DNA of 64,000 nucleotides from Sandaracinaceae bacterium (lineage in GTDB: Bacteria > Myxococcota_A > Polyangia > Polyangiales > Sandaracinaceae). The position numbers were made by a program, and so were the translations under genes. Position 1 is the stretch's first letter. Every line of letters begins with the position of its first letter. The DNA is taken from assembly GCA_040218145.1 (NCBI GenBank), contig JAVJQK010000024.1, forward strand, positions 19,616 through 83,615, written 5' to 3'. The notes below the pieces were generated by a model. It had not been told where the DNA came from and ran no database searches. It saw nothing but the letters and a program-made list of their open reading frames with translations. Positions 1 through 64,000 of the stretch are shown here, piece by piece.

Positions 1-529
1 CTTCAACGTGCCCTTCGATCACCTCTACGCGATGCCGGTATTCCTGAACTACCTGCAGCCGAAGCTGCAGCCCGGAAGCGTGTGTGTCTCGCCCGACGCG
101 GGTGGGGTGGAGCGCGCGCGCGCCTACGCGAAGCGGCTGGGCTCGGAGCTCGCCATCATCGACAAGCGCCGCGCGGCCGCGAACGTCAGCGAGGTCATGA
201 ACATCGTCGGCGCGGTCGAGGGCCGCGACTGCGTGATCATCGACGACATGGTCGACACCGCCGGCACGCTCACCAACGCCGCCAAGGCGCTGATGGAGCG
301 CGGCGCGAAGCGTGTCTTCGCAGCGGCCACGCACCCGGTCCTCTCGGGTCCGGCCATCGACCGCATTCGCGACTCGGTCATCGAAGAGGTCGTCGTCACC
401 GACACCATCCCGCTCCGCGAAGAAGCGCTGAACGTCGGCAAGTTCAAGGTGCTCTCGGTCTCGCGTCTCCTCGGCGAGGCGATCAAGCGCATCCACAACT
501 CCGACTCGGTGTCCTCTCTCTTCGTCTGA
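1..529 (+). CDS. prs: Ribose-phosphate pyrophosphokinase (PRPP synthetase), C-terminal part; truncated at window start
   Basis: Translation contains the PRPP-binding loop [12 protein letters not shown]. The conserved prs-rplY-pth order follows. Confidence 0.85.
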
Positions 530-780
530 GCGCTCCGCGCTCGACAAATCGCTTCGCGATCCTTTGGGCCGGAGGGCTGGACGCGGTCGCGCCTGTCGTC
601 GGCGTGCGTTCCGGGTTGGCGTCCTTTCGCCGCTTGCCCGCGCGCCGCAGCCGTCGCGAGGCGAGCCCGCTCGTGGTCGATCCGTGCTCGGGGCGAGACC
701 GGCGTGGGCGAGGGGAGGAGAAGACGAGGTTCCGCTCTCTTGGCCACAACCGAGATCTGGCGTCCGCGCCCCCGCCACCT

Positions 781-1335
781 CGTCCGCGACCGACTGAGTC
801 CGCCACCTCGTCCGCGACCGCCACCGAGTCCGCCACTTAGCTAGTCCGCGACCGAGCCGGCGACCGCCACCGAGTCCGCCACCGCGTCTGCGACCGCGTC
901 CGCCACCGAGTCGGCGACCGCCGCCGCGTCTGCGACCGCGTCCGCCACCGAGTCCGCCACCGCGTCTGCGACCGCGTCCGCCACCGAGTCCGCCTCCGAG
1001 TCCGCCTCCGAGTCCGCCATCGAGTCGGCGACCGCCACCGAGTCCGCCACCGCGTCTGCGACCGCGTCCGCCACCGCGTCTGCCACCGAGTCCGCCACCG
1101 AGTCCGCCTCCGAGTCCGCCTCCGAGTCCGCCTCCGAGTCCGCCACCGAGTCCGCCTCCGAGTCCGCCTCCGAGTCCGCCTCCGAGTCCGCCTCCGAGTC
1201 CGCCACCGCGTTCGTCGCCGAGTCCGCCACCGCGTCCGCCACCGCGTTCCGCCACCGCGTTCCGCCACCGCGTTCCGCCACCGCGCCCGCGTCAGCCACG
1301 CGCCCGCCACCGAGTTTGGCGACCGCGATCGCCAC
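781..1335. repeat. Imperfect tandem array of 6/12-nt units (GAGTCCGCCACC / GAGTCCGCCTCC / GCGTCTGCGACC)
   Basis: Direct reading shows dozens of consecutive units. ORFs on both strands encode only low-complexity ADSE/ADSV or RRTR runs. Confidence 0.8.
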
Positions 1336-1507
1336 CCATACGTGACCGATCAGCGAAGGCGGGATGCGGCGCGCGACGGCGCGAGACACGGCCTCGCCGC
1401 GGGGCTCGCGCTTCTCAGCTGAGGGTCGCCTTGAGGGCGGAGGGCGTCATGCCCTCGAGCGGCAGCGCGAAGACGTCGCGATGGGTACCGAGCCGATCGA
1501 AGGCCCA

Positions 1508-2076
<569 letters not shown>

Positions 2077-2348
2077 GACCGCGGTGTCCGACCCGCGAGC
2101 GCGCCCGACTCCGCCGCCCGTGTGTGCATCCAGCGCACGGCTGGGATTGCGTCCTACAGCGACGCGGCGCGTTGGCCCCGCTCCCCCGAGCTGACCTTCC
2201 GGACCACGTGGCCGAGGGCAGGCTCTCGCCTGCGGCGGGCGCCCATGCGAAGCGCGCCGCGCTGGCGACGCCGCGGGATTCGTGTCATGAGGCCGAGCCC
2301 CCGAGGCGGTGATCCGTCCGGGGCCCACTCGAAAGGAAGAGACGAATC

Positions 2349-2954
2349 ATGGATGCCAAGACGCTATCGGCTGAGGTCCGCGAGCACCGCGGAAAGGGGC
2401 CGGCGCGTCAGCTCCGCAACCGCGGGCTGATTCCGGCCGTGTTCTATGGACCCGAAACCGAGACGGTGGCGATCAGCTGCTCGCCGGTGGAGCTCGAGCG
2501 GCTCATCACCGGCAAGTACGCGCGCAACCAGCTCATCGAGCTCGAGGTCGCCGGCGACAAGAAGCTCGCCGTGGTGAAGGACCTCGAGGTCGACCCGGTC
2601 ACGCGCGAGCTGCTGCACGCCGACTTCTACTCGGTCTCCAAGGAGCGCGCGGTCAACACGACCGTGCCGTTCGAGACCAAGGGTCGGGCGCTCGGTGTCC
2701 AGAAGGGCGCGGCGCTGCGGAAGCACTACCGCGAGCTGCCCATCAAGGCGTTCCCGCAGAACGTCCCCGCCGCGATCGTGCTCGACGTCGCGCCGCTCGA
2801 CATGGGCGCCGTCGTCCGCGTCTCGGACCTCGTGCTCGACGAGGGTGTCGAGGTCACCTACCCGCCGACCCGCCGCGTTCTCATGATCGAGGCCAAGGAG
2901 CGGAAGAAGAAGGAAGACGAGGAAGAGACCGCCGAGGCGGCTCCCGCAACCTGA
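2349..2954 (+). CDS. rplY: 50S ribosomal protein L25 / general stress protein Ctc, with K/E-rich C-terminal tail
   Basis: N-terminus is L25-like (AEVREHRGKGPARQLRNRGLIPAVFYG). RBS AGGAAGAG lies upstream of the ATG. pth follows. Confidence 0.9.
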   Translation: MDAKTLSAEVREHRGKGPARQLRNRGLIPAVFYGPETETVAISCSPVELERLITGKYARNQLIELEVAGDKKLAVVKDLEVDPVTRELLHADFYSVSKERAVNTTVPFETKGRALGVQKGAALRKHYRELPIKAFPQNVPAAIVLDVAPLDMGAVVRVSDLVLDEGVEVTYPPTRRVLMIEAKERKKKEDEEETAEAAPAT

Positions 2955-2971
2955 GCGACGTGAGTCGTGGG

Positions 2972-2997
2972 CCGGGCGCTCCATCGTGAGCGCCCGG
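2972..2997 (+). terminator. Hairpin (10-bp stem CCGGGCGCTC/GAGCGCCCGG) between rplY and pth; no T-tract, possible attenuator or processing site
   Basis: Perfect inverted repeat read in sequence. Confidence 0.35.
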
Positions 2998-3010
2998 CGA
3001 CTGACTGGCC

Positions 3011-3598
3011 GTGTTCCTCTTCGTCGGACTGGGCAACCCGGGCCCCAAGTACGCCGCCAACCGCCACAACGTGGGGTTCATGGTGGTGGAGCGCCTCGCC
3101 GGCGCCGAGCCTTTCCGCGAGAAGCTGCCCTTCCGTGTGCAGCTGAAGGGGCGCTTCGCCAAGGTCCGCCTCGCGGGCGAGGACGTCGTGCTCCTCGAGC
3201 CGCTGACCTTCATGAACGACTCCGGGGAGTCGGTTCAGGCGGCGATGGCCTTCTTCGAGGTCCCCCTCGAGCGCGTCCTCGTCGTGCACGACGAGCTGGA
3301 CCTGCCCTTCGAGACGGTGCGCTTGAAACGGGGCGGCGGGGCGGCGGGGCACAATGGGCTCAAGTCCATCATCCAGCACTGCGGCGGGCCGGACTTCCTG
3401 CGCCTCCGGGTCGGCATCGGCCGGCCCGAGCGGGGCGCCGTGTACCAACACGTGCTGAGCGATTTCTCATCCGACCCGTCATCCGACGAGGGCGCCCGCT
3501 TGCCCGATGTGCTAGAAGACGCGACCCGCGCCGCGAAGGCGGTCATCGAGGTCGGCATCTCGGCCGCGATGAACGAAGTCAACGCGCGGAATCGGTAA
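3011..3598 (+). CDS. pth: Peptidyl-tRNA hydrolase
   Basis: GTG start. LFVGLGNPGPKYAANRHNVGF is the Pth signature. Confidence 0.9.
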   Translation: MFLFVGLGNPGPKYAANRHNVGFMVVERLAGAEPFREKLPFRVQLKGRFAKVRLAGEDVVLLEPLTFMNDSGESVQAAMAFFEVPLERVLVVHDELDLPFETVRLKRGGGAAGHNGLKSIIQHCGGPDFLRLRVGIGRPERGAVYQHVLSDFSSDPSSDEGARLPDVLEDATRAAKAVIEVGISAAMNEVNARNR

Positions 3599-3680
3599 CC
3601 TGAAAACCAGCGTCGCGGTCTCGAGAGTCCGCGGCTCCTCGCTCTCGCCTGGTGCGGGGGCATTGCCCGAGAGGAACTTC

Positions 3681-4295
3681 ATGAGCGCAGCAACCACGCA
3701 GCTCGCGCGCGAGTACGAGCTCGTCTACATCCTGCGGCCGTCGGTGAACCCGTCGGACGCCCGCAAGGTGGCAGACCGCATCACCCAGATCGTCGACAAC
3801 CGTGGCGCCAAGCTCACGCGCGTCGACAACTGGGGCAAGCGCAAGCTGGCCTACCCCATCAAGAAGCACACGCGCGGCCACTTCGTCCTGGTCAAGCTCG
3901 TCGGCGGCAACGACGTCGTCGCGGAGCTCGAGCGGAACCTCCGCAACCTCGACGACGTGATGCGCTGGCAGACGATCCGCACCGAGGTCGAGCACGACCT
4001 GGGCAGCCTCGAGGTCGACCCGGACGAGGTCGAGTTCAAGGACATCGAGGCGAGCGAAGAGGACGAGCAGGACCCGACGTTCGAGGAGCGCCTCGGCATG
4101 AAGCCGCGTGAGCGTCACGAGGCCAAGGCGGACCGGGACTCGGACGACAGTGACTCGGACGACGACAGCGACTCGGACGACAGCGACTCGGACGACGACA
4201 GCGACTCGGCTTCGAAGTCGGATTCGAAGTCGGATTCGAAGAGCGAGTCCGACGCCGAGGCGAAGGATGACGACGCGAAATCGGAGGAGGAGTAA
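3681..4295 (+). CDS. rpsF: 30S ribosomal protein S6 with ~80-aa acidic D/S-rich C-terminal extension
   Basis: S6 core (YELVYILRP...[10 protein letters not shown]). RBS GAGGAA before ATG 3681. Tail [17 protein letters not shown]... Confidence 0.9.
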
Positions 4296-4297
4296 TC

Positions 4298-4594
4298 ATG
4301 GCTGACGACAACGACGCCGGAGTCGGCGACATCGTTCGCAAGGCGAGCCGCGCGGACGACCCGCTCGGGATCCGTCGCAAGTCCGGCCGCAAGCGCGCCC
4401 CCGCGTTCGTGAACGAGACGGACTTCGTCTTCGACTACAAGGACCCGCAGACCCTGCGCCACTTCATCACGGAGCGCGGCAAGATCGTGCCCCGGCGCAT
4501 CAGCGGCCTGACGGCGAAGCAGCAGCGCGAGCTCACGCGCCAGATCAAGCGCGCGCGCATGATCTCGCTGCTGCCCTACACGGCGGTGAGGTGA
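4298..4594 (+). CDS. rpsR: 30S ribosomal protein S18
   Basis: RBS GGAGGAG. S18 motif [43 protein letters not shown]. Confidence 0.92.
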
Positions 4595-4597
4595 GCC

Positions 4598-5059
4598 ATG
4601 GCGAAGACCACGGTCCAGGTGGTGCTCCGCGACGACGTGGAGAACCTCGGTCGCTCCGGTGAGCTCGTTCGAGTGAAGCCGGGCTACGCCCGCAACTTCC
4701 TCCTCCCGCGCGGTCTCGCGGCGGTCGCCACCCATGGCAACGTCGCGCGGATCGAGCACGAGAAGAAGGCCGCCGTCGCGCGGGCCAAGAAGCTGCGCGC
4801 CTCCGCTGAAGAGCGGAAAGCGGAGCTGTCGAAGGTCAGCGTCCAGATCGCCGCGCAGGCGGGCGAGAACCAGAAGCTCTTCGGGTCGGTCGGCTCGAAG
4901 GACATCGCCGAGGCGCTCGCGGCCAAGGGTGTCGAGGTGGATCGCAAGAAGATCCAGCTCGACGAGCCCATCAAGGAGCTCGGCGATCACGAGGTCACGA
5001 TCAAGATCGGCTACGAGGTGACGGCGACCATCAAGGTCGCGGTCGTCGCGGCCAGCTGA
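4598..5059 (+). CDS. rplI: 50S ribosomal protein L9
   Basis: MAKTTVQVVLRDDVENLGRSGELVRVKPGYARNFLLPRGLA is the L9 N-domain. Confidence 0.92.
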   Translation: MAKTTVQVVLRDDVENLGRSGELVRVKPGYARNFLLPRGLAAVATHGNVARIEHEKKAAVARAKKLRASAEERKAELSKVSVQIAAQAGENQKLFGSVGSKDIAEALAAKGVEVDRKKIQLDEPIKELGDHEVTIKIGYEVTATIKVAVVAAS

Positions 5060-5080
5060 GCGCTCGACTCGTGAAGGAGC

Positions 5081-5116
5081 GGGGTGATCGGCGTCGGCCG
5101 GTCACCCCGTTTCTCA
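5081..5116 (+). terminator. Candidate intrinsic terminator after rplI (stem GGGGTGA...TCACCCC followed by GTTTCTC)
   Basis: Inverted repeat plus a weak T-tract, seen in sequence. Confidence 0.4.
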
Positions 5117-5234
5117 TTCCGTCCCTCTTCCTCGTTCCGTCCGTCGTTTCCGTCAGTCCACACGGACCCGCAGCGTCCGTATCCTCGATGCGACCTTCCC
5201 CGAGCCGCACTCTGGTGTTAAACCGGTCCGTTCC

Positions 5235-6704
5235 ATGGTGATGCCCGATCCGCAGTCTTTCGATCCCGGGCCTTTCGGTGGCGAGCGACCGTCCGGTGGC
5301 GGCCGCGTCCCGCCCCACTCGCTCGACGCGGAGCGCGCCGTGCTCGGCGGGATCATGCTCGAGAACAACGCGCTCAACTCGGCGACGCAGATCCTCTCGC
5401 CCGAGGACTTCTACAGCCGCGCGAACGCGACCATCTTCGAGGGCATGGTGGAGCTCTTCCGCCGCTCGATGCCGGTGGACCTCGTCACGCTCCGCGCGTG
5501 GCTCGTCGACCGCGGCGCGCTGCAGAAGGGTGGCGGAGACGAGCACCTCCTCTCGCTCACCGAGACCATCCCCACGGTCGAGAACATCGAGCACCACGCC
5601 ATCATCGTGCGCGACAAGGCGGTGGTCCGGCGGCTCATCACGCGCTGCCACGAGATCGCGGCCAAGGGCTACGGCGACTACGGCCCGGTGGAGGAATTCG
5701 TCGACGAGGCGGAGAAGCAGATCTTCGACGTCGCCAAGCAGTCGGCGCGCGCGCCCTACGAGCACATCAAGGACGTGGTGATCCGGACCTTCGAGCAGGT
5801 CACCACCGCGGCGGAGCGCAAAGAGAAGATCACCGGCATGCCGACGGGCTTCACCAAGCTCGACAAGATGACGGCCGGCCTCAAGGGCGGCGAGCTGATC
5901 ATCGTCGCCGGGCGCCCCGGCATGGGCAAGACGGCGTTCGCGCTCAACGTCGCGCTCAACGCGTGCGCGGCGCGCGACTCACCGGTGGCGGTGTTCTCGC
6001 TCGAGATGGCCAAGGAGGAGCTCGCCCGTCGTCTCCTCTGCAGCGAGGCGCGCGTCGACGGCGGTCGGATGCGGACCGGCATGCTCAGCCGCGAGGACTG
6101 GACGCGGCTGACCAGCGCGGCGGGGACGCTGACCAACCTCGGCCTCTACATCGACGACACGCCCGCGCTGAGCATCACGGAGCTCCGCGGCAAGGCGCGG
6201 CGCCTCAAGTCCGAGCACGGCCTCGGTCTCATCGTGATCGACTATCTCCAGCTGATGCGCGCCGGCTCCAAGGTGGAGAGTCGCGAGAAGGAGATCTCGG
6301 AGATCAGCCGGTCGCTCAAGGGGCTGGCGAAGGAGCTGTCCATCCCCGTGATGGCGCTCTCGCAGCTCAACCGCGGCGTCGAGACGCGGAGCGGCAAGGA
6401 CAAGCGGCCGCAGATGAGCGACCTCCGTGAGTCCGGCGCGATCGAGCAGGACGCGGACGTGATCATGTTCATCTACCGCGAGGAGTTCTACAACCGCGAC
6501 GATCCGGAGCTTCGCGGCATGGCCGAGGTGATCATCGGCAAGCAGCGCGCGGGCCCCGTCGGCATCGTCAAGTGCCGCTTCTTCCACGAGTACACGCGCT
6601 TCGAGAACCTCGCCGACGAGGACTACGACGACGGCTACGGCGGCGGTGGGGGCGGCGGCGCGCCGGCCATCGATCCGGGCCCCGACGACTTCGCGGATCC
6701 CTGA
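5235..6704 (+). CDS. dnaB: Replicative DNA helicase DnaB, with Gly-rich C-terminal tail
   Basis: Walker A GRPGMGKTAF. DnaB motifs (LAKEL.IPV.ALSQLNR, DLRESGAIEQDAD). Conserved rpsF-rpsR-rplI-dnaB order. Confidence 0.92.
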   Translation: MVMPDPQSFDPGPFGGERPSGGGRVPPHSLDAERAVLGGIMLENNALNSATQILSPEDFYSRANATIFEGMVELFRRSMPVDLVTLRAWLVDRGALQKGGGDEHLLSLTETIPTVENIEHHAIIVRDKAVVRRLITRCHEIAAKGYGDYGPVEEFVDEAEKQIFDVAKQSARAPYEHIKDVVIRTFEQVTTAAERKEKITGMPTGFTKLDKMTAGLKGGELIIVAGRPGMGKTAFALNVALNACAARDSPVAVFSLEMAKEELARRLLCSEARVDGGRMRTGMLSREDWTRLTSAAGTLTNLGLYIDDTPALSITELRGKARRLKSEHGLGLIVIDYLQLMRAGSKVESREKEISEISRSLKGLAKELSIPVMALSQLNRGVETRSGKDKRPQMSDLRESGAIEQDADVIMFIYREEFYNRDDPELRGMAEVIIGKQRAGPVGIVKCRFFHEYTRFENLADEDYDDGYGGGGGGGAPAIDPGPDDFADP

Positions 6705-6732
6705 GACCGCGCCGCGTGCGGTAGTCTGAGCC

Positions 6733-8721
6733 GTGGCCGACGAGCCGGTGTCCGAGGAGAGCTCAGCAGAGGATCAGGGCCCCGCCCTCGGGACGGTGCT
6801 CGAGGGCCGCTATGAGCTCGTCGACCATCTCGGCCAGGGAGGCGTGGGCTGGGTCTATCGCGCCAAGCACCTGCGCCTCGACACCGAGGTGGCGATCAAG
6901 ATGCTGCAGGCGCCCTACGCGCAGCACGAGCTCTTGCGTCCGCGGTTCGAGCGCGAGGCGCAGGCGCTGGCCGCGCTGCGCCACCCCAACATCGTCTCGC
7001 TGACCGACTACAGCATCGCGGCGGACGGCCACCCCTACCTCGTGATGGAGCTGCTCGAGGGCCGTACGCTCACGGAGCTGATCGGGGAGGGCCCGGTGCC
7101 GGAGGATCGCGCCCGGCGTGTGCTCTCGGGCACGCTCGACGCGCTGATCTACGCGCACGGTCGCGGCTTCGCGCACCGGGATCTGAAGCCGGGCAACATC
7201 TTCCTGGTCGAGCTCCCGACCGACCCCGACCACGTGAAGATCCTCGACTTCGGCTTCGTGAAGCTGATGGGCGCGGCGGAGACCGAGAGCCGCCCCGCGC
7301 TGACGCGCAGCGGCATCGCGTTCGGCACGCCGAGCTACATGTGCCCCGAGCAGGCGACCGGCGCGCCGACGGATCCGCGCGCCGATCTCTACGCGGCGGG
7401 CGTGGTCTTCTTCGAGATGCTCGCCGGTCGCAAGCCCTACGTGGGCGAGATCCCCGAGGTGATCCGCGCGCACCTCACCGAGCCGGTGCCGGCGCTCTCG
7501 GTCGGAGGCGCGCCGATCGCGGCGTCGCCGCCGCTGCGCGAGCTCTTCGAGCGGGCGATGGCCAAGGCGCCGGGCGATCGATACCAGAGCGCGCGCGAGA
7601 TGAAGTCCGCCCTCGAGGCGCTCCCCTCACCGTGCACCCGCCCCGCCTCGGGGCAGCTGGTGACGACGGACATCTCGATCGTCGAGGAGCACACCGAGCC
7701 CGCGACGCCGGCGCAGGTGATGAAGGCGCGCGCCGCGTCGGAGGACTCCATTCGCATCCCCCAGAAGCGAGGGCCGCTGGGGTGCCTGTTCGCGCTGGTC
7801 GCGATCGCGGCCGCGGTCGGAGGGGGCTGGTGGTACGCGCACGAGAGGGGCTGGGGGCCCGAAGAGATGTGGGCCGCGCTCTCGAGCCGGGTGGGGGGAG
7901 GAGAGGACGGCGCGGCCGCGGGGGCTTCGGATCGCTCTGGGTCCGCGCCGGAGTCGGATCCCGCGTCCGCATCCGATCCCGCTTCCGATCCCGCGTCCGC
8001 TTCCGATCCCGCATCCGCGACCGATCCCGCATCCGCATCCGCGGCCGATCCCGCATCCGCATCCGCTTCCGCGACCGATCCCGCGTCCGCGTCCGATCCC
8101 GGATCCGCCTCCGCGACCGATCCCGGATCCGCCTCCGCGACCGATCCCGCATCCGCGACCGATCCCGCATCCGCCTCCGCGACCGATTCCGCATCCGCTT
8201 CCGCGACCGATCCCGCTTCCGATCCCGACGTCGATCCGGCGTCCGATCCAACCGCCCTCGACGGGGCCCCAGACCCCGAGCGCAGCCCATGGCGCACCGC
8301 TCCCGCCGACGCGACGCTCTCCGCGGCGCGGCGACGCGTGGTCGAGACCGGGCGGCCTCTCTCCGCCGCGGCGGAGCGTCGGCTGCGGCGCTACGTGCGG
8401 GAGCATCGGAGCGATCCGCGCTCGCATCTCGTGCTCGCCGAGCACTTCCTGGCCCGGGGCTTCGAGACGGCCGCGGTGCAGCGCTACTCGCTCGCGCAGC
8501 GCGTCGACGAGGACGCGAAGCACGACCCGCGCATGCTCGCGAACCTCGTGCACCTCGCGTCTCGGCCGACCACCTCGGCGCAGGCCGCCGCGCTCCTCCG
8601 GGACATCTATGGCGAAGCCGGGCTCGCGGCCGTCGACGCGCGCCTCGCGTCGGGCGAGCTGGACGAGGAGCATCGCGCGAGGCTGCGGGCGTCTCGCGCC
8701 GTGGTGGCCGCGCCTCCGTAG
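6733..8721 (+). CDS. Ser/Thr protein kinase with TM segment, (DPASAS)n low-complexity linker and C-terminal helical domain
   Basis: Kinase subdomains LGQGGVGWVYRA...AIK, HRDLKPGNIF, DFG. The 18-nt coding tandem repeat spans roughly 7930-8230. Confidence 0.85.
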   Translation: MADEPVSEESSAEDQGPALGTVLEGRYELVDHLGQGGVGWVYRAKHLRLDTEVAIKMLQAPYAQHELLRPRFEREAQALAALRHPNIVSLTDYSIAADGHPYLVMELLEGRTLTELIGEGPVPEDRARRVLSGTLDALIYAHGRGFAHRDLKPGNIFLVELPTDPDHVKILDFGFVKLMGAAETESRPALTRSGIAFGTPSYMCPEQATGAPTDPRADLYAAGVVFFEMLAGRKPYVGEIPEVIRAHLTEPVPALSVGGAPIAASPPLRELFERAMAKAPGDRYQSAREMKSALEALPSPCTRPASGQLVTTDISIVEEHTEPATPAQVMKARAASEDSIRIPQKRGPLGCLFALVAIAAAVGGGWWYAHERGWGPEEMWAALSSRVGGGEDGAAAGASDRSGSAPESDPASASDPASDPASASDPASATDPASASAADPASASASATDPASASDPGSASATDPGSASATDPASATDPASASATDSASASATDPASDPDVDPASDPTALDGAPDPERSPWRTAPADATLSAARRRVVETGRPLSAAAERRLRRYVREHRSDPRSHLVLAEHFLARGFETAAVQRYSLAQRVDEDAKHDPRMLANLVHLASRPTTSAQAAALLRDIYGEAGLAAVDARLASGELDEEHRARLRASRAVVAAPP

Positions 8722-8808
8722 CTTGCTGTATCGACGGTCGATACGTTGCGGGGGAGGCGTGGGGGAACGACCCTCCGAAGGGGCGGCGATCCGGAGTAGA
8801 GTCGGGGC

Positions 8809-9657
8809 ATGCGACGATGGCAGAGCGGGCTCGCGATGGTTTGCGCATTCGGTTGGTGCGTCGGGTGTGGGGGCGCGACGCCCACGCCCCGCAGCGCCGC
8901 GACGCCGGCGGCGTCGGTCGATCCGGCGGCGTTCCTCGAGCGGGTCGGCGCGGAGTCGACCGCGCTGCTGCAGCGGCCGAGCCTCTCTCTCGACGAGCTC
9001 GAGGCGGCGCGGGTGGAGGCGCGCGGGCAGGAGCGACGACAGGCCACCCGGAACCTCGTCGTCGGGTTGATGTTCGCGGCCCAAGACGCCGAGGGGCGCG
9101 ACGCGAGGCGCCACCGACGCCGCGCCGACCGGCTCGCCGACGCGACCGTGCGCGGGAGCCGGGACCGCGACCTCGCGGCCGAGATCGCCTTCGTGAAGCT
9201 CTGGATGGCCTGGCGGAGCGGAGCGAGGAACGCGGCGAGGCTCGCCGAGCGGTTCACCGAGCGGCACACGCGCTCGGGGCAGCTGGTGGCGCTCGCGTGG
9301 ATGGTGCGGGGCGAGATCGCGTTCGACGAGGAGCGGCACGAGGACGCCGTCGCCGCGTGGCGCTTCGCCTTCGGCCAGATCGGCACGCCGCTCTATGCCT
9401 ACGCGCTCTACCGCACCGCCTCGGCGCGGCAGGCGCTCGGCCAGGCCGACGAGGCGGAGCAGGCGCTGGCCGAGGTGGAGCAGCTCGGCTGTGACGCCGA
9501 GGCGCACGCCGAGATCCGTCGCGTCTCCCTGGCCGCCGCGAGCGAGAACGGGCGCGGCATGCGCGTCGACGTCGACGGAGTGACGCGGCCCGCGGCGTGC
9601 CCGGTGCCGAGCGAGGACGACGAGGAAGAAGAGCAGGGCTGGCGACCGGCGGAGTGA
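8809..9657 (+). CDS. Hypothetical lipoprotein (helical/TPR-like)
   Basis: Signal peptide with lipobox (FGWCVGCGG). No recognisable catalytic motif. Confidence 0.55.
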   Translation: MRRWQSGLAMVCAFGWCVGCGGATPTPRSAATPAASVDPAAFLERVGAESTALLQRPSLSLDELEAARVEARGQERRQATRNLVVGLMFAAQDAEGRDARRHRRRADRLADATVRGSRDRDLAAEIAFVKLWMAWRSGARNAARLAERFTERHTRSGQLVALAWMVRGEIAFDEERHEDAVAAWRFAFGQIGTPLYAYALYRTASARQALGQADEAEQALAEVEQLGCDAEAHAEIRRVSLAAASENGRGMRVDVDGVTRPAACPVPSEDDEEEEQGWRPAE

Positions 9658-9726
9658 CGCCGATCGACGCGCACTTTCCCCATTCGTGGACGGGCGGGTA
9701 TCCTCCCGCGCTGGGATGGAGGGACG

Positions 9727-11400
9727 ATGACTCCTCGCGCGCTGCTCGCCACGCTCACGCTGTTCACGCTCTCGCTCGCGCCGGGGCTCGCCCACGCCGG
9801 CGGCTTCGAGTTCGCCGGGCCCGGGACCCGCGCGCTCGGCCGCGGCGGCGCGTTCATGGCGCGCGCCGACGACCCGATGGCGCTCGGCTACAACCCGGCC
9901 GCGCTCGCCTTCCTGCCGGGCTACCAGCTCCAGCTGGGCAGCCACCTCATCTTCTACGACGCCTGCGTGAACCGACCGGGCGGGTACGACGACAGCGACG
10001 TGTCGGGGAGCTGGGCGTTCGAGAGCCAGTTCGGGGCGCCCGACTCGACCGACCCCACCAACTGGGTCAACCAGCCTTTCCCGCAGGTCTGCCGCGATGG
10101 GCTCCCGGGGCCGAGCCCGCAGCTCGTCTTCACCATGCACCCGATGCCCGGGCTCGGGATCGGCGTCGGCATCCTCGCGCCGTCGGGCGTCGGCAGCGGG
10201 CACTGGGGCAGTGACGACGGGACGATCGACGTCAATGGGCGGTCCCTGCCCACGCCCACACGATACGGGCTCGTGAGTCAGGAGCTGTTGTTGTTCTACC
10301 CCTCGGTCGGCATCGGATACAGCCCGGTGGAATGGCTGAGCTTCGGCGTGACCCTTCAGTGGGGCATCGCGGTCGTCGACTTCGTGAACCACACGAGCGC
10401 GGGCGCCGGTCACGAGGATCCGGGCGATGATGTGCGCACGAATCTGCAGGCCTTCGACGGGTTCGTGCCCGCGGCGATCTTCAGCGCTCACATCGTGCCG
10501 ATCGATCAGATGGACATCACGCTGATGGCGCGGGTCAGCGACGGGATCGACGCGGGCGCGACCCTGAACCTGACCACCGGCACCTACGGCACGGGCGAGG
10601 TCGGGAGCTTGAGGCCGCTGCGCACCGAGCTCCCGGGGACACGGCTCCAGACCGGGCTGCCGATGCAGTTCGGGCTCGGCGTCCGATACGCCGATCGGAC
10701 CGAGCGTCGCTATCGCGATCCCGAGGAGGCGGGGCGTGTCACGGGCCGCATCGAGGACCAGATGCAGAACGAGGTCTGGGACATCGAGCTGGACCTCGTC
10801 TACACGTACAACGGGGCGGTGAAGGACTTCGTGGTCACGCCCCCCGACGGCGCCGCGGCGAACCTGTGCGAGGCGGACGGGACGGATGACCCCGACGGTT
10901 GCATCAGCCGCTTCGACGCCCCCCTGCCCGGACAGCTTCCGCTTCCGCACGGCTGGCGCGACCAGTTCTCCGCCCGTCTGGGCGCGGACTGGAACGTGAT
11001 CCCCGGCACGCTCGCGCTGCGCGCGGGATCGCACTTCGAGACCAGCGGCCTGAACTCACGGTTTCAGATTCAGGACGTCCTCCCGGGCATGCGGCTCGGC
11101 TTGCACCTCGGCGCGACGTTCCGCTTCGACATGGTCGACTTCTCGATCGCCTACGCACACATCTTCCAGTGGAGCGAGACGGTCAGCGCTGCCGACGCCA
11201 ACTACCGTCACGTTGCCGCCACCGGGGACGTCGGCCAGTGTGAAGCGGTGCCTGGAGACGACGGGACGGCGTACGATCCGGGGCGGCCGGTCACCGATCG
11301 GGGCTGCTATCCGCAGGGCTTCGGCAACCCCGTCAACGCGGGGACCTACGCGGCCGAGTTCAACGTGGTGAGCGCCTCGGTGCGCCTTCACTTCCGCTGA
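9727..11400 (+). CDS. Outer-membrane transport protein, FadL/OmpP1/TodX-like
   Basis: Signal peptide. N-terminal GGFEFAGPGTRALGRGGAFMARADDPMALGYNPAALAF is typical of FadL-family barrels. Confidence 0.6.
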   Translation: MTPRALLATLTLFTLSLAPGLAHAGGFEFAGPGTRALGRGGAFMARADDPMALGYNPAALAFLPGYQLQLGSHLIFYDACVNRPGGYDDSDVSGSWAFESQFGAPDSTDPTNWVNQPFPQVCRDGLPGPSPQLVFTMHPMPGLGIGVGILAPSGVGSGHWGSDDGTIDVNGRSLPTPTRYGLVSQELLLFYPSVGIGYSPVEWLSFGVTLQWGIAVVDFVNHTSAGAGHEDPGDDVRTNLQAFDGFVPAAIFSAHIVPIDQMDITLMARVSDGIDAGATLNLTTGTYGTGEVGSLRPLRTELPGTRLQTGLPMQFGLGVRYADRTERRYRDPEEAGRVTGRIEDQMQNEVWDIELDLVYTYNGAVKDFVVTPPDGAAANLCEADGTDDPDGCISRFDAPLPGQLPLPHGWRDQFSARLGADWNVIPGTLALRAGSHFETSGLNSRFQIQDVLPGMRLGLHLGATFRFDMVDFSIAYAHIFQWSETVSAADANYRHVAATGDVGQCEAVPGDDGTAYDPGRPVTDRGCYPQGFGNPVNAGTYAAEFNVVSASVRLHFR

Positions 11401-11437
11401 GCGTGCGCCACGGGCCGGAGCAGGATACTTCCAAGGG

Positions 11438-11860
11438 GTGGGAGTCTGGCAACGGCCCGGCACGCGGCGGATGCTCGTCGCGAACGATCACTTCGAGGTG
11501 GTCGACGACGGCGCGATCGTCTGGGCGAGGCGCACGGCCACCGGGTTCGAGACGCCCAAGGAGGTCTCCGACGTGCACGCGGACATCGTGCGCGTCCTCG
11601 ACCGGCTCCCGCGAGACGCGCGGCAGCTCTTCCTCGATCTGCGACGCGCGGTCGGGCGCAACGACCCCGAGTTCGAGCAGGCGCTCGCCCCCCACCGGAA
11701 GCGCTTCCTCCACGGCTGGGTGCGCACGGTGATCCTCGTCCGCAGTCAGGTGGGGCGGATGCAGGTGCAGCGGCACGGCGGCGACGACGGCGGCAAGCCC
11801 ATCGTGGTGACCGATCCGGCCGAGGCGGCGCGCCTGCTGGGGGTCGACGCGATCGAATGA
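11438..11860 (+). CDS. Hypothetical small protein, paralog A of a tandem pair
   Basis: Shares RNDPEFE..APHRKRF..TVILVRSQVGRMQVQRHG with the next ORF. Confidence 0.5.
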   Translation: MGVWQRPGTRRMLVANDHFEVVDDGAIVWARRTATGFETPKEVSDVHADIVRVLDRLPRDARQLFLDLRRAVGRNDPEFEQALAPHRKRFLHGWVRTVILVRSQVGRMQVQRHGGDDGGKPIVVTDPAEAARLLGVDAIE

Positions 11861-12231
11861 CGCCCTGGGTGAGCCTCGAGACGCACGGCGCGCGCGCCGT
11901 CCGCGTGATCCGCCACGACGTCCCCTTCGACACGCTCGAGGACGTGGTGACGGCGTATGGCGGCGCGGCTGACGCGCTCGAGCGGATGGATCGCGCGCGG
12001 ATGGGGGTGGTGGTCGATCTCCGGAGCGCCCCCAGCCGCAACGATCCCGCGTTCGAGGCGACGGTGGCGCCGCTGCGAAAGCGGCTCTTCACGGACTTCG
12101 CGCGCCGCGCGGTCCTGGTGCGGAGCGCGGTGGGCAAGCTCCAGGTGAAGCGCCACGCGGCGCAGGACGGAATCGACGTGGAGGTCTTTCACGACCTGGA
12201 CGAGGCCGTCGCCTGGATCTCGACGCCGTGA
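11857..12231 (+). CDS. Hypothetical small protein, paralog B of the tandem pair (ATGA overlap with A)
   Basis: [32 protein letters not shown]. Its start overlaps the stop of the previous ORF. Confidence 0.5.
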
Positions 12232-12292
12232 GAGAGCGCCTTGGGGGCGGACCTCGGACGCGATACCCAGGGCTCGGAGTAGGAGGAACCCT

Positions 12293-14532
<2,240 letters not shown>

Positions 14533-14536
<4 letters not shown>

Positions 14537-16020
14537 GCGGCGTCGCGGAGCTCGCCGATCGGCGGGCCGACCCGCGGCGCGTCGCGCGCTGGATGGCGCT
14601 CGTCGCGTGCGTGTGTGCGGCGCTCGGCCCCCTCGCCGCGGAGCGGCTGCTGGCGACGGCGGATCGAGAGACGGAGGGCGGGCCGCTGCTCCGCGCGCTC
14701 GCCTCGGACGCCGCTCCGACCGGGCCGCCGGGCAGGGTGGTCGTCTTGCTCGTCGACGGATTGCGCCGTGACGAGGCGGCGCGCCTGCCCGCGTGGCGAC
14801 GCCTGGCGCCGGAGTCGGTCACGGGGACGGTCGCGCTGGACGAGCCGACCCTCAGCCGGCCCTACTACCATGCGCTCTTCACGGGGGTCCCGCAGGACGC
14901 GTCCGGGGTGCGCAGCAACCGCTTCGGGTCGCGCGCGCGGCACGACTCGGTGATGGACCGGGTCCGCGCGGCGGGCGGCGAGGTGACGGTGGTCGCCGAG
15001 GGGCTCGACTGGATGCGGCGCATGCACGGGCCGGCCGGCGGCTCGGACGCCCGAGACGCGCTCCAGGGAGAGCTCGCGGCGCGCGGATCGCCGGGGCTGC
15101 TGGTGGTGCACGTCGTGTCGACGGACCGGACCGCGCACGAGGAGGGGATCCGCGCGGCGTCGCATCGAGACGCGCTGGCGCTGACGGACGCGGTGCTGTC
15201 CAGGCTGGCCCGGATCGAAGGCGCGACGCTGGTCGTGACGAGCGATCACGGGCACCTCGACGAGGGCGGCCACGGCGGCCTCGAGCCCATCGTCGCGCGC
15301 GCCCCGCTCCTGGTTCGCGCGCCCGGGCTGGCTCCTTCGCGGCTCGACGCGCCGGTCCGCGCGCCCGCGCTCGCGCCCATGCTGTCCCACTGGCTCGGCG
15401 TGGCGCGTCCGCGGTCCGCCACCGAAGCGCCGCCCGTCGCGCTCGTGGGCGGCGCCGGGGAGGACGAGTGGTACCGGCGGGCCACCGCGCTCGTCGTCAC
15501 GCACCGCGCGCTCGAGCGCGCCCGCCTCTCGCGCATGCACCGCTGGATCCTGCCGCCGCTCGCCTTCGCGCTCTTCGCGTTGATCGGGCCCATCAAGCGA
15601 GGCTTCGGCCTGGACCGCGCAGTACCCGTTGCGATGGTTCTGTGGCCGGCGCTGCTCCTCGGGCTGCACGTCGCGATGGGGCGCCCGCTCTCGCTCTCGG
15701 CGATCGACGCGCGTCCGGATCACGTGGCGCGCGTGCTCTTCCTCGGCGCGGGCGCCGCCTTGCTCGCGATCGCCCTCGCGCTCCCGCTCGCGCGTGGGGC
15801 GTTGCGGCTTCGTCTCGCGCGCGTGGCCGCGACGGTGGGCTGGAGCCAGCTCGCCGTGACGCTGCTCGCGCTGGCCTGGGTCGGGTTCGCGTTGGGGCCG
15901 TGGCCGCTCAGCCCGCTCGAGCGCTATCTGCCCCTGCTCCTCGCGGGCGCGAGCGCCGCCGCGCTGCCCGTCGTCGCGGTTTCGCTCTACGCGTCGGCGT
16001 GGGGGAGCGGCGCGCGGTAG
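14533..16020 (+). CDS. Membrane-anchored alkaline-phosphatase-superfamily protein (type I phosphodiesterase/NPP-like core with C-terminal multi-TM domain)
   Basis: GTGA overlap with the upstream gene. [16 protein letters not shown] and VVTSDHGH metal-site motifs. N-terminal and C-terminal hydrophobic segments. Confidence 0.65.
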
Positions 16021-16089
16021 CCACGAAGTCGCGGGCAAGGGCAGGGGCACGGGCAGGGGCAAGGGGCCGGGCGCCTGGCGGCCCCCGGG

Positions 16090-17472
16090 CTAGCGCGGCC
16101 GGATGATGACGGGCATGCCGTCCGAGGGGGCGAAGGTGACGCTCCGGCGGACGAGGCGGATGTCGACGCCGGGCGCGGCCTCGGGGGTGAGGTGTCGGAG
16201 CACGGTCGCGAGCACGACCTGCATCTCGTAGAGGGCGAAGGCCATGCCGATGCAGCGTCGGACGCCGCCGCCGAACGGGAAGAAGGTGTAGGGGCTCGGC
16301 TTCGCGTCCAGGAAGCGGCTCGGGTCGAAGCGATCCGGCTCGGGCCAGATGTCGGGGCTGCGGTGGGTGAGGTAGATGTTCGGCACCGCGACGACTCCGG
16401 CGGGGAGCGCGACGCCGCCGAACTCCATCGGGCGCTGCAGGCCGCGTCCCACCAAGGGCACGACGGGGTTGAGGCGCAGCGTCTCCTTGATGACCGCGTC
16501 GAGCCACTTCAGCTCGCGCACCGCGTCCGGGTCGATCTCGCCGTCCGGGAACGCCTCGTCCAGCTCCGCCTGCAGCCGCGCGAGCGCCTCGGGGTGCCGG
16601 ATGAGGCGGTGAAGGGTCCAGGCGAGCGAGGTCGCGGTGGTCTCGTGCCCCGCGAGCAGCAGCGTCATCAGCTCGTCCCGCAGCTCCTGCTCGAGCATGC
16701 GCTCGCCGTTCTCGTCGGTGGCCTCGACGAGCATCGACAGGACGTCTTGCCGGTCGGAGCGACCCTCCGCGCGGCGCTCGCGGATCTGGGCGAAGAGGAT
16801 GCGGTCGACCTCCTCGAGGCAGCGGCGAAGGCGGCCGCCGGGGGTGCGCGGGCCGAGGTCGACGCGAAAGGCGGGCACGAGCAAGAGCGGGTTCGAGACG
16901 CCCTCGAGCAGCTCCGAGAGCCGGGCGCGCAGCTCAGCCAGCGCGGCGCCGTCCTCCATGCCGAAGACCGTGCGCAGGATGACGTCGAGGGTGATCGCCT
17001 GCGTGTGCGCGTGAACCGAGAAGACCTCTCCCCGGGGCCAGGTGGCCATCGAGGCGAGGGTCAGATCGCGCATCGTCTCGCCGTACTGGCGCATGCGCTG
17101 GCCGTGGAAGGGCGGCAGCAGCAGCCGCCGCTGGCGCATGTGGCGCGGCCCGTCGAGCAGGAGCACGGAGTGCTCGCCGAGGATCGGCTCGAGCACCGCG
17201 TTGGCTTCGCCCGCGTGGAGATCGTCGCTCGGCCCGGTGAAGACCGCCTTGATCGCGTCGGGCGTCGACAGCGACACGAAGGGCGGCATGCCGACGAGCC
17301 GCATCGTGAACGTCTCGCCGTAGCGCGCGCGGGCGCGGCGGATGAACGAGATGGGCTTGCGGATCCAGAGGGCGGTCTGCACGGCGGCCGGCGCGGGCGG
17401 GCCCGGCGGAAGTCGCCCGTGAGCGCCGCGAGACCGCACCGTCTCGACCGCGGCGGCGAGGGAGGTGAGCAC
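16090..17472 (-). CDS. Cytochrome P450
   Basis: Heme loop FGGGVRRCIGMAFA. ETLR and AGHETT motifs. Confidence 0.9.
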   Translation of the reverse strand: MLTSLAAAVETVRSRGAHGRLPPGPPAPAAVQTALWIRKPISFIRRARARYGETFTMRLVGMPPFVSLSTPDAIKAVFTGPSDDLHAGEANAVLEPILGEHSVLLLDGPRHMRQRRLLLPPFHGQRMRQYGETMRDLTLASMATWPRGEVFSVHAHTQAITLDVILRTVFGMEDGAALAELRARLSELLEGVSNPLLLVPAFRVDLGPRTPGGRLRRCLEEVDRILFAQIRERRAEGRSDRQDVLSMLVEATDENGERMLEQELRDELMTLLLAGHETTATSLAWTLHRLIRHPEALARLQAELDEAFPDGEIDPDAVRELKWLDAVIKETLRLNPVVPLVGRGLQRPMEFGGVALPAGVVAVPNIYLTHRSPDIWPEPDRFDPSRFLDAKPSPYTFFPFGGGVRRCIGMAFALYEMQVVLATVLRHLTPEAAPGVDIRLVRRSVTFAPSDGMPVIIRPR

Positions 17473-17486
17473 GTGCCCAGTATAGG

Positions 17487-18338
17487 TCAGAGATCGGCGA
17501 GGCCGAGGAGCACGAGGCAGAGATCCGCGACGTCGGTCGCGTCCGCCTCCGAGGTGCAGCCCACGGCGCGCTCGGCCTCACAGACCAGGCGCTGATAGCT
17601 CGGGGTGTCGAGGGTGCGCGGGCCCCAGACGACGACCTGGTGGTCGGCGAGGTCACCGCTCGAGAGCAGCCGGAGCTCCTCGTCGGTGCCGGCGCGTCGG
17701 TCCATCAGGACGAGGGAGATGTCGTCGCCACAGAGGCGCAGGCGGCTCAGGGTCGCCTCGACGCTGCGGGCCACGCGGAGCTCGGCGCGGGCGCCGACGA
17801 AGTGCTGGAGGGCCGTCACGGCGGCCTCGTCCTCGCACCAAAGGAGGATGGTGCAGCCGCTGGGCCGCGGGATCAGCGTGGGGATGGGCCCGGTCCGGCG
17901 ACGGCGCACCGCGCGCACGCCCGACGCGGCCGCGGTCTGGGGGACTGCCTCGGGCTCGGCCTCCAGCTCGGCGTCCAGATCGAGCTCGATGTCGACCTCC
18001 ACCTCTTCGAAGCGCCGCGGGGGCGGCTCGGTGGCGGGGAGCAGGAGGGCTCGGACCTGGCGGCGGGCTTCGTCCGCGCCCGCGAGCCCGAGCCGGTTGC
18101 CGAGCAGCGGGTAGAGGTGCTGGTCGATCCACGCGCCGATCTCGAGCTGCTCGTCCTCGGGACGCGCCCGCTGGATGTCCCACTTGGCCCGCCGGAGCAT
18201 CTCCTCCCGGTTCATCGGGTCCATCAGGGCGTCGAGCGCCTCGTTCAGGAGGAAGGCGCGCATCTCGCGCGGGACACGCGCGGCGCGCTGGACCGGGAGG
18301 TCCGGGACGGTCAGTGCTTTCTTCCGGGCGGCGCTCAT
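17487..18338 (-). CDS. Hypothetical protein with C-terminal receiver (REC)-like domain
   Basis: ILLWCEDEA ... ISLVLMD resembles a response-regulator receiver. 14-nt gap to the P450 gene. Confidence 0.5.
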   Translation of the reverse strand: MSAARKKALTVPDLPVQRAARVPREMRAFLLNEALDALMDPMNREEMLRRAKWDIQRARPEDEQLEIGAWIDQHLYPLLGNRLGLAGADEARRQVRALLLPATEPPPRRFEEVEVDIELDLDAELEAEPEAVPQTAAASGVRAVRRRRTGPIPTLIPRPSGCTILLWCEDEAAVTALQHFVGARAELRVARSVEATLSRLRLCGDDISLVLMDRRAGTDEELRLLSSGDLADHQVVVWGPRTLDTPSYQRLVCEAERAVGCTSEADATDVADLCLVLLGLADL

Positions 18339-18396
18339 CGGTGTCCTTCGTTGCCCCTCGCCCGAGGGAACGGCCGCGCCCGCCCGATCTTGAGAG

Positions 18397-20088
18397 CTAC
18401 TCCACGCGGTGCGCGATCTCGGGCGGCTGCTTGTGGAAGGCGTTCCGCGCCGGGTCGTTGAAGCTCTCCCAGTCCAGCGCGAAGGGCGTGATCGTGGTCT
18501 CGCCGTCCCGGGCGCGGTGCAGGGTCATGCCCATCGGGGTCACGCCGCGATAGCTGCTCCGCGGGGGTAGATCGCGGTTGTCGCGGCCGCCCGCGCTGAA
18601 GAGGGTGATGAGCAGGCCGGCGTCGTCGTCGTAGATGCGGCGGAACCCCTCCTCGACCTTCTCGTGGCCGCGCACCAGCGTCGTGCAGCCGATGCGGCGC
18701 ATGAAGGACGCGAACTGCAGCTTGCCGAAGGGGAAGCGCGCCGTCTGCTCCTGCAGGGCGGCCGGGATCACGTCGGCCGCGCTCGGGTCGCTCCACATCA
18801 TCTGGAAGCGGACGTCGGGGTCGTTGAGGGTGGACAGATCCTGCCAGCGCTCCTTGATGACCCGGTCGCGCGGGATGCCGGCGTGCACGAAGAGGGTCTG
18901 GTCGAAGAGCAGCACGTTGGGCAGCACGTCGAAGAGCGCCATGTAGCGTCGGAACACGTCGACGGGGAGGTGCGGCTTCAGCGAGTTGATCGCCTCGGCC
19001 GGCTTCACCCCGCCGTACACCTGCCCCTGGTACTCGATGTAGTACTCGTGGTTGCCGCGGAGCACGTAGACGTGGTCGGGGGCGCGAGTGGCCATCTCCA
19101 TCACGGTCCGCAGCACGCCGTTCAGGCTGAAGATGCCGCGGTCGATGTAGTCGCCGAGCAGGACCAGCTTCGGGTTGGGGTGGTTGTCGGGGTCCTTCTT
19201 CCAGGCCTCCAGCTTCTCGAAGAAGCGCGCCTGCATGACCCCGGCCTTCAGGCAGCTGTAGCAGCCGTGCAGGTCGCCGAGCACCGTCAGCTCGTGCGCC
19301 TCGCCGTCCTTCGGCATGAGCACGTGCGTGTGTCCGTCGAGGAACGAGGCGCCCCGCTCCAGCTCGCCGACCGTCTTGGCGCCGCCGAGCCGCCCCGCCC
19401 CCGCCTTCGCCCGCCGCTCGAGGGTGTCGATCATGCGGTCGACCAGCGCGAGATCCGCCGCCACCTGTTTTTCGATCTTGGCCGGGTCGGCGCTGTAGTG
19501 GAACTCGAACTGCTGGAAGAACGGGTGGTCCGCCTCCGCCCGCACGGTGACGGGCGCGGAGACCGACGCGCGCGGCCCCTCCGAGATGTCCTCGAGCAGC
19601 TCCATCTCCACCGGGGTCTCGAGCAACGCGGCGAGCTCCGCCCGGAACTTCAGCTCCGCCGGGTGCAGCTCTCCGTCCGCGCGGATCAGCTCGTCGACGC
19701 TCTCGAGCAGGGCCTCCTGGTTGTCCCGGTCGAAGCCCTGGAACAGCTCGAAGCAGCGCTGCTTGAGCTTCGCGTGCACGAAGTCGTCGCGGCTCTCGTC
19801 CTTGGCCACGGGCTCGTGGAAGAGCTCCTCGACCTTCGCGTCGATGCGCTCGAACTTCTCGTGGAAGTGCTTGGTGAAGCGCGCCACCAGATCGGCGCGG
19901 ACCTCGGGCGTGGCGTCGGGCATGCCGGTGTCCACGCGGCGCTCCACCAGCCCGCGGATCGTGTCGAGGATCAGCCCCTTCTCGGCCTCGTCGAAGTCGC
20001 CGTCGATGTAGCCGAAGGTGGTCAAAGAGAAGACGAGCGCGTCCATCTGGCGTTCGGCCACGGCCGGATCGGTGCTGAAGCGGAGCAT
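18397..20088 (-). CDS. PPP-family Ser/Thr protein phosphatase (calcineurin-like metallophosphoesterase) with ~300-aa N-terminal extension
   Basis: GDLHG, GDYIDRG and RGNHE motifs. Confidence 0.8.
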   Translation of the reverse strand: MLRFSTDPAVAERQMDALVFSLTTFGYIDGDFDEAEKGLILDTIRGLVERRVDTGMPDATPEVRADLVARFTKHFHEKFERIDAKVEELFHEPVAKDESRDDFVHAKLKQRCFELFQGFDRDNQEALLESVDELIRADGELHPAELKFRAELAALLETPVEMELLEDISEGPRASVSAPVTVRAEADHPFFQQFEFHYSADPAKIEKQVAADLALVDRMIDTLERRAKAGAGRLGGAKTVGELERGASFLDGHTHVLMPKDGEAHELTVLGDLHGCYSCLKAGVMQARFFEKLEAWKKDPDNHPNPKLVLLGDYIDRGIFSLNGVLRTVMEMATRAPDHVYVLRGNHEYYIEYQGQVYGGVKPAEAINSLKPHLPVDVFRRYMALFDVLPNVLLFDQTLFVHAGIPRDRVIKERWQDLSTLNDPDVRFQMMWSDPSAADVIPAALQEQTARFPFGKLQFASFMRRIGCTTLVRGHEKVEEGFRRIYDDDAGLLITLFSAGGRDNRDLPPRSSYRGVTPMGMTLHRARDGETTITPFALDWESFNDPARNAFHKQPPEIAHRVE

Positions 20089-20189
20089 GTCGGGAGGATA
20101 CCTCCGTCTCGAAGGTGCGGACGGGGCGTCGCGTGGTTACGCTTTGCGGCGCGGCGGGGCGGCCTTAGGTCCTGCTTGGAGCGAGATTT

Positions 20190-21197
20190 TTGTCGGAGGC
20201 ACCCCCCAGCGTCGATGAAGCGGCCGAGTACGCGGCCGAGCAAGCAGAGCTGTTCAAGGGGAGCCACCGGGCTCTGTGGCGGCGCTTCCGGCGCCAGCCG
20301 ATCGAGCTCCGTCAGTTCGCCGGGCCGGAGGAGCACGTGCAGATGGTCGACCACCTCCGGGTGGCGCACCTGACGGACATGCACTTCGGGCGGGTCACCC
20401 CCGAGCGCGTGCAGCGCGAGGCGATCCGCATGACCAACGCGCAGGCGCCCGACCTCGTGGTCATCACGGGCGACTTCGTCTGCCACAGCCAGATGTATCT
20501 GGAGCAGCTGACGTCGGTGCTCTCGGAGCTCCAGGCCCCGACGATCGGCGTGCTCGGCAACCACGACTACTGGTCCGGCGCCGACGAGGTGCACCGCGCG
20601 CTCCGGAAGGCGGGCGTGGAGATCCTCAAGAACCGCAACACGGTGATCACGCTGCGGCACGAGCGGCTCCAGATCGTCGGTTTGGACGACGCCTACACCG
20701 GCCACGCGGATCGGTGGGAGGCGGTCAAGGGCCTGCGCAAGGACCTCCCGACGGTGGGGCTGAGCCACATCGCCGAGGAAGCCGACTGGCTCTGGAACCA
20801 CGACGTGCCGCTCGTGCTCGCGGGCCACACGCACGCGGGGCAGGTCACGCTCGCGCGGCTGCACGAACTGGCGGTGGGCAAGCTCGCGGGACACAAGTAC
20901 GTGCACGGCCTGTACGGGGCGCGCCAGAACGGCGGGCCGGCCAAGGGCGCGCTCTACGTCGGCGCGGGCATCGGGGCGGCGGTCATGCCCTTCCGCATCG
21001 GAGAGCGCGGTCGGCGCGAGGTGGCCTTGTTCGAGCTGGGGCTGCAGATCGGCTCGGTCGACGAGCACCACGAAGAGCAGGCCCCGCTGCCCGGGCGAAA
21101 GCCCACGCAGGCGCAGGTCGAGAAGCGCCGCGCGGCCGTGAAGAAGAAGGCCGAGAAGCGCGAGAAGAAGCGGCAGAAGGCCCGGAAGAAGACCTGA
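20190..21197 (+). CDS. Metallophosphoesterase (YkuE-like) with Lys-rich C-terminal tail
   Basis: DMHFG, GDFV, GNHD and GHTH motifs. Tail KRRAAVKKKAEKREKKRQKARKKT. Confidence 0.75.
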   Translation: MSEAPPSVDEAAEYAAEQAELFKGSHRALWRRFRRQPIELRQFAGPEEHVQMVDHLRVAHLTDMHFGRVTPERVQREAIRMTNAQAPDLVVITGDFVCHSQMYLEQLTSVLSELQAPTIGVLGNHDYWSGADEVHRALRKAGVEILKNRNTVITLRHERLQIVGLDDAYTGHADRWEAVKGLRKDLPTVGLSHIAEEADWLWNHDVPLVLAGHTHAGQVTLARLHELAVGKLAGHKYVHGLYGARQNGGPAKGALYVGAGIGAAVMPFRIGERGRREVALFELGLQIGSVDEHHEEQAPLPGRKPTQAQVEKRRAAVKKKAEKREKKRQKARKKT

Positions 21198-22322
21198 TCA
21201 GAGCCGCGCGAGCACGCGCCGCGCGAGCGCCTCGGACGCGGTGATGCCCGGAGACTCGATGCCGACGAGGTGCACGACCCGCGCGGGCGTCTCCTCGAGC
21301 ACGAAGTCCCGCTTGGCTTCTCCGGGGCCGTAGAGCTTCGGTCGCACGCCCGCGTAGTCCGGCGAGAGATCCTCGTCGCGCACTTCGGGCAGGTAGCGGC
21401 GCAGCGCGGCCCCGAAGCGCGCCGCCTTGCTCGGGTCGACGTCGTAGCGCGGCGGGCTCGGATCGCTCGCGTCGAGATACTCGGTGTCGAGATACTCGGT
21501 GTCGGGCCCCGCGCGGAAGGCCCCTCCGAGGTCCATCGTCACGTGCACGCCGAGGCCGGCCGCCGTGGGGAGCGGGTAGACCAGGCGCTGGCAGAGCCGG
21601 CCGAGCCGGGGCGCGATCGCGAAGTAGTCGCCCTTGCAGGGGCGGATGCGCCACCCGCGCGCGTCCACGTCCACGCCCGCCATCGCCGCGACCCGATCCG
21701 AGGCGAGCCCGGCCGCGTTGACGACCGCGCCCGCCCGCACCGAGAAGCGGGCGTCACCGCGGCGCGTGTCCACCTGGTAGCCGTCGCCGCGCGGCGCGAA
21801 GCCGACGACCTCGGTGTGGTACGCGAAGCTCGCCCCGAAGGCCTGCGCCTCGGCCACGTAGCTCTGGCAGAGGCCGTGCACGTCGACGATCCCGGACTCC
21901 GGGGAGCGAAGCGCGCAGCGCGCGACCACGCGCGGCTCGAGGCGCGTGATGGCCGCGCCGTCGATCAGGCTCAGCGCGCCGGCTCCGTTGCGGGTGCCCA
22001 CCTCGAGGAGGGGTTCGAGCGCGGCCTCGTCCCCGGGCTCGGTGGCGACCACGAGCTTCTCGGTCTTGCGGTGCGCCACGCCGTCCCGCGCGCAGCGCGC
22101 GTAGAGGAGCGAGCGACCCTCGACGCACGTCTCCGCCATCAGGGAGCCCGTCGGGTAGTAGAGGCCCGCGTGGATCACCCCGCTGTTGCGGCTCGTGGTC
22201 TCGCGGCCCGGCCCGCCCTCGCGGTCGAGGACCACCACCTCGCGGCCGGCCCGCGCGATCGCCGCGGCGCAGGCGAGCCCGACCGCGCCGGCTCCCACGA
22301 TGACGACGTCGACCTCGTGCAC
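21198..22322 (-). CDS. FAD-dependent oxidoreductase, L-2-hydroxyglutarate oxidase/dehydrogenase (LhgO)-like
   Basis: VVIVGAGAVG dinucleotide fold. NSGVIHAGLYY motif. Confidence 0.7.
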   Translation of the reverse strand: MHEVDVVIVGAGAVGLACAAAIARAGREVVVLDREGGPGRETTSRNSGVIHAGLYYPTGSLMAETCVEGRSLLYARCARDGVAHRKTEKLVVATEPGDEAALEPLLEVGTRNGAGALSLIDGAAITRLEPRVVARCALRSPESGIVDVHGLCQSYVAEAQAFGASFAYHTEVVGFAPRGDGYQVDTRRGDARFSVRAGAVVNAAGLASDRVAAMAGVDVDARGWRIRPCKGDYFAIAPRLGRLCQRLVYPLPTAAGLGVHVTMDLGGAFRAGPDTEYLDTEYLDASDPSPPRYDVDPSKAARFGAALRRYLPEVRDEDLSPDYAGVRPKLYGPGEAKRDFVLEETPARVVHLVGIESPGITASEALARRVLARL

Positions 22323-22348
22323 GCCCGGCAGAGTGTACAGTCCGGCCC

Positions 22349-23146
22349 ATGAGCGTGTTCAAGGACGACATCCTGGCCGGCAAGGTCGCCTTCGTGACGG
22401 GCGGCGGCTCGGGCATCTGCAAGGGCATCACCCGCGCGTTCATGGCGCACGGCGCGGACGCGGCGATCGTGGGGCGCAAGGCCGACCGCCTCGAGGCGGC
22501 CGCGAAGGAGCTGAGCGAGGAGACGGGCCGACGCTGCATCGCGACCCCGGCCGACGTGCGCGACCCGCAGGCGGTCGAGGCCGCGCTCGACGCCGCCATC
22601 GACCAGCTCGGCAAGGTCGACCTCGTCGTCAACGGCGCGGCCGGCAACTTCCTCTGTCCTGCCGCCACGCTCTCCTACAACGCGTTCAAGACCGTGCTCG
22701 ACATCGACACGGTCGGCACGTGGAACGTGACCCGCGCCGCCTTCGAGCGGGGGCTGCGCGACAACGGCGGCGTGATCCTGAACATCTCCGCGACGCTGCA
22801 CTACGCGGCGACGCCGCTCCAGACACACGCGTCCGCGGCCAAGGCGGCGGTGGACTCGCTGACCAAGAGCCTCGCGCTCGAGTGGGGCTCGATGGGGATC
22901 CGCGTCAACGCCATCGCGCCCGGGCCCATCGACGACACCGAGGGCATGACGCGCCTCGCGCCGCCGGACATGAAGGCGAAGCTCGAGAAGGCGATCCCGC
23001 TCGGGCGCTTCGGGCGGGTCGAGGACATCGCCAACGCGGCGCTGTTCCTGGCCAGCGACGCGGCGAGCTACGTGCACGGGGAGATCTTCGTGGTCGACGG
23101 AGGCGCCTGGCTCCCGGGCATGGGCGCCGCGTTCTCCATGGGCTGA
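22349..23146 (+). CDS. SDR-family oxidoreductase, 2,4-dienoyl-CoA reductase-like
   Basis: TGGGSGIC glycine motif. SDR catalytic region. DECR-like overall pattern. Confidence 0.75.
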   Translation: MSVFKDDILAGKVAFVTGGGSGICKGITRAFMAHGADAAIVGRKADRLEAAAKELSEETGRRCIATPADVRDPQAVEAALDAAIDQLGKVDLVVNGAAGNFLCPAATLSYNAFKTVLDIDTVGTWNVTRAAFERGLRDNGGVILNISATLHYAATPLQTHASAAKAAVDSLTKSLALEWGSMGIRVNAIAPGPIDDTEGMTRLAPPDMKAKLEKAIPLGRFGRVEDIANAALFLASDAASYVHGEIFVVDGGAWLPGMGAAFSMG

Positions 23147-23261
23147 TCCGTGCGCTCGGCGCACACCGTGTGCAACGCGGGGCACACTCTGGCGCGTCGA
23201 TCGTGGGGAAGTCCGATCGGCACTGCTCTTGCGGTTCGAGGGGTCGAGCGGAGGGAGCACG

Positions 23262-23789
23262 ATGACCACGACAAGCCAGGGTACGACACTCGTCTGCGCG
23301 CTCGCGCTGGGGCTCGCGGCGGGCTGCAGCAGCTCGCACGAGCTCGGGGCCGGCCCCGAGGGCCGCGGCGCCGGCTCGGTCCGTGAGGGGCTGGTGCACT
23401 CGGAGTGGCTCAGCGGAGACATGGTCACCGTGGGGACCTTCGACGCGGACGCCCACCAGATCGAGACCTTCGACTCGGTCGTCACGCTGCACGTCGGTGC
23501 GCTCGGGGGGGACGACTTCGGCTGGGCGATGATCCAGCTCTCGCTCGGCGAGTACGCCTCCTTCGCGGAGGTGCCGCCGGGGACGACGCTCTCGAGTCGC
23601 GGCGCCGAGGTGTTCGCGCTCGGCTGCTCCGGACCCAGCCACGGCAACTGGGACTACGACGGTCCGGCGGACGAGGTGGAGGTTCAGGTGAGCGCGGGTC
23701 CGGAGCCCGGCAGCCGCCTGGTGAGCTTCACCGCGACCTACGACGGGGGCCAGCACGCCGAGGGCGGCTTCATCGTCGACGCGCGCTGA
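23262..23789 (+). CDS. Hypothetical lipoprotein
   Basis: RBS GGAGGGA. Lipobox LAAGC. Confidence 0.55.
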   Translation: MTTTSQGTTLVCALALGLAAGCSSSHELGAGPEGRGAGSVREGLVHSEWLSGDMVTVGTFDADAHQIETFDSVVTLHVGALGGDDFGWAMIQLSLGEYASFAEVPPGTTLSSRGAEVFALGCSGPSHGNWDYDGPADEVEVQVSAGPEPGSRLVSFTATYDGGQHAEGGFIVDAR

Positions 23790-23803
23790 GCGTCAGGTCG
23801 GCG

Positions 23804-24433
23804 TCACCGTCGGCGCAGGGCGTCGGCCAGGGTGAAGACGTGCGCGTCGTCCTCGCCCTGGTCGCGCAGCCACGCCTCGAGCCGCAGCAGATACTCGGCG
23901 TTGTCGCCGCTCGGGCCACGCGCCGCCGCGATCTGCGCCGCCATGTCCTCGAGCGGAGCCGGGCCGAGGAAGCTCGGGTTGTCGGCCGAGGCGAGGTAGA
24001 CGAGGCCGGGGAGGGTGTCGGGGGCGGCGGACAGCTCGACCTCGTGCCGCTCGTAGCCGCCCTTCTCGCGGTGGTCGAGCTGCGCGATGACGCTCTCCCA
24101 CACCGCCTCGCTCACCCGATACGCCATGCCCGCGGTGGTCGCGTCGGGGTCGTGGACCAGGGTGACCACCCGTCCGGGCGCGCCGGGCACGCCGCGGTGA
24201 TCGGTCGAGCCCTGCCAGAAGCGCCGCGCCCAGCCGTGCAGGCGCGCCGGGCGTCGCTCGAGGTGCTCGAAGGCGGGCCGCCAGACGAGCGAGCCGTAGC
24301 CGAAGATCCACCGCAGGGAGCTCACCCTCGCCGAATAGCGGGTGGCGACCCGACTCGCCACCGCGGCACGCCCAGGTGGCGGGAATCGTCGCCACTCCAT
24401 GGCGGTCATGTCGGGGTGAGGCGACGATGTCAC
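23804..24433 (-). CDS. ChaC-family gamma-glutamylcyclotransferase
   Basis: IFGYGSLVWRP signature. Start codon uncertain. Confidence 0.7.
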   Translation of the reverse strand: MTSSPHPDMTAMEWRRFPPPGRAAVASRVATRYSARVSSLRWIFGYGSLVWRPAFEHLERRPARLHGWARRFWQGSTDHRGVPGAPGRVVTLVHDPDATTAGMAYRVSEAVWESVIAQLDHREKGGYERHEVELSAAPDTLPGLVYLASADNPSFLGPAPLEDMAAQIAAARGPSGDNAEYLLRLEAWLRDQGEDDAHVFTLADALRRR

Positions 24434-24519
24434 GGTGTTTTCGGCCGGATCGGGCCTGAGACGCGGTCACGCTCCATGGCCCAATATTTGTATCAAAGTC
24501 CTCTCGGAGTGGAATTGAC

Positions 24520-25866
24520 ATGAGCGCAGCCGAGAAGACCCCCAAGAAGACCCCGCCGCCCATCCCGCGCGGGACGTTCTCCGACGTCGTGCCGGTCTCG
24601 CGCAGGGAGCGAGTGGAGGGGCCGGTGGACGTGCCCAAGCCGCCGCCGCTCCCCACGGGCCTCGCGTCGTCCGCGCCTCCGCCCATGCCGCCGAAGGCCG
24701 CCACGCTGCCGCCGGCGATCCCCTTCCTGCGCGTGCCGAAGCCGGTCCGCATGGTGACCGACGAGCCGTTCGCGAGCGAGCGGACGCCGATCCCCGACGA
24801 GCTCGACACGGTCCCCGAGGCGCTCGCGCCCGAGGAGGAGACCTTCGTGCGTCGGGTGCCCGCGCTGGACACGCTCGGCCTGGACGCCGACCTCGACGCC
24901 GAGCCGTCGACGCTCGATCTCGACACGACGCTGGACCTCGACGAGGAGCTCGACGCGCTCGACCCGCGTGGGTTCGTCGCGGACGCGCCCGCCGCCGACG
25001 CGGCGGAAGCGCTCTCGGAGGTGGACGAGGACGCGGAGACGCTCGATCTCGGCTCCAGCGATCGCGTCGATCTCGACGACCTCGTCGATCCTCTCGGGGG
25101 CCCGCGCGCGTCCCTCGCCCCCACCCTGTCGCCGCCGCCGCTCGTGTCGCCCCAGGGCGAAGAGCGCGACCGTCGCGGCGTCGTCTTCGCGTGGAGCCTC
25201 GCCGTCCTCGCGCTGGTCGCCGGCTTCGGCGTGACCGCATGGTGGGTGGGCGCCCGGAGCGCGGAGCGCGTCTCCGCGCCGGTCGCTACGGCCCCGAGCC
25301 CGGCCCCGGTCGCTTCCGAGCTGGAGTCTGCGGAGCCCGCCACGGTCGAGCCCGCCACCGTCGAGCCCGCCACCGTCGAGCCGAGCGTCGAGCCGGCCCT
25401 CGATACGGTGGTGGTCGAGCCGGTCGTGCTCGAAGCCGAGCCCGTCGCCGAGCCCCCGCGGCGCGTCCGGGCCACGCCCCGCGCGAGCGCGGCCAGCCCG
25501 CCCGCGGCCAGCCCGAGCGCGCCCAGCCAGACCGTCGAGGCTCGCCCGGCGCCTGAGCCGGTCGCCGCGCGCGCTCCCGCCCCGCGGCCCGCCTCGGCCG
25601 ACCTGCACGCGCTGCCGACCCGCGCCGAGATCCAGGCCGCGATGGAGAGCGCGCGCCCCTCGATCCAGCAGTGCGGCAGCCCCGCCACCAGCGGCTACGT
25701 GGCCAACATCCGCTTCACCTTCGTCAGCAGCGGCCGGCCCACCCACGCGGTGGTCGAAGGGGTCTCCGGTCAGACCGCGAGCTGCATCGCGCGCGCGGCC
25801 CGCGCCGTCCGCGTGCCGCCGTTCGCGAACGACCGCATGACGGTCCAGTTCCCCTTCTCCCTCTGA
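24520..25866 (+). CDS. Hypothetical Pro-rich single-pass membrane protein with TonB-C/AgmX-like C-terminal domain
   Basis: TM segment VVFAWSLAVLALVAGFGVTAWWV. Low-complexity EP/AP region. Conserved-looking C-terminal ~90 aa. Confidence 0.5.
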   Translation: MSAAEKTPKKTPPPIPRGTFSDVVPVSRRERVEGPVDVPKPPPLPTGLASSAPPPMPPKAATLPPAIPFLRVPKPVRMVTDEPFASERTPIPDELDTVPEALAPEEETFVRRVPALDTLGLDADLDAEPSTLDLDTTLDLDEELDALDPRGFVADAPAADAAEALSEVDEDAETLDLGSSDRVDLDDLVDPLGGPRASLAPTLSPPPLVSPQGEERDRRGVVFAWSLAVLALVAGFGVTAWWVGARSAERVSAPVATAPSPAPVASELESAEPATVEPATVEPATVEPSVEPALDTVVVEPVVLEAEPVAEPPRRVRATPRASAASPPAASPSAPSQTVEARPAPEPVAARAPAPRPASADLHALPTRAEIQAAMESARPSIQQCGSPATSGYVANIRFTFVSSGRPTHAVVEGVSGQTASCIARAARAVRVPPFANDRMTVQFPFSL

Positions 25867-25873
25867 CCGCCGA

Positions 25874-28800
25874 TCACTCGAGCTCGTAGTCGGCGTCGGG
25901 CACGATGCGCTCGGCGACGTCGCGGATGCTGCGGTTGATCTCGTCGAGCTGACGGCCCAGCCCGCTGAGGGTGCCGGTGACCCGGGTGACCGGGTCGTCC
26001 TCGCCGCCGCCCATGGTCTTGAGGCGCTTGTACTCGCGCTTGATCTCGTCCCAGCGCGCCTTCTGTTCCGCGCTCAGCCGGCCGCGCATCTCCGCGAGCT
26101 TGAGGAGGTTCTGCTCCGCGCCCGTGGTCAGCGTCTGGCTCTCGCCGCGATAGTGATCGTCGAGGAGCCGCTCGAGCTCTTCGTCGTTCATCGCGCTGAC
26201 CACCTTCTCGGCGAGCTTGTTCATGTTCCGGTAGCTGCCCTGCAGCTTGAAGGGCGGCTCGGTGCGGTAGTCGTCCTCCATCGAGGCCGACCGGATGTAC
26301 TCCGCGTTCACGCGGCTGAGCACGGCCTGCACCTGCAGGAGCTTCTGGAGCACCGAGACGGCCTCCTGTGACTCGACGGCGGACCAGTCGTGCTCGAAGG
26401 CGCTGCTCGCGACCTCGTCGCCGGAGCCCTGCGCCATCTTCACGAAGCGGTGCACGTCGTCGAGCGAGCGCGTGGCGATGGGGCCCAGCGTGGGGTTGCT
26501 CGTGAGCGCGTTCTCCACGTAGCTGAGCGCGAACTGCTCGCCCTTGCCCTCGAGGATGTCGCCGAGGTTGTAGGTGTCGGCGCGGTTGGCGAGCATGTCG
26601 GGGATCTGGAACTTGTCGCCGCTCTCCGTGTACGGGTTGCCGGCCATGATCACGCAGAAGCGCTTGCCGCGCAGATCGTAGGTGCGCGTCTCGCCGTTCC
26701 ACACGCCCTCGATCCGGCGCTGGCCGTCGCAGAGGCTGATGAACTTCTGCAGCAGCTCCGGGTGGGTGTGCTGGATGTCGTCGAGGTAGAGCATCACGTT
26801 GTTGCCCATCTCGAGCGCGAGGTTGATCTTGTCGACCTCCTGGCGCGCGGTGGCGTTCGGCGCCTCGGCCGGATCGATCGACGTGACCGCGTGGCCGAGC
26901 GAGGGCCCGTTCACCTTCACGAAGACCAGGCCGAGCTGGCTCGCGATGTACTCCATCAACGTCGTCTTGCCGTAGCCCGGCGGGCTGATGAGCAGGAGCA
27001 GGCCCATGCGGTCGGTGCGCGCGTCGGCGCCCGCGGTGCCGATCTGCTTGGCGAGGTTGTCGCCGATCATCGGCAGGTAGACCTCGTCGATCAGCCGGTT
27101 GCGCACGAACGAGCTCAGGACCCGCGGCATCAGCTCGCCGAGCCGGAGCTTGCGCTTCTCGCGCTCCGCCAGCTGGTGCCGCAGCTCGCGATACGCGCGG
27201 TAACGCGGCATGTGATGGTGCACGAAACGGTCGAGCCGCTCGAGCAGCTCGTCGAGCCGCAGCGTCATCGCGCCGCCTTCCACGCGCGGGTGCTGGCCCA
27301 GCAGCCCGTCGAGCTGCACCGTGCCGAGCGCGGCGCTGGTCTCCCGCGCGATGAGACCCTCGGTCACGAGCAGGGCCGCCGCCTCCTCGAGCGACGGCGT
27401 CAGCTCCTCGCGGCGCGCCGCGTCGGGGCCGGCCATCGAGTCGCTGCCGCGTGACAGGAAGGCCTCGATCCAGGCGCGCGCGAGGCTGAGCCGGTCGACG
27501 AGATCGACGTCCGCGCTCTTCAGCTCGTCCTCGAGCAGGCGCCGCGCGTTCTTCTTCTCGAGGTCGTGCCAGAGCGCGTCCTTCAGCTCCACCGCCTCCG
27601 CACTCGTGGTGAAGCGCAGCGCCTCGCGCATCAGCTCCGCCGCGAGGTAGCGGCTCGCGAGCGTGACCTCGCCCTCGGCCGGCGCGTGCCGCGGATCGCG
27701 TCCGAGCTGCTCGGCCTCGACGAAGCGCCCCAGCGCCGACTCGATCTCGGCCTCGAGCTCCGACACCGCGGCGCTCCGGCCGAAGGTGCGGCTGAGCCGG
27801 CCGAGGCTCGCGCCCACGCGCTGCAGGCGGCCGCGCAGGCGGTCGTCCTTGCACGCGGCCCAGAAGAGACAGGCCAGCGCGCGCGGCTGGGGCGGGAAGC
27901 GGAGCAGGCCGGCCGTACTCTCCATCGCGAGCAGCTTCTCGAGGATCCGCGTCGCGTCGGAGTCGTGCACGCCCCGGTCGTAGCCCTCGTCGTAGCGCTG
28001 CTGCGCCTCGCCGCGCACGAGCGCCGCGAGCCGCCCCTCGCGCACCGCCTCGTGCAGCGCGCCCACCGTTCCGTCGCGCTCCGCTCGGAAGAGGATCGTC
28101 GCCGCGAGCAGCTCGCCGCGGTAGACGTGTGGGCTCTCGCTGATCAGCGGCTGATCCCAGAGGTCCTTCATCTCGGCGAGGCGGGGGTCGTCGATGAGCT
28201 GGTAGAAGTCCGAGCCGGTCAGGTGGAAGGCGAGCCCCTCGCCCCGCGGCACGATGGTCAGCTCGAGCGGCTGCGTGTTCACGCCGAACCGGTGACGGCC
28301 GAGCTTGATGATGGAGTCGCCGTCCTCGAAGAGATCCTGCTTGTCGCGCAGAGTGCGCAGCGCGTCCTGACGCGCCGTCTTGAGCTTGGACGCGAGCTCC
28401 TCGGCGTGCACCGAGTCGCCGAGCTCCTGCAAGCGCTCGACGAGGTCGCGCAGCTTGAGCACCATCGCGTCCGAGGCGAACCACGCGTTGAGCGCGTCGG
28501 CGTCCGCGAAGGTGCGCGCGCGCCGGCCGACGCCCTCGAGGATGCGCTCGGCCGCGGTCACCAGGGTGCCGGCGCGCCGCTGCCGCTCGTCGAGGAGGAG
28601 CTGCTTCTTGCCCCCGAACGCCTCGTAGATCTCCTCGCGCTTGGTCGCGAGGTCGCCGACGAACTCCTCGAGCTCGCCGAAGCGGGCCTCGAGCTCCTCG
28701 AGCTGCACCATGAGGCGCGAGAGCTGCTCGTCGCACTGCTCGGGCGTCTCGCATCGGGCGAGCGCGCTCTGCACCGCCTGGCCGAGGAGCGCGAACTGGG

Positions 28801-30868
28801 CGCTGAATTCGGCGCGGCCTTCGCGCGTCAGCACCTCCCGCTTGCGGTTGGCGAGCGACGCGCGCACGCGGTTGAGCTGGGCGTAGACCTCGCCGATGCG
28901 CTCGAGGATCTGGGTGCGCGCGGTGGCGTCTTCGACCTGGAGGCCGCCGACGACCTCGCTCAGGACGTCGAGCCCGTCACCGATGCTCGTGACCTCCGCC
29001 TCGAGCTCCTTGAGGACCGCGCCTTTCTCCGCCGCCTCGATCTTGGCGAGCACCTCCTCGATGCGCTTCTTCAGGGGCGCGAGCGACGCGGGGTCCAGCA
29101 GGAACTCGACCGCCGCCCGGCTGATCTGCTCGAAGCGCTCGGTCGCCTCCTCCTCGAGCGCGGTCAGCGCCGCGAGATCCATGTAGCGGAGCTCGCGCAG
29201 GGTGATGAGGTGGCCGCGCCGCTTCCTGAGCGCGGTCAGCGCCTCCATGTACTTGCCGACCGCCTTCCACTCCTGGGGCCGCAGGGTGCGTAGGAGCTCG
29301 GTCTGCGTCTCGCGCGCGTCCTTCAGGGCGCTCGCGGCGCGGCCGCGAATGGTCTCGACCTTCTCGAACTCGTCGATGACGAGCTCCGCCGTCTGCCGCA
29401 GCCCGTGCAGCGTCTCGCCGAGGTTCGAGACGTCCGCGTGACCGAGCCAGTGGTAGGTGTCGAGGGTGCGGTTGCAGGCCGCGATCAGGTCCTCGAAGCC
29501 TTGCCGGGACGGCGTCTCCGGGGTCGCCAACCGGCGCACGGTGTAGGCGTCGCTGATCCCGCGCACGAGCTCGGCGTTGCCGATCTTCGTCAGGTAGCCG
29601 CCCTCGGCGGGCGCGGCGCGGTCCGCGTGCTCCACGCTCGAGAAGGGCGTCTGCCACACCTGCATCGGGTGCACGCGCACGGGCTCGTCGCCCACCACCC
29701 GGAAGCAGACCATCTTGCCATCCTCGAAGAGCGAGTAGCCGTGGCAGGGGATGGGGTTCTGGACCTCCTTGCGGATGAGGTTGTAGGGCAGGAGCTTGTA
29801 GAGCCCGTCCTCGCGGCGATGGAAGACGTAGAGCACGTCCTCGCCGTTGGGGCTGCGGATCGCGCGCTTGAGCTCGAGCCCCGCCGAGTCGCCCTCGAAG
29901 ATCTTCGTGTCGCCGCTCTGCAGGTAGTAGCCGCCGGGGAAGATGATCCCCTGGTCCTCGGGCAGGCGCAGGCAGGCCTCGCCGATGGCGTCGATGCGCG
30001 TGACGCGGTGGGTGCGGGTGTCGAAGACGAGGTAGCGCGTCTCGGTCTCGCGGTAGGGCAGGACGCGGAGCAGGTAGAGCCCGCCGACCTTGGCCCACGC
30101 GATCTCGGCGTCGTCGAGGGTCTGGTCCTGGTGCTCGACGGGCTCGCGGTAGACGCCCTCGCCGCTCTCGGTGCTGTCCTCGACCTTGATGGTGAGGTCG
30201 CCGTGCAGCGTCTCGACGAACAGCGCGCCGTCGACGTTCACGTGGGGGTAGCGCCCGGCCACGTGGTCGTCGCGGGTGATGGCGGTCCACGCGAAGTCGT
30301 GGCTCGGCGGGAAGACGTGGTGTCGCTCCCCGCGGTTGCCGAGGTAGGCGATCTTCCCGTCCGGCGCGACGCTCCAGTGGAAGACGCGCACGTCCTCGAC
30401 GGTCTCGCCGATCTGGAAGATGGCGAGGAGGTAGCCCGTCTCGGTCATGCGCAGCTGGATGAGCCGCGCCTTCTTGTAGTAGCGGTAGAGCTCCTCGAGC
30501 TCGCGCAGGAAGTCCGGGTGATCGAGCAGCCCCGGGGCGTCGCCGTGATCGAGCTCGAAGCCGTCCGCGCTCTCGCTCAGCGCGTGCACGCTGAAGACGT
30601 CGGCCGCGGTGGGCTCGCGCAGGTGCAGCACCACGTTGAAGCCGAAGAGGAGCCGGCCGCCCACCTGCACGATGTCGCGCGGGACGCAGTTGTTCTCGGT
30701 TCGGACGCGGGTGGTGCCCGCGATGGCGAGCTCCGAGCCGCCGAAGACGTCCTGGCGGCGCTCGTTGAGCCGACCGGCCTTCTCCGCGAGCACCTCGGCC
30801 TGCTTGGCCAGGCGCTCGCGGAGGACCTCATAGCTGCCGCCCTCGAGGGCTTCCTGCTCGTCCGACAA
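25874..30868 (-). CDS. Giant (1,664 aa) protein: N-terminal beta-rich region, central coiled coil, C-terminal MoxR/dynein-like AAA+ ATPase; co-operonic with flotillin
   Basis: Walker A PPGYGKTT. Walker B-like VMLYLDDIQ. TTG start 6 nt after the flotillin stop, with a GAGGAG RBS. Confidence 0.75.
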   Translation of the reverse strand: MSDEQEALEGGSYEVLRERLAKQAEVLAEKAGRLNERRQDVFGGSELAIAGTTRVRTENNCVPRDIVQVGGRLLFGFNVVLHLREPTAADVFSVHALSESADGFELDHGDAPGLLDHPDFLRELEELYRYYKKARLIQLRMTETGYLLAIFQIGETVEDVRVFHWSVAPDGKIAYLGNRGERHHVFPPSHDFAWTAITRDDHVAGRYPHVNVDGALFVETLHGDLTIKVEDSTESGEGVYREPVEHQDQTLDDAEIAWAKVGGLYLLRVLPYRETETRYLVFDTRTHRVTRIDAIGEACLRLPEDQGIIFPGGYYLQSGDTKIFEGDSAGLELKRAIRSPNGEDVLYVFHRREDGLYKLLPYNLIRKEVQNPIPCHGYSLFEDGKMVCFRVVGDEPVRVHPMQVWQTPFSSVEHADRAAPAEGGYLTKIGNAELVRGISDAYTVRRLATPETPSRQGFEDLIAACNRTLDTYHWLGHADVSNLGETLHGLRQTAELVIDEFEKVETIRGRAASALKDARETQTELLRTLRPQEWKAVGKYMEALTALRKRRGHLITLRELRYMDLAALTALEEEATERFEQISRAAVEFLLDPASLAPLKKRIEEVLAKIEAAEKGAVLKELEAEVTSIGDGLDVLSEVVGGLQVEDATARTQILERIGEVYAQLNRVRASLANRKREVLTREGRAEFSAQFALLGQAVQSALARCETPEQCDEQLSRLMVQLEELEARFGELEEFVGDLATKREEIYEAFGGKKQLLLDERQRRAGTLVTAAERILEGVGRRARTFADADALNAWFASDAMVLKLRDLVERLQELGDSVHAEELASKLKTARQDALRTLRDKQDLFEDGDSIIKLGRHRFGVNTQPLELTIVPRGEGLAFHLTGSDFYQLIDDPRLAEMKDLWDQPLISESPHVYRGELLAATILFRAERDGTVGALHEAVREGRLAALVRGEAQQRYDEGYDRGVHDSDATRILEKLLAMESTAGLLRFPPQPRALACLFWAACKDDRLRGRLQRVGASLGRLSRTFGRSAAVSELEAEIESALGRFVEAEQLGRDPRHAPAEGEVTLASRYLAAELMREALRFTTSAEAVELKDALWHDLEKKNARRLLEDELKSADVDLVDRLSLARAWIEAFLSRGSDSMAGPDAARREELTPSLEEAAALLVTEGLIARETSAALGTVQLDGLLGQHPRVEGGAMTLRLDELLERLDRFVHHHMPRYRAYRELRHQLAEREKRKLRLGELMPRVLSSFVRNRLIDEVYLPMIGDNLAKQIGTAGADARTDRMGLLLLISPPGYGKTTLMEYIASQLGLVFVKVNGPSLGHAVTSIDPAEAPNATARQEVDKINLALEMGNNVMLYLDDIQHTHPELLQKFISLCDGQRRIEGVWNGETRTYDLRGKRFCVIMAGNPYTESGDKFQIPDMLANRADTYNLGDILEGKGEQFALSYVENALTSNPTLGPIATRSLDDVHRFVKMAQGSGDEVASSAFEHDWSAVESQEAVSVLQKLLQVQAVLSRVNAEYIRSASMEDDYRTEPPFKLQGSYRNMNKLAEKVVSAMNDEELERLLDDHYRGESQTLTTGAEQNLLKLAEMRGRLSAEQKARWDEIKREYKRLKTMGGGEDDPVTRVTGTLSGLGRQLDEINRSIRDVAERIVPDADYELE

Positions 30869-30874
30869 CGCCGA

Positions 30875-33127
30875 TCACTCCTCGGAGGCGCTGGCGCCCT
30901 CGGGGTCGAGCCCGAGCTCTCGCGCCTTGTCGATCAGCTGCTGCAGCTTGCCCTTGTCGACCCCGCCGCGGCTCATCAGCTGGCCCAGCGCCGCGCTGAG
31001 CGTCAGCGACTGCACCGCCTGCGGCGTGACCCGCGGGCGCGTCAAGACGTCCTTCAGGTCTTGCGGGAGGCTGCTGTCGCCCGCGAGGTACTCCGCGAGC
31101 ACCTTCTGCGCGGTGTCCGACTGGCCGACGAAGCCGTCGATGCTCTGGCCCATGCCGACCGCCTTGACGAAGCGCTCGAAGAACTCCCCGTCGCCGCCGA
31201 CGATGTTCATCTTGGTGTTCTTGAACGCCTCGCCCAGGGTCTTCGCCTGCGCCTCGGCCACGTGCCGGTGGTTCTCGATCCGGGCGAGCTCGACCTCCTT
31301 GTCCTTCTCGAGCCGGATGCGGAACTCCTCGTGCTCCTTGGCCGCGCCCTGGAGCTTCTTCATCGCCTCGGCCTTCTCGCTCAGGCCGGCCGCCTCCGCG
31401 AGCAGCTTCTCGCGCACCGCGGTCGCCTCGGCGAGGCCCTGCTTCTCGACCGCCGCGGCCTTCTCGATCTCGACGTGCGCCTCGGCCATGCCCTTCTCGC
31501 GCTGGCCAGCCGCCTCGGCGAGGAGCTTCTCCTTCGCGCCCTGCGCCTCGGCGAGCAGGCGCTCGCGGGTGGCGTTCGCCTCGGCCTGGCCCTGCTTCTC
31601 GACCGCGGCCGCGTCGGCTTCGCGGACCTTCACGGTGGCGAGGCCCTTCTTCTCCTCGCCCGCCGCCTCGGCCTGCATCTGCTCGAGCGTCACGCGCGCC
31701 TTGACCATGCCCTCCTTCTCGATCGCGGCCGCCATGGCCTCCTTGACCTGCACGTCGGCGAGCCCGGGCGCGGCCGCCTCGGCCTTGGTTCCGTCCGCGG
31801 TGCGGATCTTCGCCTTGGCCTCCTTGTCGGCCGCCTCGAGCGAGGCGTCGGCGTCGATGAGCTTGGTGCGCGCCTGGAATTTCGCGACCTCCTCCTGCGC
31901 CTCGGCCGCCTTGATGTCCTTGACGAGCTTCTCCTGCGCCGCGGCCTCGGCCCCGATGCGGATGGTCTCCTTGTCGCGCTCGGCGGTGGCGAGGGCGCGC
32001 AGCGTCAGGATGCCCTCCTCCTCCTCGGCGACCTTCTTCTCGACCGAGATCCGGCCCGAGATGAGGTCGGCGATCTCCTTCTTCTCGGCCTCGAGCGCCT
32101 TCTCCTTCGAGATGCGCGACAGCTCCACCTCGCGCTCGCGCGACACGATCTCGAGGCCCTTGTCCTTCTCGACGCGCTCCGCCTCGACCGTGATCGTGCG
32201 CTGCTTGTTCCACTGCGCGACCGCGACCTGGCGCTGCTTGTTCTCCTCGGCGATCTGCATCTCCTCCTGAGCTGCGATCTTCGCCATCTCCGAGCGCTTG
32301 TTCTCCTCGGCGCGGATCTTGTCCGTCTCGGCCGTCTCGCGCGCCTGCATGACCGCGATCTCGCGCTGCTGCCGGGCGTGGGCCTCGGCGCGCTGCTTCT
32401 CGAGCTCGAACACCGCCTGGTCGGACTCGACGTTCTGGCGGGTGATCTCCTTGCGCTCGTCCTGCTTGTACTTGTTGGTCAGGACCGCCTGCTGCGTGGT
32501 GAGCATGGTGATCTTGTGGATGCCCTGGGCGTCGAGCACGTCCTGCGCGTCGAGGTGCTCGAGCGGCGTCTGCTCGAGGTAGTCGATGGCCGCGTCCTCG
32601 AGCACGAAGCCGTTCAGGTCCTCCCCGATGACCCGCACGATGTCGTCGCGGAACTTCTCCCGCTCCTTGTAGAGGTCCTCGAAGTCGAGGCGCTTGCCTA
32701 CCGTCTTGAGCGCCTCCGAGAACTTCGCCGCGAAGAGCTCTTCGACCGCGGCCTGCTCGGACGCGCGCCGGACGCCGACGCTCTGCGCGACCCGCAGCAC
32801 GTCCTCCTGGGTCTTGTTCACCCGGACGAAGAAGGTGACCTTGATGTCCGCGCGGATGTTGTCCTGGCAGATGAGCCCCTCGCCGCCGCGGCGGTCGACC
32901 TCGATGGTCTTGACCGAGATGTCCATCTCCTCGGCCCGGTTGATGACCGGCCAGACCATGCCCCCCGCGAAGCTCACCGTCGGTTCGCCGCGGGCCCCGT
33001 TGATGACCAGCGCGCGGCCCTGGTCCACCTTCCGGTAGAACCGCACCATCATCGTCAGGAAGCCGACGACCAACAGGAGGCCTACGCCTCCCACGACGGC
33101 GAATGGAAGAATGTCGTCCGGGCTCAT
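30875..33127 (-). CDS. Flotillin/SPFH (band-7) family protein with extended Ala/Glu/Lys-rich coiled-coil repeats
   Basis: N-terminal TM segment. SPFH core. Internal ~45-aa coiled-coil repeats. RBS GGAGGAG before ATG 33127. Confidence 0.85.
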   Translation of the reverse strand: MSPDDILPFAVVGGVGLLLVVGFLTMMVRFYRKVDQGRALVINGARGEPTVSFAGGMVWPVINRAEEMDISVKTIEVDRRGGEGLICQDNIRADIKVTFFVRVNKTQEDVLRVAQSVGVRRASEQAAVEELFAAKFSEALKTVGKRLDFEDLYKEREKFRDDIVRVIGEDLNGFVLEDAAIDYLEQTPLEHLDAQDVLDAQGIHKITMLTTQQAVLTNKYKQDERKEITRQNVESDQAVFELEKQRAEAHARQQREIAVMQARETAETDKIRAEENKRSEMAKIAAQEEMQIAEENKQRQVAVAQWNKQRTITVEAERVEKDKGLEIVSREREVELSRISKEKALEAEKKEIADLISGRISVEKKVAEEEEGILTLRALATAERDKETIRIGAEAAAQEKLVKDIKAAEAQEEVAKFQARTKLIDADASLEAADKEAKAKIRTADGTKAEAAAPGLADVQVKEAMAAAIEKEGMVKARVTLEQMQAEAAGEEKKGLATVKVREADAAAVEKQGQAEANATRERLLAEAQGAKEKLLAEAAGQREKGMAEAHVEIEKAAAVEKQGLAEATAVREKLLAEAAGLSEKAEAMKKLQGAAKEHEEFRIRLEKDKEVELARIENHRHVAEAQAKTLGEAFKNTKMNIVGGDGEFFERFVKAVGMGQSIDGFVGQSDTAQKVLAEYLAGDSSLPQDLKDVLTRPRVTPQAVQSLTLSAALGQLMSRGGVDKGKLQQLIDKARELGLDPEGASASEE

Positions 33128-33393
33128 CTCTGCTCTCCTCCGCTGACTCGACGCACGCCCGCGCCGGTCTCCGCGAGAGCCTGGCCCCTCCATGCCCCCC
33201 GAAGCGTCGCGAACGCCCGATCTACACGATCCCCGTGGTGGCTGTCAGCCGGACCTGTGAGGCCTCGGACCTGTGTCACCGACGGTTGTCGAGGAGTGCA
33301 ACAGGGAGCGGGGGCCCCCATTCCGGAAATCGGAGCCTGCCCGTGCCCGTGCCCGCGAATTCGCCCCGAGAATCCGCGGGCAAGAGCAGCCTG

Positions 33394-33786
33394 CTATCGC
33401 GGGCGGTGCTCGGTCCCGGCCCCGGCGGTGATGAAGACCGCGGTGGCGCTCTCGTCCACGTCCGCGGTGTGCCAGACGCCGGGCTCGTTGATCGCGTACT
33501 CCCCGGCCTTAAGCGTCACCGAGCGGGTCTCGCCGTCCGACTCCTGGATCAGCGTGATCTCCCCCGCCGTGCACAGCACGACCTCGTGCCCGCGCGGGTG
33601 CATCTCCCACGTCGTCCACGGCTCCGAGAAGGTGTGCATCGAGACGAGCCGCCCCTCCTCGCCGTCCGCCGCGTGGCGCGCGCCGTAGCCCGCGTACCAG
33701 CTCATCTCACCCGTGAAGTCCGGCTCGCGGACCGCGGTGGCCCCGAGGCCGAGGTGGATGGGATTGTTCGAGAGTCGGTCGGCCAT
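33394..33786 (-). CDS. Cupin-domain protein
   Basis: Cupin motifs HPRGHEVVLCTAGE and GEYAINEPGVWH. Confidence 0.55.
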   Translation of the reverse strand: MADRLSNNPIHLGLGATAVREPDFTGEMSWYAGYGARHAADGEEGRLVSMHTFSEPWTTWEMHPRGHEVVLCTAGEITLIQESDGETRSVTLKAGEYAINEPGVWHTADVDESATAVFITAGAGTEHRPR

Positions 33787-33863
33787 GCGCCCTTCTACCC
33801 GAGCGCCCGCGGCCGACCAAGTCCCGGCTCTGACGACGGCGCGTTCCGCGGGTATAGTCGGCC

Positions 33864-35615
33864 GTGACCTCGCGACCGCCGACCCCGAGCCGGCTCGCCG
33901 CGCCCGTGGCGCAGGCGATCCTCGAGGCGTTCCAGGAGCAGCGCGCCGGCTTCCTCGAGATCACGCGCCGGGCCCGCGAGAGCTTCGAGGCGCGGGACTG
34001 GGTGCGCTTCCGGGCCGACAGCAAGAAGCGTCTCGGGCTCTACCGGCAGCACGTCGACAAGGCGGAGATGCGGGTGCGCGTCCTCCTGGGCGAGCGCGCG
34101 AGAGACCGGCTCGTCTGGGTCAGCGCCAAGGCGGTGTACTCGGCGCTGATCGCGATGCGACAGGACTGGGACGTCGCCGAGACCTTCTTCAACGGGGTCA
34201 CGCGGCGGCTCTTCGACACGGTGGGCGTCGACCCGCTCGTCGAGTTCGTCGCGAGCGACTTCGACGCCCCGCCGTCCGAGCCGGAGCACCGGGTCTACCG
34301 CCGCTTCGCGGGCTCGGACGTGGCGGACCTCGTGTGCCGCGCGATCGCGTCGAACGTCTTCGCGCTCCCGTTCGTGGATCTCGAGGCCGACGCGGCGCTG
34401 GTCGCGGAGCGCGCCGCGGTGAAGCTCGCCGACATCGACCGCGGGCAGCCCGTCGCCTACGAGGTGCTCGAGGCGCCGTTCTTCCATGGCAAGGGGGCGT
34501 ACCTCGTCGGGCGGCTGGTGCTCCCCGCGGGCGCGGTGCTGCCGCTGGTGCTCGCGCTCCGGAATGGGCCCGAGGGGATCTTCGTCGACGCGGCGCTCAC
34601 CGAGTCGGACGACGTCTCCATCCTCTTCTCGTTCACGCGGAGTTACTTCCACGTGGACGCCGAGCGGCCGTACGACGTGATGCGCTTCCTGCGCTCGCTG
34701 ATCCCGAAGAAGCGCATCGCCGAGATCTACATCGCCATCGGCGAGCCCAAGCAGGGCAAGACCGAGCTGTACCGGGCGATCATGGATCACATCGACGAGT
34801 CGAGGGACACCTTCGGCTTCGCGCCCGGGACCCCGGGCCTCGTGATGGTGGTCTTCACCATGCCGGGCATGGACGTGGTGGTGAAGGTGATCCGCGACGA
34901 GTTCCCGCCCGAGAAGCAGTCGACGTCGACGGCCCACGTGCGCGACCGCTACAACTGGGTCTACGAGCACGACCGCGCGGGCCGGCTGGTGGACGCGCAG
35001 GAGTTCGAGTTCCTCGCCTTCCCCAAGGCGCGCTTCGAGCCCGCGCTGCTCGAGGAGCTGCTCGAGGAGTGCGGCAAGACGGTGCGCGTCGACGGCGACC
35101 GGGTGGTCATCGACCGCTGCTACGTCTCGCGACAGCTCGTGCCGCTGAACCTCTACATCCGGCAGCGCGAGCAGGCCGAGGCGCAGGCCGCGCTCGCGGA
35201 GTGGGGCAACTCCATCCGCGACATGGCGGCTTGCAACATCTTCCCCGGCGATCTGCTGCTGAAGAACTTCGGCGTCACCCGGCACGGGCGCGTCGCGCTC
35301 TACGACTACGACGAGCTGCAGCCGCTGACCGAGATGACCTTCCGTGACGTGCCCGAGGCGCGCTACGCGGAGGACGAGCTGCGGGCCGAGCCGTGGTACG
35401 CGGTCGGCGCGCACGACGTGTTTCCCGAGGAGTTCCCCCGGTTCCTCGCGGTCCCGGGGCGCCTCAAGGAGGGGCTCGCCCGCGACTGCGCCGACATCTT
35501 CGACGCCAGCTGGTGGCGCAAGGTCCAGGGCCGGGTCGAGCGCGGCAAGATCGTCGAGCTGGTGCCCTACGACGAGAAGCGCCGACTGCGCAGCGACCCC
35601 GCCGCGGACGACTGA
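33864..35615 (+). CDS. aceK: Bifunctional isocitrate dehydrogenase kinase/phosphatase
   Basis: AceK-specific blocks FNGVTRRLFD, LVMVVFTMPG.DVV.KVIRD.F.P.K, NIFPGDLLLKNFGVTRHGRVALYDYDE and EPWYAVGAHDVFPEEF. Confidence 0.88.
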   Translation: MTSRPPTPSRLAAPVAQAILEAFQEQRAGFLEITRRARESFEARDWVRFRADSKKRLGLYRQHVDKAEMRVRVLLGERARDRLVWVSAKAVYSALIAMRQDWDVAETFFNGVTRRLFDTVGVDPLVEFVASDFDAPPSEPEHRVYRRFAGSDVADLVCRAIASNVFALPFVDLEADAALVAERAAVKLADIDRGQPVAYEVLEAPFFHGKGAYLVGRLVLPAGAVLPLVLALRNGPEGIFVDAALTESDDVSILFSFTRSYFHVDAERPYDVMRFLRSLIPKKRIAEIYIAIGEPKQGKTELYRAIMDHIDESRDTFGFAPGTPGLVMVVFTMPGMDVVVKVIRDEFPPEKQSTSTAHVRDRYNWVYEHDRAGRLVDAQEFEFLAFPKARFEPALLEELLEECGKTVRVDGDRVVIDRCYVSRQLVPLNLYIRQREQAEAQAALAEWGNSIRDMAACNIFPGDLLLKNFGVTRHGRVALYDYDELQPLTEMTFRDVPEARYAEDELRAEPWYAVGAHDVFPEEFPRFLAVPGRLKEGLARDCADIFDASWWRKVQGRVERGKIVELVPYDEKRRLRSDPAADD

Positions 35616-35984
35616 TCAGTCGTAGAAGAGCTCCGACGCGTCGACCGTCTCGACGCCCTCCACGTCGTCCGCGATCGCGATCGCGCGCTCCCACTCGGCG
35701 CCGTCACGGACGCGGCCGCTGAGCCACACCGAGGTTCCGTCGACGCGCACCGAGATCGCCGAGGCGTCGAGGCCCTCGTCGCCGAGCTCCTCCTGGACCT
35801 CGTCGGCGATCTCCTCCTCGGTGGTCACGTGAAAGGTCGGCCCCTCCTGCATGGGGCCGAGGCCGTCGGCCATCGCGCCAGCGCCGCCAGCGGTGACGTT
35901 GTCGTTCACGACCACGGGCTCACTCTGGTCGCTCGCGCAGGCGCCGAGCGCGAGCGCGGCGCAGATCATCATCAAGGTTCGCAT
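35616..35984 (-). CDS. BON-domain lipoprotein
   Basis: Lipobox LALGAC. C-terminal BON-like region (ISVRVDGTSVWLSGRV). Confidence 0.55.
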   Translation of the reverse strand: MRTLMMICAALALGACASDQSEPVVVNDNVTAGGAGAMADGLGPMQEGPTFHVTTEEEIADEVQEELGDEGLDASAISVRVDGTSVWLSGRVRDGAEWERAIAIADDVEGVETVDASELFYD

Positions 35985-36197
35985 ACCCGGCGCTGGCGCA
36001 AGGCGCGTGCCGCCGCCGCGAGCGCCGCGCGCGGGCTCGCGCTTCGTGGCAGATCGTCCCGCCGAGCGTCCTCGCCCACCGACAGTCTCATCCACACGTG
36101 GCGGGGATCGCGTGGTCGCCGTTCGAGAGAAAAGCGGCGTGCTGATCGCGATACGGGTCAAGTCCCGGCCTGAACCACCGATCAGGGGGTTGAAGCC

Positions 36198-37901
36198 ATG
36201 CACCACACCCGCGTCTTCTTCATCGCCTGCTGTCTCTCCGCCTGTGGTGCGCCCACCGCGCAGGACGGCGCGCCGAGCGCGCGCTTCGACGGCGACCGAT
36301 GTGTCGCCGCGCTCGACGCTTGGGCGCTCCGGGGCGGGTTGCCGTCCGCGCTCCAGGATCCAGACGCGCCGCCGATCGGCGACGGCTCGCAGGCGGAGGC
36401 CTATCACCACGAGTGCTTCGGCGTGCCGACGACGCAGCTGTCGGTTCGGTGCGAGGCGTCCGACGCGAGGGCGTGCTTGCTCGTGGGGCTCGCGCTCACG
36501 GACGAGCTGACGGGAGACCGCGCCCAGGGCAGGGCGGCGTTCGCGAGGGCGTGCGCGGGCGGGGAGCGGCACGGCTGTCACCTCGAGGGCGTCGCGGCGT
36601 CGCGCGCGGGGGACGTCGAGGGCGCGACGGCGGCGCTCTCCACCGCGTGTGAGCAGGGCCTGGCCGCGGCGTGCGGCGAGTGGGGCGCGCTCACGGACGA
36701 TGGGCGGCGTGTGCGCCGGGCGTGCCGCGATGGGCACCTCCCGTCGTGCGAGACCGTCGAGTCGGCCAGCGCGGCCCGTCGGCTCTGCTACGCGGGCGTC
36801 GGGCACGCGTGTCACCGCGCCGTCGACGCCTGGCTCCGGGCCGAAGAGGAGCCCTTCGACGCGCGCGAGGCCGAGACGATGGCCGCGCGCGCGTGCGACG
36901 CGGGGGACGCGGACCTCTGCACCGGATCCCGGGCCGGGCAGCTGGCTCAGCGGCGGGCGCGTCGAGCCTGGCGCTCGCGCTGCGCGTCGGGGGACGCCGA
37001 GGGCTGCGTCGCGTCGCTCGAGCTGGCCGACCAGGCGGGGCTCACCGCGGAGGCGACGCAGGCGATGGCGCGCTTCTGCGCGGTCGAAGGCGCCCCCGCC
37101 GCGTGCCGTGCGGCGTGCGAGAGCCGGGGCAGCGCGCTCGTCGCGTCGCTCACCGAGGCCTGCGTGGGAGGCGAGGCCGAGGCCTGCCTCCGCGCGGCGA
37201 CGATGGTGCGCGCTGGCTGCGGCGCCACGGGCGGGGTGGCCTGCGTGCGTCGCTACGCGTTCGCGGGCTGCGCCGGCGGAGACTGCCCGGAGTGGTCGGC
37301 GCTCGAGGATCGCCCGGACGACGGCTCGGAGAGCTGCCCGCTGCCTCCCACCGTGGCGCTGCGCCTGCACGACGCCGACGATCTGCGCGAGGTGGCCGCG
37401 GCGCTCGAGGGCGCGGTCGACGACCGGTCCATGAGCTCGATCCGGGACCTGACCTCCGCCGCGCCCAACGTGTTCCCGGCCATCGACCGGTTCGGCCGCC
37501 GCATCGCCGTGCCCGAGCCCTGCGCCGAGCGGAGCGAGGGGTCCATCCGGGTGCTGCGCGCGGCCAACGGCGCGACGGTGGATAGCCTCCCGATCTGGCA
37601 GGCCCCCGCGCCCGGGCGCGACCGGGCGAGCCACGTGCGGGGGGTCATCCGGCCGCTCTTCGCCGCGCTCCCTCGCCGCCTCGAGGGCTTCCGGCCGATG
37701 CGACGGCTGGCCGAGGGGGACGACTTCCGTCGGGAGGGCCGCGTCGCCGTCGTCACCCACCAGGGGGCGCGGCTCCGCGTGGAGCTCCCGCGCGGCTGCG
37801 AGCGGGAGTCCGTCCGCGCGTGGCTGGACGAGGCGAGCGGCGCCGTCCTGGTGGAGCACCGCGCCTGCGGCGCCGTGTCCTTTCAGACCGGTCGCCTCTG
37901 A
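36198..37901 (+). CDS. Cys-rich lipoprotein with Sel1-like repeats (hypothetical)
   Basis: Lipobox LSAC. Regular A-C-x-G-x-x-x-x-C repeats. Confidence 0.5.
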   Translation: MHHTRVFFIACCLSACGAPTAQDGAPSARFDGDRCVAALDAWALRGGLPSALQDPDAPPIGDGSQAEAYHHECFGVPTTQLSVRCEASDARACLLVGLALTDELTGDRAQGRAAFARACAGGERHGCHLEGVAASRAGDVEGATAALSTACEQGLAAACGEWGALTDDGRRVRRACRDGHLPSCETVESASAARRLCYAGVGHACHRAVDAWLRAEEEPFDAREAETMAARACDAGDADLCTGSRAGQLAQRRARRAWRSRCASGDAEGCVASLELADQAGLTAEATQAMARFCAVEGAPAACRAACESRGSALVASLTEACVGGEAEACLRAATMVRAGCGATGGVACVRRYAFAGCAGGDCPEWSALEDRPDDGSESCPLPPTVALRLHDADDLREVAAALEGAVDDRSMSSIRDLTSAAPNVFPAIDRFGRRIAVPEPCAERSEGSIRVLRAANGATVDSLPIWQAPAPGRDRASHVRGVIRPLFAALPRRLEGFRPMRRLAEGDDFRREGRVAVVTHQGARLRVELPRGCERESVRAWLDEASGAVLVEHRACGAVSFQTGRL

Positions 37902-37935
37902 CCTCTCGCCTGCGATCGAGTACCCTGTCGCCGGG

Positions 37936-38997
37936 GTGGCGTTGGAGCGAGAAGCGGGAGCTCGGGTGCTGGTGGTGGACGACGACGAGCGCGTCCGCAC
38001 CTCGCTCGCGCGGCTGCTGCGCCGGATGGGCTACGAGGTCGAGGCGGCCGAGGGCGGGCTGTCCGCGCTCGAGCGACTGGAGCGCGGCGGGATCGACCTC
38101 GTGCTCCTCGACGTGATCATGCCCGACCTCGACGGGCTCAACGTGCTCAAGCGGCTCTCGGGCGACGTGCGCGTCGTGATGGTGAGCGGCGCCGACGACA
38201 CCAAGCTCGTCGCCGAGTGCATCCAGGAGGGCGCCGACGACTTCCTCCCGAAGCCCTTCGACGCGACCGTGCTCGCCGCGCGCATCCAGTCGTCGCTCGC
38301 CAAGAAGCGCCTTCGCGACCTCGAGCGTCGCTACGTCGCGCACCTCGAGGAGGAGGAGCGCAAGAAGGAGCGGTTGATCTCCAGCATGCTCCCGCCCCCG
38401 ATCGCGATGCGGCTGCAGGAGGGCGAGGAGAACATCGCGGAGAGCGTCGACGACGTCACGGTGATCTTCGCCGACATCGTCGGCTTCACGCAGCTCTCGC
38501 TCGAGCTGGAGCCGGAGCCGCTCGTGAAGCTGCTCAACCGGATCTTCCGCAGCTTCGACCAGCTGTGCGCCGAGCACGGGGTCGAGAAGATCAAGACCAT
38601 CGGCGACGCCTACCTCGCGGTGGGTGGGCTCCCCGGGTCGAAGGGGGATCACACCGCGCAGGTCGCCGCGCTCGCGATCGAGATGCGCCGGGTGCTGCCC
38701 CTCGTCACCGGGCGTGACCTGACGCTCCGCATCGGCATCCACGCCGGCCCCACGGTCACCGGGGTGATCGGGTCTGACAAGCTCTCTTTCGATCTCTGGG
38801 GGCCGACGGTGAACCTCGCGAGCCGGCTCGAGACCCACGGTCAGCCGGGACGCATCCAGGTGAGCGCCGTCGTCGCGGAGCGGCTCGCGGGTCGGTACGC
38901 GCTCGAGCCGCGCGGCACCGTGCACCTCAAGGGCATCGGCGAGGTCGAGACCTGGTTCCTCGAGCCGCTTCAGCCTCAGACATCTTCCGGATCGTAG
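37936..38997 (+). CDS. Response-regulator receiver fused to class III adenylate/guanylate cyclase
   Basis: VLVVDDDE...LVLLDVIMPDLDG (REC). Cyclase motifs VIFADIVGFT, KTIGDAYLAV and WGPTVNLASRLE. Confidence 0.82.
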   Translation: MALEREAGARVLVVDDDERVRTSLARLLRRMGYEVEAAEGGLSALERLERGGIDLVLLDVIMPDLDGLNVLKRLSGDVRVVMVSGADDTKLVAECIQEGADDFLPKPFDATVLAARIQSSLAKKRLRDLERRYVAHLEEEERKKERLISSMLPPPIAMRLQEGEENIAESVDDVTVIFADIVGFTQLSLELEPEPLVKLLNRIFRSFDQLCAEHGVEKIKTIGDAYLAVGGLPGSKGDHTAQVAALAIEMRRVLPLVTGRDLTLRIGIHAGPTVTGVIGSDKLSFDLWGPTVNLASRLETHGQPGRIQVSAVVAERLAGRYALEPRGTVHLKGIGEVETWFLEPLQPQTSSGS

Positions 38998-39356
38998 TCG
39001 CCGACGCTCTTCCAGAGGCAGACCATCGGGCTGAGACAGACGGTCGGGGCGGTGCTGAGGCACGGCTGCGGCCGCTGAAGCCGTCGCTTGCGCTCCTCGG
39101 CGTGACGGATCTCTGCGGGATCGAGGGGCGCCTCGACGTCGGCCTCCTCCTCCGGCACGGCAGGCGCGGGGGGCGCCTCGACGCCATCCGGGATCGGCTC
39201 CATCGGCGCCTCGGTGGTGGTCGTCGTCGCCTGCTCGACCGTCGGGCGTGGCGCCGGCTTGCCCTCGCAGCCCGCCGTCGTGAGGCCGGTGAGCGCGAGC
39301 GCGATGAGCTGCCGCCGGCGACGGAGGATGGCGTCGCGATCCGGATCGTCCCCCAT
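38976..39356 (-). CDS. Small hypothetical lipoprotein
   Basis: Lipobox LTTAGC. Confidence 0.4.
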   Translation of the reverse strand: MGDDPDRDAILRRRRQLIALALTGLTTAGCEGKPAPRPTVEQATTTTTEAPMEPIPDGVEAPPAPAVPEEEADVEAPLDPAEIRHAEERKRRLQRPQPCLSTAPTVCLSPMVCLWKSVGDYDPEDV

Positions 39357-39365
39357 CGGGAGAGC

Positions 39366-40460
39366 TTATCCGAGTCGGGCGAGGAAGCGATGGTCGGCGA
39401 CGCGCAAGAGCGCGCCCCGCGCCGAGAAGCGGCTCCCGAGCGCCAGCACCACGCGCGCGCCCTCCGCGGTCGGGGTCACGCGCCGGTCGTGCACGAAGTG
39501 CAGTCCGCCGCGCGCGTCGAGCACGTCGACCTCACCCAGAGCCGCGCCGGGGGCCCCAGTGGCGCTCGTCGCGTCGAGCGCGATCACGCACGCGACCGCG
39601 TCCGAGGCGCTGCCCCAGAGGCGCTCGACGGCGCGCGGCGCGCAGCTGACCTCGGCCACGGTGACGGCGCCGCGGGGGAACTCCACCCGCTCGCCCACCC
39701 GCGGCGCGTCGGCCCGCGCGATCGCCTGTCGTAGCTCGGCGTCGAAGCGCGCGTCGGCCTGCTCGAGGCGCCGCCGCGCGGTCGCCGAGCGGCGCCATCC
39801 GCGCCAGGCGGCGGCCTCGATCAAGTGCGCGCGCGCCTGACCGAGCGCCTGCGTCGGGCGCCGCAGGTCGGCCTCGTGCAGGGCCGGCCGCGCGCGCTCG
39901 ACCCGCGTGATGGCCTCCTCCGCCGCCGCGCTCGCCGCCTCGAAGCCTCGCGTCACCAGCCGCGGATCGACGGCGCGGCACTCCACCTCACCGTGCCCGG
40001 CCTGGGCCCGCATGCGCTCGTCGACCCGCACGCGCACCGTCGCGATGTGCTCGTCGAAGGTGATGTCGCGGTCGACGATCCGGAACGACAGCCGCTGCCC
40101 TCGACGCAGGCGCACGCCGGGGAAGCCGAAGACCTCCGTGCGCGAGTTCTCGGTGCCCCAGACCTGCCCGTCGACGCCGGCCCCGCGGAAGCGGACCCAG
40201 AGATCCGGGTCGGCGAAGAGATCCCAGCTGCCCGTGACGTGCACTCTGCACACGAGCAAGGCGTCCTGATCGGCCGCGCCCTCGATCCCGGAGGCGGACC
40301 CGCGGAAGAGCGCGCCGCGGTGCGCGAGCTGCGGCACGCGGGATCGGTCCCACGCGTGCTCGTCACGGCCCGCCCACTCGGGGAGCATCGTCTGCGCTTC
40401 GACCGGGGCGCTGCAGGCGAGCAGGCCCAGCAAGGGGAGGAGCGTCATGGTGCGTCGCAT
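39366..40460 (-). CDS. Hypothetical secreted protein
   Basis: Signal peptide LLPLLGLLACSAP. Confidence 0.5.
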   Translation of the reverse strand: MRRTMTLLPLLGLLACSAPVEAQTMLPEWAGRDEHAWDRSRVPQLAHRGALFRGSASGIEGAADQDALLVCRVHVTGSWDLFADPDLWVRFRGAGVDGQVWGTENSRTEVFGFPGVRLRRGQRLSFRIVDRDITFDEHIATVRVRVDERMRAQAGHGEVECRAVDPRLVTRGFEAASAAAEEAITRVERARPALHEADLRRPTQALGQARAHLIEAAAWRGWRRSATARRRLEQADARFDAELRQAIARADAPRVGERVEFPRGAVTVAEVSCAPRAVERLWGSASDAVACVIALDATSATGAPGAALGEVDVLDARGGLHFVHDRRVTPTAEGARVVLALGSRFSARGALLRVADHRFLARLG

Positions 40461-40607
40461 GGCTCCATGCTTCGCAAGCGCGGGGCCGCGGGCGCGCTCT
40501 CTAGCGAGACCGCGGAATCACGACGCTTTTGGCTTTGACGCGCTGCGTGAGAGGGCGTGCCTTCGATTCACACCGGCGACATCGACGTCGGGCGGTAAGC
40601 TCCGCCC

Positions 40608-41051
40608 ATGTCACTCGAGGAACGGATCATGGAAGACCTCAAGGCCGCCATGAAGGCCAAGGACGAGGTCGCGAAGCTCACCCTGCGCTCGCTCAAGGCG
40701 GACTTGCTGAAGAAGGCGGTCGACCTCGGCCGTGATCTGGACGAGAGCGACGAGCTCGCGCTCCTGAGCTCCGCCGTGAAGTCGCGTCGGGACTCGGTGA
40801 GCGAGTACGAGAAGGCGGAGCGACAGGATCTCGCCGACGCCGAGAAGGCGGAGATCGCGGTCATCGAGCGCTACCTGCCGAAGCAGCTGTCCGAGGACGA
40901 GGCGCGCGCCGCGATCGAGTCCCTCGCGAAGGAGCTCGGCGTCAGCGAGAAGAAGCAGATGGGCCAGCTCATGAAGGCCGTCATGGACCGCTACCGCGGC
41001 CAGATCGACGGCAAGCAGGCCAGCCGCATCGCCGGGTCGCTGCTCTCCTGA
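40608..41051 (+). CDS. GatB/YqeY-domain protein
   Basis: MSLEERI..DLKAAMKAKD and later blocks are typical of YqeY. Confidence 0.8.
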   Translation: MSLEERIMEDLKAAMKAKDEVAKLTLRSLKADLLKKAVDLGRDLDESDELALLSSAVKSRRDSVSEYEKAERQDLADAEKAEIAVIERYLPKQLSEDEARAAIESLAKELGVSEKKQMGQLMKAVMDRYRGQIDGKQASRIAGSLLS

Positions 41052-41055
41052 GCCC

Positions 41056-41979
41056 TCAGCGAGGGCCGCAGTCGGCGCAGTCCGTGCCGAGCGCGCACAC
41101 GGAGTAGAGCGAGTCGGGGCCTCCGTCGTCGCACTCGCCGTCGTTCGAGCTCGAGCACGTGTTGCTGCACCCGCCACCGCCGCCGCCGCCTCCGGAGGAG
41201 CTGCCGCTGCTGGCCACGCCGCCGCTCTCGCCCGCGAGCCAGGAGACCATCGAGCAGCCCGTGTAGATGTTGCCCGCCGTGCCCTCGTACCGCACCGGCC
41301 CCGAGAAGTCCGAGCCGTCGTGCTCCTGGCGAAAGGAGTGGATCTGGATCGAGCAGTGGCCGTCCGGGAACCGGTGCCCGACCACGCCCGAGATTCGACG
41401 GCCCGTGATCACGCCCGAGCGGTTGTGGCGAAGGATCGACCACTCGTCGGACGCGATGCGCGTGGCCGCGGGGTCGTCGACCCAGCCCTGATCGCGCGCG
41501 CGCATCTGCACCGCTTCGTGCATCTGCGCCTCGAGCGCGCCGTCGTGCATGACCGGGTTGGTGTTCATCCGGTTGAGGCGGCGCAGGTAGTCGAGCCGCT
41601 CGCCGAAGCCTTGCGGCGCGGTCGCGCTGAAGCTGTAGCGGTCGCCGTCGATCGAGACCTCGTCCGCGTAGAGGAAGCGCTCTCCATCGCACGCGGTGAC
41701 GAAGAGGAACTCGGCCGCGCTCTGCACCTCGAGCTGCACCGACTCGCCCGGCTCCATCCGGTCTCCGTGGGACGCGGTGTGATCGTCCTGCACCAGCTCG
41801 ACCCCGCACAGCGCCTCGCCCGACGCGTTCTCGAAGGTGATCGCGCCCGTGTATTCCCCGCCCGACGAGGAGCCGCCGCCGCCGCCTCCCCCTCCGCGCC
41901 GTCGACAGCCGGTCCACGCCAGAAGACCCACGGCCACACACCCGATCACGACCCAGTTGCTCACACTTCGTCCACGCAT
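41056..41979 (-). CDS. Hypothetical lipoprotein with Gly/Ser-rich linkers and Cys-rich C-terminus
   Basis: Lipobox LAWTGC. Confidence 0.5.
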   Translation of the reverse strand: MRGRSVSNWVVIGCVAVGLLAWTGCRRRGGGGGGGGSSSGGEYTGAITFENASGEALCGVELVQDDHTASHGDRMEPGESVQLEVQSAAEFLFVTACDGERFLYADEVSIDGDRYSFSATAPQGFGERLDYLRRLNRMNTNPVMHDGALEAQMHEAVQMRARDQGWVDDPAATRIASDEWSILRHNRSGVITGRRISGVVGHRFPDGHCSIQIHSFRQEHDGSDFSGPVRYEGTAGNIYTGCSMVSWLAGESGGVASSGSSSGGGGGGGGCSNTCSSSNDGECDDGGPDSLYSVCALGTDCADCGPR

Positions 41980-42043
41980 CGAGAACCCTCCTTCGCGGAT
42001 CAGGGTTCGTCGCTCGAGCCGGCACGGGTAGTGGCAGAATTCG

Positions 42044-45000
42044 CTACGGACGGACGCAGCTCGAGTCCTCGAGGCAGAACGGGTCTTCGAGGACCTCCCA
42101 GACCAGCTCGCTCCCGCCGCTCGCGAGGTACCAGCCGATCGCGTTGAGCAGGTACTCGCCTTCGTCGAAGACCTTGTCCGGGTCGACGGGCAACAGGACG
42201 TGCTGTCCGTTGGGGATCGTCATCGCGTTGAGCACGACGCTGAAGCCCTCGAAGTCGCCGCGCGTCCGCCACGGATCGCCGAAGGCGTCGATGGCGCGCG
42301 CGCTGACCCGACCCCACCGGAGCGGCGGATCGAGGCGCATCGGGCGCAGGCCGCCCTCCGCCTCGGCCAGCTGACGGTTGCCGCGCGGGGAGAAGAACTG
42401 CCGGCCCTCCGAGAGGTCGTCCACGTCGAAGAGGAACTGCGGCGCGCCCTCGACCGGGTGGCGCTCGAGGCGCGCCAGCCCCTCGAGCACGTGGCGCGCG
42501 ATCAGCACGTCGTCCGGCGTGGGCTGGCCCCAGGCCCCCTGCACGCGCGACGGCGCCGTGTAGTCGGTCAGCTCGATCGGCGCGTCCGGTGGCAGGAACG
42601 CGAGGATGCCGGCGGCGCGCGCGTAGGCGTTGCCGGTGGAGGGAGGCACGGTGGTGTCGCCCGCGGTGTTGAGCACCATGATCGAGCGGGTGCGCGGCGT
42701 GACGTCCTCGGCCATCACCGGGTCGAGGAACACCTGGCGCGCGTAGTTGATCGGGTCGGCGGGATCGACCGCGATCTGCGCGAGCCCGGCCAGCCGCCGG
42801 AGGTCCGGGGTCTGCCGGGCGAGGCCCAGCCCCTCGGCGGGCGCGACGAGCGGAGAGCCCGCCTCGAACACCTGGCCCTGGTAGACGGCGCACGCGCCGC
42901 ACGCGCCGTCCCCGTCGCCGTTGCCCGAGCGCCAGGTCTCGATGACGTCGAGCACGTCGGGCGCCTCGCCCTCTTCCACGTCTTCGTCGAAGCGGCAGGT
43001 TCCCAGATCCATGCGCCCGACCGCGTCGTCGTAGATCAGCACGCTGAGCCGGTCTCCACGCGAGGTGGGGATCTGCGTCCGGAAGCGTCCCTCGGGCCCG
43101 ACAGCGGCGCAACGCGTCTCTCCATTGGTGAGGTTCGCCAGGAAGAGGACGTCGCCCTCGTCGAGGCTCGCCTCGGAGACGCACGCGAACTCCACGCGGG
43201 CGCGCTCGCTGAGATCGGGCAGCTCGAAGAAGAGCGAGCGCGAGCCGGCCTCGCAGGCGGTCTGGGGGCTCGGGCCGCCGCTGGGCTGAGAGGCGACGAT
43301 GGGGCCCATCACGCGGAGCCAGATCGGGTTGCGCGCCGTGCCGAGCGAGGTGCGCAGGCCGAGGTCGAAGAGGCCGCCTCCCCCGCTCACGGGCGCCGCC
43401 GCGGTGATCGCGGGCTCCACCCCGGTGTTGAGCATGCTCAGGATGCCGCCGAGCGAGCTGCCCCACTGGCCGTACGGGACGTCCCAGCCGCCGAGGTCGG
43501 GCACGCCGTCTCCGTCGAAGTCGCCGGCCAGGTCGCGGTCCCCGTCGCCGTCGATGTCGCCGTCGAACTCCACGTCGAAGCGCGAGCTGCGGAGCGGCAC
43601 CGTCGCGGGCTCCCAGTCGCGGCCCTCCGGGAAGTCCGGGTGACCCTGCCAGGAGCGCACGATCCGGATGGCCTGCAGCCAGTCGACGACGCTCTGCCGC
43701 AGGGTGTCGCGCGTGTGGAACATGTAGGCGCTGAAGTAGAGCCCCGCGCTGTCGGCGCTCCCGTCGCCGTTGAGGTCCCGCGCGCGGTCCTCGGCGATGG
43801 CGCGGCCCAGCGGCGCGAGGCAGCTGCTGGCCAGCACCGCCTCGAGGAGCGGGCGGAGATCGTCGCCGAGGGGCAGGCCGTGACCGGGCGCCGTGATGCT
43901 CACCGTGGCCACGCCGTGGTTGGCGGTGAGCCCGGCGAAGGCGATGGCCTCGAGGTTCAGCGAGCCGTAGCCGTGCGCGTAGAAGGTGGTGCGGAAGGGC
44001 TGGCGGTGGGTCTCGGTCTCCTTCGGCACGACGATGAAGATCGGGACGAGCGCGCGATCGATCCGCGCCTCGCCGGTGACGCGGTTCAGGTCGAAGGTGT
44101 CGTCGACGCTCTCGTTCTCCGGGTCCCCGAGGAAGTAGGGCGACTCGAAGAAGCCGAACGCGAGGTGCGAGACCGAGCGCTCGAGGCTCTCGAGCACCGC
44201 GTCGAGCTGGGTGACGGGCACGCCGAGATCCGAGACGGGCAGGCCCTCGAGCGCCTCGGCGAGCTGCGCGGGGGTCACCGTGTAGATGCCAGGGCCCGGC
44301 TCACACGGCTCGGTGCGCGTGCCGCCGCGCAGCGGGGCGGGGGTCATGCGCGCGGGGAAGTCCTCGGCGAGCCGCGCGAACGGTCCGCGTCCGTAGAGGC
44401 CCTCGCGGATCGCCGTCAGGTCGTGCTGCGTCGACTGGGTGGTGAAGCTCCACGCGAACGCGACGCCCGCCCAGGCGCTCCGCGACAGGTCGCCGTAGAT
44501 GTGCGGCTTTTCGGCGAAGATGTCGGGCAGCGAGGCGAGGTCCTCGCGCTGCGAGAGCGGATGCACGAAGTCGAAGGGGGAGCGCACCGGCTCGCCGCTC
44601 GGCCCGCGCAGGCGCCGGGTGATCACCACCGCGTACTGACGCTGCGGCTCCAGAGGGAGGATCGGCCGCAGGACGAGCGTGTTCGTCTCGCGCTCGTAGA
44701 ACCAGAGCATGCGATCGACGGTCTCGTTCGGCGCACCGGTGAGCCGGCCGTCGAGCGTGTTGGGCTGGTCGAGCACGCCGTCGGAGTCGGTGTCCTCGCC
44801 CGGATCGAGCCGGCCGTTGCGGTTGATGTCCTCGTCGACGGTCTCGAAGAGCAGGTTGGACTCCCCGCCGCGCGGGTCGTTCGTGTAGTAGCCGTTCGGG
44901 TCGGCCACCACCCGAGGGAAGCGATCGCTGTTGACGTCGAGCGGCACGGGGAGGCCGGTCTCGAGGTCGATGAGGTAGATGGCGTGTCGCTGGAAGTCGT

Positions 45001-45364
45001 CGGCCGAGAAGCGGGTCCCGCCCTGCACGCGGATGAGCTGATCGGTGTCGATCGGCGACTCGAACGACACGCTGATGGGCGCGAAGGTGCCCCAGCCGTC
45101 GAGGCGGTCGAACTCCTGCCGCAGCCGCCGCTCCATGCTGGAGGGGGCGACGAGGCTCGCGTTGATCCGGCGCCCGGTGGGCGAGTCCGGGTCGGGCCAG
45201 GTGGCCACGTCGTTCGGCAGCGGGATCTCGGGGAGCGGCTCGGCCTCGAGGTCCCAGACGATCCGCGGGCCCGTGCCCGGCTCGGTCTCGGCCCAGCCCT
45301 GAGGGAGTCCGCCGCTCTCGCACGCCAGGAGCGAGAGGGCCACCGCGAAGCGAAAGAGACGCAT
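42044..45364 (-). CDS. Large (1,106 aa) secreted lipoprotein, alpha/beta-hydrolase-like with Ca-binding Asp-rich repeats
   Basis: Lipobox LLACES. GxSxG (WGSSLGG). DGDGDRDLAGDFDGDGVPD thrombospondin-type-3-like motif. Confidence 0.6.
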   Translation of the reverse strand: MRLFRFAVALSLLACESGGLPQGWAETEPGTGPRIVWDLEAEPLPEIPLPNDVATWPDPDSPTGRRINASLVAPSSMERRLRQEFDRLDGWGTFAPISVSFESPIDTDQLIRVQGGTRFSADDFQRHAIYLIDLETGLPVPLDVNSDRFPRVVADPNGYYTNDPRGGESNLLFETVDEDINRNGRLDPGEDTDSDGVLDQPNTLDGRLTGAPNETVDRMLWFYERETNTLVLRPILPLEPQRQYAVVITRRLRGPSGEPVRSPFDFVHPLSQREDLASLPDIFAEKPHIYGDLSRSAWAGVAFAWSFTTQSTQHDLTAIREGLYGRGPFARLAEDFPARMTPAPLRGGTRTEPCEPGPGIYTVTPAQLAEALEGLPVSDLGVPVTQLDAVLESLERSVSHLAFGFFESPYFLGDPENESVDDTFDLNRVTGEARIDRALVPIFIVVPKETETHRQPFRTTFYAHGYGSLNLEAIAFAGLTANHGVATVSITAPGHGLPLGDDLRPLLEAVLASSCLAPLGRAIAEDRARDLNGDGSADSAGLYFSAYMFHTRDTLRQSVVDWLQAIRIVRSWQGHPDFPEGRDWEPATVPLRSSRFDVEFDGDIDGDGDRDLAGDFDGDGVPDLGGWDVPYGQWGSSLGGILSMLNTGVEPAITAAAPVSGGGGLFDLGLRTSLGTARNPIWLRVMGPIVASQPSGGPSPQTACEAGSRSLFFELPDLSERARVEFACVSEASLDEGDVLFLANLTNGETRCAAVGPEGRFRTQIPTSRGDRLSVLIYDDAVGRMDLGTCRFDEDVEEGEAPDVLDVIETWRSGNGDGDGACGACAVYQGQVFEAGSPLVAPAEGLGLARQTPDLRRLAGLAQIAVDPADPINYARQVFLDPVMAEDVTPRTRSIMVLNTAGDTTVPPSTGNAYARAAGILAFLPPDAPIELTDYTAPSRVQGAWGQPTPDDVLIARHVLEGLARLERHPVEGAPQFLFDVDDLSEGRQFFSPRGNRQLAEAEGGLRPMRLDPPLRWGRVSARAIDAFGDPWRTRGDFEGFSVVLNAMTIPNGQHVLLPVDPDKVFDEGEYLLNAIGWYLASGGSELVWEVLEDPFCLEDSSCVRP

Positions 45365-45601
45365 CGCCCCGGAGCATAACGAAGACGGAAGCAGAACGCG
45401 CAGCCCCCGGATGGAGGCCGCGCGTTCGGCGGGGGGAGCGCGAGGCTCAGGCGGGGGGCGGGCAGACCGAGGTGTCCATGGGACACGCGCCGGTCGCGCA
45501 GCGGTGCATGACCTCCGGGCGCAGGCTCACGTCGAGGCTGAGCGGCGTCTCCGCGTCCGCGCCGGCGTGGATCGTGGGCGGGCACAGTCCAATCCCGCCG
45601 C

Positions 45602-46336
45602 TCACGCTCGCTTCTTGCGCCCGGGGAGGAGCGCCTCCATCGGCTCGACCTCGAACGCGTTCTTCTCTTCGTCCCAGTCGACGATCAGCGCCTCGTCGCC
45701 GCGCTCGAGGGCCTCGGGGTCGGCGCAGCGGACATGGAGAATCATGCCGGCTTGCCCATCCTTCAGCTCCGCCTGCCCGAAGCCCCCGTCGACGTTGCCG
45801 GTGCGGATGCGGACGACCTGACCGACGAGGTCGCGGTTGCCCCTGGCCTTGTGCACCCTGAAGAGCGGCGCCATCGGACGGGTCAGCAGCGACGTCAGCG
45901 GCACCGCGGCGAGGAGCGCGGCGAGGGTGACCACGAGGCCCGAGAGGAAGCCGCCGAGGGGGAGCGCGGGCGCGAGGTAGCGGGCCCCGAAGAAGGAGGC
46001 GAGCCAGCCGAGGAGCACGACGAGGCTGAAGACGACGGTCAGCGGCGCGTGGCGCAGCCCGAGCGCGGACAGCAGCCCCGCGAAGCCGCCGACGCCGAGC
46101 TCACCCTCGGCCGCCCCGTCCGCCGCGCCATCGACCGCGCCGTCCACTGCGCCATCGACCGCGCCGTCGACCGCGCCATCGAGCGCGCCGTCCGCGCCGT
46201 CGAGCCCGCCCGGGTCGAAGAGGTCGAGGTCCAGCGCGCCCAGGACGACCGACAGCCAGTACAGGACGACCACCACGAGGAGGCCGGTGAAGGCCAGCGT
46301 GGGCATGGAGAGCGCGACGGCGAGGAAGTCCTGCAT
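45602..46336 (-). CDS. YqiJ/NfeD-like membrane protein (TM helices + C-terminal OB-fold) with (DGAV)n repeat
   Basis: Two TM regions. OB-like C-terminus VGQVVRIRTGNVDGGFGQAELKDGQAGMILHV. 15-nt tandem repeat at about 46100-46210. Confidence 0.6.
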   Translation of the reverse strand: MQDFLAVALSMPTLAFTGLLVVVVLYWLSVVLGALDLDLFDPGGLDGADGALDGAVDGAVDGAVDGAVDGAADGAAEGELGVGGFAGLLSALGLRHAPLTVVFSLVVLLGWLASFFGARYLAPALPLGGFLSGLVVTLAALLAAVPLTSLLTRPMAPLFRVHKARGNRDLVGQVVRIRTGNVDGGFGQAELKDGQAGMILHVRCADPEALERGDEALIVDWDEEKNAFEVEPMEALLPGRKKRA

Positions 46337-46497
46337 TGGGGCGCGATGAGAGGGGCGCGAGATGAAAGGGGCGCGCGATGAGAGGGGCGCGCGATGAGAG
46401 TACCGCTTCGGCGCCCCCCTCGCGTAGGGGTCAACCCACCGGGCCGAGCTTGATTCCGCGACTCGCACGAGCGACCGGTTGGCGCTACTTCTATGAG

Positions 46498-47442
46498 GTG
46501 CACGCCTGCCGGCCTTTCCTTCGATGGCTCCTCGCGCTGCTGCTCGCCGCGAGCGCTCTCCCTTCGGTGACCCACGCCCAGGGCGCCCGTCAGCTCGACG
46601 ACCCGACCGGGATCACGCCCGTGCGCCCGCGACCGGTGGAGCCAGCGCCCGCGACCACGGGCCAGCAGGGCCCGGGCTTCGAGACCGCGTGGGGCTCGGC
46701 GTACGACGTGCCGCCCGCGCCGGCCGAAGGCGAGGCCCCCGACGCGCCCGCCGACGCCGCGCTCCAGCAGCGCCTGCGCTTCCTCGACGCGAGCTTCGCG
46801 CTCCTCAGCGGCCAGGGCCCCAACTACACCAGCGGCGTGATCAGCCTGATCCTCGGCGGCGTCACGATCGCGGCCGGGGCCATCTTCCTCGACCAGGGCC
46901 CGCCGTGGGATCTCTTCGCGCCGTTCATGATCGCGTCGGGCAGCGTGGCCGTGCTGAGCACGGTGATCACCGACTTCATCCTGCGCCCGAACCCGGAGCC
47001 GGTCTCGCTGCAGTACCTCGCCATGTCCAGCGGCACGCGCGCGGAGCGGCTCGCCAAGCTGAACTACGGCGAGGAGCAGCTCGCCTCGCTCGCCGAGCAG
47101 CACCTGATCCTGCGGGTGGTCGACGCGTCGCTCGCGGTGGCCGGCGCGGGCGTATCGGTGGGCGCCTACCTCGGGCTGCGGCCCCCCGGAGACTTCGACG
47201 CGATCGAGCTGCTCTTCATCGCGCCCGCCGCCATCACGGTCATCGCGGCGCTGATCGGGCTCTTCAACGAGTCGGGCGCCGAGCGCCGCTGGAGCGCCTA
47301 CCAGCGCCTGCGCGACTCGCTCTCGCCCGAAGATCGCGCCCTGCTCGAGATGGAGCTCCGCCAGGAGCCCTCGTTCTCGCTCCGCCCCCTCGCGGGCGCG
47401 ACGTCGTCCGGCGGCATGCTCGGCCTCACCGGCTCCTTCTGA
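46498..47442 (+). CDS. Hypothetical membrane protein
   Basis: Signal peptide plus 3-4 TM segments. Start codon uncertain (GTG). Confidence 0.45.
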   Translation: MHACRPFLRWLLALLLAASALPSVTHAQGARQLDDPTGITPVRPRPVEPAPATTGQQGPGFETAWGSAYDVPPAPAEGEAPDAPADAALQQRLRFLDASFALLSGQGPNYTSGVISLILGGVTIAAGAIFLDQGPPWDLFAPFMIASGSVAVLSTVITDFILRPNPEPVSLQYLAMSSGTRAERLAKLNYGEEQLASLAEQHLILRVVDASLAVAGAGVSVGAYLGLRPPGDFDAIELLFIAPAAITVIAALIGLFNESGAERRWSAYQRLRDSLSPEDRALLEMELRQEPSFSLRPLAGATSSGGMLGLTGSF

Positions 47443-47446
47443 GCCG

Positions 47447-48343
47447 TCAGCGGCCGCCCTCGAGCTCCTCGAGGGTCTTCGGCCAGCTCTTCTTGAGGAG
47501 GCGCGAGAGCGAGCGGTCGGCGAGCAGCCGGCCCTCGGTCTGGCAGGTGGGGCAGTAGTTCGCCTCGTTCTCCGCGTAGCGGATGCGCATCACCTTCTGA
47601 CCGCACACGGGGCAGGGCTCCTTGTACTTCCCGTGCACCGCCATCTCGGGGCGGAAGGCGGTGACCTTGGTCGGGAAGGCGTCGCCCGTCTCCTCCTTCA
47701 GGCGCGCGATCCACTCTCGCAATACCTCTTGCGTGCACGCGTGGAGCCGCGCGATCTCCTCGTCGTCGAGCTGATCCGAGCGGCGCATCGGGGAGAGCTT
47801 GGCGCGGTGCAGGATCTCGTCGCTGTAGGCGTTGCCGATCCCGCTCAGGAGGCGCTGATCCGTCAGCGAGCGCTTGAGGGTGTGGCGCTCGCGGGTGAGC
47901 GCGTGCTTGAAGGCGTCGAAGTCGGCCTCGAGCGGCTCGGTCCCGCCGCGGTCGAACTCGGCGAGGCTCTTCTCGCCCTTCACCATGTGGAGCGAGGCCC
48001 GCTTCTTCTTGCTCACCTCGGTCAGGATGAGCGTGCCGCGCTCGAAGTCGAAGCCGGCCAGCCCGACGCGGCCGGGGACCTTCGCGCCCGGCTCCTCGTC
48101 CCACTTGAAGCGGCCCGCCACCATCAGGTGGATCACCACGAAGTGATCGCGCGTCAGCTCGAAGACGATGCGCTTCCCGATGCGGCGCAGCCCCTTCACC
48201 TTCCGGCCCACCACCTCGTCGATGGAGGGCTCGACGCTGCGTAGTAGGAACGGGCTCGCGAGCCGGATCTTCTCGAGCTTGGTGCCGACCGTGCGCTCGG
48301 CGATGGCGTCGATGTAGAGCTGGACGTCGGGGAGCTCGGGCAT
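47447..48343 (-). CDS. Formamidopyrimidine/Nei-family DNA glycosylase
   Basis: MPELPDV N-terminus. C-terminal zinc finger CPVCG...CPTCQ. RBS GAGGAGAGG. Confidence 0.85.
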   Translation of the reverse strand: MPELPDVQLYIDAIAERTVGTKLEKIRLASPFLLRSVEPSIDEVVGRKVKGLRRIGKRIVFELTRDHFVVIHLMVAGRFKWDEEPGAKVPGRVGLAGFDFERGTLILTEVSKKKRASLHMVKGEKSLAEFDRGGTEPLEADFDAFKHALTRERHTLKRSLTDQRLLSGIGNAYSDEILHRAKLSPMRRSDQLDDEEIARLHACTQEVLREWIARLKEETGDAFPTKVTAFRPEMAVHGKYKEPCPVCGQKVMRIRYAENEANYCPTCQTEGRLLADRSLSRLLKKSWPKTLEELEGGR

Positions 48344-48359
48344 ACGAAACCTCTCCTCG

Positions 48360-51149
48360 TTACAGGCCGGCGCGGCCGCCGCTCCGGTCGACGCCGACGC
48401 CGCGCTCGCCCTCCTCGGGGCCGGTGCGCGCCTGCTGCCAGGTGGCGTCGTTGGCGACCGGCGCGATCTCGGGGCGGGCGTAGGTGTCGACCCCATCCGC
48501 GTCGAGGAAGACGCCGACCGTGCCGTGCATCTGCCGCAGCGGGTCCTCGCCGGGGCGGCTGATGGCGGCGTGGCCGAAGCTGTTGTCGCGCGTGGCGTCG
48601 TAGCGATCCGCGCCCGCGAGGTCGGCGAAGATCCCCGCGCCGCCCTCGTTGCCCGCGCCGTAGCTGATGCCCGGCGCGCGGTAGACGTCGTCGCCGCCCG
48701 CGTCGACGAACCAGGCGATGGAGAAGTCGTGTCCGCCGCCGAGGGCCACGTTGCGTCGCGTGGCGAGCTGGTTGAAGTCGTCGCTCCCGCCGTCCTCGAG
48801 CAGCACGCTGATGGCGTAGTGCGCGTCGCCGCTCTGCACGTACCAGACGCCGTCGTAGTGGTCGTCGCCGCCGCCCTCGAGCAGCATGCCCGCGCCGTAC
48901 CAGAAGCCGGTGGCCTGGGCGAAGACGCCCGCCGTGTAGCGGTCGCGGCCCGCGCGGTCCCGGAGCACGCCGAGCCCGCCGCTCATGAAGACGCCGTCGG
49001 TGAAGTCGGCGCGTCGCCCGAACCCGGCCCCCTGCACGAAGCTCGAGTTGCTCGTGGCGTCCTGGGGTGAGGTGTAGAGCACGTCGTCGACGACGCCGAG
49101 GTACGTGTCGTCGCCGTCGCGATCGTAGAGCAGGCCGACCGCGCGCACGTACGCATAGCCCTGCGCCCCGTGGTACGCGACGTAGGAGTCGTTGCCTCCT
49201 CCGTCGAGCAGCACGCCGACGCCGAAGCTCGCGCCGCCCTGCACGCCGGCCTCGCCTTCGTAGACGTCGTCGCCGCCACGGTCGTACAGCAGCCCCACGC
49301 CCAACGCGCCCCAGCCCTGGCTCAGGCGGAGCGAGCGGTAGCGGTCGCCCTCCGGGCCGAGATCGAGCAGGAGCCCGACGCCGAGGCGGCCCGCGCCTTG
49401 CCGCGAGATCTCGCTGAGCGACTGCGGCGGGTCGGACGCGCGCCCCGCGCCGTCGGAGGGGAGCCGGCGGTGGCCGGGCGGGCCCTCGTCGCTCGGGACG
49501 GCGACCTCCGCGTAGCCGTAGGTGTCGGTCCCGCCCACGTCGATCGCGACGCCGACGCCGTGATCGGCCGAGGCGGTCCCGCCGGCCGCGAAGCGGTAGG
49601 TGTCGTCGCCGCCGAGGTCGAGGAGGAAGAGCGCGCCGTCCCACTCGGCCGCCTCGTAGGTGTCGTCCCCGGCCCCGCGGACGGCGAAGCGACCGGCGGG
49701 GGTCTCCACGGTCAGCGTCGCGTCGGTCCCGACCAGCGTCTCGAGTTGCGCGGCCTCGATCGCCTCGAGCAGCGCCACGGCCGCGCTCGCCATCGCGGCC
49801 ACGTCGACGTCTCCGAGCAACGCGCCTTGCACATCGTCGCGCGTGGCGGCGAGCGGCGTGCCGCGGCGGCCGAGCGCCATGTCTCCCGCGAGGTCGAACC
49901 AGTCCGCGCGCTCGCGCTCGGGCAGCCGCGCGATGGCGGCCTCGCGCGCGAGGATGGCGTGGCGGAGAGCGTCGACCACGGGCACGAGCCGCGTCTCGAG
50001 CGCGTCGGGGAGCGACGCCACCGCGGCCGCGAGCCCAGGGTCCGGCGCGCCGCCCGCGCCGGTGACGAGGGCGCCGAGCGCGGCGGTCAGGTCGGGCGAC
50101 GCGTCCGCGGGGGGCGCCGCGATCGGGAGGTCTGCCCAGCGGCTCGCCTCGCGCAGCGCCCGGCTGGCCGCGTCGTCGCCTCGGGTGGCGTCGTCCAGCG
50201 ACGTGGAGAGCGCGCGGCCCATCGCGAGGGAGGCCGGCCAGTAGCTGTGCGCGCGGTCCGTCCAGCTGAGCCGGAAGCGATCGTGGGAGAGCGCGGGCGG
50301 GAAGGCGTCGAGGAAGCGGTGCGGGAACGACATGCCGCAGCGGTCGCGCTCGATCGCCGCGAGCGCCTCGTCGAGCATCGTCGCCTCGCCCGGCTCGACC
50401 GCGCAGTGGCAGTCCGGGGCGAGGAGCGCGCTCCACGGGTCGGGGCTCGGCAGGTCGGGCACGCAGAGCCCATCGTGCAGGGTCGCGCCGTCGGGGCAGG
50501 CGCCGCCGCTCGGCGAAGAGAGGCAGAGCGCGCGCTCGCCCACGGTGTGACAGGCGCCGCCATCCGGGCACGCGCCGTCCACGCACTCCGTGGCCAGGCC
50601 CGCGTCCACGAGGGCCTGGCAGCGCTCGGGCGGCGAGGCCTCGTCGCGCACGCAGAAGCGCCCGTCCGGGAGATCGCGGCAGCGGCGCATGCCGATCGGG
50701 CAGTCCGCGTCCACGCGGCATTCGGTGGTGCAGTGCGGGCCCAGCCCGTCGGTGTCGACGCATCGGTCGTAGGCGCCCGCGCACGGGCAGTCGCTCGCCG
50801 GCTCGCTCTCGATGCAGGCGCCGCTGGCCGGGCGGCAGCTGACCGGGAACCCCGGCGCCTCCGCCTCGCAGCGGGCGTCGAGACCCAGCCCGGCGCAGTC
50901 GTCGTCGGCCGCGCAGGGGTGCCCGCAGAAGTTGCCGTCGGCCAGGAAGAGGCAGAGGTTGCCGTCGCCGCAGTCGGCGTCACGGCGGCAGGGCGCGCAG
51001 AAGCGCGAGGGTGGTGGCCCTGCGTCGACGCCCGCGTCGGAGCCCGCGTCGGCGCCGCCGTCGAGCGCGCCGTCCGGAGAGCCGGCGTCCGCGGCGACCC
51101 CGCCGTCGCACGCGGTCAGGAGGAGGAGGACGAGGACGGAGCCGCGCAT
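48360..51149 (-). CDS. Secreted lipoprotein: Cys-rich N-terminal module plus ~12 GGDDxY repeats (probable beta-helix)
   Basis: Lipobox LLTAC. Repeated GG(D/T)D(T/V)Y spaced about 20-25 aa apart. Ends 16 nt upstream of fpg. Confidence 0.65.
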   Translation of the reverse strand: MRGSVLVLLLLTACDGGVAADAGSPDGALDGGADAGSDAGVDAGPPPSRFCAPCRRDADCGDGNLCLFLADGNFCGHPCAADDDCAGLGLDARCEAEAPGFPVSCRPASGACIESEPASDCPCAGAYDRCVDTDGLGPHCTTECRVDADCPIGMRRCRDLPDGRFCVRDEASPPERCQALVDAGLATECVDGACPDGGACHTVGERALCLSSPSGGACPDGATLHDGLCVPDLPSPDPWSALLAPDCHCAVEPGEATMLDEALAAIERDRCGMSFPHRFLDAFPPALSHDRFRLSWTDRAHSYWPASLAMGRALSTSLDDATRGDDAASRALREASRWADLPIAAPPADASPDLTAALGALVTGAGGAPDPGLAAAVASLPDALETRLVPVVDALRHAILAREAAIARLPERERADWFDLAGDMALGRRGTPLAATRDDVQGALLGDVDVAAMASAAVALLEAIEAAQLETLVGTDATLTVETPAGRFAVRGAGDDTYEAAEWDGALFLLDLGGDDTYRFAAGGTASADHGVGVAIDVGGTDTYGYAEVAVPSDEGPPGHRRLPSDGAGRASDPPQSLSEISRQGAGRLGVGLLLDLGPEGDRYRSLRLSQGWGALGVGLLYDRGGDDVYEGEAGVQGGASFGVGVLLDGGGNDSYVAYHGAQGYAYVRAVGLLYDRDGDDTYLGVVDDVLYTSPQDATSNSSFVQGAGFGRRADFTDGVFMSGGLGVLRDRAGRDRYTAGVFAQATGFWYGAGMLLEGGGDDHYDGVWYVQSGDAHYAISVLLEDGGSDDFNQLATRRNVALGGGHDFSIAWFVDAGGDDVYRAPGISYGAGNEGGAGIFADLAGADRYDATRDNSFGHAAISRPGEDPLRQMHGTVGVFLDADGVDTYARPEIAPVANDATWQQARTGPEEGERGVGVDRSGGRAGL

Positions 51150-51234
51150 GGCCCGAGCATAGAGCACATCGCGAACCTACGGACGGCTGGCGCTCGGGCG
51201 TTGCGTGAGCCGGCGCCGCGTCCACATATGCGCC

Positions 51235-51510
51235 ATGACAGTCAAGAGCGCCGCCAAAGAGCAAGTCCGCACCATGCGGGAGGACCTCCAGCAGCTGCGG
51301 GATCGCATCCGCGTGAAGCTCCACCTCGCCAGCATGGAGCTGCGCGACCGCTTCGAGTCCGTCGAGCCCGACGTCCGCGAGTTCGAGCACCGCGCGGAGA
51401 AGGTCACCGAGGAGGTCGGCGCGGAGCTCGAGGAGGGCTGGCAGCACCTCAAGAAGGCGCTGACCGCCATCGACGACGAGCTCCGCGGCGAGAAGAAGAA
51501 GCCGAACTGA
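51235..51510 (+). CDS. Small charged coiled-coil protein (hypothetical)
   Basis: ORF only. Divergent from the 48360-51149 gene. Confidence 0.35.
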   Translation: MTVKSAAKEQVRTMREDLQQLRDRIRVKLHLASMELRDRFESVEPDVREFEHRAEKVTEEVGAELEEGWQHLKKALTAIDDELRGEKKKPN

Positions 51511-51532
51511 TCGCGAGCGCTACTCGTTCGGC

Positions 51533-53728
51533 CTACTCGTTCGGGGGCGGGATCCGCGGCGGGACGAGGAAGAACACGATGCGATCGTCGAGCGGCGTGA
51601 AGCCGTCGCCGAGCACGTCGATCCGCGCGCGGAAGAGCTGCGGGTCGAGCGTGGGCATCACCGTGGTGTTCATCCGCGGCACGATGTCGAAGCAGACCGG
51701 GTTGCCGGGTACGACGTTCTGGAACGTGTCCGGGTAGCTGTCCGCGTCGATGCCGGGCGCGTCGATCGTGGTCCAGCCCGTGGTGCAGCTCAGGCCCGCG
51801 GCCGCGGTGGAGCGCGTCTCGAGGCGATCGAGGAACGCCACCACCGCGTCGACCGTCTCGCCCGGATCGGCGATGTCGGTCGCGCGCGCGGAGACGTCGA
51901 GGGGGACCTGCGCCGCCTGGTAGATGGCGTCGACCGCCGCGGTGCCGAGCCCGCTCCCCGTCGACGAGATGCCGATGACGAAGGGGTTCGGGCTCCCGCT
52001 CGCGTCGAGCGTGCTCGTCTGCCGCGCGAACTCGCGCAGCATGTCGCGGGCGTCGGTGCCGCCGCTGTTGACGCCGACCACCCGGGCGCCGATGCCGTTG
52101 AGCGCGCTCATCGCCGCGGCGTAGCTCGGGGGGGTGGGCGAGATGCCGCTGTAGGTGGTCCCCGGGTAGTTGTGGCTGATGGCGTCGGTGATGACGACGA
52201 TGACCGGCACCGCGTCCGGCCGGAAGCACGCGCCAGCCCGGTGACCCGCCGCGCAGCTCGGGTAGCTCGGCCCGTACCAGAGCGCCCCGCGGCTCGCGAG
52301 GCCCCAGAGCGCCGGGATGTGGCTCTCCGGGTAGTCGACGCCGTAGTGCGTGACGAGCCCGTTGACCGCGGTCTGCGCCGCGGTGGTGGAGCTGGTCATC
52401 TGCTGGCGCAGGTAGAGCGGTCGATCCCCGTCGCCGAGCGACCCGTAGCCGCCCGTCGGGTAGTCGTCGAAGCCGCCGACGCCGAACCACGCCTGCGGGA
52501 TGCGCGAGCGCACCATCGGGATGATGGTCGACGAGAGGCTGCTCCTGAGGTTGGCGATCTCCCCGCCCATCGAGCCGGTGGTGTCGACGAGGAAGTAGAC
52601 GTCCGCCTTCTGGAGGTCGGTGCGGAACTCGAGCGTGTCCCGCGTCGGGTCGGGCGGCATCATGTAGGGCACGACGAAGACGAAGTCGCCGCGTGTGCGG
52701 GGGCTGTCGCTGGCGTCGAGCGGGTCGGTGCCCGCGCCGACCTCGATCAGATCGCTGACTCCGTCGCCGTCCGTATCGGCCCGGATGGGGCTCGTCCCCG
52801 CCGCCCGCTCGGCCGCGTCGCTCAGGCCGTCCGCGTCCGAGTCGGTGTCGCGGAAGTCGAAGATGCCGTCCATGTCGGTGTCGACGGGCGGCGTGGCGAG
52901 GTCGGTGTCGCCCGCCTCCATCGCGTCGGTGAAGCCGTCGCCGTCGGTGTCGAGGTCGTAGCGGTCCGGGACGCCGTCCCCGTCGGTGTCCTCGAGCGCC
53001 TCGATCAGGTCGGCGATGGTGTCGCCGTCGGAGTCGGGCGAGTTGTAGTCGGCCGTGCCGTCCATGTCGGTGTCGCGCGGCGCGGAGGGGTCGCCCCCGA
53101 TCTCGAGCACGTCGTCGAGGCCGTCGCCGTCGTTGTCGCCGTCACGGAACGCGGGGCGTCCGTCGCCGTCACGGTCCGAGGTGCCCTCGACGCGATCGGG
53201 CACGCCGTTGCCGTCGCTGTCGTCATCGCGGAAGTCCGGGACTCCGTCGAAGTCGGAGTCGACGGGCGAGGTGATCGGGTCCGCGTCGCCCGCCTCGTCG
53301 CGATCGAGGATGCCGTCGTTGTCGCTGTCGGGGTCGAGGTAGTCGGGCGCGCCGTCGCCGTCCGTGTCGGTCGACATGCCGCCGCTGCGGCCCTCGTGGA
53401 AGTCGCTGATGCCGTCCATGTCGGTGTCGCCGAACGGATCGAAGCCCGCGTCCATGGGCGGCATCCCGGCGTCGTACATCACGCCGGAGTCGGGCATCGG
53501 CATCGGGCCGCTGTCGGGGGGCGCGCCTCCGTCGTCACCGCCTCCGCCGCCGTCGGTCGTGCCGCCGCCCGCGTCGCTCGGCTCGACGCAGAGCCCGTCG
53601 ATGCAGCGCCCGCTCTCGCAGTCGTCGCTGCTCGCGCAGGTGTCTCCCGTGGTCCCGCCCGGGTCTGCCGCGCAGCCGGCCCCCAGCAGGATCAGCGCCC
53701 CAATCCAAAGCAAGCCGTGACGTGTCAT
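51533..53728 (-). CDS. Secreted lipoprotein with thrombospondin type-3 Ca-binding repeats and C-terminal VWA-like domain
   Basis: Lipobox LGAGC. Many DxDxDGxxDxxD repeats. MIDAS-like FLVDTTGSMGG. Confidence 0.7.
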   Translation of the reverse strand: MTRHGLLWIGALILLGAGCAADPGGTTGDTCASSDDCESGRCIDGLCVEPSDAGGGTTDGGGGGDDGGAPPDSGPMPMPDSGVMYDAGMPPMDAGFDPFGDTDMDGISDFHEGRSGGMSTDTDGDGAPDYLDPDSDNDGILDRDEAGDADPITSPVDSDFDGVPDFRDDDSDGNGVPDRVEGTSDRDGDGRPAFRDGDNDGDGLDDVLEIGGDPSAPRDTDMDGTADYNSPDSDGDTIADLIEALEDTDGDGVPDRYDLDTDGDGFTDAMEAGDTDLATPPVDTDMDGIFDFRDTDSDADGLSDAAERAAGTSPIRADTDGDGVSDLIEVGAGTDPLDASDSPRTRGDFVFVVPYMMPPDPTRDTLEFRTDLQKADVYFLVDTTGSMGGEIANLRSSLSSTIIPMVRSRIPQAWFGVGGFDDYPTGGYGSLGDGDRPLYLRQQMTSSTTAAQTAVNGLVTHYGVDYPESHIPALWGLASRGALWYGPSYPSCAAGHRAGACFRPDAVPVIVVITDAISHNYPGTTYSGISPTPPSYAAAMSALNGIGARVVGVNSGGTDARDMLREFARQTSTLDASGSPNPFVIGISSTGSGLGTAAVDAIYQAAQVPLDVSARATDIADPGETVDAVVAFLDRLETRSTAAAGLSCTTGWTTIDAPGIDADSYPDTFQNVVPGNPVCFDIVPRMNTTVMPTLDPQLFRARIDVLGDGFTPLDDRIVFFLVPPRIPPPNE

Positions 53729-53796
53729 CCCTCTACCTCCGTCGAACCTGGACGATCACGGTATCACCGGACGGGCTCGTAGAGGAGAGCGGGCCG

Positions 53797-55137
53797 TCAG
53801 GGGAGGCGCAGATCGAGCATCAGATAGAAGAACTGGCTGAGCTCGTCGTGCCCGAGGTTCTCGGCCGCGGGCCCGGGCAGGAAGACCGAGTAGCCGCCCT
53901 GGACAGAGATGGCGGGGCTGGGGCGCCAGTTGGCGACCAGGTCGAGCTCGAGGCCGAGCAGGTGCTCGCCGTTCGCCGCGCTCTGGCCGAGGAGCCGGCC
54001 GTTCTGGCCGCGCCACGGGCCCTGCGACTCGGGCAGCGCGAAGCCGTGCGCGTCGAGCCAGACGGCGAGCTTCGTGCCCTGGGGGGCGACGCGGACGCGC
54101 AGGAACGCGCTGCCCATGTTCGCGAGGGACGCGTAGTCGATGATGCCGTAGCGCGCGTGGTTGGCGGGAAAGAGGTTGTCGAAGAGGTCGACGTCGTCGC
54201 CCGGCCCCGTGCCGAAGGAGCCGCCGCCGCGCAGCTCGAAGCGGAGCGCGCCGGCGAAGCGGTAGCCGGCCCAGCCCGCGCCCGCGAAGGCGAGGTGGAT
54301 GTCGCCCGCCTCGACCTTCTCGCCGATCTGCGCCATCGCCTCGACGTCGTAGAAGAAGCCGCCGTGGACGCCGTGCGCGCGGATGGCGCCCGTGCCCAGG
54401 TGAGGGTCGACCGCGCCGACCCCGGCGAGGCCCCCGAGCCCCCCGAGCCCGGCTCCGGCGTAGCCGTCGTAGCGGTAGAGCACGGTCGGCTCGAGCACGA
54501 GGGCCGGGGACACCACGGCCTGGGCGCGCAGGCCGAAGAGCAGCCGTCCCGGGTGCTCCTGAGGCGGGAGGGACGAGGACACGAACGTGGGCTGGTTCAA
54601 CAACCAGGCGCCGAAGGCGTCGAAGCTCAGGCCGCCCAGATCGACCCGGCCGCGCACCGCGTCGAACGAGATGCCCGCGCCCCAGGGCGCCGCGCCGATC
54701 AGACGCTGATGACCCCATCGGATCTCCTGCCGCCCGACGCGGAGCCAGCCCTCGTCGAACGCGACCTCGCCGAACGCCTGGAAGAGATCGGTCGAGGAGG
54801 CGAGCTCTCCGGTCTCGCCGAAGCGGCGCGCGTCTCGCAGCACGAGCACCGCGCGGAACATGCGCCAGCGCGCGTCGGCCCCCGCCCAGACCCGGTGCTC
54901 GACCCGGAAGCGATCGAAGTCGTCGACGACGGGCTCGTCGAGGCCGAGCTGGTACTCGTAGTTGCTCAGCCGGACCTCGCCGCGCTCCCGCACCCGCAGG
55001 ATCGGCGAGAGCCAGAGCTCGCCTTCGCGGATCACGTTTTGCTCCGTGCGCGTCCCGCGCTCCGGCGTCTGGGCGTGCGCGGCGCTGGCGGTGCAGAGGG
55101 CGAGGAGCAGCGTGGCGAGGCGCATGCCGCCGACCAT
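53797..55137 (-). CDS. Putative outer-membrane beta-barrel protein (family uncertain)
   Basis: Signal peptide LLLALCTASAAHAQ. Alternating beta-strand pattern. Lies upstream of the TSP3/VWA gene. Confidence 0.5.
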   Translation of the reverse strand: MVGGMRLATLLLALCTASAAHAQTPERGTRTEQNVIREGELWLSPILRVRERGEVRLSNYEYQLGLDEPVVDDFDRFRVEHRVWAGADARWRMFRAVLVLRDARRFGETGELASSTDLFQAFGEVAFDEGWLRVGRQEIRWGHQRLIGAAPWGAGISFDAVRGRVDLGGLSFDAFGAWLLNQPTFVSSSLPPQEHPGRLLFGLRAQAVVSPALVLEPTVLYRYDGYAGAGLGGLGGLAGVGAVDPHLGTGAIRAHGVHGGFFYDVEAMAQIGEKVEAGDIHLAFAGAGWAGYRFAGALRFELRGGGSFGTGPGDDVDLFDNLFPANHARYGIIDYASLANMGSAFLRVRVAPQGTKLAVWLDAHGFALPESQGPWRGQNGRLLGQSAANGEHLLGLELDLVANWRPSPAISVQGGYSVFLPGPAAENLGHDELSQFFYLMLDLRLP

Positions 55138-55201
55138 AGCTCGGGGGATGGCCGCTTTGGCAACTCGCCGCGCGTCTCCTACGCTGTGAGGGGGAGGGCA
55201 G

Positions 55202-55744
55202 ATGTTCGAGATCGACAACCCGTGTGAGGAGCGCTGGGAGGCGATGGCGCCGCGGGGCGAGGGCCGCTTCTGCGCCCGCTGTGAGCGGGTGGTGGTGGAT
55301 CTGTCGCGGCTGACCCGCGCGCAGGCGGAGGCGCGCGTGAAGCGGCGCGCGGGGCGGACCTGCCTGGCCGTGCGTCGCGACGTGGACACCCACGCGCCGG
55401 TCTTCCGGCCCGAGCCCTCCGTCGCGCCGCGCTGGGCGGGCGGACTCGTCCTGGCGGCCGCGCTGACGGGCGGCGGCTGCGCGGGCAGCTCGAGCGCCGC
55501 GACCGAGGCGCCGCAGATTGTCGCCGAGCGCGAGCCGGCCGATCCGGGCCCTCCCATGCAGCCCATCGAGGCCGACCGCCGCGTGGCCCAGCTGGAGCCG
55601 GCGCTGCTCACCCGGGCGATCCCCGCAGACGAGCTCGATCTGGGCCCCGACTCCGCCACGCCGACCGCCGCGCAGCGCGCGCTGACCGAGCGCAAGCACC
55701 CGCCGCCGCAGGTCGTGCACACCTACCTCATGATGGGGTTCTGA
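55202..55744 (+). CDS. Hypothetical protein with N-terminal Cys4 (zinc-ribbon-like) motif and a TM segment
   Basis: CEERW...C..C pattern. Hydrophobic stretch. Confidence 0.4.
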   Translation: MFEIDNPCEERWEAMAPRGEGRFCARCERVVVDLSRLTRAQAEARVKRRAGRTCLAVRRDVDTHAPVFRPEPSVAPRWAGGLVLAAALTGGGCAGSSSAATEAPQIVAEREPADPGPPMQPIEADRRVAQLEPALLTRAIPADELDLGPDSATPTAAQRALTERKHPPPQVVHTYLMMGF

Positions 55745-57566
55745 CGCCGGCCTCCAGGTAGCTCTTCGCCTGGAGGTTCCACATGCGGGCGTAGAGGCCG
55801 CCCTCGGCGAGCAGCTCCGCGTGCGTGCCGGTCTCCACCACCCGGCCGTCGTCGAGCACGACGATGCGATCCGCCATCGGCACCGAGCTGAAGCGGTGCG
55901 TGATCAGGATCGCGGTGGCGTCCTTCTTCAGCTCCGCGAAGCGCTCGAAGATCTCGTGCTCGCCCTCGGCGTCGAGGGCCGCGGTCGGCTCGTCGAGCAC
56001 GAGGATCTTGCTCTTGCGCATGAAGGCGCGGGCGAGCGCGAGGCGCTGCCATTGCCCGACCGACAGCTCCTCGCCGCCGAACCAGCGCCCGAGCATCGCG
56101 TCGTATCCGTCGGGCAGGCCCTCGATGGTCGCGTCCGCGCCCGCCATCTCGGCCGCCTCTTTGGCGCGCGCCCGGTCGTCGATCTCCGGCATCCACCCGA
56201 GCCCGACGTTCTCCTGGACGGTGAAGTGGTAGTGCACGAAGTCCTGGAAGAGCACGCCGATGCGCGCCCGCAGCTCGCCCGGATCGAGCGAGGCGATGTC
56301 CTCACCGTCGATGAGCACGCGCCCGCGGGTGGGAGGGTAGAGCCCGACCAGGAGCTTGATGAGGCTCGTCTTGCCCGCGCCGTTGGGGCCGACGAGCGCG
56401 ATGGTCTCGCCCGCGCGGATCTCGAGGTCGATCGCGCTCAGCGCCGTGCGGTCCGAGCCCGGGTAGCGGAACTCCACGTCCTCGAACGTGATCGACGGAC
56501 CGGACGCGTCGAGCTTCGCCTCCGCCGGCGCCACACGCGCCACGTCGTCGCTCTCCACCGCGAGCAGCTCGAAGAGGTTCTCCATGTAGAGGTTGTCCTC
56601 GTAGGCGCGCGCGAGGCTCAGCATCGCCCCCTGGAAGTCGCGCTGCCCCTGCCGGAAGACGGTCAGGTAGAGCGTCATGGATCCCAGCGTGATCACGCCC
56701 GCCGCGGTCTGCCCGACGATGACGACGTAGATGCCGTAGAAGACCAGCACGCTCAGCGCCCCGAACACGGTCACCGCCGCGCCGCGCTTGCGGGCGAACT
56801 CGCGATCCTCCTCGTAGAAGCGCTCGAAGAGCGCGCGGTGCTTGCCGAGCAGCCAGCTGCCGAGCGCGAAGAGCTTGATCTCCTTCACGTGGTAGTCGGC
56901 GGTCAGCAGCTGCTGCAGGTAGTACGCGCGCCGCTCGTCCTGGGTGCGCCGCACGCGCATCGCGTACTGCCCGGCCGCGAAGCGCGTGTCGGCGAGGAAC
57001 GGCAGGCTCGCGAGCAGGAGCGCGAGCACCGCCCAGACCGAGAACGAGAGCAGCAGCGCGCAGTAGCCGGTCAGGGTCAGCACGCTCCGGCCGAGGGAGA
57101 GCCCCTGGGTGATCATCTCGAGCGGACGCCACGAGCTCTCCTTGCGAGCGCGCTCGACCACGTCCATCAGCTTCGGGTCCTCGAAGTGCTTCAGGCTCAA
57201 CGACAGCGTCTTCTCGAAGATGAACGCGTCGACGTGGAGCGCGAGCCGCGTGCGGAGGAGCTGGGAGGCGTAGCCGAGGTACTGCCCCGACGTGTGGGTC
57301 AGCAGGATCAGGCCGAGCTCCACCGCGACCCAGGTCAGCGCGTCCTCGGTCGGGTGGCCCGGGGCGTCGATCGCCGCGACGACCGAGTCGACGATCTGCT
57401 TGCCGACCCAGGCGATGGCGACCGGGAGCACGGCGTTGACGATCGACGCCGCGACGTAGCGCCCCGTCAGGCCGGGCTCGACCTTCCAGGCGATGCCGAT
57501 CGCGCGCCGCACGTTCCGCCACAGGAGGCGGATCTGGCGCGCGGTGCTTCTCGGCGGCTCGGCCAC
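55728..57566 (-). CDS. ABC transporter, fused permease/ATP-binding (exporter type)
   Basis: Walker A GPNGAGKTS. Signature LSVGQWQRLALARA. Walker B ILVLDEPTAALD. Confidence 0.88.
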   Translation of the reverse strand: MAEPPRSTARQIRLLWRNVRRAIGIAWKVEPGLTGRYVAASIVNAVLPVAIAWVGKQIVDSVVAAIDAPGHPTEDALTWVAVELGLILLTHTSGQYLGYASQLLRTRLALHVDAFIFEKTLSLSLKHFEDPKLMDVVERARKESSWRPLEMITQGLSLGRSVLTLTGYCALLLSFSVWAVLALLLASLPFLADTRFAAGQYAMRVRRTQDERRAYYLQQLLTADYHVKEIKLFALGSWLLGKHRALFERFYEEDREFARKRGAAVTVFGALSVLVFYGIYVVIVGQTAAGVITLGSMTLYLTVFRQGQRDFQGAMLSLARAYEDNLYMENLFELLAVESDDVARVAPAEAKLDASGPSITFEDVEFRYPGSDRTALSAIDLEIRAGETIALVGPNGAGKTSLIKLLVGLYPPTRGRVLIDGEDIASLDPGELRARIGVLFQDFVHYHFTVQENVGLGWMPEIDDRARAKEAAEMAGADATIEGLPDGYDAMLGRWFGGEELSVGQWQRLALARAFMRKSKILVLDEPTAALDAEGEHEIFERFAELKKDATAILITHRFSSVPMADRIVVLDDGRVVETGTHAELLAEGGLYARMWNLQAKSYLEAGVRTPS

Positions 57567-57606
57567 GCGCCTCGATTACCACGAAGCGTGTATCCTCGCG
57601 CGGCGC

Positions 57607-58533
57607 ATGACCGACCGGCCCGTCTTCGGGGTGAACCTGCCCTGGCTCTTCGGCTCGTATGGCCACGATCTCGCGATCAACGAGCACTACGCGGACTGGG
57701 GCTACGCCTGGGACGAGGCGGAGGCCGCGCGCGCCCTCGCCGAGGTGAAGGAGCTCGGCTTCGACGCGGTCCGGATCTGGCTCTGCGAGAACGGCGAGGG
57801 CGTGGTCACCGAAGGCGGGGCCGTGCGCGGCGTGCACCCCGCGCTCCTGACGAACCTCGCCCGGCTCCAGGAGATGCTCGCGGCGGAGGGCCTCATCGCC
57901 TACTGGACCTTGCTCGACGGCAACAGCTGGAAGCGGGAGGGCGACGCGCTCAGCCACGCGATCCTGACCGACCCCGCGCAGACGGCGCGCTTCGCCGAGC
58001 GGGTGGCGGCGCCGATCTCCGAGGCGCTCGACCCCGCGCTCACCTTCGCGCTCGAGGTCGTCAACGAGCCCGAGGTCATGACCCCCGAGTGCACCGAGGC
58101 GCCGACCGCGAGCTGGGAGACCCTCGCGCGCGGGATCGCCACCGTCGGCGACGCCTTCCGCGGGCGCCACCGCGTCACGGCTGGGACAATGCACGTCTTC
58201 TTGCCGAGTCTGTGGGCCGCCGAGCCCCGCGTCGACGCGATCGACGTGCACCTCTATCACCCGCAGGGCGGCCTCCCGCCCCGCTCGCACCTCGCGCGCT
58301 ACTGCGAGGACCCGGCCGTCGCCGACGCGTTCCTGGTCGCGGGCGAGTGCGGGCTGCCCGACGAGGTCGGAGGTCGCGCGCTGCTCAGCTACCTCGAGAA
58401 CGCCGTCACCGAGCGCTACGACGGGGTCTTCCTCTGGCGGCTCGAGCACGTGCTGGTGACCCAGGACGACACCCGCGCCATCACCGAGACGGGCCACGAG
58501 GTCCGCGCCGTGCTCGAGCGACTGAAGGGCTGA
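57607..58533 (+). CDS. Glycoside hydrolase family 5-like
   Basis: GFDAVRIWL and the catalytic EVVNEPE block. Start codon uncertain. Confidence 0.65.
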   Translation: MTDRPVFGVNLPWLFGSYGHDLAINEHYADWGYAWDEAEAARALAEVKELGFDAVRIWLCENGEGVVTEGGAVRGVHPALLTNLARLQEMLAAEGLIAYWTLLDGNSWKREGDALSHAILTDPAQTARFAERVAAPISEALDPALTFALEVVNEPEVMTPECTEAPTASWETLARGIATVGDAFRGRHRVTAGTMHVFLPSLWAAEPRVDAIDVHLYHPQGGLPPRSHLARYCEDPAVADAFLVAGECGLPDEVGGRALLSYLENAVTERYDGVFLWRLEHVLVTQDDTRAITETGHEVRAVLERLKG

Positions 58534-60062
58534 TGGCGATCCGGCTGCCGCGCTTCCTCGCGCCCAGAGCGCCCCGCGAGCGAGAGGACGGAGACGGGCG
58601 CCTGCGCTCGTGGGAGTGGCCGTTCGCCGCGCTCGTCTCGCTCCTCGCCGTGCTCTGGCTCGGCCACGCGCCGCTCGACACGCCCTACTGGTGGGACGCG
58701 GCCGCGGTCTACGTGCCCGGCAGCCAGTGGGTGCGCGACAACGCCTTCGCGGCCGTGCCGGGCGTCTTCCCCAGCCTCCTGGGCCGGGGCCACACCACGC
58801 TCTTCTACGTCATCACGGCCGGCGCGTTCTCGCTCTTCGGCGACGCGCCCGCGGTCGGTCACGCGGTGGTCCTGATCTTCAGCGTGATGACGCTCGTCTA
58901 CAGCTACGCGCTGGGCACGCTGCTCTTCGGGCGCCTCGCCGGGCTCGCCGCCGCGACCTTGACCGGCGTGGCGCCGCTCTACCTGACGATCTCGTCGATG
59001 GTGTTGCCCGAGATCCCGCTCACCGCCTTCACCATGGCGTGCCTCTACGAGTGGGCGCGGGGGCGGCACCTCGGCGCGATGGTCTTCGGCGTGCTCGTGG
59101 TGCTCACCAAGGAGACGGGGCTCGCGTGCGCGTGCGCCATCCTGGGCGCGACCGTGCTCTGGTCGTGGAAGGCGCGCCAGGTCGCGTGGCGCCCGCTCCT
59201 CGCCGCGGGCCTCGCGCCGATGGTGGTGCTCGGCGCCTTCTTCGTCTGGCAGCGCGTCGCGGAGGGCTGGTGGGTGCTCCCGTTCCACGCGGAGCTCTTC
59301 GAGCAGGAGCACGACTACTTCTGGTCGGGCGTGCACACCTTCTCGTCCATGGCGCTGGCGGACGGGCGCGCGGTGGCGCTCTTCGCGGCGCTGCTCGTGG
59401 GCGGGCTGCGCCTCTGGCAGAGCCGCGAGACCTTCGGCGCGTACGTGCCCTCTCCCGGCGCGCCGCCGCGGTGGGCCGTCGTCGCCGCGCTCGGGCTGGT
59501 CTTCCTCGCCTACCAGGTCTTCTTCACCAAGATGTGGTTCCTCCAGCGCTACGCGCTGCCCGCGCACCCGTGCCTCGCGATCCTGCTCGGCGCGGCCCTG
59601 CTGCCGCGCGTCTGGGAGGAGGCGAAGGCCTACGCCGTGGTCGGCGCGCTCGCCGTGCTCGCCACGGCCGGCTTCGCGGTCGAGCGCGCGGAGGCGGGAG
59701 ACGACTACGCGAGCGGCGAGACCACGTTCCGCTACCTGCACATGGTCGAGGCGCACCGCGAGATCTTCGCCGTGCTCGAGGCGCGCGCGGACGCGCCCCT
59801 GATCTTGTCGAGCTGGCCGCTCTCGTCCGAGCTCCGCGATCCCAGCCTCGGCTGGGTGGAGCGCCCCTACGAGGTGGTCGGCGTCACGGGCTACCTCGAC
59901 GGCACCGACGAGATCCAGCGCGGCCGCCCCATCGAGGCGATCGTCAGCGCCCACGGCATCGGCGACCACGACGACCTCGTGCGCGTGGCGGAAGAGCTCG
60001 GCATGCGGCGCACCCGCCGCGCGGCGGTGGGCGGCGCGGTGGTCGATCTGTTCGAGCCGTGA
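58533..60062 (+). CDS. GT-C fold (ArnT/PMT family 39-like) integral membrane glycosyltransferase
   Basis: ATGA overlap with the GH5 stop. About 11 predicted TM helices. PMT_2-like N-terminal loop. Confidence 0.6.
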   Translation: MAIRLPRFLAPRAPREREDGDGRLRSWEWPFAALVSLLAVLWLGHAPLDTPYWWDAAAVYVPGSQWVRDNAFAAVPGVFPSLLGRGHTTLFYVITAGAFSLFGDAPAVGHAVVLIFSVMTLVYSYALGTLLFGRLAGLAAATLTGVAPLYLTISSMVLPEIPLTAFTMACLYEWARGRHLGAMVFGVLVVLTKETGLACACAILGATVLWSWKARQVAWRPLLAAGLAPMVVLGAFFVWQRVAEGWWVLPFHAELFEQEHDYFWSGVHTFSSMALADGRAVALFAALLVGGLRLWQSRETFGAYVPSPGAPPRWAVVAALGLVFLAYQVFFTKMWFLQRYALPAHPCLAILLGAALLPRVWEEAKAYAVVGALAVLATAGFAVERAEAGDDYASGETTFRYLHMVEAHREIFAVLEARADAPLILSSWPLSSELRDPSLGWVERPYEVVGVTGYLDGTDEIQRGRPIEAIVSAHGIGDHDDLVRVAEELGMRRTRRAAVGGAVVDLFEP

Positions 60063-60065
60063 AGC

Positions 60066-60743
60066 TCAGCGGAGCATGGAGGCCTCGTCGCTCAGCAACA
60101 GCGGCCCGTCCTCCGGGGCGACCAGCACGAGCCGGGTCGGCATGCTCGCGTCCCGGTAGCCGGTCCCGGCGGAGGCCTCCTCGTCCGGGTCGCGCTCCCA
60201 GCGGCCGGCGCCGACCACGCAGACCTGCTCCCCCGGCTCCACGACGCCCTCGCGGTAGCGCATGTTCTTGTTGAACACCAAGCCCTGGCTGGACTGACCG
60301 CGCTCGCGCAGGAAGGCGTCTAGCTCGGGGGTGGCGTCGTTGAGAAACCCGGAAGAGAACTTGCCGTCCTTCTCCAGCACGCACTGGACGAAGTCCGTCT
60401 TCACGAGCGCCTTGGTGTCGCCGTCGCGCAGCAGGAAGTCCACGCCCTCGTGCTCGTCGACGATCGTGACCCAGCGCCGGTTCTTGCTGCTCCCGCGCTG
60501 CTCCTCCACCGTCACGCGCCAGTAGGCGCAGAGGCGCCCGCTGAGCGGAGCCGTCACCGAGGCGCCCGGCAGCACTTCGCCGATGACGCGCGCGGTCTGG
60601 CCGTCTCGGACCCGCGCGGCGGGGAGGAGCGGCACCGCCTGCATCGCGCGGCGCGCCTTCTGGTCGGCAGAGAAGTACCAGCGGAAGAGCGCGAAGCCGC
60701 CGACCAGGAGGAGCATCAGGAGGAAGAGCCAGAGCTGGATCAC
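60066..60743 (-). CDS. Hypothetical membrane-anchored protein
   Basis: N-terminal TM LWLFLLMLLLVGGFALF. Confidence 0.45.
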   Translation of the reverse strand: MIQLWLFLLMLLLVGGFALFRWYFSADQKARRAMQAVPLLPAARVRDGQTARVIGEVLPGASVTAPLSGRLCAYWRVTVEEQRGSSKNRRWVTIVDEHEGVDFLLRDGDTKALVKTDFVQCVLEKDGKFSSGFLNDATPELDAFLRERGQSSQGLVFNKNMRYREGVVEPGEQVCVVGAGRWERDPDEEASAGTGYRDASMPTRLVLVAPEDGPLLLSDEASMLR

Positions 60744-60759
60744 GGGCTGAGTCTACCGC

Positions 60760-61557
60760 TCACGGCGCCGCGGTGGGCGACAGCACGGTCTCGTCGGGCA
60801 GGCCGAGCCAGCGCTTCACCTCGGCGCGGAAGGCCTCGTAGTAGCTCAGCCGGTAGTGGAACGGGTAGCGCCCGTAGGGGTGCTCGGGGTCGGCCTGCTG
60901 CGCCAGCGTCTCCCCCTGGAGCGTCTTCATGCGCGGGACCTGCGCTTCGAGATCGCGGGCGAGCCGCTCGCAGAACGCGTAGTAGAAGTCGACCTGGTCG
61001 TTGAGCACGTCGACCTTGAAGCGCACGCCGTCGTTGCGGCAGGCGGGCGCGACGTGAAAGCCGATCTCGAGCTCCGGCTTGATGTCCCGCAGGCGCGACA
61101 GGAACGCGATCGCCGCGTCGCGGAAGGGCTCGTAGTCGAGCTCCCACAAGAACCGCGCCTGGTGCGGGACGTCCAGCTGGAAGTACTTCTCGACCTCCCA
61201 GCTCGACAGGAACGCGCGCCCGTCCTCCGTGTCGAGCTGGCGGAAGATGAAGCTGGTCACGACGTCGAAGACGAGCACCTGGTTGATGCGTGCGCCGCGC
61301 TCGAGCTTCGGGCCGTGCGTCTTGTCGAGCTCGCCCTTCGCCATCGCGAAGCCCCAGGCGTTCGTGTCGTCGACCTCGCGGAGCTGCCGCTCGCCCTCGC
61401 GCAGCGCCCCGGTCACCAGGCTGGGAAAGGCGGTGCGGCCGACGTAGTCGAAGATGCGCACCCCCTCGTCGACGAAGGTGGGCCAGCCCGCGGCGCGGAA
61501 GCTGTCGGCGGTGCCGCAGGAGCCGAGCACGGTCAGGTAGCGATGCGAGGGAGCCAT
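60760..61557 (-). CDS. Hypothetical protein
   Basis: ORF with internal Met start. No clear motif. Confidence 0.45.
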   Translation of the reverse strand: MAPSHRYLTVLGSCGTADSFRAAGWPTFVDEGVRIFDYVGRTAFPSLVTGALREGERQLREVDDTNAWGFAMAKGELDKTHGPKLERGARINQVLVFDVVTSFIFRQLDTEDGRAFLSSWEVEKYFQLDVPHQARFLWELDYEPFRDAAIAFLSRLRDIKPELEIGFHVAPACRNDGVRFKVDVLNDQVDFYYAFCERLARDLEAQVPRMKTLQGETLAQQADPEHPYGRYPFHYRLSYYEAFRAEVKRWLGLPDETVLSPTAAP

Positions 61558-61658
61558 GACTGCGGAGCGCCGAAGATAGCAGCCCGCGCGAGTGAGGTCG
61601 CGGGCGTGATAGCATCCGGCCGCGCCTCGTCGTCCCCCCGGGCGCAGGATGGGAGACC

Positions 61659-62444
61659 GTGAGCACCGAGCCGCCTTCGCCGCCCGAGACTCCGACCGCG
61701 TGGCAGCCCCAGCGGGTCGCGGATCTCTACGACGACGACCCCGAGATCTGGGCCGAGGTGATCGGCCCGACCCACCACTATCACTTCGGCATCGTCGATC
61801 CGGAGGCCGATCCGGAGGACGCGGAGGCACACTTCGACTTCACCGTCCGCAGCCTCTATCGATGGATCCCGCGCGGCGCGCGAGTGCTGGACCTCGGCTG
61901 CGGCTGGGGAGGCGCGGCGCGCATGCTCGCGCGCGAGCGCGACGCGAAGATGGTCGGCGTGACGATCTCCGCGCCGCAGGTCGCCTTCTACGAGCAGCAC
62001 GTGCCCGGCGGGCGCTGCGTGCACGCGGACATGGCGCAGCTCGACATCGAGGAGCGCTTCGACGTCGGCATCGCGCTCGAATCCTTCTGCCACGTCGACC
62101 TCCCGGGCGCCTCGCTCGCGCGGATCCGCGGCCACGTGGATCGACTGGTCTTGCTCGACCACGTCTCGACCGGCGACTCCTACGAGGTCGAGGCGTGGCG
62201 GATGCGCTTCCCGTCGCGGGAGGAGTTCCGCGCGCTGGTGGAGGGCGCCGGCTTTCGGATCGTGCACGACGAGGAGAACGACGTGCCCTGGGTCACCGCC
62301 GCCCGGTACTGGCTCCGGCGCGTCCGCGCGCGCTTCCCGGAGGGCCCGCCGGACGGTCAGTTCCGCTTGCTCCACGACCTCTGTCAGCAGCTCGTGATTC
62401 TCGACGGCTCGCCCACCCGGAGCCGGCTGATCGTCGCCGAGTGA
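61659..62444 (+). CDS. Class I SAM-dependent methyltransferase
   Basis: Motif I VLDLGCGWGG. Confidence 0.75.
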   Translation: MSTEPPSPPETPTAWQPQRVADLYDDDPEIWAEVIGPTHHYHFGIVDPEADPEDAEAHFDFTVRSLYRWIPRGARVLDLGCGWGGAARMLARERDAKMVGVTISAPQVAFYEQHVPGGRCVHADMAQLDIEERFDVGIALESFCHVDLPGASLARIRGHVDRLVLLDHVSTGDSYEVEAWRMRFPSREEFRALVEGAGFRIVHDEENDVPWVTAARYWLRRVRARFPEGPPDGQFRLLHDLCQQLVILDGSPTRSRLIVAE

Positions 62445-62453
62445 GCGCCGCGC

Positions 62454-64000
62454 TCAGCCCTCGAGCAGCTGCCGCTGGTGGTCGAAGAGCGAGGCGTACG
62501 CGCCGCCCGCGTCGAGCAGCGCGGCGTGCTCGCCCTCCTCGACGATCCGGCCGCCCTCGAGGACGAGGATGCGATCGGCGTCCCGGATCGTGTCGAGCCG
62601 GTGCGCGATCGTGACGACGGTGCGGCCGCGCGCGATCTCGGGCAGGTGCTCGACGATCGCTCGCTCGGTCTCCGAGTCCAGCGCGCTGGTGGCTTCGTCG
62701 AAGATCAGGATCGCGGGGTCCCGGTAGAGACAGCGCGCCATGCACAGGCGCTGGCGCTGCCCACCGGAGAGCCCAGCGCCCCCCTCGGCCAGCTCCGTCT
62801 CGTATCCGCGCGGCAGCAGCGCGATGAACTCGTGCGCGCCGACCGCGCGCGCAGCGTCCTCGACCGCGGCGAGGTCGGGCGTGTCGACTCCGTACGCGAT
62901 GTTGTCTGCGATCGTCCCCGCGAAGAGGTGACCATCCTGGCCGACCAGGCCCACCGCGCGGCGGATCGCGCCCCGGCTGAGCGAGCGTGACGGAACGCCG
63001 TCGACCGCGAGCTCCCCACGCGTCGGCCGGAGGAGCCCTTGGAGGAGGTGCGCCAGGGTCGACTTGCCGGAGCCGCTCCGGCCCACGAGCGCGACGCGCT
63101 CGCCCGGCGCGATCTCGAGGTCGACGTCCTCGAGGACCCACGGCGCGCCGGGCGCGTACCGGAAGTGGACGCCGCGGAGGCGCAGCGCGCCCCGGACCGG
63201 TCGTGGCCACGCGTCGGCGCCGGGCTCCTCGACCTCGAGCGGCTCGTCGAACAGCTCGTCGAGCTTCCGAAAGCTGACGTCGGTCTGCTGCAGGGTGTCG
63301 AGGGCTCGCGCGAGGAGGACCAGCGGGCTCACGGCGAGCGTGACGAGCTGGCTGACGGTGAGCACCTCGCCGGGGGAGAGCGCGCCTTCGAAGGCGAGCG
63401 TCACGGCGAGGTAGGTGGCGCCCGTGACGGCGAGCTGGGCCGCTCCGCCCACACCGAAGCCCAGGCCGGCGCGCAGGACGATGCCGCGCCGCTCCAGCTC
63501 GGCCCCCTCGACGTTGAGGCGCTCCCAGCGATGACGCGCGTACGTGGTCGCGTCCAGGCTCTTCAGGGTCGCGATCCCTTCGAGCTGCTCCGAGGTCAGC
63601 CCCTGTTGACGCTTGCGAGTGTCGAAGAGGCGCCCGTAGAGCGCGCGGTAGCGTCGAGCCACGACCCGGGTGAGCGCGAACGTCGCGGCGCCCGCGATCA
63701 CGGGGACGAGCGGAAGGCTCCAGTGGTAGACGAAGAGGAAGAGGCTGAAGCAAGTTGTCTGGAGCAGGCTGACGAGGACCTCGATCGGCTCGCCCGACAG
63801 CGCGTCTCGGATTCGGCCGATCTCGTGGAACGACGCGAGAATCCGGCCGACGGTCGAGTCGGTCCGGTGCGGGGTGCCCAGCGCGTGGCGCGAGACGAGC
63901 GTCGCGAGGCGCAGCTCGAGGTGGACGTCGAGCTGAGCCAGGAGCATCGCCTCGAGGGTGCGGAGCGCCAGGTAGGTCGCCTGGCAGAGCGCCAGCCCGA
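62454..64000 (-). CDS. ABC transporter, fused permease/ATP-binding; N-terminus beyond window end
   Basis: Walker A GRSGSGKST. LSGGQRQRLCMARC. ILIFDEATSALD. Confidence 0.85.
   Translation of the reverse strand, partial: GLALCQATYLALRTLEAMLLAQLDVHLELRLATLVSRHALGTPHRTDSTVGRILASFHEIGRIRDALSGEPIEVLVSLLQTTCFSLFLFVYHWSLPLVPVIAGAATFALTRVVARRYRALYGRLFDTRKRQQGLTSEQLEGIATLKSLDATTYARHRWERLNVEGAELERRGIVLRAGLGFGVGGAAQLAVTGATYLAVTLAFEGALSPGEVLTVSQLVTLAVSPLVLLARALDTLQQTDVSFRKLDELFDEPLEVEEPGADAWPRPVRGALRLRGVHFRYAPGAPWVLEDVDLEIAPGERVALVGRSGSGKSTLAHLLQGLLRPTRGELAVDGVPSRSLSRGAIRRAVGLVGQDGHLFAGTIADNIAYGVDTPDLAAVEDAARAVGAHEFIALLPRGYETELAEGGAGLSGGQRQRLCMARCLYRDPAILIFDEATSALDSETERAIVEHLPEIARGRTVVTIAHRLDTIRDADRILVLEGGRIVEEGEHAALLDAGGAYASLFDHQRQLLEG

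What the first reader, a model, noticed from the sequence alone, without database searches (positions are those of the whole stretch)
25874..33127. Flotillin (SPFH) gene translationally coupled to a 1,664-aa protein with a MoxR-like AAA+ ATPase domain
Both genes are on the minus strand and the flotillin stop lies 6 nt from the ATPase TTG start, with a GAGGAG RBS inside the flotillin 3' end. The ATPase gene has a large N-terminal beta-rich region, a ~400-aa coiled-coil middle and a C-terminal MoxR/dynein-like AAA+ core (PPGYGKTT, LYLDDIQ). The flotillin has an unusually long repeated coiled coil. SPFH scaffolds are normally partnered with NfeD/YqiJ proteins. A dedicated giant ATPase partner suggests an uncharacterised membrane-microdomain machine, for example a remodelling, stress or defence function. 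This is the most system-like unit in the window.
Basis: partly seen in the sequence, partly recalled or inferred. Interest (0 to 1): 0.8.

Follow-up and report, generated by a model that had tools for sequence, protein, structure and literature searches.

The report
Flotillin operon with giant AAA+ ATPase
This is a real two-gene operon that pairs a membrane-scaffold flotillin with a 1,664-residue ATPase; the pairing is conserved across at least seven bacterial phyla and was noted in a 2024 comparative-genomics paper, but nobody has tested what it does.

Summary
An SPFH/flotillin gene (30875-33127, minus strand) ends 6 nt before the TTG start of a 1,664-aa gene (25874-30868), and a GAGGAG sits just before the flotillin stop.

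The large protein contains:
- a beta-propeller (Pfam DUF3686);
- about 430 residues of long helices;
- a helical pre-AAA region;
- a MoxR/midasin/dynein-class AAA+ module with intact Walker A, sensor-1 and Arg-finger motifs and an invariant DD Walker B.

Synteny is strong. A flotillin homolog lies directly upstream on the same strand in 76 of 78 related loci. In the plasmid collection, all 12 full-length relatives of this flotillin lie next to the ATPase.

A third conserved gene, a divergent YqiJ/NfeD-like membrane protein, precedes the flotillin in 72 of the 80 loci. In this window it lies 12.4 kb away, at 45602-46336. So the ATPase accompanies NfeD and does not replace it.

Gammaproteobacterial versions add PspA, YjfI, rhomboid and PLD genes, which points to membrane stress. 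I found no support for DNA repair or phage defence.

Ravi et al. 2024 (PMC11237479) already described this operon class computationally. This is a new member of a known but experimentally uncharacterised kind.

The parts
30875..33127 (-). Flotillin-type SPFH gene (750 aa). It has an N-terminal membrane anchor (residues 3-31), an SPFH/Band_7 domain (about 33-200), about 400 residues of Ala/Glu/Lys-rich helix with repeats at about 466-585, and a variable C-terminal tail. An alternative upstream ATG lies at 33193.
   Evidence: Band_7, 34.1 bits against cut-off 23.6; weak FloT hit; hydropathy and composition; residues 26-475 are conserved across 70 homologs; 476-575 vary because of indels. GAGGAG lies 7 nt before the ATG at 33127.
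30866..30883 (-). Gene junction: GAGGAG (30883-30878), flotillin stop TGA (30877-30875), 6-nt spacer TCGGCG, and the ATPase start TTG (30868-30866). The two ORFs are in the same reading frame.
   Evidence: sequence read directly. One search shows that short gaps or 4-nt overlaps are common at this junction in related loci.
25874..30868 (-). Giant AAA+ ATPase gene (1,664 aa, cytoplasmic, no predicted TM segment), annotated 'DNA repair ATPase' in public databases.
   Evidence: more than 5,500 homologs; no TM; the DUF3686 domain occurs essentially only in proteins of 1,550-2,040 aa.
29450..30790 (-). DUF3686 domain (residues 27-473), a beta-propeller preceded by an N-terminal helix (12-42).
   Evidence: PF12458, 639 bits. 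(AF2 pLDDT 87.5, about 30 strands at 48-406). (Foldseek matches to WD40/DCAF1, the prolyl oligopeptidase propeller, Sec12 and the clathrin N-terminal domain; E 1e-6 to 1e-4, about 10% identity).
28331..29635 (-). Long-helix or coiled-coil region (residues 412-846), which includes Pfam DUF7902 (595-678).
   Evidence: helices of 46, 58 and 51 residues, pLDDT mostly above 85. (DUF7902, E 1.6e-26).
27059..28312 (-). Pre-AAA region (residues 853-1270): a small beta unit followed by a helical bundle. Its fold was not assigned.
   Evidence: AF2 pLDDT about 90. No separate structural match was obtained because the AAA+ core dominated the searches.
26429..27007 (-). AAA+ module (residues 1288-1480). 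Motifs: Walker A PPGYGKTT (1296-1303), Walker B MLYLDDIQH (1359-1367, DD instead of DE), a pre-sensor-1 beta-hairpin (1385-1398), sensor-1 N1411, Arg finger R1429, and the lid.
25877..26428 (-). C-terminal helical extension (residues 1481-1664). It is longer and more variable in most homologs and carries a PilZ domain in one Sorangium member.
45602..46336 (-). Displaced third component: a divergent YqiJ/NfeD-like membrane protein (three TM helices, an acidic linker and a C-terminal OB-like domain), 12.4 kb upstream of the flotillin on the same strand.
   Evidence: its homologs lie directly upstream of the flotillin in 72 of the 80 fetched loci. (weak hits to YqiJ_N at 8e-5, YqiJ_OB and NfeD). 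(59% identity to the adjacent gene in L083/L084).

Best explanation
The two genes are the core of a conserved three-protein module that works on the cytoplasmic face of the inner membrane. This reading covers how the parts assemble, what the ATPase does, and when the module acts.

The assembly step is inferred from the solved SPFH cages: the flotillin oligomerises into a membrane-anchored SPFH cage or raft scaffold. The YqiJ/NfeD-like partner, encoded 12 kb away in this genome, binds and stabilises it through its OB-like domain.

The ATPase step is also inferred. The giant soluble protein forms a MoxR/dynein-class AAA+ ring. Its beta-propeller and long helical arms dock on the flotillin assembly. 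ATP hydrolysis then remodels the scaffold, either by assembling, opening or disassembling it, or by loading and releasing client membrane proteins.

The timing comes from gene context. The module most likely acts in envelope or membrane stress, together with PspA-type (ESCRT-III-like) proteins, which are encoded in the same operon in Gammaproteobacteria and elsewhere in other lineages.

Shown here: gene structure, domain folds, intact ATPase motifs, and near-obligate synteny in both directions.

Inferred: physical contact between the proteins, ring formation, and which component the ATPase acts on.
For: Synteny:
- A flotillin homolog (40-58% identity) lies directly upstream on the same strand in 76 of 78 loci that include upstream DNA. 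These loci span Myxococcota, Actinomycetota, Gammaproteobacteria, Acidobacteriota and Planctomycetota. Deinococcus and Hymenobacter megaplasmids also carry the pair.
- In 72,556 plasmid records, all 12 flotillin matches that cover at least 80% of the query lie in ATPase-bearing records and next to the ATPase. The 32 weaker matches, limited to the N-terminal SPFH-containing part of the query (30-56% coverage), are in records that lack the ATPase.
- Operon-like spacing: the median gap is 59 nt, and 32 of 74 junctions are 20 nt or less or overlap.
- A YqiJ/NfeD-like third gene is conserved in 72 of the 80 fetched loci.

Membrane-stress context:
- Gammaproteobacterial loci carry DUF2170(YjfI)-PspA upstream and rhomboid and PLD genes downstream.
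- On pQBR103 the module sits in one gene array with PspA, rhomboid and the yjfK/L/M/C-like genes.

ATPase competence and class:
- The Walker A lysine, Walker B acidic pair, sensor-1 Asn and Arg finger are invariant in 41 sequences.
- The ATPase has no TM segment; the flotillin has one N-terminal anchor.

Independent literature: Ravi et al. 2024 reach the same operon definition and propose a chaperone-like role in assembling membrane-linked complexes.
Against: - No experiment exists on any member.
- Complex prediction was not possible with these tools, so contact between the propeller or helical arms and the flotillin is unproven.
- MoxR-class ATPases normally work with a VWA/MIDAS partner, and none was found here.
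- The Walker B is DD, not DE, so hydrolysis may be slow or regulatory.
- PspA is adjacent in only 15 of 80 loci and is absent from this 64-kb window, so the stress link is indirect for this genome.
- The window lacks an adjacent YqiJ-like gene, so tight three-gene stoichiometry is not essential.
Confidence: 0.5

Rival explanations
1. The ATPase acts mainly on PspA/IM30 (ESCRT-III-like) polymers, as Vps4 does, and the flotillin/YqiJ assembly only recruits it to damaged membrane.
For: PspA and its YjfI-type partner lie in the same operon in 15-16 gammaproteobacterial loci and on pQBR103. Ravi et al. 2024 frame the module as a PspA partner and note that most bacterial PspA proteins lack a known ATPase. 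SPFH proteins can recruit PspA: YdjI in B. subtilis, as cited.
Against: PspA is adjacent in only 15 of 80 loci, against 76 of 78 for the flotillin. No PspA was found in this window. The AAA+ core is MoxR/dynein-class, not the classical Vps4 clade, and has no MIT-like domain.
Confidence: 0.17
2. It is a MoxR-like maturation chaperone that uses the flotillin platform to insert a cofactor into, or assemble, a specific membrane complex such as a respiratory or transport complex. The flotillin itself would not be remodelled.
For: The closest structural relatives are CbbQ and NorQ, which activate or mature specific client enzymes. Flotillins are widely proposed to promote assembly of membrane complexes (background knowledge; also the introduction quoted).
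Against: There is no VWA/MIDAS adaptor and no conserved client gene in the neighbourhood. Outside Gammaproteobacteria only the three core genes are conserved.
Confidence: 0.15
3. It is an anti-phage or abortive-infection system in which a membrane scaffold and an NTPase sense infection and trigger membrane damage, for example through the PLD or rhomboid partners.
For: The distribution within Pseudomonas and the Enterobacterales is patchy, and copies occur on megaplasmids. An HKD/PLD hydrolase neighbour is present in 8 loci. An AbiEii gene lies two genes downstream in L082.
Against: The only PADLOC matches are P-loop-only hits at E of 1e-3 or weaker. There is no match in 50,697 phage records. 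The flanking genes here are housekeeping or metabolic: AceK, a cupin-like ORF, ChaC and SDR (the cupin ORF was read by eye). The partner genes are PspA/yjf membrane-stress genes, not defence genes. The three-gene core is near-universal across the sampled Myxococcota and many Actinomycetota loci, which fits vertical inheritance.
Confidence: 0.08
4. It is a DNA-repair ATPase, as the database name says.
For: Support comes only from the Pfam title of DUF3686 and the NCBI product name derived from it. There is also weak P-loop similarity to RuvB.
Confidence: 0.02

Closest known systems
PspA-associated band-7/flotillin + YqiJ/YuaF + 'novel AAA+ ATPase with coiled-coil and beta-propeller' operon (Ravi et al. 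2024, mSystems, PMC11237479)
   Same: The window has the same three protein architectures. Its gammaproteobacterial relatives have the same extra partners (YjfI/CesT-like, PspA, PLD). The window matches that paper's 'abbreviated operon' that lacks PspA.
   Different: In the window even the YqiJ-like gene is detached by 12.4 kb, which leaves a two-gene flotillin-ATPase operon. A Sandaracinaceae MAG shares this layout. The paper gives no structure models, synteny statistics or experiments.
NfeD-flotillin pairs: E. coli YqiJ-YqiK, B. subtilis YuaF-FloT
   Same: A membrane-anchored SPFH protein with an Ala/Glu-rich coiled coil, plus a 3-TM partner with an OB-fold.
   Different: By my own recollection, which I did not check, those operons have no ATPase. 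This flotillin is about 200 residues longer and scores only weakly against the FloT model (18 bits against a cut-off of 700). The YqiJ-like partner is too divergent to pass Pfam thresholds. No copy of the ATPase gene was found in 5,426 E. coli genomes, although that search had limited sensitivity.
SPFH cage plus AAA+ protease assemblies: HflK/C-FtsH and prohibitin with the m-AAA protease
   Same: An SPFH oligomer functionally coupled to a ring AAA+ machine at a membrane. This precedent suggests that SPFH cages gate or organise ATP-driven remodelers (background knowledge; abstracts).
   Different: This ATPase has no protease domain and no TM segment. It belongs to the MoxR/dynein class, not the classical FtsH clade. 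It carries a beta-propeller and long helical arms.
MoxR-class AAA+ ATPases (CbbQ, NorQ, RavA) and midasin/dynein AAA modules
   Different: The core is 13-15% identical to CbbQ, NorQ and midasin and 11% to dynein. There is no VWA/MIDAS partner, the Walker B is DD, and there is a 1,270-residue N-terminal extension. No clear helix-2 beta-hairpin insert appears in the model. By Foldseek E-value RuvB ranks first.
Vps4 with ESCRT-III, and PspF/PspA
   Same: An ATPase linked by gene context to a membrane-remodelling polymer of the PspA/ESCRT-III family.
   Different: The AAA+ clade and accessory domains differ, and PspA is an occasional neighbour, not a constant one.

Membership tests
SPFH / flotillin family | SPFH (Band_7) domain detected above the curated threshold | tested here: met
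   Pfam Band_7 scores 34.1 bits against a cut-off of 23.6 over residues 33-175.
SPFH / flotillin family | N-terminal membrane anchor followed by a long Ala/Glu-rich coiled coil (flotillin-type, not stomatin-type) | tested here: met
   A hydrophobic segment covers residues 3-31. The A/E/K/Q/R fraction is 0.5-0.72 over about 230-640. Public records call the homologs 'flotillin family protein'.
SPFH / flotillin family | Orthology to FloT (NCBIfam equivalog NF058507) | tested here: not met
   The score is 18.2 bits against a cut-off of 700. This is a separate flotillin subfamily.
NfeD/YqiJ-SPFH operon | An NfeD/YqiJ-type gene adjacent to the SPFH gene | tested here: not met
   In the window the gene upstream of the flotillin is a cupin-like ORF (130 aa, 33394..33786) after a 266-nt spacer. 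The YqiJ-like gene lies at 45602-46336. The feature is met in 72 of the 80 related loci fetched.
NfeD/YqiJ-SPFH operon | The partner belongs to the YqiJ/NfeD families by profile | tested here: inconclusive
   Only sub-threshold hits were found: YqiJ_N in 3 of 21 members (best 8.3e-5), YqiJ_OB at 0.013 and NfeD at 0.021. The layout (TM helices, acidic linker, C-terminal beta region) fits the family.
DUF3686-AAA ('DNA repair ATPase', PF12458) family | N-terminal DUF3686 plus DUF7902 plus a C-terminal AAA domain in one polypeptide of about 1,600-2,000 aa | tested here: met
   DUF3686 scores 639 bits, DUF7902 92.7 bits and AAA 32.8 bits, all above their cut-offs. Homologs share the same architecture.
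DUF3686-AAA ('DNA repair ATPase', PF12458) family | A role in DNA repair, as the name implies | not testable with these tools
   No DNA-binding domain was detected, the partners are membrane proteins, and no supporting literature was found. The name appears to be unsupported.
MoxR-class AAA+ (helix-2 insert / pre-sensor-1 hairpin clade) | The AAA+ core is structurally closest to MoxR, midasin or dynein modules | tested here: met
MoxR-class AAA+ (helix-2 insert / pre-sensor-1 hairpin clade) | A helix-2 insert beta-hairpin | tested here: inconclusive
   The model shows an 18-residue insertion (1321-1338) between beta2 and alpha2 with no hairpin.
MoxR-class AAA+ (helix-2 insert / pre-sensor-1 hairpin clade) | A cognate VWA/MIDAS partner protein or domain | tested here: not met
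   Pfam found no VWA domain in the protein or in the neighbours I scanned. No VWA-like gene is among the conserved neighbour clusters.
PspA-linked CesT/Tir-PspA-flotillin-AAA operon (Ravi et al. 2024) | The flotillin, AAA+ (propeller plus coiled coil) and YqiJ trio | tested here: met
   The architectures match the published description. All three genes are present in the window, although the YqiJ-like gene is not adjacent.
PspA-linked CesT/Tir-PspA-flotillin-AAA operon (Ravi et al. 2024) | An adjacent CesT/Tir (YjfI)-PspA dyad | tested here: not met
   Neither tblastn nor a profile built from 13 operon-linked PspA proteins found a PspA in the 64-kb window. The window therefore fits the 'abbreviated' form.
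Known anti-phage defence systems (PADLOC-DB) | A significant match to a defence-system protein model | tested here: not met
   The only hits are P-loop-only matches of 29-38 residues at E of 1e-3 or weaker (IetA, mad8). The flotillin has none.

The most novel reading that the evidence does not exclude
The flotillin, the YqiJ-like protein and the giant ATPase form an ATP-driven machine that opens, closes or disassembles SPFH cages. A MoxR/dynein-class ring would grip the flotillin coiled-coil cap through its beta-propeller and helical arms and so control access to, or turnover of, an enclosed membrane patch. This would be a bacterial counterpart of Vps4 acting on ESCRT-III, or of an uncoating ATPase acting on a coat. 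It would give the first energy-dependent mechanism for a bacterial flotillin.
Probability: 0.3. Interest if true: 0.75.

Novelty: new member of a known kind. Interest (0 to 1): 0.45.

Why it matters
What bacterial flotillins do mechanistically is still debated, and no flotillin has a known energy source. This flotillin subfamily is tied to a 1,600-2,000-residue AAA+ ATPase in both directions of the synteny test, across at least seven phyla. That gives a concrete handle on the question.

The module occurs in tractable organisms: Myxococcus, Streptomyces, Proteus mirabilis, Vibrio campbellii, and the pQBR103 megaplasmid of P. fluorescens SBW25. Deletions and ATPase-dead alleles could be tested there against membrane stress.

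The public product name 'DNA repair ATPase' should also be treated as unsupported. The association itself is already in the literature (Ravi et al. 2024). The value here lies in quantifying it and adding structure models, not in discovering it.

Tried and rejected
- PADLOC scan of both proteins: only P-loop noise.
- Sequence search of the PDB with a 15-sequence profile: only 33-67-residue matches spanning Walker A, to NVL, RuvB, Rix7 and p97. The flotillin had no PDB sequence hit.
- Phage collection: no match.
- E. coli genomes, blastn 'distant' with the Limnobaculum ortholog: no match, with limited sensitivity.
- Literature searches for DUF3686, PF12458 and 'flotillin + DNA repair ATPase': nothing. 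'SPFH + MoxR' and 'flotillin + Myxococcus xanthus + ATPase' gave only irrelevant papers. The P. aeruginosa SPFH survey and the Popp et al. Psp survey do not mention the ATPase.
- Promoter and terminator scan of 25500-34000: nothing above the shuffled expectation, and no terminator between the two genes.
- PspA in the window: none by tblastn or by a custom profile.
- Possible NfeD-DUF3686 fusion (P0199): rejected as probably a merged gene call, because about 270 residues of Arg/Pro-rich sequence separate the two parts.
- In-frame arrangement of the two ORFs (possible readthrough fusion): rejected as coincidence, because the spacing and frame are not conserved in relatives.
- 'Protocoatomer-like' reading of the propeller-plus-helix architecture: not pursued. 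The IFT-A, Nup and clathrin matches have TM-scores of 0.08-0.18 and most likely reflect little more than the propeller.
- Self-BLAST of the flotillin did not report the Ala/Glu repeats, which are visible by eye.

Full report
**Observation**

The window has about 72% GC. Two long minus-strand ORFs occupy 25874..30868 and 30875..33193. Their third-position GC is 0.97 and 0.96, and their second-position GC is 0.42 and 0.40, the signature of real genes in such a genome.

The junction was read directly: GAGGAG (30883-30878), TGA (30877-30875), TCGGCG, then TTG (30868-30866). TTG is the only start codon available upstream of residues that are invariant in homologs (G11, Y13).

The pair is bounded by a convergent gene (24520..25866, plus strand) on one side. 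On the other side there is a 266-nt spacer, a small cupin-like ORF, and a divergent AceK gene. It is therefore a two-gene operon. No terminator-like site lies between the genes.

**What the proteins are**

The upstream protein (750 aa) passes the Pfam Band_7 threshold. It has a single N-terminal hydrophobic segment (3-31), then about 400 residues rich in Ala, Glu and Lys, with repeats visible at about 466-585. It is a flotillin-type SPFH protein but not a FloT ortholog (18 bits against a cut-off of 700).

The downstream protein (1,664 aa) has no TM segment. Pfam finds DUF3686 at residues 27-473 (639 bits), DUF7902 at 595-678, and an AAA domain at 1291-1411.

AF2 models were built from 41-sequence alignments and are confident (pLDDT 87.5 and 86.4). 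They show, in order:
- an N-terminal helix (12-42);
- a beta-propeller (strands 48-406), with Foldseek matches to WD40/DCAF1, the prolyl oligopeptidase propeller, Sec12 and the clathrin N-terminal domain;
- about 430 residues of very long helices (412-846);
- a small beta unit plus a helical bundle (853-1270);
- an AAA+ module with a pre-sensor-1 beta-hairpin (1385-1398);
- a helical C-terminal extension.

Walker A (GKT, 1300-1302), Walker B (DD, 1363-1364), sensor-1 N1411 and Arg finger R1429 are invariant.

No solved structure is related beyond the P-loop by sequence.

**Is the pairing conserved?**

The ATPase has more than 5,500 homologs, which NCBI names 'DNA repair ATPase' after the Pfam title. 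The nearest are uncultured Sandaracinaceae and other Myxococcota. The DUF3686 domain defines 743 clusters at 50% identity, and its full-length members are nearly all 1,550-2,040 aa.

I fetched the best 80. They come from Myxococcota, Actinomycetota, Gammaproteobacteria, Acidobacteriota and Planctomycetota.

tblastn found a flotillin homolog (40-58% identity) directly upstream on the same strand in 76 of the 78 loci that include upstream DNA. One locus has it 6.5 kb away and one lacks it. The gap between the two genes is 20 nt or less in 32 of 74 loci, and 4-nt overlaps are common.

The reverse test used the plasmid collection as a closed set. Thirteen records carry the ATPase. All 12 flotillin matches covering at least 80% of the query lie in those records, next to the ATPase. 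The thirteenth ATPase record has a partial flotillin match beside the ATPase. The other 32 records match only the N-terminal SPFH-containing part of the query, at 22-30% identity, and none carries the ATPase. This flotillin subfamily and the ATPase are therefore mutually dedicated.

Clustering all ORFs in the loci revealed a membrane protein of about 200-230 aa directly upstream of the flotillin in 72 of the 80 fetched loci. It has TM helices, an acidic linker and a C-terminal beta region. It gives sub-threshold hits to YqiJ_N, YqiJ_OB and NfeD. I read it as a divergent YqiJ/NfeD-like partner.

The window has this gene, but at 45602-46336 on the minus strand, 12.4 kb upstream, followed by a 1,160-aa lipoprotein-like ORF. 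It is 59% identical to the copy that sits next to the flotillin in a relative whose ATPase is 73% identical. A Sandaracinaceae MAG shares the window's split layout, with AceK divergent from the flotillin-ATPase pair and the lipoprotein gene about 7.5 kb upstream. The ATPase therefore accompanies NfeD/YqiJ and does not replace it.

**Context elsewhere**

In Gammaproteobacteria the trio is preceded by DUF2170 (YjfI-like) and PspA/IM30 genes (16 and 15 loci), and followed by rhomboid (mostly downstream) and HKD/PLD genes (7 and 8 loci). On megaplasmid pQBR103 of P. fluorescens SBW25 the gene order is PspA, rhomboid, DUF2491, DUF350, DUF1190, a glutathionylspermidine-synthase-like gene, the YqiJ-like gene, SPFH, then the ATPase.

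Outside Gammaproteobacteria only the three core genes are conserved. The window contains no PspA.

Defence and mobility checks gave little:
- PADLOC gave no meaningful hit.
- The phage collection gave no match.
- E. coli genomes gave no match.

**Literature**

Nothing in the library mentions DUF3686 or PF12458. Ravi et al. 2024 (mSystems 9:e00847-23, PMC11237479; preprint 2020) describe exactly this operon. They report CesT/Tir-PspA combined with three proteins:
[quoted passage not shown] - a YqiJ/YuaF 3-TM protein.

They note a PLD hydrolase in some Proteobacteria. [quoted passage not shown] Their proposal is a chaperone-like role in assembling membrane-linked complexes. I found no experimental work on any member.

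**Mechanism**

Most likely (confidence about 0.5), the three proteins form one machine on the cytoplasmic face of the membrane.
- The flotillin builds an SPFH scaffold or cage. This is by analogy with the solved HflK/C and flotillin assemblies, which is background knowledge.
- The YqiJ-like protein stabilises it.
- The ATPase forms a ring whose propeller and helical arms dock on the scaffold. ATP hydrolysis remodels the scaffold or its clients during membrane stress.

The gene structure, folds, motifs and two-way synteny are shown. Contact, ring formation and the substrate are inferred.

The rivals are:
- a Vps4-like action on PspA polymers (0.17), weakened because PspA is adjacent in only 15 of 80 loci;
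- a MoxR-style maturation chaperone for an unknown client (0.15), weakened because no VWA adaptor or conserved client gene was found;
- phage defence (0.08);
- DNA repair (0.02), which rests only on a database title.

**Verdict**

It contrasts the ATPase with NfeD/YqiJ, when the ATPase actually accompanies that partner. It also implies the pairing is new, when the class was described in 2024.

This is a new member of a computationally described but experimentally untouched class. The window shows a lineage-specific split of the three-gene operon. I rate interest as moderate (0.45). A bacterial flotillin with its own ATPase is a good experimental entry point, but it is not a new discovery.

Noticed in passing
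window 42044-46336 (- strand): The displaced YqiJ/NfeD-like gene (45602-46336) is followed on the same strand by a 1,160-aa ORF with a lipobox-like N-terminus and no Pfam match. A Sandaracinaceae MAG (L082) has a homolog of the big ORF (88% identity over the 52 C-terminal residues held in the locus) at a similar distance (about 7.5 kb) from the flotillin. The detached YqiJ-like gene may have acquired a new partner.
   Followed up: partly
window 30866-30877: The flotillin and ATPase ORFs are in the same reading frame, separated only by TGA and two codons, so stop-codon readthrough would fuse them. The spacing and frame are not conserved in relatives, so this is probably coincidence.
   Followed up: partly
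P0065 (Sorangium sp. homolog, 1,890 aa), residues 1811-1882: One Sorangium ortholog carries a C-terminal PilZ domain (28.1 bits against a cut-off of 22.5). This hints at c-di-GMP control of the ATPase in some lineages. The C-terminal tail is the most variable part of the family.
   Followed up: no
P0199 (metagenomic protein, 1,345 aa): An NfeD1b_N (ClpP-like, long-NfeD) domain is joined to DUF3686 through about 270 residues of Arg/Pro-rich sequence. This is most likely a merged gene call in high-GC DNA. If so, it places a long-NfeD gene directly upstream of a DUF3686 gene with no flotillin between them.
   Followed up: partly
L081 (pQBR103, NC_009444.1 85112-97641): On the P. fluorescens SBW25 megaplasmid the module lies in one co-directional gene array with PspA, rhomboid and homologs of the E. 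coli yjfK/L/M/C genes (DUF2491, DUF350, DUF1190, glutathionylspermidine-synthase-like). This is a ready experimental system.
   Followed up: partly
window 33864-35615 (+ strand): An isocitrate dehydrogenase kinase/phosphatase (AceK) gene lies divergent from the flotillin operon. The same adjacency is conserved in a Sandaracinaceae MAG (L082, 68% identity).
   Followed up: partly
window 18397-20088 (- strand): A 563-aa ORF combines a weak TerB-like N-terminal match (E 7e-4, below the cut-off) with a calcineurin-like metallophosphoesterase domain. A second metallophosphoesterase gene lies divergent from it at 20190-21197.
   Followed up: no
window 35616-38997: A 794-aa ORF with a C-terminal BON domain (35616-38000, minus strand) overlaps in coordinates a response-regulator-adenylate/guanylate-cyclase gene (37936-38997, plus strand). 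The true extent of the minus-strand gene was not resolved.
   Followed up: no
L082 17089-17997: An AbiEii toxin-family gene lies two genes downstream of the ATPase in the Sandaracinaceae MAG. It is the only defence-type neighbour seen, and it is absent from the window.
   Followed up: no
window 31378-31702 (flotillin residues 476-583): The Ala/Glu repeat block of the window's flotillin aligns poorly with 70 homologs (majority fraction 0.25-0.40, against 0.6-0.8 on either side). This suggests extra repeat copies here. The protein is 750 aa against a family median of 692.
   Followed up: partly
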